A stretch of 28,515 nucleotides of DNA from Eubacteriales bacterium (GTDB lineage: Bacteria > Bacillota > Clostridia > Acetivibrionales > STF1-152), in contig JAQVNH010000001.1 in assembly GCA_028703215.1 (NCBI GenBank), forward strand, positions 1-28,515, given 5' to 3'. Below, one piece after another: positions 1 through 28,515 of the stretch; within the stretch, counting starts at the first letter, position 1; each line of letters begins with the position of its first letter. The translations under genes were made by a program, and so were the position numbers. The notes under the pieces were generated by a model, which had not been told where the DNA came from, searched no databases, and worked only from the letters and a program-made list of their open reading frames with translations.

Positions 1-2
1 AC

Positions 3-1580
3 GTTATAGAAATGCTGAACATTACAAAGCAATTTCCCGGTATCAAAGCAAACGACAACATAACACTGCGCCTGAAAAAGGGTGAGATACACGCCCTGCT
101 CGGCGAGAACGGCGCTGGGAAAAGCACGCTGATGAGTATTCTTTTCGGGCTGTATCAGCCCGAATCCGGCACTATCAAAAAGAACGGCGAGATTGTAAGA
201 ATAAACAATCCGAATGACGCAAATGCATTGCATATCGGAATGGTACATCAGCATTTCATGCTGGTTGAAGTATTTACGGTACTCGATAATATTATTTTAG
301 GAGTTGAACCAAATCAGTTTGGATTTCTTAAGAAGAAAGAAGCCAGGCAGAGAATTATCGATCTCAGTAAAAAATACGGCCTGAGCGTTGAGCCGGATGC
401 CTTGATTGAAGATATTTCGGTCGGGATGCAGCAACGCGTTGAAATACTCAAAATGCTTTATCGTGATAATGAGATCCTGATATTCGATGAACCGACAGCA
501 GTTCTCACTCCCCAGGAAATTATGGAGCTCATGGGCATAATGCGCGGACTGACTGCCGAAGGCAAGTCGATTCTTTTTATAACCCACAAACTGAATGAAA
601 TAATGGATGTGGCAGACAGATGCACGGTGCTCAGGAAAGGCAGATATGTCGGCACCGTTGATGTCAAGAACACGACAAAGGAAGAGTTGTCGAGGATGAT
701 GGTCGGGAGGGATATTCAATTTACCGTTGACAAGGAAGATATAATACCCGGCAAAGTCGTTCTCAATGTCGAAAACGTCACAGTCCCGTCAAAACTTCAT
801 AAAAACAACGCCGTCAAAAATGTCTCATTCGAAGTACGCTCCGGAGAAATACTATGCCTGGCAGGAATAGAAGGCAACGGGCAAAGCGAATTCGTTTACG
901 GCCTGACCGGGATGGAAAAACTCAGCGGCGGTAAAATCACTCTTAATGGAGAAGATATTACAAAGGCAAGCATCCGAAGCCGTTCAAAGGCCGGAATCAG
1001 CCATATACCCGAAGACAGGCACAAGTACGGACTCGTGCTTGATTACACCCTGGCTCAAAATCTGGTGCTTCAGCGATATTGGGAACCCAAATTTCAAAAT
1101 GCAGGTTTTATTAATGAATCTGCGGTTTTGGAATATGCGGAGAATTTGATCGGGCAATACGACATTCGAAGCGGTCAGGGAGCAGCTACAGTAACCCGCA
1201 GCATGTCGGGCGGAAATCAGCAAAAAGCTATCGTCGCAAGGGAAATCGACAAGAATCCCGAGCTGCTTGTGGCGATACAACCGACAAGGGGTCTTGATGT
1301 AGGTGCTGTCGAGTATATCCACAATAAGATAGTTGCTCAGCGCGATGCCGGAAAAGCGGTGCTTCTTGTTTCCCTCGAACTCGATGAGGTAATGAATGTG
1401 TCTGACAGGATTCTAGTGATGTTTGAGGGTGAAATAGTCGGAGAATTCGATCCGAAAACCGCAACCGTTGAGGAAATCGGACTTTATATGGCGGGTGCAA
1501 AGCAGAAAACTCACGCATTATCCTCAGCGCCCCCAGATGCGGCTCCAATAATGACTGACTCGGAGGCGGGCAAATTATGA
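3..1580 (+). CDS. Nucleoside/sugar (CUT2, NupA/YufO-like) ABC transporter ATP-binding protein; true start probably lies a few codons left of the window
   Basis: Two fused ABC domains: Walker A GENGAGKS, Walker B ILIFDEPT, degenerate second Walker A GIEGNGQS, signature SMSGGNQQK. The frame is open to the window edge (gtt ata gaa atg = V-I-E-M), so ATG at 12 is likely internal. ATGA overlap with the next gene. Confidence 0.9.
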   Translation, partial: VIEMLNITKQFPGIKANDNITLRLKKGEIHALLGENGAGKSTLMSILFGLYQPESGTIKKNGEIVRINNPNDANALHIGMVHQHFMLVEVFTVLDNIILGVEPNQFGFLKKKEARQRIIDLSKKYGLSVEPDALIEDISVGMQQRVEILKMLYRDNEILIFDEPTAVLTPQEIMELMGIMRGLTAEGKSILFITHKLNEIMDVADRCTVLRKGRYVGTVDVKNTTKEELSRMMVGRDIQFTVDKEDIIPGKVVLNVENVTVPSKLHKNNAVKNVSFEVRSGEILCLAGIEGNGQSEFVYGLTGMEKLSGGKITLNGEDITKASIRSRSKAGISHIPEDRHKYGLVLDYTLAQNLVLQRYWEPKFQNAGFINESAVLEYAENLIGQYDIRSGQGAATVTRSMSGGNQQKAIVAREIDKNPELLVAIQPTRGLDVGAVEYIHNKIVAQRDAGKAVLLVSLELDEVMNVSDRILVMFEGEIVGEFDPKTATVEEIGLYMAGAKQKTHALSSAPPDAAPIMTDSEAGKL

Positions 1581-2707
1581 AGAAGATAAAAAAAAGATTC
1601 TTTCAAAACGCAGGCTTTGCGAGTTTTTTATCATCCCTCACGGCAATCGGAATAGGTTTGATTTTTGGCCTGGTATTGCTGCTGCTCTTTAACCCGGCAA
1701 AAGCTTTTAACGGTTTTAGCCAGATATTGTTTGCGGGCGCAAGCACAATGGCAAAATTCGCCAAGGTTTTATACCAGGCTGCGCCCCTTATAATGACAGG
1801 TCTGTCAGTCGGCTTTGCTTTTAAAACAGGCTTATTTAATATCGGAGCCTCAGGACAATATCTCATGGGAGCATTCTTTGCGCTGTTCACAGGGATCGTT
1901 CTTAAACAGCCATGGTGGGTGGCCTTGTTCTCAGCAATGATGGGCGGGGCTTTGTGGGGAGCAATGCCGGGCATATTCAAGGCCTTTTTCAATGTGAATG
2001 AGGTTATTACATCGATAATGTTCAACTGGATAGGCTTATTTGCCGTAAATCTGACTCTCTCGAATATCCCGAGCATTCTGGCTAATTACTACGGCGCTTC
2101 CAGCGCAGAAAGAACCGCAGTTTTAGGAGCTGCTAATCCTTCTGCGATGATTCCGAAAATGGGGCTCGATAAAATATTCGGCGCTTCTTATATCAATATC
2201 AGTATTTTCCTTACGATTTTGATCGCAGTCATCGCGTATATTGTTCTTAATAAAACCACATTCGGGTATGAGCTCAAAGCTTGCGGATATAACCGGAATG
2301 CCAGCATCTATGCCGGTATCAACGCAAAGCGCAATATAGTTTTTTCCATGGTTATAGCAGGCGCATTTTCGGGAATTGGCGGCGGAGTTTACTACCTAAG
2401 CGGTACGGCGCAGTACACCATTGAGAAGATTCTCCAGGCAATGGGCTTTAACGGGATACCTGTCGCGCTGCTGGCAACTTCAAATCCTCTTGGCACGATC
2501 TTAAGTGCTTTGTTTGTTTCATATATTCAGGTTGGCGGAGAGGCAATGCAGCCTGAATTTGCAAAGGAAATTATCGATATCATCATTTCGGTCATTATCT
2601 ACCTTAGTGCTTTCTCGCTCTTATTCAAAGGGCTGATAACTAAGTTTTTGAGTAAGAACAAACCCGAATATGCGGATGAGGAGGAAAGCGGGGAGGTGGC
2701 GTCATGA
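1577..2707 (+). CDS. Nucleoside ABC transporter permease (NupB/YufP-like)
   Basis: Polytopic hydrophobic protein with motifs GLFNIGASGQ, VNEVITSIMFNWI and GYELKACGYNRNASIYAGIN; overlaps both neighbours by 4 bp. Confidence 0.88.
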   Translation: MKKIKKRFFQNAGFASFLSSLTAIGIGLIFGLVLLLLFNPAKAFNGFSQILFAGASTMAKFAKVLYQAAPLIMTGLSVGFAFKTGLFNIGASGQYLMGAFFALFTGIVLKQPWWVALFSAMMGGALWGAMPGIFKAFFNVNEVITSIMFNWIGLFAVNLTLSNIPSILANYYGASSAERTAVLGAANPSAMIPKMGLDKIFGASYINISIFLTILIAVIAYIVLNKTTFGYELKACGYNRNASIYAGINAKRNIVFSMVIAGAFSGIGGGVYYLSGTAQYTIEKILQAMGFNGIPVALLATSNPLGTILSALFVSYIQVGGEAMQPEFAKEIIDIIISVIIYLSAFSLLFKGLITKFLSKNKPEYADEEESGEVAS

Positions 2708-3696
2708 TAGTCCTTGCAGATATTTTAAGCGCAACGCTGATTTTTGCAATACCCTTGCTTCTGGTAGCGCTGGGCGGCATGTTCAGCGAACGGAGCGGCA
2801 CCGTCAACATAGCGCTTGAAGGTATCATGATCATAGGCGCGCTATCCAGCTCTCTTTATCTCAAATTCGCAAATACATCCGGATTCGGCGCTGCCAATCC
2901 CCAGCTTGCGATGCTGATCGCAGTTATTGTGGCGGCATTTTCCGGTGTCATATACGCCCTGCTGCTCGCTTTTGCGGCAGTGAGCCTTAGAGCGGACCAG
3001 ACCATCGGCGGCACAGCGCTTAATATGCTTGCGCCTGCGTTTGCCATAGTTCTGACATGGGCTATACAAGGCCAGGGGCAAACCACGATATATATTCCGA
3101 CATGGATAAGAATAACCCCGGAAGCGTTTGGGCTTGCAAGAAGCCAGAACCCGGCTTTTTTTGAAGCGCTGATATTCAAGAACTTTTACCTTACAACGCC
3201 GATAGCCTTTTTACTTCTTGCGGTTGCCGTCATCCTGCTATATAAAACCAAATTCGGCCTGCGTCTCCGTTCTTGCGGCGAACATCCGCAAGCCGCGGAT
3301 TCCGTGGGAATAAACGTCTATAAAATACGGTATGTCGGCGTTATGATGTCCGGTTTTCTTGCAGGTATCGGCGGACTCGCGTATACTATAGCTGCCGGCT
3401 CCGGATTTCAGTCAACTGTTTCAGGGTATGGCTTCCTGGCATTGGCTGTAATGATTTTCGGCAACTGGAAACCTGTCAGGATCTTCGGCGCAGCTATGTT
3501 TTTTGCGCTTTTCAAGGTGATAGGCTCATACAGCGGGAGTTTATCCTTCCTGCCGAGTTTTTCAGGGATCAAGAATTCTCAGTATATATACCAAATGCTC
3601 CCCTATATCGTGACGATGATTGTTCTGGTATTCACATCCGGCAAGTCCCGTGCCCCCAAGGCCGAAGGCATTCCGTATGATAAAAGCAAAAGGTGA
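2704..3696 (+). CDS. Nucleoside ABC transporter permease (NupC/YufQ-like)
   Basis: Motifs GGMFSERSGTVNIALEG, GLRLRSCGEHPQAADSVGIN and GFLALAVMIFGNWKP; C-terminal APKAEGIPY typical of this family. Confidence 0.88.
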   Translation: MIVLADILSATLIFAIPLLLVALGGMFSERSGTVNIALEGIMIIGALSSSLYLKFANTSGFGAANPQLAMLIAVIVAAFSGVIYALLLAFAAVSLRADQTIGGTALNMLAPAFAIVLTWAIQGQGQTTIYIPTWIRITPEAFGLARSQNPAFFEALIFKNFYLTTPIAFLLLAVAVILLYKTKFGLRLRSCGEHPQAADSVGINVYKIRYVGVMMSGFLAGIGGLAYTIAAGSGFQSTVSGYGFLALAVMIFGNWKPVRIFGAAMFFALFKVIGSYSGSLSFLPSFSGIKNSQYIYQMLPYIVTMIVLVFTSGKSRAPKAEGIPYDKSKR

Positions 3697-3861
3697 GCGA
3701 TGATATTCGATTTTGTGCCGGGTATGAAAAGCAATTCTCCGCAAGCGAGAAAATAAATTCCCGGATTCAGGAAAAGTAATTTGTCTGTATGCAGGAAAAC
3801 ATATGATCAGGAAGGCGAATTGGCTTCACGCAAGAAAACTAAATTGACCGGGGAGAAACTT

Positions 3862-4461
3862 ATGGCAAAATTATACTATAAATACGGCGCTATGGGCAGC
3901 AGCAAGAGCGCGCAGGCTCTGATAGCCAAGTTCAACTACGAAGAGCGCGGCATGAGGGTGTGGCTGATCAAACCCTCTGCCGACACGCGCGACGGAGAAA
4001 TAATGATCCGGTCACGCATAGGTCTTGAATCCCCGGCAGAAAAAATCACCCCGGAAACGAATTTGCTTGCCCGTTTCAAAGAACTTTATCCGCTTAAATT
4101 GGATGTTGTCATTGCCGATGAATGCCAGTTTTTTGAACCCGCTCATATTGACGCTCTGCGGACGATCGTTGACGATTACTCAACGCCTGTGCTTTGTTTC
4201 GGTCTTCGTACAGATTTTCTGACCCATCTTTTCCCCGGAAGCAGACGTCTTTTCGAACTGGCTGACTCTATCTCGGAACTCAAAACAATATGCGAATGCG
4301 GCAGTAAAGCTACTGTGAATGCGCGCTACGGGACTGATGGTAAAATAATCACGAGAGGCGAGCAGGTATATCTGGGGGGCAATGAGAGCTACATCGCAAT
4401 GTGTCATAAATGCTGGAGGAATAAAATAAAAGAGCAGACGGAAAACGAGGGAAAATCTTGA
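3862..4461 (+). CDS. tdk: Thymidine kinase (type II), 199 aa
   Basis: P-loop YGAMGSSKS, Walker B IADECQF, GLRTDF motif, zinc site CECG...CHKC. Start placed at ATG 3862 because GGGAG lies at 3851-3855; the track's TTG at 3781 has no homologous N-terminus. Confidence 0.93.
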   Translation: MAKLYYKYGAMGSSKSAQALIAKFNYEERGMRVWLIKPSADTRDGEIMIRSRIGLESPAEKITPETNLLARFKELYPLKLDVVIADECQFFEPAHIDALRTIVDDYSTPVLCFGLRTDFLTHLFPGSRRLFELADSISELKTICECGSKATVNARYGTDGKIITRGEQVYLGGNESYIAMCHKCWRNKIKEQTENEGKS

Positions 4462-4478
4462 AATAATAGGAGAAAACA

Positions 4479-5147
4479 ATGGATATAAAAGAAATTTTAA
4501 GCAAGGTAGATCACACCAACCTGGTTCCCGGCGCGACCTGGACTGACATCAAATCTCTTTGTGATGAAGGCATTGAATACGGTTGCGCAAGCGTGTGCAT
4601 CCCCCCATCTTTCGTCAGGAAAGCAAGCGAATATGTAAGCGGATCTCTTAAAATATGCACAGTAATAGGATTTCCGAACGGTTACAGCGCTACTGCCGTA
4701 AAATGCTTTGAAACTGAGCAGGCAGTGCGCGATGGAGCCGATGAGATCGACATGGTCATCAATAACGGCATGGTAAAAAGCGGCAGATACAAGGAAATCC
4801 TCGAAGAAATCAAAGCAGTCCGTTGTTCCTGCGGCAACAGAATATTGAAGGTCATAGCAGAGGCCTGCCTTCTTACCTATGAGGAAAAAGTAAAAATTTG
4901 CGAAATCGTATCTGCTTCAGGCGCGGATTTTATCAAGACATCAACGGGCTTTTCTACCGGCGGGGCTACTCGAGAGGATGTAAGGTTGTTCCGCGAAAAG
5001 ATCGCGCCTCATGTTAAAATCAAAGCTGCGGGCGGAATAAGAAGTCTCGCCGATGCGGAGGATTTTATAAGACTTGGCGCAGAAAGGCTCGGAACCAGTT
5101 CGATCGTAAAAATAGTCAAGGGGATGGGCGCCTCGCAATCATATTAA
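4479..5147 (+). CDS. deoC: Deoxyribose-phosphate aldolase
   Basis: Motifs VDHTNL, VIGFPNG, DEIDMVIN, LKVIAE, FIKTSTGF (Schiff-base Lys) and IKAAGGIR; AGGAG RBS upstream. Confidence 0.95.
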   Translation: MDIKEILSKVDHTNLVPGATWTDIKSLCDEGIEYGCASVCIPPSFVRKASEYVSGSLKICTVIGFPNGYSATAVKCFETEQAVRDGADEIDMVINNGMVKSGRYKEILEEIKAVRCSCGNRILKVIAEACLLTYEEKVKICEIVSASGADFIKTSTGFSTGGATREDVRLFREKIAPHVKIKAAGGIRSLADAEDFIRLGAERLGTSSIVKIVKGMGASQSY

Positions 5148-5164
5148 AAAAGACAGGTGAAACC

Positions 5165-5572
5165 ATGGAACATAAAAAGCTTGTAAAATCAGCCATACAG
5201 GCAATGGCAGGAGCATATGTGCCATATTCCGGATTCAAGGTCGGCGCTGCTCTGCTTACGAAAAGCGGAAAAGTCTACACCGGATGTAATATTGAAAACG
5301 CGGCTTTTTCTCCCTCAAATTGCGCCGAGCGAACCGCTTTTTTCAAGGCTGTCAGCGAAGGGGAAAAGGAATTTGCCGCAATTGCGATTGTCGGCGGCCT
5401 TGAAGGCAAAATCAAGGAATACTGCCCCCCCTGCGGTGTTTGCAGACAAGTGATGAGTGAATTTTGTGCTGATGATTTCATTATCATACTCGGCAAGGAA
5501 GATGACGAATATAAAAGCTATACACTTGCCGAGCTTCTGCCGTTAAGGTTTTCAGAAAAAGATATCAGGTAA
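5165..5572 (+). CDS. cdd: Cytidine deaminase (homotetrameric type)
   Basis: AYVPYSGFKVGAAL, GCNIENA, CAERTA and PCGVCRQ zinc motifs. Confidence 0.95.
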   Translation: MEHKKLVKSAIQAMAGAYVPYSGFKVGAALLTKSGKVYTGCNIENAAFSPSNCAERTAFFKAVSEGEKEFAAIAIVGGLEGKIKEYCPPCGVCRQVMSEFCADDFIIILGKEDDEYKSYTLAELLPLRFSEKDIR

Positions 5573-5600
5573 AACTGATTTCCCCGATAATTATTTCGAT

Positions 5601-5632
5601 AAAAAAGCGGACGATTTCTGTCCGCTTTTTTT
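5601..5632. terminator. Bidirectional intrinsic terminator between convergent cdd and the LarA-like gene
   Basis: aaaaaa-GCGGAC-gatttct-GTCCGC-ttttttt: perfect 6-bp GC-rich stem flanked by an A-tract and a T-tract. Confidence 0.85.
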
Positions 5633-6896
5633 ATTCTGCGATCCAAAGTCCAAGTGCCGGGTTGCTTATGTAAAATATCCTCTCTCCGCTTTCAAGAGTA
5701 TTGTACCCGTCCTTAAGCTTCGACGGATCATATTTCACGATCGTCTTATCATAGGGAGCATATTTATAATATACGCTTTCGATCTCTTCTTTGGAAATAT
5801 TTTGGGCGGCATAGGTTATACTGAACCTTCCGTCCGAAGATCCGTGTATCAGATGTGCCGCTACCGAAAGATTATTTTTCAGATCTTCTTTTTCGCTGAC
5901 AAGTTTGAGTACTTTTTCACGTCCCGCATAGCCATATTTTCTGATAAGCCTGTCGTTTTCAGGATCTTCGCCAAACTTCTTTATGCCCGGGGCAAGAACA
6001 ATAAGCTCACCGCCTGTTTTGATGGCCATCCTGGTCCTGTAAACCGCTTTATTCCCGAGCCATGTGCTTTTGAACTCCTTTTCGTCAAGTAAAACAACAA
6101 CCTTTTCAAATGGTTCGCTTACATAAATCAGATTTTTCTTTTGACTGAGCTTGACTGCCTCCTCAAATATTTTGCGCTTCCGCCCCGCAAACAAACCGTG
6201 GATAACTGCTCTGCCGTGTTCTGCGGTAGTTACTGTCAGAACGTACATCAGAGGGATTTCCGCCAGGAAGTACTCTTCGGCGTAGTCGAATACCTTCCGG
6301 ACAGGCGAATGGTCCTTCCCCATTATCCGCTCCATTCCGTAAAAGGCGCCAAGCATATGCGAGCTGTTGATCATGCTGCTTCCGCCGCATCCTACAAATA
6401 CATTCTTACTGTAGTTTGCCATTCCCACAACTTCGTGAGGAACAACCTGTCCGATCGAAATTATAAGATCGTATATCGGATCAAGAATGCGTTTGTTCAA
6501 TTCCACATCTATGCAATTATTGACCAGACCCTCGGATATTTCACAGACATATTCCGCGGGCACTTCTCCGATCTTCACGACATCTGTTTTCCAGTTATGG
6601 ACAATGAATCTGTCCAAAGGGATTTTATCTCCGTACATTTCTCTGATTTCCGGTTCGGACATGGGGTCATGTGTGCCAAGCGCCGGAAGTATGTCGACAA
6701 CGCAATCGGTTTTTAACATTTCATAATACATGGCCGTTATCTTTCCGGCCTGCGAATGAAATCTTGTGAAATCCGGAGGGATAAGCAGCACTTTTTTGAG
6801 AGGTCCCTTATCTGAAAGCGATTCCTTGAGACGCTTTCTCAGCTCTATATCGCTTATTCCCTTTGCGGTAGTTGCTTTTACATAAATTTCGCCCAT
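5631..6896 (-). CDS. LarA-superfamily (DUF2088) nickel-pincer-dependent 2-hydroxyacid epimerase; probable D-mannonate/D-gluconate 2-epimerase (GntE-like)
   Basis: LarA-like motifs in order: PDFTR (Asp/Arg), ALGTH (catalytic His), PHEVVGMANYSKN (His plus cofactor Lys), NSSH (Ni-ligand His), LGNKA (second Lys). RBS AGGAAGGAG. Substrate is inferred from the uxuB/gnd context. Confidence 0.75.
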   Translation of the reverse strand: MGEIYVKATTAKGISDIELRKRLKESLSDKGPLKKVLLIPPDFTRFHSQAGKITAMYYEMLKTDCVVDILPALGTHDPMSEPEIREMYGDKIPLDRFIVHNWKTDVVKIGEVPAEYVCEISEGLVNNCIDVELNKRILDPIYDLIISIGQVVPHEVVGMANYSKNVFVGCGGSSMINSSHMLGAFYGMERIMGKDHSPVRKVFDYAEEYFLAEIPLMYVLTVTTAEHGRAVIHGLFAGRKRKIFEEAVKLSQKKNLIYVSEPFEKVVVLLDEKEFKSTWLGNKAVYRTRMAIKTGGELIVLAPGIKKFGEDPENDRLIRKYGYAGREKVLKLVSEKEDLKNNLSVAAHLIHGSSDGRFSITYAAQNISKEEIESVYYKYAPYDKTIVKYDPSKLKDGYNTLESGERIFYISNPALGLWIAE

Positions 6897-6936
6897 ATTG
6901 ACTCCTTCCTGACTTTTTTGCTCAAATCAATGGATA

Positions 6937-8388
6937 TCAAGCCGTATATGTCGTTGAAGCGGTGCCCCCGCCAAGTCCTGCCCAGTCAGTATGAAAAAAC
7001 TCGCCTCTCGGCTTGTCTGTTCTTTCATATGTGTGAGCCCCGAAATAGTCGCGCTGCGCCTGAAGCAGATTTGCCGGAAGCCGGTCATTTCTGTAGCCGT
7101 CAAAGTAGCAAAGAGCTGTCGTAAAGGCAGGCACCCAGATACCGTTCGTCATAGCTGTTGAAACGACTCTTCTCCACCCTTCCTGGGCAGCTTCTATTTT
7201 GTCCTTGAAGAAGTCATCAAGAAGAAGGTTCTCAAGACCCGGATTTTTATCAAACGCTTCCTTTATCTTGCCCAGGAACACCGACCGTATGATGCATCCG
7301 CCTCTCCACATCAAAGCTACTCCGCCGTAGTTGAGATTCCAGCCGTATGTTTTTGCCGCTGCCCTCATGAGTGTGTACCCCTGGGCATAAGACACGATTT
7401 TTGAGGCATAAAGCGCTTCCCGGATATCTTCGACAAAAGCCTTCTTATCACCTGTAAATTTGGGCTTTGGTCCTTTTAATATCCCGGACGCTTTGACTCT
7501 TTCCTCTTTCATAGCTGACAGACAGCGGGCGAAAACAGCTTCTCCGATAAGTGTCAATGGTATCCCCTCATCGAGTGCGGCTACGGCCGTCCATTTCCCG
7601 GTGCCCTTTTGTCCGGCTGTGTCCAGTATTTTATCTATCAGATAACCTCCGTCATTATCCTTGTAAGCAAGAATGTCCCGCGATATCTCTATAAGGTAGC
7701 TGTTAAGATTTCCTTTGTTCCATTCGCTGAAAACCTCATGCATTTCGTCGTTGCTCATCCCCAAAAGATCCTTCATGAGCTGGTATGCCTCGCATATAAG
7801 CTGCATGTCGCCGTATTCGATACCGTTATGCACCATTTTTACAAAATGGCCGGCTCCGTTTTCTCCCACCCATTCGCAGCACGGGGAACCGTCCTCGACT
7901 TTTACGCTAATACCCTGAAAAATCGGTCTGACATGAGCCCATGCCGCCGGAGAACCTCCCGGCATCATGCTCGGCCCCCTCAGCGCTCCCTCTTCTCCCC
8001 CTGAGACTCCGGTCCCAACGTAAAGAAGCCCTTTGCTCTCAACATATTCCGTTCTGCGTATCGTGTCCGGGAAGTGGGAATTTCCGCCGTCGATTATTAT
8101 GTCTCCCGCTTCAAGATAGGGAAGGAGCTTTTCAATGAAATCATCAACAGGCTTGCCTGCCTTGACCATCAGCATTACTTTCCTGGGTCTCTCAAGCGAG
8201 CCGACCAGTTCCTCTATCGAAAAAGCTCCGATTATATTTTTCCCGGCCGCGCGGCCTTCAACAAATGCCTTCACCTTTTCGGTCGTGCGGTTATAAACAG
8301 CAACGGTAAAGCCCTTGCTCTCCATGTTCATGACCAGATTCTCGCCCATGACTGCAAGTCCTATAAGTCCGATATCAGCTTTTTTCAT
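6937..8388 (-). CDS. gnd: 6-phosphogluconate dehydrogenase, decarboxylating, NADP-dependent, 483 aa
   Basis: GLIGLAVMG Rossmann motif, YNRT (NADP-specific Arg), IIDGGNS, VSGGEEGA, VKMVHNGIEYG, QAQRDYFGAH. Start at ATG 8388 with GAGG RBS. Confidence 0.96.
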   Translation of the reverse strand: MKKADIGLIGLAVMGENLVMNMESKGFTVAVYNRTTEKVKAFVEGRAAGKNIIGAFSIEELVGSLERPRKVMLMVKAGKPVDDFIEKLLPYLEAGDIIIDGGNSHFPDTIRRTEYVESKGLLYVGTGVSGGEEGALRGPSMMPGGSPAAWAHVRPIFQGISVKVEDGSPCCEWVGENGAGHFVKMVHNGIEYGDMQLICEAYQLMKDLLGMSNDEMHEVFSEWNKGNLNSYLIEISRDILAYKDNDGGYLIDKILDTAGQKGTGKWTAVAALDEGIPLTLIGEAVFARCLSAMKEERVKASGILKGPKPKFTGDKKAFVEDIREALYASKIVSYAQGYTLMRAAAKTYGWNLNYGGVALMWRGGCIIRSVFLGKIKEAFDKNPGLENLLLDDFFKDKIEAAQEGWRRVVSTAMTNGIWVPAFTTALCYFDGYRNDRLPANLLQAQRDYFGAHTYERTDKPRGEFFHTDWAGLGGGTASTTYTA

Positions 8389-8396
8389 GATTTTCC

Positions 8397-9470
8397 TCAC
8401 CTTCTGACCCTGGCGTTTCCCCGCCAGATGTCCCATACTTGCTCTTCGTCCACAGGCACCGCATAGTCAGTCAGCATCGTGGTTGCAAGAGCTCCTGTCG
8501 CCCATCCGAAACGAAGCCATTTTTCAGGCTCCCAGCCCTTCAGTATCCCATATACGAGCCCTCCCACGAAACCGTCTCCGCCGCCGATTCGGTCAAGCAC
8601 AGGTATCTCGCGCGGTTCCTCGATATGCCATTTATCGCCCTCAAGCATTATTGCCCCCCAAACATGGCTGTTTGCGCTGACTACCTCGCGAAGCGTTGTG
8701 GCAAATACCGAAGCTCCTGGGTACTGAGCCTTTACTCTGCGTATCATTTCCTTAAAGCTCCCGGTTTTTGCAGAAAGGTCTTTTCCTCCCGCCTCCGGAC
8801 CCTCTATGCCCAAAGCAAGCTGAAAATCCTCTTCGTTTCCTACAAGAATATCCGCACGTCCTGCGATCTGCCGGAATGTATCGCTCAATTCCTCTTCTCT
8901 GCCCTTCCAGAAAGAAGCTCTGTAATTCAGGTCAAAACAAACAAGCGTCCCGTTTTGTTTTGCTATCCTCGAAAGCTCAAGGCACACAGCTCCGTTCTCC
9001 GGGGACATTGCCGCAAATAAGCCCGACATGTGAACGATCGCTACGCCTTCCCGCGCGAAGATTTTCTCGAGGTCAAAATCAGTGACTTCCAATGTCTTTC
9101 CAACTTCTCCGGCGCGGTCATTATGAACTCTTGGCCCCCTCATCCCGAATCCGCTGTCAGCGATATTGAACTGATGCCTGTATCCCCAGGGCCCGCCCTG
9201 CGGGACGTCCCTTCCCTCAAACTCAAGATTCCTCTTCCTCATCTCATCCTTGATAAATTGAGAAATCGGGCTGTCCTTGACAAATCTTGTCAGAATTTTT
9301 ACTCTCATCCCGAGCGACGCCGGGATATTCCCGACATTGCTTTCTGCGCTTGTCGCGTGCATGAAATAAGTGTTGCTGACATGCACCGGCTGTCTTTCTG
9401 CAGGTGTGATCCGGACACCCATGCTGGTCGGAATGACCATGGCGTATTTGTAATTTTCTTTTAATTTCAT
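8397..9470 (-). CDS. PfkB/ribokinase-family sugar-acid kinase (KdgK-related but atypical N-terminus)
   Basis: C-terminal anion hole DRIGGGDGF, DLNYRASFW, GNEEDF and N-DRA motif typical of KdgK-like kinases. The N-terminal substrate region reads TSMGVRITP and TSAESNV instead of GE..LRL and GGAEANV. Confidence 0.8.
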   Translation of the reverse strand: MKLKENYKYAMVIPTSMGVRITPAERQPVHVSNTYFMHATSAESNVGNIPASLGMRVKILTRFVKDSPISQFIKDEMRKRNLEFEGRDVPQGGPWGYRHQFNIADSGFGMRGPRVHNDRAGEVGKTLEVTDFDLEKIFAREGVAIVHMSGLFAAMSPENGAVCLELSRIAKQNGTLVCFDLNYRASFWKGREEELSDTFRQIAGRADILVGNEEDFQLALGIEGPEAGGKDLSAKTGSFKEMIRRVKAQYPGASVFATTLREVVSANSHVWGAIMLEGDKWHIEEPREIPVLDRIGGGDGFVGGLVYGILKGWEPEKWLRFGWATGALATTMLTDYAVPVDEEQVWDIWRGNARVRR

Positions 9471-9533
9471 GTCGATATCCTATCCTTTGTTATGTATTTT
9501 AATCGATCAACTTACAATTGCTATATTGATATG

Positions 9534-9562
9534 ATTATATAATATTAAATCTGTTGTTTCAT
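9534..9562 (-). promoter_or_regulatory. Putative sigma-A promoter of the kinase-gnd-epimerase operon
   Basis: Minus strand ATGAAA (9562-9557), 17-bp spacer, TATAAT (9539-9534), in an AT-rich divergent intergenic region. Confidence 0.45.
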
Positions 9563-9603
9563 CTCTTTTTTGCTGTTTTTGCTCTCGGTTTATTCAAAAT
9601 CGT

Positions 9604-9633
9604 TTGCTCCGGATCATTTATTCGTTGTATAAT
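9604..9633 (+). promoter_or_regulatory. Putative sigma-A promoter of uxuB
   Basis: TTGCTC (9604-9609), 18-bp spacer, TATAAT (9628-9633), 35 bp before the start codon. Confidence 0.5.
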
Positions 9634-9668
9634 GTGGTCACACACTTGTGTTTTTAGGGGGTTTGGAT

Positions 9669-11285
9669 ATGAAACTTTCTGCAATCAAGATTGGCGATGA
9701 CCGTGAATGGATCGATAAAGGATATGGACTTGTGAAATTTGACAGGGACTCCGTTATAAAGAACACCTCTGAAAATCCTGAGTGGGTTCATTTCGGCCCC
9801 GGCAACATTTTCAGATCCTTCATCGCCCTGCTTCAGCAGGAGCTGCTGGAAAGAGGTATCGAAAAGAAGGGTATTATAGTAGCCGAAGGATATGATCATG
9901 AGATCATAGAAAAAATTTATCGCCCCAAAAATAATTTATCGCTTGCCGTAACACTGCATGCCGACGGCTCGATCGACAAAACCGTTGTCGGAAGCATTAC
10001 TGAATCTCTTATAATGGATACGGAGCTTCCGGACTGGGAAAGGCTTAAACATATATTCAGGTCAGAAACACTTAAAATGGCAAGCTTCACCATCACTGAA
10101 AAGGGCTATAATCTCAAAAATCAGAACGGGGAATATTTCCCCTTTGTTCAAAGCGATCTTATCGGAGGACCGGCGAAGCCGCAGGGCTATATGGGCAAGG
10201 TCGCCGCTTTATGTTACGAAAGATATCTGGCCGGGAAGCTTCCGATTTCCTTTGTAAGCATGGACAACTGCTCGCACAATGGCACAAGGCTTTTTGAGGC
10301 GGTCGATACGATTTCCGGTGAATGGGAAAAAAGCGGTTTAGTCCGGGAAGGTTTCCGGGAATATGTCAACGATAAAAGCAAGGTCGGCTTCCCGTGGAGC
10401 ATGATTGATAAAATAACGCCGCGTCCCGATGAGAAGGTCGTTGAGATGCTTCGCGCGGACGGATTTGAGGACACCGATATCGTTGTGACTGCAAAGGGCA
10501 GTTATGTGGCGCCTTTTGTCAACGCAGAAGAAACGCAGTATCTTGTGATCGAAGAATGGTTCCCGAACGGGCGCCCGAAACTGGAAAAAGCCGGTGCAAT
10601 ATTTACCGACAGAACCACTGTCGAAAAGGTTGAAAAAATGAAGGTTTGCACCTGTTTGAACCCCCTTCACACAGCCCTTGCGATCTATGGCTGTCTGCTC
10701 GGGCACAAGCTGATCTGGGAGGAGATGAAGGATCCGGATCTTAAAAAAATGGTCGAGATCATCGGCTACAGGGAAGGTCTGCCTGTTGTTGTAGATCCCG
10801 GGATCATGGACCCCCGGGAATTTATCGATACAGTATTGAACGTTAGATTTCCGAATGTTTTTATGCCGGACTCGCCGCAAAGGATTGCAACCGATACCTC
10901 TCAAAAGCTGGCAATTCGCTTTGGAGAAACCATCAAAGCCTATCTTAAGAGTGATTCTCTGTCTGTAAAGGATCTTAAAATAATTCCGCTGGTCTTTGCG
11001 GGATGGTGCAGATATATACTGGGCGCTGATGACAGCGGATCACCGTTTACGCCAAGCGGAGACCCGCTTTTGGCAGATATCCGCAATCACCTTGGAGATA
11101 TACGTCTTGGAGATGCCGGAAGTTTTCACAAACAGCTTTATCCGATATTTTCCAATGCATCTATTTTTGGGGTTGACCTCTACGAATCCAGTCTTGGCGA
11201 GGTAGCTGAAGGCTATTTCTCAGAACTGGTCGCAGGTAAAGGCGCGGTAAGACGCACACTTAAGAAATATGTTTCTGAAGTGTAG
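9669..11285 (+). CDS. uxuB: Mannitol-dehydrogenase-family oxidoreductase, long type; probable D-fructuronate reductase / D-mannonate oxidoreductase, 538 aa
   Basis: WVHFGPGNIFRS nucleotide-binding motif, FTITEKGY, VSMDNCSHNG, WSMIDKITPRP, EKMKVCTCLNPLHT. Start at ATG 9669 after AGGGGG. Substrate is inferred from family and context. Confidence 0.75.
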   Translation: MKLSAIKIGDDREWIDKGYGLVKFDRDSVIKNTSENPEWVHFGPGNIFRSFIALLQQELLERGIEKKGIIVAEGYDHEIIEKIYRPKNNLSLAVTLHADGSIDKTVVGSITESLIMDTELPDWERLKHIFRSETLKMASFTITEKGYNLKNQNGEYFPFVQSDLIGGPAKPQGYMGKVAALCYERYLAGKLPISFVSMDNCSHNGTRLFEAVDTISGEWEKSGLVREGFREYVNDKSKVGFPWSMIDKITPRPDEKVVEMLRADGFEDTDIVVTAKGSYVAPFVNAEETQYLVIEEWFPNGRPKLEKAGAIFTDRTTVEKVEKMKVCTCLNPLHTALAIYGCLLGHKLIWEEMKDPDLKKMVEIIGYREGLPVVVDPGIMDPREFIDTVLNVRFPNVFMPDSPQRIATDTSQKLAIRFGETIKAYLKSDSLSVKDLKIIPLVFAGWCRYILGADDSGSPFTPSGDPLLADIRNHLGDIRLGDAGSFHKQLYPIFSNASIFGVDLYESSLGEVAEGYFSELVAGKGAVRRTLKKYVSEV

Positions 11286-11294
11286 CTGCGTAAA

Positions 11295-11651
11295 TCAATA
11301 AAGCTTTGTTTCTTCCTTTTGAACTTTTCTCAGCCATTCGCTGTCATGCGCGGGTTTCTGGTATTCCCACGTCCTTATCCATTCGTCCCATATTTCAGGC
11401 TGGGTGACAAACGTATCAAACTCGATTTCTATTTCTTTTGCCCGGATCGCGTCATTTGATGTCGAGGGGGCTATATCAAACATATTTATGGAACTGTAAT
11501 AAGTGAGTATCCTGAGAACAAAATCACTCAGGATCTCCGCGCTGTCTTCCTCTGGAGCCGATCCTTTCCCGGTCAGTTCCTTGTGCATCGAACGGCCGAT
11601 CTTGATTGCCATCCGTTTGTTGAATTCTTCGATATCATCCTTTATCGCCAT
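11295..11651 (-). CDS. Hypothetical protein, 118 aa, acidic and Trp-rich C-terminal half
   Basis: AGGAG RBS 7 nt before ATG; 36 bp downstream of the previous gene on the same strand; no recognisable family. Confidence 0.7.
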   Translation of the reverse strand: MAIKDDIEEFNKRMAIKIGRSMHKELTGKGSAPEEDSAEILSDFVLRILTYYSSINMFDIAPSTSNDAIRAKEIEIEFDTFVTQPEIWDEWIRTWEYQKPAHDSEWLRKVQKEETKLY

Positions 11652-11687
11652 TATGCATCTCCTAGTCTTTTGTATTTATAATTCAAA

Positions 11688-12803
11688 CTACCTCTTAAAA
11701 ATAAGATAAATTATTATAAATGCAAGTATAAATGCTGCCATAGTTCCCGCAACCTTCAGCAGACTGACCGGCGTTTCTCCCTGGACATTTCCGGTCTGTC
11801 CGTTTACCATAAACCTATAGATCTTCTTTTTATATGTGAATGCTGAGATCCAGACAGGCAGTAAAACGTGCTTGAATTTAATTGTTTTGCAAATCGTGTT
11901 GATGCTCAGATTCCTGACCTCATCGGCCCGGATTTGATCGATGACGCCCTTATAGATCTCTGAATCAACTTTTTTTCTCGCTTTCAGCCATCCTTCTTCG
12001 AGCCCTATGCCGTATCTTTCCGCTTGAAATCCCGAGAGGTATTCCGGTTTATAGAGAACAAGCTTTTTCATGTCAAAATTATGCAATTTGTTAATAATGT
12101 TTTCTTCTATGTTTTTTGACGCGTTGACCGGAATTTCATCAAAATATTCTGTATATACTCCGCTTGTCGGTCTCCATCGGATCTGCCTGACCTGCTTTGT
12201 AACCATTTGTTGTTTGCCGTTTACTTTCGCCCAGCCGTTTTGCGTTTCATAATAGTATTCTCCGGCTTCTCCCGAATATGCCGACCATGTGTCGGCGTCA
12301 TATGTCCAGAAAGGCACATAAACACCGTTGAGCCGAACCGCTTTGTGTTCTATTTTTACATCGCGCGGCGCGAAAAATTTGCCTTTCAGCCATTTGGAAT
12401 AATTTTCAGCCGCCTTTTTGAAACTTATCAGAAACGGTATCAGCGACTCCGGTGGAATACCTGCGGATTCTATGCTTTTTGTAACATGCGCGGATCCGCA
12501 AAAAGCGCACGACTGAGCAGTGTTGAATACATCAAGAACTGTTCCGGCTCCGCAGTTCTGACAATGCATCACTCTCGTTTCACTTCCCCAGTTTCCGGCG
12601 CTTGTATCCTTGGCTGTAAAGAAGTCGTGTTCCTCTATGTGTCCGTCCTTCGCTGCTATTTCAACGCTTTTTGAGCAATATCCGCATGTAAGTGTTTGTG
12701 TTTCCGGATTAAAAGTCATATTTGCGCCGCAGCTCGGGCAGGGAAAATTGTTTGTCTCTTCCCTTATTATCTGTTCCGGCTTATCGTTAATATCCTGTGT
12801 CAA
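11688..12803 (-). CDS. Zinc-ribbon membrane protein (YdjG-like) with C-terminal transmembrane helix
   Basis: Two four-Cys ribbons (CPSCG..CGYC, CQNCG..CAFCG), conserved-looking LPVWISAFTY and FMVNGQTGNVQG, hydrophobic C-terminal helix ending in KR. Start placed at TTG 12803, 7 nt from GGAGG (the track's GTG at 12809 abuts the RBS). Confidence 0.7.
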   Translation of the reverse strand: MTQDINDKPEQIIREETNNFPCPSCGANMTFNPETQTLTCGYCSKSVEIAAKDGHIEEHDFFTAKDTSAGNWGSETRVMHCQNCGAGTVLDVFNTAQSCAFCGSAHVTKSIESAGIPPESLIPFLISFKKAAENYSKWLKGKFFAPRDVKIEHKAVRLNGVYVPFWTYDADTWSAYSGEAGEYYYETQNGWAKVNGKQQMVTKQVRQIRWRPTSGVYTEYFDEIPVNASKNIEENIINKLHNFDMKKLVLYKPEYLSGFQAERYGIGLEEGWLKARKKVDSEIYKGVIDQIRADEVRNLSINTICKTIKFKHVLLPVWISAFTYKKKIYRFMVNGQTGNVQGETPVSLLKVAGTMAAFILAFIIIYLIFKR

Positions 12804-12826
12804 GGTCACCCCTCCGCTCAGCTCAT

Positions 12827-13957
12827 CTATACTATCTGTTTACCGCAGTCAGGACAGAACTTGACTCCTTTGTTGACGGCAGCGCCGCAATTGCTGCACT
12901 TTATTTCCGGTTCCTGCTCCGCGCCGCAGTCGGGGCAGAATTTCTTTCCCTTTTGAATATCGGCGCCGCACTTGACACATTTTACCATCTCGCCGCTCAA
13001 CGGCTTGCCGCAAGCGCTGCAGAACTTGCGTCCGGCATCTGTTTCCTGTCCGCATGACGGACATATTACCCTGGCCTCCTGCTGCTTCGGGGCAGTATTG
13101 GCACCAAGAGTCTCCGCCATCATCTTCCCTATGGCTGCGCCGGCGCCTATTCCGGCACCCGCTGATGCAAGGCCGCCTCCCGGATTGTTCGCCGCTTCCC
13201 TTATCGCTTCAGCGGTCTGATACTGTGCATATTTCCCCATATCTCCGATAACACCCATAGAGGTTCTCTTGTCCAGAACCTTTTCCACTTCTTCCGGAAG
13301 CGAAATATTTTCTATGTAAAATGAAACAAGCTCAAATCCAAATTTATCAAACATCGGCTTGAGCTTTTCTCTGGATTGTTCGCTGAGCTCGTCATAGTAC
13401 ATCGCAAGATCTATGGCGGGCGTCTTTGTTTCTCCCAGAAGATCGCTTATCCCGGATACAATAGCCCTTTTCAGTTGACCTGTTATGCTTTCTGTCGTGA
13501 ATTCGCTGCTGGTTCCGAAAACCTCTTTAAGAAAAACCGAGGGGTTGTTTACTTTGAATGAATATATTCCGAAAGCGCGCAGACGAAGCATTCCAAATTC
13601 CGCATCCCTCATCATAACGGGATTTGACGTCCCCCACTTTTGGTCTGTGAATTGCTTTGTATTTACAAAATACACTTCGGCCTTAAACGGGGATATAAAT
13701 CCATATTTCCAGGATTTGATCTTTGTAAGGATCGGCATGTTTTGCGTCGATAGGGTATATCTCCCTGGAGAAAATACATCGGCTATCTGCCCCTCGTTAA
13801 CAAAAACGGCAGCCTGTGATTCTCTTACTGTAAGCTGCGCGCCCATTTTGATTTCCCTGCCCTGGACAGGAAAATTATAAACCATTGTATCTGTGGTGCT
13901 GTCCGTCCATTCAATGACTTCAATAAACTGGCTCTTGATAAAATCAAATAAACCCAC
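12827..13957 (-). CDS. SPFH/band-7-like protein (YdjI-like, 'virion core' type) with three C-terminal zinc ribbons, 376 aa
   Basis: N-terminus MGLFDFIKSQFIEVIEW, LTVRESQAAVFVNEG, KWGTSNPVMMRD, LRAFGIYSF, Gly/Ala-rich linker, three CxxCG-x9-FCxxCG repeats. Start at GTG 13957, 8 nt from GAGGGG. Confidence 0.8.
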   Translation of the reverse strand: MGLFDFIKSQFIEVIEWTDSTTDTMVYNFPVQGREIKMGAQLTVRESQAAVFVNEGQIADVFSPGRYTLSTQNMPILTKIKSWKYGFISPFKAEVYFVNTKQFTDQKWGTSNPVMMRDAEFGMLRLRAFGIYSFKVNNPSVFLKEVFGTSSEFTTESITGQLKRAIVSGISDLLGETKTPAIDLAMYYDELSEQSREKLKPMFDKFGFELVSFYIENISLPEEVEKVLDKRTSMGVIGDMGKYAQYQTAEAIREAANNPGGGLASAGAGIGAGAAIGKMMAETLGANTAPKQQEARVICPSCGQETDAGRKFCSACGKPLSGEMVKCVKCGADIQKGKKFCPDCGAEQEPEIKCSNCGAAVNKGVKFCPDCGKQIV

Positions 13958-14002
13958 AAATATCACCCCTCTTATAAGGTATTTAAAAATAACTGCGTTT
14001 TA

Positions 14003-14032
14003 ATTATACCATGATTTAGTTTTGCGGCACAA
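14003..14032 (-). promoter_or_regulatory. Putative extended -10 sigma-A promoter for the SPFH operon, overlapping the phoR 3' end
   Basis: Minus strand TTGTGC (14032-14027), 18-bp spacer, TGG-TATAAT (14011-14003). Confidence 0.55.
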
Positions 14033-15716
14033 AACTTCGCGGGAATAAAATGCTTATGGTGGTTCCTTTACCCGGATCGCTTTCGAGTTTGACTTCCGCT
14101 TTGTGATATTTTGCGCCATGCTTGACTATCGACAGGCCAAGACCTGTGCCGCCGGTTTCTTTCGAATGGCTTTTTTCCACTCTGTAAAATCTTTCAAAAA
14201 CTCTGTCGTGGTGCTTTGCGGGGATTCCTATTCCGGTATCGGTGACTTTGAACAGAACTCCTTGTTCGCTGACAGTCACATTGATTTCCGCTTTCCCGTT
14301 CGCATTGTTATATTTGATAGCATTTTCGCAAAGATTGAATATCATTTCATCAAGGATCTGCCTGACTCCTTTTATCACAGCGCTTTCTCCGGTCACTTTC
14401 AAAATGACTCCCTTTTTGTCTGCGGCTGGTTTGAGTCTCTCCGATACATTCTGAGAAAGCAAATACAGATCTATATCCTCTTGGGGGATATCCACATTCC
14501 CCTCATCAAGCCGTGATATTTTGATAATGTCTTCAATCAGCTTAACAAGGCGGTCCGCTTCACTGTATATCCTGCCGGCGAGTTCAGGCACATCCTTATT
14601 CTTTACGAGCCCGTCTTTCATGATTTCAGCAAAGCCCAATATAGATGTCAAAGGTGTTTTGAGCTCATGGGATACATTTGCCGAAAACTCGCGTCTCATT
14701 TTCTCAGCCGCCATTTTTTCAGTTACATCCAATACCAAAAGTACTATCCCTTTTTCCGCTCCCTTTGCCGTTACAGGGCTTCCCAGTATCTGATATTGTT
14801 TTCCATTCGCTGAAATTATAGCTTCTCCTGTGTTTCCTCCCACAGTTTCCTCAACAACAGCTTGCATTTCCGCGCTTCTGTTCACTGTAAGGATATGCTT
14901 GTTTAAATAATCATCACCTTTTACGTTAAACAGTTTGCGCGCGCTGCTGTTTATTGAAAGGATGTTTGAGTTGTTGTCAAGAATGATCAGCCCTTCTCTC
15001 ATATTTTGAGTGATGGCAGAAAATTCTTCCTGCTTTTCTTTAAGCTCTTCCATTTGATGTTTTAACAGCATATTTTGTCTTTCTATGCGGACAAGAAGAG
15101 TGGAGAATTCGTCGTAAATATCATTATTGGAAGGTTCTTCAAGATCGATTTCATTTATCGGGTCAACGATTTTTTTTGTCTGCCAATTCGCCAGTCCCAA
15201 TCCCAGAACAAAAACTGCAGTCCCGATAAGCAGGAGGTAAGGCACTGTATTGAATACGACCGCGTAAACACTTTTGATCTCATTAGCGACGCGAAGGATA
15301 TTTCCATTCTTAAGAAGAACAGCATAGTAATAATTCTGTTTCCCCAGTGTGTCAGATACCCTGGTGCTTTCTCCGGTTCCTTTTTCTGCTGCGCCTATGA
15401 CCTCGGGCCTGTTCAGGTGATTATCCATCGAATCTATCTTTGTCAAGGAATCATACAGGACTACCCCTTCGGCAGATATAAGCGTTATGCGGTTAATGTA
15501 TTCGTTTTCGTTTCCTTCAAGCAAATATCCGCCGCCTGTTTTATCCAGCATCTCAGCCAGCATCGACGCTTCATCCTTTACATCCTGCTTCATGACATTA
15601 TAAAAAGTATTATATATCACAGTTGAAACAAGAATAGACGTTAGCAATAGAGTAACTCCGGCAAGAACAGACATATTCTTGAATATTCTGCTCTTAAGTT
15701 CGCCTTGCCGCTTCAT
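14016..15716 (-). CDS. phoR: Phosphate regulon sensor histidine kinase with PAS-like domain
   Basis: Two TM segments, H-box EFSANVSHELKTPLTSI, N-box NLCENAIKYN, G1 DTGIGIP, F-box FERFYRV, G2 GGTGLGLSIVKH; last gene of the pst-phoU-RR operon. Confidence 0.88.
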   Translation of the reverse strand: MKRQGELKSRIFKNMSVLAGVTLLLTSILVSTVIYNTFYNVMKQDVKDEASMLAEMLDKTGGGYLLEGNENEYINRITLISAEGVVLYDSLTKIDSMDNHLNRPEVIGAAEKGTGESTRVSDTLGKQNYYYAVLLKNGNILRVANEIKSVYAVVFNTVPYLLLIGTAVFVLGLGLANWQTKKIVDPINEIDLEEPSNNDIYDEFSTLLVRIERQNMLLKHQMEELKEKQEEFSAITQNMREGLIILDNNSNILSINSSARKLFNVKGDDYLNKHILTVNRSAEMQAVVEETVGGNTGEAIISANGKQYQILGSPVTAKGAEKGIVLLVLDVTEKMAAEKMRREFSANVSHELKTPLTSILGFAEIMKDGLVKNKDVPELAGRIYSEADRLVKLIEDIIKISRLDEGNVDIPQEDIDLYLLSQNVSERLKPAADKKGVILKVTGESAVIKGVRQILDEMIFNLCENAIKYNNANGKAEINVTVSEQGVLFKVTDTGIGIPAKHHDRVFERFYRVEKSHSKETGGTGLGLSIVKHGAKYHKAEVKLESDPGKGTTISILFPRSFVPQN

Positions 15717-16387
15717 TTTACTCCCCCGATCCTGTACCCTATCCCCCGCACTGTTTCGATTTCGCTCCCGTGATCGCCCAATTTCTGCCTTAAGCTGCGG
15801 ATATGGACATCAACGGTGCGTGTTTCTCCACCGAAATCGTATTCCCATACCTTCTCTAGCATTTTGTCGCGCGTGATCACAAGTCCCTCGTTTTCCATCA
15901 AGTATCTGAGTATTTCGAATTCTTTTGGCGTAAGCTGAACCTTTCTTCCGGCTGCTTCAACGCAATGCCTTTGCGAATCCAATGCGATTCCGTTTATAGT
16001 TATTTCTTTCCGCAATGATTTTGGTCTTGCCCTGCGCAAAACCGCCCTGATTCTTGAAACCAGTTCCATCATCCCGAAAGGTTTGGCCACATAATCGTCA
16101 GCGCCGCCATCAAGGCCTACGATTTTATCATACTCGGAATTTTTTGCCGTTATTATTATTACCGGGATATCTTTTGTTTCAGAATTTGATTTCAGCCTTT
16201 TAAGGATAGAAATCCCATCCTCTCCGGGAAGCATTATGTCAAGGAGCACAAGCTCCGGCAGCATTCTGTCCAGCGCTTCAAAGAGAAGTTCTCCTCCCGG
16301 GAAGCCTTCGGCTTCGATATCTGTTGCTTTTAAAGTGTATAATATGAGCTCCCTTATGCTGTTGTCGTCTTCTACGCAGTAGATCAC
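15713..16387 (-). CDS. phoP: OmpR/PhoB-family response regulator, 224 aa
   Basis: VEDD, phospho-acceptor LLDIMLPG, TAK, ADDYVAKPF, winged helix RTVDVHIRSLRQKL and VRGIGY. GTG start at 16387 overlaps the phoU stop (GTGA). Confidence 0.88.
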   Translation of the reverse strand: MIYCVEDDNSIRELILYTLKATDIEAEGFPGGELLFEALDRMLPELVLLDIMLPGEDGISILKRLKSNSETKDIPVIIITAKNSEYDKIVGLDGGADDYVAKPFGMMELVSRIRAVLRRARPKSLRKEITINGIALDSQRHCVEAAGRKVQLTPKEFEILRYLMENEGLVITRDKMLEKVWEYDFGGETRTVDVHIRSLRQKLGDHGSEIETVRGIGYRIGGVK

Positions 16388-17037
16388 AGATCTGCCTCTC
16401 CCTTGTGAACTCCCGTGATGGAATATTCGACCCATTCGGCGATATTTGTCGCATGATCGCCGATACGTTCGAAATATTTGGCTATCAGCAGCATATCTAT
16501 GGCATATTCGCTTTTTTTCTTATCAACCGTGCAGGTATGTACAAGCTCCTTTTTTACTTCGTCAAATAAATTGTCCACTATGTCGTCATATGCTATTACT
16601 TCTCGTGCCAGTTCAAGGTCTTGTTTTACAAAAGCGTCAACACTGTCTGTCACCATCTTGATCGTTGCTTCGGCCATTTCATCTATGTGTGTGGTATTGT
16701 CTGAAGATGTGATGTTTTCAAGCATGACTATCTCTGCTATGTCTGCTGCCTGATCTCCTATCCTCTCCATATCCGTTATCATTTTGAGCGCGGAGGAAAT
16801 TTGTCTTAAATCTTTAGCTACCGGCTGCTGCTGAAGCAGCAATCTGAGACATAAATTTTCGATCGTTTTTTCTTTTCTGTCAATATCCATATCGATGTTG
16901 ATAGCCATTTTAGCAGGTTTGAAGTCGCCTTCCGTCAGTGCCTTGATAGAGTTTGATATTGCCGCTTCGCAAAGGGACCCCATTTTTATGAGCTCGGTAT
17001 TCAGCTTCTCAAGCTGTTCATCAAACTTGCTTCTCAT
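16384..17037 (-). CDS. phoU: Phosphate signalling complex protein PhoU
   Basis: Repeated motifs QQPVAKDLR..DMERIGDQAADIA and YFERIGDHATNIAEWV. ATG 17037 is 8 nt from GGAGG; GTG 17040 is an alternative start. Confidence 0.93.
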   Translation of the reverse strand: MRSKFDEQLEKLNTELIKMGSLCEAAISNSIKALTEGDFKPAKMAINIDMDIDRKEKTIENLCLRLLLQQQPVAKDLRQISSALKMITDMERIGDQAADIAEIVMLENITSSDNTTHIDEMAEATIKMVTDSVDAFVKQDLELAREVIAYDDIVDNLFDEVKKELVHTCTVDKKKSEYAIDMLLIAKYFERIGDHATNIAEWVEYSITGVHKGEADL

Positions 17038-17786
17038 CACCCGAACCTCCCAGTAATATAATCCTCGGTACGTTTGTCTTCCGGCATGGAAAAGAGTTTT
17101 TCTGTAAGTCCGTATTCAATAATTTCACCGATCAGGAAGAAAGCGGTATTGTCTGAGATCCGCGCAGCCTGCTGCATGTTGTGAGTTACTATGATAATAG
17201 TATAATCTTTCTTCAAATCAACGACAAGGTCTTCGATTTTTGATGTGGAAATAGGGTCCAGCGCTGATGTCGGCTCATCCATGAGCAATACCTCCGGTTG
17301 AACGGCAAGCGCGCGCGCTATGCAAAGCCTTTGCTGCTGACCTCCGGAAAGGCTCAGAGCGCTTTTTTTAAGGCGGTCCTTTACCTCATCCCATATGGCG
17401 GCATCCCGGAGCGACTTTTCAACTGTCTCGTCAAGTTTCATTTTGCTGTGAACGCCGTGTGTGCGAGGACCGAATGCAATATTATCATAAATACTCATCG
17501 GAAAAGGATTGGGCTTTTGAAAGACCATTCCGACGCGTTTTCTGAGAATATTAACATCCATGTCTCCGTAAATATCCTCGCCATCCAGGAGCACCTTTCC
17601 AGTGATCCGGCATCCCTCAATCAAATCATTCATACGGTTCAATGTTTTAAGCATAGTCGTTTTACCGCAGCCGGAAGGTCCTATAAAGGAAGTTATTTCA
17701 TGAGGGTTGATTCCAATGCCGACTTTTTTCAACGCCTGAACATCTCCGTAATAAAGATCAAGATTTTCTACCGTGAATTTATTCAT
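17037..17786 (-). CDS. pstB: Phosphate ABC transporter ATP-binding protein
   Basis: [53 protein letters not shown]-terminal YITGRFG. GTG 17789 is an alternative start. Confidence 0.95.
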
Positions 17787-18666
17787 CACTTTGCCCTTTC
17801 CCGATTTTCTTTGCCAGAAATCCCGACAACCAGTTTATTCCGACAACCAGTATGAGGAGCACGACTGCTGTGGCATATGTCTTGTCTATAAAAAGACCTT
17901 CGCTTGACAATACATACATATGCACAGCCAACGATCGCGTTGAGTCTAACAGAAAATCCGCCCCGCCGGGCGTCTCTGCAACAGTTCCGGCAGTGTATAT
18001 AAGAGCCGCTGATTCACCCACGATCCTTCCTATCCCAAGCACAACACCTGCAAGAATCCCGGGCATTGCAGGAGGCAGAACGATTCGAAAAACAGTTCTA
18101 AGCCTGCCTGCTCCCAATCCGAAGCTGCCTTCGCGATATGCGATAGGAACAGATTTCAGCGCTTCTTCTGAAGTGCGTATTATCAGCGGCAGTATCATTA
18201 TTGAAAGTGTCAAAACTCCTGCAATAAGCGACATCCCTAGTTTGAGCGCCGTGACAAAAAACAAAAGCCCAAACAGTCCGAACACGATCGAAGGGATCCC
18301 GGAAAGTGTTTCCGTCGTCAATCTGATGGCTTCAACAAACTTGCTGCCTTTTTTCGAATACTCGACCAGATATATAGCGGAGAATATCCCGAGAGGAGCA
18401 GCGATAAAAAGAGAAATGATCGTTATCAGAACTGTGTTCAAAAGCGCGGGCAGAAGCGAAACATTTTCCGAGCTGTATTTCCATGCAAAAAGATCCGCAG
18501 ACAAATGAGGAACTCCTTTGAACAGTATATATCCTACAAGCAGAAGTAAAACCCCCGCCGTTATGCATGCCGCAGCAACTACAAGCAGGAACAGCATGAA
18601 CGAAATCGGATTTTTTTTGTAGGATCTCATCCTTTGTCGGAATGTCAGCTTGTTTATCTGTCCCAT
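17779..18666 (-). CDS. pstA: Phosphate ABC transporter permease
   Basis: [47 protein letters not shown]; 1-bp overlap with pstC. Confidence 0.93.
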
Positions 18667-19514
18667 TATGTTCTCCTCCTTTTCAGGATAGAAAACAGGA
18701 TATTGATTATAAGAATAAACACAAACAGCACTACCGCAGTCGCTATCAGCGCTTCTCTGTGGAGTCCCGCGGCATAGCCCATTTCTATGACGATATTTGC
18801 GGTAAGCGTCCTTAAACCTTTAAGTATGCCGGCGGGTATTCGGGGCTGGTTTCCGGCTACCATGATGACAGCCATCGTTTCCCCTATCGCCCTTCCGATC
18901 CCAAGAATCACTCCGGCCATTATGCCGGATCTTGCTGCGGGGAGTGTCGTGAAAAAGACGCTCCTTTCATGGCTTGCCCCAAGCGCAAGCCCTCCTTCGT
19001 AATAACTGTCCGGAACCGCTCTGATTGCTGCTTCACTTATTCCGATGATTGTCGGCAGTATCATTATCCCAAGCAGTATGGACGCAGTGAGCATGCTGCT
19101 CCCGTCGCCTCCGAAATTTTCCCTTATAAAGGGCACTATTACAACAAGCCCGAAGAAGCCGTAGACTACAGAAGGTATACCGGCAAGCAGTTCAATCGCC
19201 GGTTTCAGAAACTTATACAGCTTTTTCGGACAAAATTTTGCCATAAAGACAGCAGTAAGGACTCCTATCGAAACGCCAATAATCACTGCGCCCGCAGTAA
19301 CGTAGATACTGCCGAGAATCATCGGCAATATTCCGTATATATCGTTTGAAGGTTTCCAGGTTTTTCCCAGCAGAAAATCAAAAACTCCGATTTTGCCTAT
19401 CGCAGGCACTCCGTTTGCAAAAAGAAAAAAGCAAATCAGGGCAACAGCCAGTATTGATACGCTTGCCGCCCCGAGGAATATTCCTTTCATTATCTGTTCT
19501 TTTCGTTTTATCAT
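18666..19514 (-). CDS. pstC: Phosphate ABC transporter permease
   Basis: LLAGIPSVVYGFFG, YYEGGLALGAS, GRAIGETMAVIMVAGN, TLTANI. Confidence 0.93.
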   Translation of the reverse strand: MIKRKEQIMKGIFLGAASVSILAVALICFFLFANGVPAIGKIGVFDFLLGKTWKPSNDIYGILPMILGSIYVTAGAVIIGVSIGVLTAVFMAKFCPKKLYKFLKPAIELLAGIPSVVYGFFGLVVIVPFIRENFGGDGSSMLTASILLGIMILPTIIGISEAAIRAVPDSYYEGGLALGASHERSVFFTTLPAARSGIMAGVILGIGRAIGETMAVIMVAGNQPRIPAGILKGLRTLTANIVIEMGYAAGLHREALIATAVVLFVFILIINILFSILKRRRT

Positions 19515-19552
19515 ATTTTCAATTCCCTTTTAGGATATGACCAAACGGATCA

Positions 19553-20428
19553 TCAGTCCGCAAGCTGCGACCACAGCGTCGTTTCACCTATAAATATCGC
19601 TTTGACCTGTTCTCTCGTCAAGCCGTTCATAATATTATTATTGTTGACTATCACCGCGATCCCGTCAATAGCTATAACTATTGATGTCAGACCTTTTTCG
19701 GTTTCGCTATCTTTAAGGTCTCTTGAGGCCATGCCTATGTCGCATATGCCCTCGATCACGGAATTGATCCCCGTCGTTGAATCGCTCTGCTGGACTTCGA
19801 CCGAGGCATTCTTATTGATTTCCAGATATGCTTCTTTGAGCTTTTCCATAATGGGGCTTACAGACGAAGAACCTGCTACAACTACTTTTCCGGCAGGTTT
19901 CGCACTAGTGTAGGCTGCCGCGTCCGATACTTCGATATATCCGCTTTTGCCCACAACCTCCTGTCCGTCAGCACTTAAAATGAAATCTATGAAATCCTTA
20001 GCAACGTCGCTTATATCGCCTTTTATCGCAATATTAAACGGACGCGACACTTTATATGCTCCTGCTTTGATATTTTCGACAGTTGCAGCTACGCCATCTA
20101 TCTCGAGAGCTTTTACGGTTTCATTCATCGAGCCGAGAGAAATATATCCTATTGCATACATGTTTCCCGCCACCGATGTCATAACAACAGATGTGCTTCC
20201 CGAGATGCTTGCCTCTAGTGTTGTAAAGTCTTCCTTTTTTCCTTCCGCGTTCTTTTGTTCTACCCCGAACAGTTCTATGAATGCCCCCCTCGTTCCGGAA
20301 CCTTCTTCACGCGATATTACGGTTATTTCTTTGTTAATATTAAACTCTGCCGTCTTGTTTGAGCACCCTGCCGCGGCAAAAGCTATTATAGCCGCTAAAA
20401 TAATACCTCTCCATTTCATCCTTCTCAT
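19553..20428 (-). CDS. pstS: Phosphate-binding lipoprotein, circularly permuted domain order, 291 aa
   Basis: Signal peptide with lipobox AAGC (Cys22); contains SREEGSGTR, AIGYISL, GSSSV and DIGMASR. Start at ATG 20428, 7 nt from AGGAG. Confidence 0.88.
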   Translation of the reverse strand: MRRMKWRGIILAAIIAFAAAGCSNKTAEFNINKEITVISREEGSGTRGAFIELFGVEQKNAEGKKEDFTTLEASISGSTSVVMTSVAGNMYAIGYISLGSMNETVKALEIDGVAATVENIKAGAYKVSRPFNIAIKGDISDVAKDFIDFILSADGQEVVGKSGYIEVSDAAAYTSAKPAGKVVVAGSSSVSPIMEKLKEAYLEINKNASVEVQQSDSTTGINSVIEGICDIGMASRDLKDSETEKGLTSIVIAIDGIAVIVNNNNIMNGLTREQVKAIFIGETTLWSQLAD

Positions 20429-20473
20429 TATTTTTCTCCTTTTTCCTCTTGTATTATCTATTTTCACAACACT

Positions 20474-20528
20474 ATTTTACACAAGCAATGTTAAGACTCA
20501 ATGCGAGTTTATGTTAACTTTATGTAAA
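20474..20528 (-). promoter_or_regulatory. Pho box array plus -10 element upstream of pstS
   Basis: Minus strand TTTACA (20528-20523), TTAACA (20517-20512), a degenerate middle unit, TTAACA (20494-20489), then TAAAAT (20479-20474). This matches the Firmicutes PhoP TT(A/T/C)ACA repeat with about 11-bp periodicity in place of a -35. Confidence 0.75.
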
Positions 20529-20636
20529 GTCGGGATTTTTGCCTCGTAAGTTCGTGAGCGACCTATAAGCTTGCAGCAACAGTGTTTCCCGCTGGATTTC
20601 GAGAAATACTGGCTTATTTGATATTTTCTATTATTT

Positions 20637-21551
20637 TTATTTATCTTTGCTTGCTATTTCAAGATTGCGTTTCAGCACTCCCAAGCCTCTCCATGCAAAG
20701 GTCCTGTCTCCGTACCTTTTTTTGAATTCCCAGGAACTCATTTTCCCAAGCTCGCTTTCATCGATGCCGCTGATCAGATTTTCTTTGAATTCTCCGATCG
20801 GCGTATCAGGCAGCCCTGAGTTTAAAGGACACACTTCCTGGCATATGTCGCAGCCGTAGACCATGCCTTGCACGCTCATCAATTTTGTTTCTTGTTCGGA
20901 AAGCTCGCCTTTTTTTTGAGTTATGTAAGAAAGGCATCGCTTCGGATCCATTCCGTAATTTTCACTTATGGCCTTCCCCGGGCAGCTGCGTATGCATTGT
21001 CCGCATTGAAGGCATTTTTTGTTATTCGGAGCATCGGGGGTAAACGGGTAATTGTTGATCATATATCCGATAAAAACATAAGAACCGTATTTGTCGTTTA
21101 TGAGATTGCTGCTCAGACCTCTGTAGCCGAGGCCTGCCCTTTGCGCAAGATATCTGTCCGCAAGAGGCCCTGTATCGGTATAAGAAGAGTATCTGAAATC
21201 GGGGATTTCCTTTTTCAGATCTTCCCCGATTTTATTGAGTTTTTCAATGATTATTTTATGATAATCCGGGACTCTTGAGTGAATAGAGATATTTCCAACT
21301 GCGCGATCCGCAGCCTTCGAGTAATACGGAAACAAGCATACGGCGACAGACCCGGCTTCACTCATTGTTTCTTTCGGGTCGGTTCTTTTTATTATGTCTT
21401 TTTCCTCTAACCCCGTGAATTTGCCTTCGGCGATTCTTTGTTCGAGATATATTTTAAGGTCTGTGTATGGACCGGGTGAAACCACTCCTACATACTCTAT
21501 CCCGTGCTTTTTACATATATCGGTCAACAGGATCCTATAGTCGTTTTTCAT
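20637..21551 (-). CDS. queG: tRNA epoxyqueuosine(34) reductase, short clostridial type, 304 aa
   Basis: DYHKII, YTDTGPLADRYLAQRAGLG, YGSYVFIG, Fe-S motifs CLQCGQCIRSCP, CLSYITQ and YGCDICQEVCP. ATG 21551 overlaps the SGNH gene stop; the track's upstream extension is the shadow of that gene. Confidence 0.88.
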   Translation of the reverse strand: MKNDYRILLTDICKKHGIEYVGVVSPGPYTDLKIYLEQRIAEGKFTGLEEKDIIKRTDPKETMSEAGSVAVCLFPYYSKAADRAVGNISIHSRVPDYHKIIIEKLNKIGEDLKKEIPDFRYSSYTDTGPLADRYLAQRAGLGYRGLSSNLINDKYGSYVFIGYMINNYPFTPDAPNNKKCLQCGQCIRSCPGKAISENYGMDPKRCLSYITQKKGELSEQETKLMSVQGMVYGCDICQEVCPLNSGLPDTPIGEFKENLISGIDESELGKMSSWEFKKRYGDRTFAWRGLGVLKRNLEIASKDK

Positions 21552-22177
21552 ATCCCCGCCACAGTTTTCAGCCATGATTGAGCTATAAGCGCATGACCGC
21601 ATTGAGTAGGATGGACTCCGTCCGAAAGCCAAAATGCCGGCTCTCTCTTTGCAGCCGCGCGCATAAATATTTTGTCCAAAGGAACATGAAGTGTATGAAA
21701 TTCTCGCGACAGCTCCCTTACGACACGTATCTTGGGATCGAGATCTGCTCTCCAGAAAAGCTTCTGTTCTTCCGTCACAGGCAGCATAAAGGGTTCGCAA
21801 AGTATGACCCTGGCATTCAGACCTTCTTTTATTTGCGTCAGAAGACTGCGATAATCATCCCTGAAATTTTCGGCTGTGGTGGCGTCATTGCATTGAAAAT
21901 GTCTCCATGTATCGTTTATTCCGATCATTATGGAAACCAGATCCGGCTTCAGATCGATACAGTCTCCTTTCCACCTGGCTTTAAGACCCTTAACTGTGTC
22001 TCCGCTCAAACCACGGTTTATGAATCCGACATTCATTTCCGGAAATTTTGCGCCGAACCATGACGAAGCCAGCATGGCATAACCGCGTCCGATGTCGGCA
22101 TCATTCTGCCTGGACCTGCCGCAGTCTGTTATGCTGTCTCCTTGAAAAATAACCACAGCATCGTTTTGGATGTACAC
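21548..22177 (-). CDS. SGNH/GDSL-family hydrolase (esterase)
   Basis: Block I FQGDSIT, block II NRGLSG, block III GINDT, block V DGVHP; AGGAGG RBS before GTG. Confidence 0.88.
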   Translation of the reverse strand: MYIQNDAVVIFQGDSITDCGRSRQNDADIGRGYAMLASSWFGAKFPEMNVGFINRGLSGDTVKGLKARWKGDCIDLKPDLVSIMIGINDTWRHFQCNDATTAENFRDDYRSLLTQIKEGLNARVILCEPFMLPVTEEQKLFWRADLDPKIRVVRELSREFHTLHVPLDKIFMRAAAKREPAFWLSDGVHPTQCGHALIAQSWLKTVAGI

Positions 22178-22233
22178 AGATTTTGTCCTCCTGACGAGGC
22201 AATTTTTGCCGGCTTCATTAACTGTTAAGTTTT

Positions 22234-22500
22234 TTAGCTGTTCTTTGAACCAATCTGTCTGATTTCAAACCTGTCAAAACCCACTTTTTCAATGAACTGC
22301 TCTTCAAAAAAGAAAGTCCGCCTGAATCGCACGAACTCTCTTGTGTTTTTTGGAAGCCATGGCGGAACAGGAATGTCCATTTGCATGCAAACTGATATGA
22401 GGCATTGCTCCAGTCTGTCGGTGTAAGAAAGCTCAGGGTCTTCATTTTCAGCCGAAGCTTCATTTATTGTGTGCGTCCCTTTTATCAGTTTACCCGTCAA
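22234..22500 (-). CDS. Small hypothetical protein resembling a conserved clostridial family (D(I/L)PxPxWLxxN..F...TxF..EQFIE.V.FD..EI)
   Basis: In-operon position 23 bp after the cimA stop; GGGAG RBS at 22520-22516. The start is uncertain (TTG 22500 or CTG 22506). Confidence 0.65.
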   Translation of the reverse strand: MTGKLIKGTHTINEASAENEDPELSYTDRLEQCLISVCMQMDIPVPPWLPKNTREFVRFRRTFFFEEQFIEKVGFDRFEIRQIGSKNS

Positions 22501-22523
22501 TTTCAGCGCAAAACACTCCCGTC

Positions 22524-24089
22524 TTATATTCCGTCCTTCATCAGCTTATATTCGATAGAATCCACTAAAGCCTGCCAGCTTGCGTGAATTATGTCCGTGG
22601 AAACCCCTATGGTCGTCCAGGAATTCTTTCCGTCCGTCGATTCTATATGTACTCGAACCTTTGCCGCGGTAGCTGACGTGGAATCAAGCACCCTGACCTT
22701 GTAGTCCTTTAATTTCATTTCCTTGATCTGCGGAAAAAATCTTTCGAGCGCTTTTCTGAGCGCCCGGTCAAGGGCATTCACCGGACCGTCTCCTTCAGCG
22801 GCTGTTATCTCTGATTGTTCTCCGACTTTGATTTTTATCATTGCGACCGAACTTAGATTTTCGACGGCGGGTTCATCGACTATGACTTTAAATTCCTGAA
22901 GCTCGAATACAGGCTTGTATTTCCCCAGCAACTTTTGTATTTCAAGCTCAAACGATATTTCCGCGCCTTCATACTGGAATCCTTCATGTTCCAGCTCCTT
23001 TAATCTGTTCAGGACCATCCTGGCCTCAGGGGAACCCTTGATCACCGTGGGATCTATCTCTCTGATTTTTTCCAGTATCGTGCTTCTTCCTGCAACCTCC
23101 GACAGGAGTATATCGCGTGCATTTCCGACTTCCTCGGGCGAAACGTGTTCAAATGAAACGGGGTTTTTGCGGACTGCGTCTATATGCATCCCGCCCTTGT
23201 GCGCGAATGCGTTTGCGCCGACATACGGAGCCCTTTCATCATGCACCACGTTCGCGATTTCGCTGACATACCTGGCTGTTGCTGTGATGTTCTTGATCCT
23301 CTCATGCGGTATGCACTTGATGCCGAGTTTAAGCTGAAGGTTCGGAATTATAGTACTGAGGTTTGCATTCCCGCATCTTTCGCCGATGCCCGTAAAGGTT
23401 CCCTGAACCTGCTTAGCTCCTGCCGTTACCGCCATGATGGTATTTGCGACCGCCATGCCTGAATCGTTGTGGCAATGGATCCCGATCGGGACTTTAAACA
23501 CTTTTACAACCTTCCTGGTTACCTCCTGGACCTGTTTCGGAAACGCTCCGCCATTCGTATCACACAGGCAAAGCGTGTCCGCACCTGCATCAAAGGCTGT
23601 TTTTAATGTTTGCATAGCATATTCCGGATTGGCGCTGTATCCGTCAAAAAAATGTTCGGCATCAAATACAACTTCCCGACCCCGTTCTTTGAAAAAGGCT
23701 ATTGTGTCCCTGATCATCCTGAGATTTTCTTCAAGCGTTGTCTTTAGAACATCCGTTACATGAAAATCCCAGGTTTTCCCAAATATTGCCACAGCCTTCG
23801 TGCCGGCATTCAAAAGAGAAATGATATTCTCGTCATCCTCTGCTTTTATGTTCATTCTCCGGGTGGCTCCGAATGCAATTATTCTGGCGTTGGGCAGTTT
23901 GAGCTCCTTGATCCGTTCAAAAAATTCCAGATCCTTTGGATTTGATCCCGGATTGCCTGCTTCAATGTACCATATTCCAATAGCATCAAGCGCCTTTACA
24001 AGTTTTATTTTGTCCTCCACGGTAAATGAGATGCCTTTTGCCTGGGCGCCGTCTCTAAGCGTGGAATCAAAGATAACAACTTTACGCAT
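22524..24089 (-). CDS. cimA: Citramalate synthase
   Basis: DSTLRDGAQAKGISF, IEAGNPGSNPKD, FGKTWDFHV, FDAEHFFDGY, HCHND, GERCGN, FAHKGGMH: the CimA branch of the DRE-TIM family, distinct from the adjacent LeuA. Confidence 0.88.
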   Translation of the reverse strand: MRKVVIFDSTLRDGAQAKGISFTVEDKIKLVKALDAIGIWYIEAGNPGSNPKDLEFFERIKELKLPNARIIAFGATRRMNIKAEDDENIISLLNAGTKAVAIFGKTWDFHVTDVLKTTLEENLRMIRDTIAFFKERGREVVFDAEHFFDGYSANPEYAMQTLKTAFDAGADTLCLCDTNGGAFPKQVQEVTRKVVKVFKVPIGIHCHNDSGMAVANTIMAVTAGAKQVQGTFTGIGERCGNANLSTIIPNLQLKLGIKCIPHERIKNITATARYVSEIANVVHDERAPYVGANAFAHKGGMHIDAVRKNPVSFEHVSPEEVGNARDILLSEVAGRSTILEKIREIDPTVIKGSPEARMVLNRLKELEHEGFQYEGAEISFELEIQKLLGKYKPVFELQEFKVIVDEPAVENLSSVAMIKIKVGEQSEITAAEGDGPVNALDRALRKALERFFPQIKEMKLKDYKVRVLDSTSATAAKVRVHIESTDGKNSWTTIGVSTDIIHASWQALVDSIEYKLMKDGI

Positions 24090-25617
24090 TTTTCACCTCT
24101 TCAGCGGCTTTCCCGCTCACGATCCTGTTGATCGCGTTAAGATAAGCTATTACGCTCGCTTCGATTATATCCGTGCTGACTCCCTTGCCTGTAAATATCT
24201 CGCCATTTTCGGACACTCGCACCGTAACTTCTCCAAGCGCGTCTTTCCCTTCAGTGACCGCCCGCAGAGCATAGTCTTCAAGCTTGAGTTTTATTCCGAC
24301 GATCCGCTCCATTGAATTGAATGCGGCATCGACTGGTCCGTGTCCGGTAGCGGCCTCTGTAATGGTTAATCCATCTCTTTTCAGGCTTATTGTCGCCGTT
24401 GCGACAACTTTATTGCCGCTGCTGATCTGAAAGCTTTCAAGCTTGAATATCTCGGGTACTTCCGAGACCTTTTCTTCAATCAGCGCTTCTATATCTCTGT
24501 CAAGAACGATTTTTTTCTTGTCCGCCAGATCCTTGAACTTTTCAAAAGCTTTTTGGACATGCTCGTCCGAAATAGATGTGTAGCCCATTTCCCTGAGTCT
24601 CTCCTTGAAAGCATGGCTTCCCGAATGTTTGCCCAGAACCATCCTGTTTTGCATAAGGCCTATCGATTCAGGCGTCATTATTTCATAGGTGCTTTTTTCG
24701 GAAAGCATCCCGTGCTGATGTATTCCGGATTCATGGGCGAAAGCGTTAGCTCCGACTATCGCCTTATTCGGCTGAACATTAATTCCCGTGAGACTGCTCA
24801 CCAGTTTGCTCGTTCTGTATATCTGGCTCGTGTTTATACCGTGGCGGTAATCAAAATAGTCCTTCCTCGTACTGATCGCCATGATGACTTCTTCAAGCGA
24901 GGCATTCCCCGCTCTTTCACCGAGGCCGTTGACTGTGCATTCTACCTGGACAGCGCCATTTTCTATGGCTTCAAGCGTATTTGCGACGGCAAGTCCCAGG
25001 TCGTTGTGGCAATGAACGCTTATATCAACCTTGTCTATTCCGGCTACATTGGCCTTGATTCCCTTTATGATATTCCCAAATTCAGCCGGCATCGTATATC
25101 CTACTGTGTCAGGTATATTGACGACCGTCGCGCCGGAATTTATTACTGCCTCCAATACTTTGTACAAAAATTCCGGTTTTGTCCTGCCGGCGTCCTCAGG
25201 AGAAAACTCAATATCCTCGCAATATTTTTTGGCATATGCAACCATTTCCGAAGCTTTCCTCAGGACTTCTTCCTCAGTCATCTTGAGTTTATACTTCATA
25301 TGTATCTCCGAAGTTGCTATAAATGTATGTATGACCGGCATTTTGGCGTCCTTTATAGATTCCCACGCGCGATCGATATCTTTTTCAAGAGTCCGGGCCA
25401 ATGCGGCGATTTTTACATTTCTCGTCATCCGGGCGATCTCCCTGACTGCTTCAAAATCCCCGTTGGAAGAAATGGGAAATCCCGCTTCGATAGCATCTAC
25501 GCCAAGCCTCTCCAGCTGCAGGGCTATCTCTACCTTTTCCTGCAGATTAAGATTGACCCCCGGTGTTTGTTCGCCGTCTCTCAAAGTTGTATCGAATATT
25601 TTTATCTTGGTTGCCAT
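24082..25617 (-). CDS. leuA: 2-isopropylmalate synthase, 511 aa
   Basis: [61 protein letters not shown] and a C-terminal regulatory domain. Confidence 0.94.
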
Positions 25618-25632
25618 AATCCCCATCCTTTT

Positions 25633-26652
<1,020 letters not shown>

Positions 26653-26665
26653 TTATTATATTTTA

Positions 26666-27163
26666 TTATTCCTTGATTATTTCTTTGTTGCCGCGCTCAA
26701 GCGCGATAGTTCCAGTGCGTACGATCTCTTTTATTCCAAACGGCCTTATCATGTCCTCCAGGGCTTCGATTTTTCCAAGTTCTCCGGATATCTCGATAGT
26801 CAGAGACGCCTCTGAGACATCAATGATCTTGCCCCTGAAGATCTCAACTATCTGGACTATTTCACTTCTCGTTGAAGAGTCTGCCTTGACTTTAATAAGC
26901 GCCAGCTCTCGGCTGACAGACTCGGAATCGTCAAGTTTCTTGATCATTTTGACATCAATGAGCTTCCCAAGCTGCTTTCTGACCTGCTCGACAATGTGGT
27001 CGTCTCCATTGACCACTATAGTCATCCTTGATATCTGGGGATCTTCGGTAACGCCTACCGCAAGACTATCGATATTGAATCCTCTCCTGCTGAACAGACC
27101 CGCTACCCTCGACAGGACTCCCGCGTGGTTTTCAACCAGTACCGATAACAAATGTTTTGCCAT
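26666..27163 (-). CDS. ilvN: Acetolactate synthase small (regulatory) subunit, 165 aa
   Basis: ACT domain VLVENHAGVLSRVAGLFSRRGFNIDSL, RELALIKV, EIVRTG; AGGAGG RBS before ATG 27163. Confidence 0.94.
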   Translation of the reverse strand: MAKHLLSVLVENHAGVLSRVAGLFSRRGFNIDSLAVGVTEDPQISRMTIVVNGDDHIVEQVRKQLGKLIDVKMIKKLDDSESVSRELALIKVKADSSTRSEIVQIVEIFRGKIIDVSEASLTIEISGELGKIEALEDMIRPFGIKEIVRTGTIALERGNKEIIKE

Positions 27164-27196
27164 TTCCGCCTCCTCCGGCATAATGCCTTATGCCTT

Positions 27197-27236
27197 AAAA
27201 AATACAAAACCCTCCGCCCGGTATAAGGACGAAGGG
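27197..27236 (-). terminator. T-box attenuator terminator
   Basis: CCCUUCGUCC / GGGCGGAGGG 10-bp stem (two G-U pairs) followed by UUUUGUAUUUUUU. Confidence 0.85.
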
Positions 27237-27460
27237 TAGGATTTCTCCGTGGTGCCACCTTATTTCAATGTGCCTCCAGGCACATCCTCATCGGGTACTT
27301 GCGAACCCGGACTATAACGTTGTCGCCGCTGCCACCTACCGCTTTGCACCTTCAATGGCAATGCTCAGGAACGAGGTATCTTAACAGTTTGCATACCGGC
27401 TTCCACCTTCCGCCGGCTCTCTTGTATGGCAAAATGCTTCTTTTTTTCCTTCATCGCGTT
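27197..27460 (-). ncRNA. T-box riboswitch leader, predicted Leu (CUC) specifier
   Basis: Minus strand: GA-motif GCGAUGA, AG box AGAGAGCCGG, GGUG box, stem I closing AGGAA/UUCCU with CUC-G immediately 5' of UUCCU (specifier 27375-27373), T-box AAGGUGGCACCACG (27261-27248), followed by a terminator. Confidence 0.92.
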
Positions 27461-27484
27461 TATTTCTTTTGATAATTGTATCAT

Positions 27485-27513
27485 AGTTTATCATGGGAAT
27501 GTGAGATTGTCAA
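27485..27513 (-). promoter_or_regulatory. Sigma-A promoter of the T-box/ilv-leu operon
   Basis: Minus strand TTGACA (27513-27508), 17-bp spacer, extended TGA-TAAACT (27493-27485). Confidence 0.85.
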
Positions 27514-27554
27514 TACAGCTCTATCCGCCCGTTATTTGCGCAAATATTTGCCGG

Positions 27555-28364
27555 TTAAGAAAAATGTTTGCGGAAAAATTCTATGGTTTTTTTTGCGGCT
27601 GTCAGACTGTCAGGCTGAGGATAACATTCCACTGAAACTGTTCCGTCATATCCGATTTTCTTAATACTGCTGCAAAAGACGTCAAAATCGAATGCCCCTG
27701 AGCCGGGATAGCATCGGGTGTTATCTCCGAAGTGTATATACCCTAAGTATTCGCGGGCATCTGAAAGACAATTCCCAATACTTTTCTCTTCGATATTTAT
27801 ATGAAACGAATCCATAAGAGCCATCGTGTTTTTAAGTTTATTTTCAGAAATCATCCGGTATAAATCACTCGCAGTATTAAGCACGTTATTCTCATAACGG
27901 TTTGTAGCCTCGATGAGTAAAATTACGTTTTTTTCCGCGGCATATACGGAAACAGTCTTCAGACTTTCGGCCAATGTGCATAAATATTTGTCCTTGTTTT
28001 CGCCTTTTGGCACATTCCCCTTTATGCTTCCGATTGTGACTCTGCTCTTCAATCGCGCGGCAATATCGATATAGTTCCTTATCATAGAGAGAAGCTGTAT
28101 TCTTTTCTCCGTATCCTGGTCCATAAGATAAAATCCGTATCTGCCGTAAAGGATCCCCGTGCCGATAGTCTCTATGCTCATACCTATTCTTTTGCAGGTT
28201 TCAGTCAATTTGTCGATTTCAAGTTCTTGCGGATTTGGAGTATGTATCTCCACAGCCTCAAATCCCAGAGCTTTTGCTGTTTCTATGCTCTTGAAATAGT
28301 CTCCTCCCAACAAAAGGGGAGTTGTGGGTGAAGTGGCTTCTCCTATTGCAATGCAATATTTCAT
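27555..28364 (-). CDS. Sugar(-phosphate) isomerase/epimerase, TIM barrel; IolO/TM0416 (5-keto-L-gluconate epimerase)-like
   Basis: GFEAVEI, IGTG, IEATNRYE, DSFHINIEE, HFGDNTRCYPGSGAFDF and VSVEC metal-ligand motifs; GGGAG RBS. Confidence 0.75.
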   Translation of the reverse strand: MKYCIAIGEATSPTTPLLLGGDYFKSIETAKALGFEAVEIHTPNPQELEIDKLTETCKRIGMSIETIGTGILYGRYGFYLMDQDTEKRIQLLSMIRNYIDIAARLKSRVTIGSIKGNVPKGENKDKYLCTLAESLKTVSVYAAEKNVILLIEATNRYENNVLNTASDLYRMISENKLKNTMALMDSFHINIEEKSIGNCLSDAREYLGYIHFGDNTRCYPGSGAFDFDVFCSSIKKIGYDGTVSVECYPQPDSLTAAKKTIEFFRKHFS

Positions 28365-28515
28365 ATATTCTCCCTTTGAAATATGATAGTAGCTCCCCCG
28401 GTGTTCCCGCTTATTTTATCAGAACCATCTTTTATCGTCATTTGACACATAGCTTTCCAGAGGACTCCATCCTGTCCATAAAAACTGAGACAAGGTTTTC
28501 TGGGTCAAACCGAAA

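Follow-up and report, generated by a model that had tools for sequence, protein, structure and literature searches.

A proposed UxuA-independent route from hexuronates to ribulose-5-phosphate at a clostridial locus encoding a LarA-family epimerase, a PfkB-family kinase and Gnd

The locus described here raises the question of where hexuronate carbon would go in a gene cluster that joins a putative fructuronate reductase, a sugar-acid kinase, 6-phosphogluconate dehydrogenase (Gnd) and a LarA-family epimerase. The cluster lies in a 28,515-nt stretch of an Eubacteriales assembly (contig JAQVNH010000001.1), hereafter the window, in which a preliminary description had placed four genes around one divergent promoter, without uxuA or eda, and had proposed a dehydratase-independent shunt. 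All four genes were located at 5631-11285 and matched to their families by HMM, and neither uxuA nor eda was found in the window. Three genes lie on the minus strand, namely a candidate hexonate 2-epimerase of LarA-superfamily group 18 (GntE-type, dependent on the nickel-pincer nucleotide; 5631..6896, 421 aa), gnd, encoding an NADP-dependent decarboxylating 6-phosphogluconate dehydrogenase (6937..8388), and a sugar-acid kinase from a distinct subfamily within the PfkB family, a candidate 6-kinase for gluconate (or mannonate) (8397..9470, 357 aa). The fourth, divergent on the plus strand, encodes a long mannitol-dehydrogenase-family oxidoreductase, a putative fructuronate reductase / D-mannonate oxidoreductase (UxuB-like; 9670..11285). 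The gnd open reading frame extends to 8436, and its start is most likely the ATG at 8388, which lies 8 nt past the kinase stop, is preceded by a AGGTGAGG ribosome-binding site and gives a protein of 483 aa, the same length as its homologues. The reductase open reading frame opens with GTG at 9648 (9648-11285, plus strand, 545 aa; the ~540-aa type), and its start is most likely the ATG at 9670, preceded by AGGGGG, rather than this GTG. The divergent intergenic control region (9471..9669, ~200 bp) carries a promoter-like site directed toward the kinase operon (9562-9534, minus strand, ATGAAA-17-TATAAT), with 10/12 consensus matches, a kind of site that turns up just as often in shuffled sequence, and a TATAAT at 9629-9634 that points to the reductase as a consensus match only. 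No regulator or transporter gene was found within the four-gene cluster, and both flanks are unrelated: to the left lie a nucleoside ABC transporter and tdk/deoC/cdd, to the right genes of no known function, an SPFH protein and the pho regulon.

Searches of the window's own genome covered a 1.2-Mb assembly of 201 contigs that is 88% complete, so that gene absences are provisional. They recovered a uxaC fragment at the end of contig C59, uxaE on C128 (615 bits), a larE-larB-larC operon on C130 with each gene over its NCBIfam cut-off, and a fragment of a beta-glucuronidase-like GH2 gene; none of the uxaC, uxaE and GH2 genes shares a contig with the four-gene cluster. UxuA, UxaA, Eda, Zwf and P-loop GntK were not found in this 88%-complete assembly, nor were an FGGY gluconokinase-like gene (E <= 1e-90), an SDR D-mannonate oxidoreductase (E <= 1e-40, tblastn also run) or a second KdgK-like PfkB kinase (tblastn with the window kinase, E <= 1e-5); the lack of uxuA and eda seen earlier in the window therefore extends to the genome as assembled. 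A second LarA homologue, a LarAH6-type malate racemase (568 bits), is encoded on C169, and the idea that LarBCE is dedicated to the group-18 epimerase alone was rejected for this reason. Beyond this genome, the comparison comprised 73 related loci, from whose clusters antisense ORFs over gnd were excluded, and 26 LarAH18-carrying genomes. Among the loci with enough flank, 37/55 have gnd on the same strand no more than 1.2 kb upstream of LarAH18; a kinase orthologue is present in 18 related loci and uxaC in 7, while 22/26 genomes carry UxaC. The survey of co-occurrence proposed in the preliminary description showed, in Firmicutes and beyond, that the group-18 epimerase clusters with gnd, a fructuronate reductase and either the window-type kinase or one of FGGY type.

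The epimerase scored 645.7-646.1 bits on NF052594, 'nickel-dependent putative hexonate epimerase' (cut-off 500), over model positions 3-410/411. This family corresponds to LarAH group 18 ('G2E3'; Desguin et al. 2020), with which the window protein shares HMM, signature and gene context; Table S1 of that study gives UxaC, an SDR, a ribokinase-family kinase and Gnd as the context of the group. Among solved structures, T. maritima GntE2 (4NAR) comes closest to the window protein (E 2e-33, 119 bits). Catalytic residues D42, H76, H154 and K283 correspond to LarA D72, H108, H174 and K298, and NPN-binding residues R45, K164 and H180 to LarA R75, K184 and H200; with the group-18 pocket signature (E V after the catalytic His; W L. 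N K; S. A A. L I H. S), 19/19 catalytic, cofactor and pocket signature positions agree with group 18 (Dataset S2), whereas the equivalents of Q295, V297 and I362 set the protein apart from groups 19 and 20. The same 19 residues (D R H H E V K H W L N K S A A L I H S) were identical in the window protein, 65 of the related loci and the Phytophthora homologues, and also across the fusion classes, save for rare variants (S to G at a single position among the HAD fusions). One Phytophthora homologue, with 652 bits on NF052594 and 50% identity to the window epimerase over its full length, begins with MTLLFAEG, the same N-terminus that primer LarAH15_A encodes. From this N-terminus and the congeneric homologues we infer that LarAH15 (GntE) of Phytophthora nicotianae belongs to NF052594, which would make it a characterised group-18 member of the type about half identical to the window protein. 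LarAH15 epimerises D-mannonate/D-gluconate with a Km of 9.4 mM, a kcat of 111 per s and a narrow substrate range (PMC11770544), and by analogy with LarAH15, GntE1 and GntE2 the window epimerase would catalyse NPN-dependent C2 epimerisation of the same pair.

The free-mannonate Km of GntE-type enzymes is high (9-120 mM; PMC11770544, PMC7583248), and the physiological substrate could therefore differ, for example by being phosphorylated. This consideration favours a different order of steps, in which the PfkB protein would phosphorylate mannonate at C6 and the group-18 enzyme would act as a 6-phosphomannonate 2-epimerase that passes 6-phosphogluconate directly to Gnd, an order that we regard as possible but doubtful. 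The Phytophthora enzyme argues against it, since free D-mannonate is a substrate (111 per s) of this protein, whose pocket signature is identical to that of the window epimerase. The residues of group 18 do so as well, though not decisively: a search for signs of phosphate binding revealed no added basic residue at the 19 published signature positions, and a position occupied by Arg in groups 19 and 20 is Ser in group 18.

The reductase contains Mannitol_dh (PF01232) and Mannitol_dh_C (PF08125) domains, both over cut-off, and lies under all NCBIfam cut-offs (fructuronate reductase NF011611, 106/603 bits), with about equal bit scores on the D-arabinitol dehydrogenase, fructuronate reductase and tagaturonate reductase models. 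Such indifference among models, the family name of NF052594, which goes only as far as 'putative hexonate epimerase', and the suspicion of Desguin et al. that group 19 has a different substrate would each suit another hexonate pair (altronate/allonate, idonate/gulonate or galactonate/talonate) for epimerase and reductase, the link to Gnd then being indirect. We consider this quite improbable, because gene context points to mannonate: the SDR neighbour in 20 related loci passes the D-mannonate oxidoreductase model (452 bits, cut-off 281), long reductase orthologues are complementary to this SDR across the 26 genomes (Fisher p = 0.0011), and the long type adjoins uxuA, the mannonate dehydratase gene, in three of them. 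In addition, one protein fuses LarAH18 to a reductase part 68% identical to the window reductase. Together, SDR complementarity, uxuA adjacency and this fusion suggest that the long reductase is a fructuronate reductase. Further arguments against another hexonate pair are the canonical Gnd next door, from which 6-phosphogluconate is the expected product, the occurrence of epimerase-gluconokinase fusions, and the failure to find an altronate dehydratase in the 88%-complete assembly together with the presence of UxaE, which makes an altronate branch unnecessary.

Gnd scored 778 bits on TIGR00873 (cut-off 427) and is the sole Gnd found in the 88%-complete assembly. The kinase passed Pfam PfkB (PF00294, 66.8 bits, cut-off 25.8) and reached no NCBIfam cut-off, its best KdgK-type models giving 22-96 bits against cut-offs of 400-440, and its nearest solved structure is T. 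maritima KdgK (2afb, 117 bits). That its nearest characterised relatives are KDG kinases counts against the route proposed here and fits an ordinary KDG kinase serving the classical Ashwell pathway, clustered in part by coincidence with a housekeeping Gnd, with uxuA and eda hidden in the unassembled 12%; the incomplete assembly and the presence of Eda in most related genomes (21/25) agree with that explanation. The same Eda count led us to reject 'no Eda' as a general hallmark of the route. We nevertheless find this combination of an ordinary KDG kinase and a housekeeping Gnd highly improbable. The kinase keeps the C-terminal DR(I/V)GGGD(G/S)F catalytic/anion-hole motif as DRIGGGDGF, but its substrate-side motifs are remodelled, PTSMGVRITP and ATSAE(S/T)NV, with an insertion, replacing GE.MLRL and GGGE.NV of Eda-linked KdgKs. 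Its orthologues (63-73% identity, with one KdgK-type gene excluded from the set) occur in 19/26 LarAH18-carrying genomes and form an orthologous group of their own, whereas separate KdgK paralogues with 26-35% identity to the window kinase adjoin Eda in related genomes, and at least six genomes hold the window-type kinase and a distinct Eda-adjacent KdgK side by side. The 8-nt spacing between kinase stop and gnd start likewise speaks against coincidence. Full-length UxuA (>=472 bits) was found in only 4/26 genomes, with weaker partial matches in 3 more, and Zwf in only 6/26, so that in the other 20 Gnd would stand without an oxidative pentose-phosphate feed. The literature searched yielded no gluconate kinase of the PfkB family, which counts against the route proposed here.

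We therefore propose, as a moderately probable reading, that the four genes encode the lower part of a hexuronate route independent of UxuA, from fructuronate to ribulose-5-phosphate, in which the epimerase acts before the kinase. Glucuronate would be freed by the GH2 beta-glucuronidase-like enzyme, glucuronate and galacturonate would be isomerised by UxaC, and UxaE would convert tagaturonate to D-fructuronate, at which the UxaC route would likewise end. The long reductase would then form D-mannonate from fructuronate, and the group-18 enzyme, carrying the nickel-pincer nucleotide that LarB, LarE and LarC synthesise, would convert D-mannonate to D-gluconate by C2 inversion through a transient 2-keto intermediate. 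The PfkB kinase would phosphorylate D-gluconate at C6, and Gnd, translationally coupled to the kinase, would turn the resulting 6-phosphogluconate into ribulose-5-phosphate, CO2 and NADPH. The shunt of the preliminary description is supported in this form by the genome inventory, the related loci, the fusions and the characterised relative. The NADPH gain claimed along with it stands only in part: Gnd makes NADPH, but the reductase consumes NAD(P)H, which leaves the route roughly redox-neutral (PMC6978723).

The substrates assigned to the window proteins are predictions from sequence, above all the order of epimerase and kinase, in which we favour the epimerase first. Among the 120 long homologues listed, the epimerase is fused to a GntK/IdnK-type gluconokinase in 45 (two were scanned, and both pass TIGR01313), to UxaE in 2 and to a window-type reductase in 1, and fusions to Gnd form 5 protein clusters from independent assemblies, with domain architecture checked. 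That a gluconokinase is the commonest partner, that the E. coli prototype of the GntK/IdnK family does not use mannonate (as cited in PMC6978723), and that one fusion joins reductase straight to epimerase all argue against the kinase acting first. The Gnd fusions and the dominant gnd-larAH18 adjacency, by contrast, suit consecutive steps, and they link consecutive steps only if the epimerase acts on 6-phosphomannonate, which counts against the epimerase-first order. The remodelled substrate-side motifs of the kinase relative to KdgK would also suit a mannonate kinase, and in L. suebicus extracts 6-phosphomannonate is made from mannonate and interconverted with 6-phosphogluconate, whereas no free mannonate is turned into gluconate (PMC6978723). 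The fusions as an arbiter of step order were rejected, as those to a kinase are compatible with either order, those to Gnd favour the kinase first and the single reductase fusion favours the epimerase first. That LarAH18 acts on a sugar acid already phosphorylated by the PfkB kinase, the Gnd::LarAH18 fusions marking a hand-over of 6-phosphogluconate, seems to us unlikely; if true, LarAH18 would be the first nickel-pincer enzyme to use a phosphorylated sugar acid, and the kinase would have a specificity new among PfkB enzymes.

The epimerase-first route follows the logic of the UxaR-regulated 'epimerase' branch of T. maritima (operon aldH-pelB-gnd-uxaRED-gntEK; Rodionova et al. 2012; PMC3750489), in which UxaC and UxaE yield fructuronate, its reduction gives mannonate, and a nickel-pincer C2 epimerase of LarA type, together with a kinase and Gnd, completes the way to ribulose-5-phosphate; uxaC, uxaE and gnd of that branch also occur in the window's genome. 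The preliminary description was right that Thermotoga uses other reductase and kinase families, namely SDR UxaD and FGGY GntK (PMC3750489), where the window has the ~540-aa mannitol-dehydrogenase-family enzyme and a PfkB kinase. The epimerases differ too, group 18 in the window versus group 20 in T. maritima (GntE2, TM0442, LarAH20), whose activity was shown experimentally (PMC7583248). No UxaR-type regulator adjoins the window cluster, and epimerisation is apparently the sole mannonate exit in the window's genome, while Thermotoga also has UxuA/KdgK/KdgA. The hybrid isomerase-phosphoketolase pathway of L. suebicus likewise leads from mannonate to 6-phosphogluconate without UxuA and on to Gnd, and is redox-neutral (Valk et al. 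2020, PMC6978723), but it runs through a kinase and then a 6-phosphomannonate 2-epimerase, both described at the level of activity, and has phosphoketolase downstream; no later paper found in the literature searched names the genes for these kinase and epimerase activities, and no LarA homologue of L. suebicus was found in the supplement of PMC6978723. With the classical Ashwell pathway (UxaC-UxuB-UxuA-KdgK-Eda) the proposed route shares UxaC and the fructuronate reductase step, the window kinase being a distant PfkB relative of KdgK in a separate orthologous group. The classical pathway needs UxuA and Eda, neither of which was found in the window's genome, and delivers pyruvate and glyceraldehyde-3-phosphate, whereas carbon would leave the proposed route as ribulose-5-phosphate and CO2.

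The novelty of the locus is modest, and less than the preliminary description supposed, since publications already cover the route in Thermotoga, the gene context of group 18 and the NCBI family annotation. What the locus adds is two candidate subfamilies, one of PfkB-type kinases for gluconate or mannonate and one of long fructuronate reductases of mannitol-dehydrogenase type. A redox-neutral path from uronates to ribulose-5-phosphate would also be of interest where pectin-rich feedstocks are to be converted (PMC6978723). For the organisms themselves, uronate sources would include xylan and pectin from plants, as well as host glucuronides and mucopolysaccharides. Because UxuA and Zwf were not found in most epimerase-carrying genomes, the route is probably their sole means of using glucuronate and galacturonate and the sole feed of their Gnd. 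It would supply pentose phosphates and NADPH to these anaerobes, and, together with the malate racemase that also uses the cofactor, would help to explain why a three-gene nickel-cofactor pathway is kept in a genome of ~1.2-1.4 Mb.

We confirmed, by coordinates and families, the four genes that the preliminary description had placed in this cluster. Three lie on the minus strand: a PfkB-family kinase gene (8397-9470), for which no curated model was passed, a canonical gnd (ORF 6937-8436, 778 bits) and a LarA-family epimerase gene (5631-6896), which begins 40 nt downstream of gnd. The fourth, a mannitol-dehydrogenase-family reductase gene (9648-11285, 545 aa), lies on the opposite strand facing these three, with about 200 bp separating it from the divergent kinase gene. 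When re-read from the DNA, gnd most likely starts at ATG 8388, preceded by AGGTGAGG and opening with MKKADIGLIGLAVMG, and the reductase at ATG 9670, with AGGGGG upstream. Since the corrected gnd start falls 8 nt past the kinase stop, this most likely start would make the kinase and gnd translationally coupled. A promoter-like site is directed at the kinase operon, such matches being no commoner than in shuffled sequence. The cluster flanks were unrelated: a nucleoside transporter and tdk/deoC/cdd border one side, and the other has genes without known function, a gene for an SPFH protein and the pho regulon. Between the reductase and the SPFH/zinc-ribbon genes (11295-12809) are ORFs of 118 aa and 373 aa, neither of which matched Pfam or NCBIfam; a related locus, L008, has at its edge a homologue of the 373-aa ORF (52% identity).

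The epimerase scored 646 bits on the NCBIfam model NF052594, 'nickel-dependent putative hexonate epimerase' (cut-off 500), which corresponds to group 18 (LarAH18) of Desguin et al. 2020, and its only solved relative by sequence was 4NAR, T. maritima GntE2. Both GntE2 and C. glutamicum GntE1 have been shown experimentally to interconvert D-mannonate and D-gluconate, and the same study lists group 18 as 'putative hexonate epimerase' in a context of SDR, Gnd, ribokinase-family kinase and UxaC (PMC7583248). According to a 2024 paper, the Phytophthora nicotianae enzyme LarAH15 is a GntE of narrow spectrum (Km 9.4 mM, kcat 111 per s; PMC11770544). We infer that LarAH15 belongs to the group-18 family, because group 18 of the 2020 dataset includes the P. 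infestans homologue (PMC7583248), and the P. fragariae homologue scored 652 bits on NF052594 (50% identity to the window epimerase) with an N-terminus, MTLLFAEG, identical to the start encoded by primer LarAH15_A. Nineteen signature positions were identical among the window epimerase, the Phytophthora proteins and every class of fusion protein described below, aside from rare variants such as G for S at one position in four HAD-fused proteins.

The route proposed for this cluster runs from fructuronate through D-mannonate, D-gluconate and 6-phosphogluconate to ribulose-5-phosphate and CO2, bypassing the dehydratase UxuA. The source assembly (1.2 Mb, 201 contigs, 88% complete) contains a larE-larB-larC operon on contig C130, uxaE on C128 and, where C59 ends, the final 97 codons of uxaC. 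A partial GH2 gene at a terminus of C53 showed 61% identity to a Ruminiclostridium cellobioparum beta-glucuronidase-like gene adjoining LarAH18. Not found in this 88%-complete assembly were UxuA, UxaA, KDPG aldolase and Zwf, P-loop GntK and FGGY gluconokinase-like genes, or a second Gnd, KdgK-like PfkB kinase or long reductase of the window type. A second LarA homologue (C169:6456-7718; genome G000, locus L095) passed the LarAH6-type malate racemase model with 568 bits (cut-off 500), and the cofactor genes therefore serve two enzymes. Beside it are rarA and a gene for a HisJ-type phosphatase, and its surroundings show no obvious malate genes.

Scanning species-representative genomes yielded 73 loci encoding LarAH18 proteins of 55-73% identity, which provided the co-occurrence survey suggested earlier. 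The gnd gene was present in 49 of these loci and, in 37 of the 55 with enough flank, lay no more than 1.2 kb upstream of LarAH18 in the same orientation; a kinase orthologous to the window's (63-73% identity) was present in 18, an SDR passing the D-mannonate oxidoreductase model (452 against a cut-off of 281 bits) in 20, an FGGY gluconokinase-like gene in 6-10, an AraC-type regulator in eight and uxaC in seven. Cultured organisms with this cluster include Ruminiclostridium cellobioparum and Thermoclostridium stercorarium. Of the 33 loci flanked by 4 kb or more each way, none had two kinase types together at the thresholds used, and looser ORF clustering put FGGY and PfkB kinases together in one locus, L063. 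The FGGY clade scored about 450 bits, under the 648-bit gluconokinase cut-off, and its specificity is also uncertain because its gene adjoins Eda in two PfkB-kinase genomes (G023:C39:16006-18156 and G024:C12:6748-9048). In a 26-genome matrix, comprising the source genome and 25 behind related loci hand-picked to span kinase, reductase and fusion variants, UxaC was detected in 22 genomes, Eda in 21/25, Zwf in 6/26 and P-loop GntK in 0/26, while full-length UxuA occurred in four, with weaker partial matches in three further.

The kinase fell below all curated models, its nearest structure being T. maritima KDG kinase (117 bits), and its type was found in 19/26 genomes. A distinct PfkB paralogue (26-35% identity) adjoins Eda in at least 10 genomes, at least six genomes having both forms. 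In the alignment, Eda-linked kinases retain GE.MLRL, GGGE.NV and GG.-RLG.YY.E.GASQR, LarAH18-linked kinases carry PTSMGVRITP, ATSAE(S/T)NV, GGPWGYRHQFNIADSGFG.RGPRV.NDRAGEVG and a three-residue insertion, and the catalytic motif DR(I/V)GGGD is common to both sets. The separate paralogue next to Eda and the differing motifs argue that the window kinase is its own orthologous group, not a classical KdgK, with Gnd and the epimerase as constant partners.

The reductase has both mannitol-dehydrogenase domains, yet scored far under every curated cut-off, and its solved relatives were distant (about 100 bits or less). Across the 26 genomes, this long reductase (scored present at ≥50% identity) and the SDR D-mannonate oxidoreductase were near-perfectly complementary (long only 10, SDR only 12, both 2, neither 2; Fisher P = 0.0011), with one of the twelve SDR genes truncated at a contig end and just below the cut-off. 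In all three genomes with a true UxuA and a long reductase on one contig (G014, G021 and G022) the two genes were adjacent, which independently supports D-mannonate as the likely substrate or product of the reductase.

The epimerase portion of a fused gene, a query confining candidates to long proteins, recovered natural fusions among its best 120 matches in a large protein collection. GntK/IdnK-type gluconokinase was the partner in 45 (both domains were above cut-offs in the two scanned, P0035 and P0074), Gnd in five, UxaE in two and a long reductase of the window's type, 68% identical to it, in one, with gnd as the next gene. These partners from the uronate pathway locate the epimerase among UxaE, reductase, gluconokinase and Gnd. 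Other partners were a DHFR-like domain (six), a Cof-type HAD phosphatase (four) and a PHP phosphoesterase (one). Three unrelated phosphatase-type families (HAD/Cof, histidine phosphatase and PHP) recur beside or fused to the epimerase, and a PPi-phosphofructokinase-like and HAD gene pair lies upstream of gnd in loci without any sugar-acid kinase; these phosphatase, PPi-phosphofructokinase and DHFR observations concern P0006-P0020 and loci L042, L044-L046 and L052 (c14-c5-gnd), L027, L034 and L058 (c33), and L041, L057 and L069 (c38).

The Gnd::LarAH18 fusions (P0001-P0005; each roughly 900 aa long and found in independent assemblies) are single ORFs with NAD_binding_2, 6PGD and Lar_N domains (L068:8447-11164, L070:8465-11164, L066:1-2007 and L067:1-2436; architecture confirmed for L068), and no mention of them was found in the literature searched. 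Several Clostridia MAGs from gut or chicken faeces carry such ORFs. In two of the fusion genomes, G019 and G020, searches for PfkB relatives of the window kinase (E ≤ 1e-15), FGGY gluconokinase-like genes (E ≤ 1e-90) and P-loop gluconokinases were all negative; upstream of their fusions are GH2, PGM/PMM-like mutase, DUF402 and PRPP-synthetase-like genes. These fusions, like the gnd-larAH18 adjacency, would suit a route in which mannonate is phosphorylated before 6-phosphomannonate is epimerized, the order followed by L. suebicus extracts, for which Valk et al. reported activities rather than genes (PMC6978723); no later naming of L. suebicus genes for mannonate kinase or 6-phosphomannonate epimerase was found in the literature searched. 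We regard this order as rather unlikely here, as a group-18 family member acts on free mannonate, gluconokinase-type enzymes are the dominant fusion partner, a reductase-epimerase fusion exists and the signature positions of the epimerase pocket show no added basic residues. Epimerization first, with phosphorylation of gluconate second, is the order we moderately favor.

Taken together, the genome inventory, related loci and fusions support the earlier reading of a probable dehydratase-independent route from uronates to pentose phosphate. The Thermotoga precedent named in the preliminary description was borne out by the T. maritima operon gnd-uxaRED-gntEK, which serves galacturonate (PMC3750489). 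Its suggestion of an undescribed variant holds in part: the pathway type and epimerase family are already published, and NCBI annotates the latter, whereas the putative kinase and reductase steps differ from the Thermotoga system in using an uncharacterized PfkB subfamily and an uncharacterized long mannitol-dehydrogenase subfamily. Nucleoside salvage genes (tdk, deoC and cdd; 3781-5572) and a sugar/nucleoside-type ABC transporter (12-3696) abut the cluster, and MazG or PRPP-synthetase-like genes adjoin gnd-larAH18 in other loci. These neighbours may be coincidental, or the route may supply pentose phosphate for nucleotides in zwf-less genomes.

Follow-up and report, generated by a model that had tools for sequence, protein, structure and literature searches.

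The question raised by this locus is which sugar acid is phosphorylated by a PfkB-family kinase whose gene lies directly upstream of gnd, the gene for decarboxylating 6-phosphogluconate dehydrogenase, in a window of 28,515 nucleotides (the whole stretch of DNA analysed) from an Eubacteriales bacterium. For anaerobes in guts, digesters and sediments, the uronic acids of pectin, hemicellulose and host glycans are major carbon sources, and the textbook route of hexuronate catabolism requires UxuA, KdgK and Eda. An original prediction, made from the DNA of the window, took the kinase to be a non-orthologous aldonate (gluconate or mannonate) kinase that automated annotation would mislabel as kdgK. 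The comparisons described below indicate that it is very probably an ATP-dependent hexonate 6-kinase in a dehydratase-free shunt leading from mannonate to 6-phosphogluconate.

A PfkB kinase with substituted first-strand and di-glycine motifs

Features of the locus are listed in Table 1. The GNEED and DRIGGGD motifs can be read directly from the kinase sequence, so that the ATP and catalytic sites are intact as originally described, and G296, G298 and D299 of the latter motif are invariant in an alignment of relatives, as are E43 and N45 of TSAESN. The reported replacement of GGxExN and GExxLR by TSAESN and TSMGVR is likewise seen, the contrast being evident in KdgK-type relatives. The N-terminal GG motif of the PfkB superfamily is absent from the kinase, GG or SG being restricted to outgroups, and the GGAEAN of the TM0067 KdgK (PDB 2afb) aligns with TSAESN. 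Substrate-contact residues common to KdgK-like enzymes (R20, N45, R119, R184 and D299) are retained.

Table 1. Positions and strands of features of the kinase locus in the window
Feature	Position	Strand	Basis or remark
PfkB-family kinase, TS clade (P0001), proposed hexonate 6-kinase	8397..9470	-	357 aa, single ORF
TSMGVR, first-strand motif, residues 15-20, replaces GExxLR	9411..9428	-	kept in 120/120 close relatives as [TS]S[MI]G[VIL]R
TSAESN, residues 40-45, replaces PfkB di-glycine motif GGxExN	9336..9353	-	[TS]SAE[ST]N in 120/120 relatives
GNEED, residues 211-215, PfkB NxxE motif	8826..8840	-	120/120 relatives
DRIGGGD, residues 293-299, anion hole and catalytic Asp	8574..8594	-	120/120 relatives
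gnd, decarboxylating 6-phosphogluconate dehydrogenase	6937..8388	-	TIGR00873, 777.7 bits against a cut-off of 426.7
LarA-family nickel-pincer enzyme, group LarAH18, putative hexonate 2-epimerase	5631..6896	-	NF052594, 646 bits against a cut-off of 500
Mannitol-dehydrogenase-family oxidoreductase, divergent from the kinase	9669..11285	+	PF01232 and PF08125; putative fructuronate-to-mannonate reductase
Divergent intergenic region	9471..9668		one promoter-like site, minus strand, 9562-9534; consensus match only

The Pfam model PF00294 matches the kinase at 66.8 bits (gathering score 25.8), the match being confined to residues 143-331 in the C-terminal half of the protein. Among NCBIfam models the protein scores best on one for an Eda::sugar-kinase fusion, where it aligns with the kinase portion and reaches 162 of the 700 bits required, and none of the curated KdgK, IolC or fructokinase models in the same search came near its cut-off; the KdgK equivalogs NF052444, NF041332 and NF040938 gave 22, 96 and 45 bits against 400, 440 and 400, respectively. 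The gluconokinase models TIGR01314 (FGGY) and TIGR01313 (P-loop) found no match in the protein, and gluconate kinase activity in this PfkB group, if there is any, would represent analogy rather than descent. Structural modelling, which had been proposed as a check, gave an AF2 model with a pLDDT of 93.7 for which the top Foldseek matches were all PfkB kinases, the best being the TM0067 KdgK (TM 0.85/0.92, 25% identity), ahead of other PfkB kinases that act on sugar acids. The predicted structure supports a ribokinase-like α/β fold with a β-sheet lid but does not discriminate between the candidate substrates. The kinase is a KdgK-like scaffold in which the lid and hinge region have been remodelled.

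Databases hold at least 8000 relatives of the kinase. The best 120, which are 70-76% identical to it, all carry the motifs [TS]S[MI]G[VIL]R, [TS]SAE[ST]N, FN[IV]AD, NDR, GNEED and DRIGGGD, with NDR corresponding to YDR in KdgK-like proteins. Relatives at 25-35% identity instead read GE..LR, GG/SG..E.N and YDR, like the TM0067 KdgK, and a canonical Eda-linked KdgK carries FGEIMLR and GGGEAN. When representatives clustered at 50% identity were searched exhaustively, few full-length proteins fell in the 41-61% identity zone, and these retain the motif. In a maximum-likelihood tree the 18 TS-motif sequences are all monophyletic, with 100/100 support and a stem of 0.99 changes per site, and are nested among KdgK-like kinases; the phylogeny of the TSAESN subfamily that had been called for resolves it as one clade. 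Since the TS motifs are found in 120/120 close relatives and in a single clade with 100/100 support, the TSMGVR and TSAESN substitutions mark a lineage (the TS clade) and do not reflect chance. Members found in genome collections, at 65-73% identity, belong to five phyla, namely Bacillota, Bacteroidota, Spirochaetota, Ignavibacteriota and Chloroflexota, and roughly one in ten sampled genomes of the class to which the window belongs carries the kinase. Its members are named 2-dehydro-3-deoxygluconokinase by JGI, KdgK by NCBI (the Thermoclostridium stercorarium orthologue) or simply 'sugar kinase', and mislabelling as kdgK does therefore occur as foreseen.

Gene context and distribution of the TS clade

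The TGA stop codon of the kinase gene (8399-8397) and the ATG of gnd (8388-8386), which is preceded by GAGGA, are separated by 8 bp. The longest gnd ORF begins at 8436, but TIGR00873 aligns only from its residue 21 onwards, in favour of the start at 8388; the coordinates and the family model hence agree on the spacing reported at the outset. A further 40 bp separates gnd from the gene for the LarAH18 protein on the same strand, group 18 of the LarA superfamily having been hypothesized to comprise hexonate epimerases (PMC7583248), and the same kinase-gnd-LarAH18 operon is carried by T. stercorarium DSM 8532 (CP004044.1). The longest ORF of the divergent reductase opens at a GTG at 9648, and profile matches of its product show only weak similarity to UxuB, UxaB and DalD. 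Promoter and terminator scans of the window performed no better than on shuffled sequences, and the number of sites in the intergenic region was no higher than in shuffles. The window also contains phoRB-phoU-pst, an SPFH/zinc-ribbon gene and, together with tdk-deoC-cdd, the genes of a nucleoside ABC transporter, none of which is conserved beside the kinase in other loci; the nucleoside-salvage and phosphate-regulon neighbours were accordingly considered and discarded as partners of the kinase.

Conservation of the neighbourhood was assessed by tblastn with seed proteins in 80 loci, one per species genome, 38 of which extend at least 5 kb to either side (counts for these 38 in brackets). The gnd gene is found near the kinase in 49 of the 80 loci (27/38), LarAH18 in 41 (23/38), both in 36, and one or the other in 54 (27/38). 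An SDR protein scoring above the cut-off for D-mannonate oxidoreductase (NF006132, 382-451 bits) is present in 22 (14/38), UxaC in nine (6/38) and a reductase of the type found in the window in six (4/38). Eda occurs in four (3/38), two of which have a canonical KdgK beside it, and UxuA in none (0/38). The homologues lie, then, with gnd and the epimerase rather than with uxuA or eda, the alternative arrangement that the original prediction had named as counting against it. The gene order UxuB>kinase>LarAH18>..>gnd is recurrent in Bacteroidota, and in spirochaete loci the window-type reductase takes the place of the SDR-type UxuB directly upstream of the kinase. Proteins resembling D-2-hydroxyacid dehydrogenases (PdxB equivalog or PGDH-like) recur beside LarAH18. 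The contexts of more divergent relatives were uninformative, comprising a housekeeping neighbourhood (P0136), contigs of 2 kb (P0140) and, for a protein outside the TS clade (P0158), a deoxy-sugar-acid cluster.

Co-occurrence at the level of whole genomes was examined in 200 genomes of the window's class together with five hand-picked genomes. Of the 200, 36 encode LarAH18 and 21 the kinase; LarAH18 is present in every one of the 21 carriers of the kinase, in many cases unlinked to it. UxuA is depleted among the carriers (three, plus one partial, of 21 versus 89/200 overall) and Eda shows no association (15-16 of 21 versus 135/200), these counts ignoring kinship, such that Fisher p-values overstate significance because related genomes are not independent. 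Three Bacteroidales genomes with a stand-alone kinase encode LarAH18 at another site, and in two spirochaete kinase genomes the LarA homologue is instead a more distant one, with UxaE and a HAD hydrolase as its neighbours. Replication in Bacteroidia yielded too few carriers for a test, the kinase being present in 0 of 150 sampled genomes besides the centre. One genome (G041) carries three separate units, an eda-kdgK pair, a gnd-UxuB-LarAH18 operon and a TS-clade kinase; its eda-linked KdgK reads GGGEAN and scores 508 bits on the model that gives the window kinase 162.

In the window's own genome (1.2 Mb), Eda, UxuA, P-loop GntK and Zwf were not found, absences that are provisional because the assembly is 88% complete, and the sole FGGY kinase is xylulokinase-like. 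As Zwf is among the genes not seen, no supply of 6-phosphogluconate to Gnd other than the kinase route is apparent. UxaC is present, cut at a contig end, as is LarC (PF01969, 472.8 bits), which points to synthesis of the nickel-pincer cofactor that the epimerase would need.

Fifteen of the sampled genomes are positive for LarAH18 and negative for the kinase, and four of these have an FGGY kinase adjoining LarAH18 or gnd. These displacing kinases match gntK_FGGY best, at 241-430 bits and under the equivalog cut-off, and the other genes of the loci are unchanged; one such locus carries a UxaB-like tagaturonate reductase. Natural fusions connect several of the same proteins. A search for longer TS-kinase proteins detected a reductase::kinase fusion (P0392, a cluster of 10 sequences), the N-terminal half of which is 47% identical to the window reductase over its full length and the C-terminal half 61% identical to the window kinase, so that the products of the two divergent genes of the window exist elsewhere as a single polypeptide. 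Gnd::LarAH18 fusions form five clusters totalling 174 sequences, one confirmed as a 906-aa ORF (in L103), and reductase::LarAH (P0284) and kinase::Gnd (P0393) fusions are each represented by a single sequence. A search for longer proteins with a LarAH18 domain detected dozens of clusters in which LarAH is fused to a P-loop kinase of the GntK/IdnK type, as well as fusions of LarAH to UxaE, a mannitol-dehydrogenase-family reductase, and HAD, PHP and DHFR-like domains; phosphatase domains of the HAD and PHP types occur either fused to LarAH18 or next to it. By comparison, then, the proposal of a non-orthologous aldonate kinase, specific for gluconate or mannonate, is supported by the gnd/LarAH18 context, the 21/21 co-occurrence, the depletion of UxuA and the existence of a separate Eda-linked KdgK.

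Proposed pathway and competing interpretations

In the proposed shunt, UxaC would convert glucuronate to fructuronate, which would be reduced to D-mannonate by the divergent mannitol-dehydrogenase-family enzyme in the window and by an SDR-type UxuB in most relatives. The kinase and the nickel-pincer enzyme LarAH18 would jointly convert mannonate to 6-phosphogluconate, which the co-transcribed Gnd would then decarboxylate to ribulose-5-phosphate. The TS and NDR substitutions may serve to accommodate the C2 and C3 hydroxyls, which are missing from KDG.

The reading supplied by the databases, that the enzyme is an ordinary KdgK whose link to gnd and LarAH18 is merely positional, draws on the TM0067 KdgK being the nearest solved structure and fold, on the 162-bit match to the Eda-fusion model, on the retained KdgK-like contact residues and on the presence of an Eda homologue in 15-16 of the 21 carrier genomes. 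It is nevertheless very improbable, given that the kinase reaches only 22-96 bits where KdgK equivalogs require 400-440, that the genuine Eda-linked KdgK far exceeds its score on the same model, and that the two kinases exist side by side in G041. UxuA and Eda are absent or rare in the surrounding loci, canonical KdgK accompanying Eda in half of the few that have it, and UxuA is depleted in carrier genomes. Five or six of these genomes, including that of the window, show no Eda, and KDPG would therefore be a dead end in them. Another sugar acid, such as 2-keto-D-gluconate, D-altronate or L-gulonate/L-idonate, is an unlikely but less remote candidate, its phosphate ester reaching 6-phosphogluconate via LarAH18 and/or a 2-hydroxyacid dehydrogenase. 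2-Ketogluconate is also a substrate for KdgK-type enzymes from Thermus and Sulfolobus (table quoted in PMC10339645), the recurrent D-2-hydroxyacid dehydrogenases next to LarAH18 would suit such a step, and both the weak UxuB-likeness of the window reductase and the UxaB-like protein of one displaced locus leave room for it. Against this, the commonest upstream neighbour of the kinase exceeds the cut-off of the D-mannonate oxidoreductase model, the UxaC and UxaE contexts indicate fructuronate and mannonate, and, by established chemistry, the C2 epimer of altronate gives no route to the substrate of Gnd.

The order in which the kinase and the epimerase act would determine whether mannonate or gluconate is phosphorylated, and here mannonate is slightly favoured by the fusions and gene order, neither of which is a strong guide to the sequence of reactions. 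A kinase-first order, in which D-mannonate would be phosphorylated and LarAH18 would then epimerize 6-phospho-D-mannonate at C2, is tentatively preferred, at a little short of an even chance, and slightly more tentatively still the TS-clade PfkB proteins may be dedicated D-mannonate 6-kinases with LarAH18 as a 6-phospho-D-mannonate 2-epimerase. The alternative follows the model proposed for Thermotoga, whereby LarAH18 would convert D-mannonate to D-gluconate and the PfkB protein would be a D-gluconate 6-kinase, a third non-homologous family replacing FGGY and P-loop GntK; it is a possibility of somewhat lower standing, supported to the same extent by what the operon, co-occurrence and displacement show for the shunt. 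In vitro, GntE enzymes (LarAH groups 15, 19 and 20) epimerize the free acids mannonate and gluconate, and the same loop, α11 and α14 signature is found in LarAH18. Gluconate is favoured too by GntK-type kinases filling the same slot in other genomes, whether as FGGY GntK-like proteins, as in the T. maritima cluster gnd-uxaRED-gntEK (PMC3750489), or as the P-loop GntK/IdnK-type domains fused to LarAH in dozens of clusters, and the distant LarA homologue of the two spirochaete kinase genomes lies beside UxaE, as in Thermotoga. The Km of characterized GntEs for free mannonate is, however, 9.4-120 mM, which favours prior phosphorylation, and, were the enzyme simply a gluconate kinase, some carriers should lack an epimerase, whereas one of the LarA type is present in 21/21 and 5/5 carriers. 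The multi-member reductase::kinase (P0392) and Gnd::LarAH18 fusions would, if epimerization came first, link steps that are not consecutive; they and the recurrent order UxuB>kinase>LarAH18>..>gnd are as expected if phosphorylation precedes epimerization, an order to which the phosphatase domains attached or adjacent to LarAH18 also lend weight. Extracts of Lactobacillus suebicus did not epimerize free mannonate. Counting against the kinase-first order, the single-sequence fusions P0284 and P0393 suit an epimerase that acts first.

Significance and comparison with known systems

No PfkB-family gluconate or mannonate kinase was found in the searchable literature, in which mannonate kinase and 6-phosphomannonate are each mentioned by one paper only; a paper on a Clostridium thermocellum PfkB protein concerns a fructokinase and is irrelevant. 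The type of pathway is already known, and what would be new is the PfkB family in the role of the kinase and possibly also the substrate. If confirmed, the TS clade would either be a third non-homologous family of gluconate kinases or provide mannonate kinase with its first gene family, and LarAH18 would gain a defined substrate. Should the kinase be a mannonate 6-kinase acting with a 6-phosphomannonate epimerase, gene families would be available for both of the activities detected in L. suebicus (Valk et al., 2020), and the GntE branch of the LarA superfamily might be taken to act physiologically on phospho-hexonates rather than free acids. The TS clade would in either case mark genomes that bypass the UxuA/KdgK/Eda route and direct carbon via 6-phosphogluconate to pentose phosphates, altering redox and ATP balance and fermentation products. 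As its members are annotated as KdgK or as generic sugar kinases, metabolic reconstructions will include a KDG route in error or overlook hexuronate use altogether. The redox-neutral route is of stated interest for the engineering of pectin fermentation (PMC6978723).

The TM0067 KdgK (2afb) and the KdgK-type structures 1v19, 2v78 and 2dcn share with the window kinase the fold, the ATP, anion-hole and catalytic motifs, and the conserved Arg, Asn and Asp residues that bind open-chain sugar acids. The proposed target is likewise the C6 hydroxyl of a C6 sugar acid, with a C4-C5 configuration matching that of KDG. In contrast to TM0067, to which it is 25% identical, the window kinase has TS for the GG hinge, TSMGVR for GE..LR and NDR for YDR, and unlike KdgK it shows no linkage to eda or uxuA and coexists with a true KdgK in G041.

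A close precedent for the pathway is the route proposed for Thermotoga, encoded by gnd-uxaRED-gntEK, in which GntE belongs to LarAH20 and GntK to the FGGY family (Rodionova, 2012; PMC3750489; PMC7583248). In T. maritima, as would be the case here, hexuronate passes via mannonate and the combined action of a LarA-type epimerase and a kinase to 6-phosphogluconate and Gnd, and the genes are clustered; the T. maritima pair consists of an FGGY kinase and a group 20 epimerase, whereas that of the window consists of a PfkB kinase and a putative group 18 epimerase. In L. suebicus, extracts contain mannonate kinase and 6-phosphomannonate epimerase activities, the kinase acting first, for which the genes were not identified (Valk et al., 2020). 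That pathway, like the one proposed here, leads from mannonate through 6-phosphogluconate to Gnd without UxuA, KdgK or KdgA, and its kinase-first order fits the fusions and gene order of the TS-clade loci, although the activities were measured in extracts, the suspected kinases are FGGY GntK homologues and LarA enzymes were not linked to them. Finally, the fusions of LarAH to a P-loop GntK/IdnK-type kinase (about 595-600 aa), which NCBI names gluconokinase or D-mannonate epimerase, resemble the window in that a hexonate kinase is paired with an epimerase related to LarAH18 (46-53% identity), but their kinase has a shikimate-kinase-like P-loop fold and is part of the same polypeptide, whereas that of the window is a PfkB protein encoded by a separate gene.

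Gene fusions and phosphatase-type domains at the epimerase

The decarboxylating 6-phosphogluconate dehydrogenase (Gnd) and LarAH18, the LarA-family putative hexonate epimerase, are joined in a single 906-aa ORF at locus L103 (Table). The same architecture was detected in four further database clusters (P0273–P0276), with 174 member sequences overall. The genome hosting the L103 fusion (G015) lacks the TS kinase, the PfkB-family clade proposed to be a hexonate 6-kinase, as well as Eda and UxuA of the textbook KDG route.

The epimerase is also repeatedly accompanied by phosphatase-type domains. In four loci from Clostridia (L017, L048, L068, and L076), gnd is immediately preceded by a PHP-domain gene, which in at least two of them is flanked by LarAH18 and gnd, and LarAH domains fused to PHP or to HAD were found in P0280, P0286, and P0289–P0291; a HAD gene adjoins a spirochaete LarA homologue. 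The presence of phosphatase-type domains beside or fused to the epimerase hints that phosphorylated hexonates are handled in these systems.

PdxB homologues and DHFR-type fusions

Bacteroidota and Ignavibacteriota loci (L013, L015, L029, L051, L055, L062, L063, L066, L074, and L080) contain a homologue of PdxB (4-phosphoerythronate dehydrogenase) flanked by LarAH18 and gnd, the L062 representative of which scored 443 bits, above the 434-bit cut-off. It is accompanied in some loci by a Gfo/Idh/MocA oxidoreductase, and may be either a housekeeping neighbour or a pathway member.

Single proteins of 591–592 aa (P0277, P0278, P0281–P0283, and P0288) combine a DHFR-family domain (PF00186) with a LarAH18-like domain that shares 56–59% identity with the LarAH18 domain of the query; one of these fusions carries the NCBI name dihydrofolate reductase.

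The host genome and other genes of the window

No glucose-6-phosphate dehydrogenase was seen in the window's own genome (G000), which is 88% complete, though gnd is present. This small genome totals 1.2 Mb over 201 contigs. A PfkB-like ORF on its contig C93 (L081) may reflect gene truncation or fragmented assembly. The remaining gene blocks of the window are included in the Table.

Table. Positions of fusion, neighbouring and window features
Feature	Location	Strand	Details
Gnd::LarAH18 fusion ORF, 906 aa	L103:8042-10762	-	Gnd complete (residues 10-483); LarAH18 domain from residue 498
HAD gene	L118:518-1411		Adjoins spirochaete LarA homologue
PfkB-like ORF, 132 aa	L081:1513-1911		Matches C-terminal third alone of ribokinase-/fructokinase-type PfkB proteins
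Nucleoside-salvage cluster	window 3-5572	+	Sugar/nucleoside-type ABC ATPase, two permeases, thymidine kinase, deoxyribose-phosphate aldolase, cytidine deaminase
SPFH/Band-7 protein, 379 aa	window 11295-13966 (block), first gene	-	Triple zinc-ribbon tail
373-aa protein	same block, after SPFH/Band-7 gene	-	Sole match a faint zinc-ribbon
118-aa protein	same block, last gene	-	No family match
Phosphate-regulon block	window 14016-20467	-	PhoR-like histidine kinase, PhoB-like response regulator, PhoU, PstB, PstA, further putative pst ORFs
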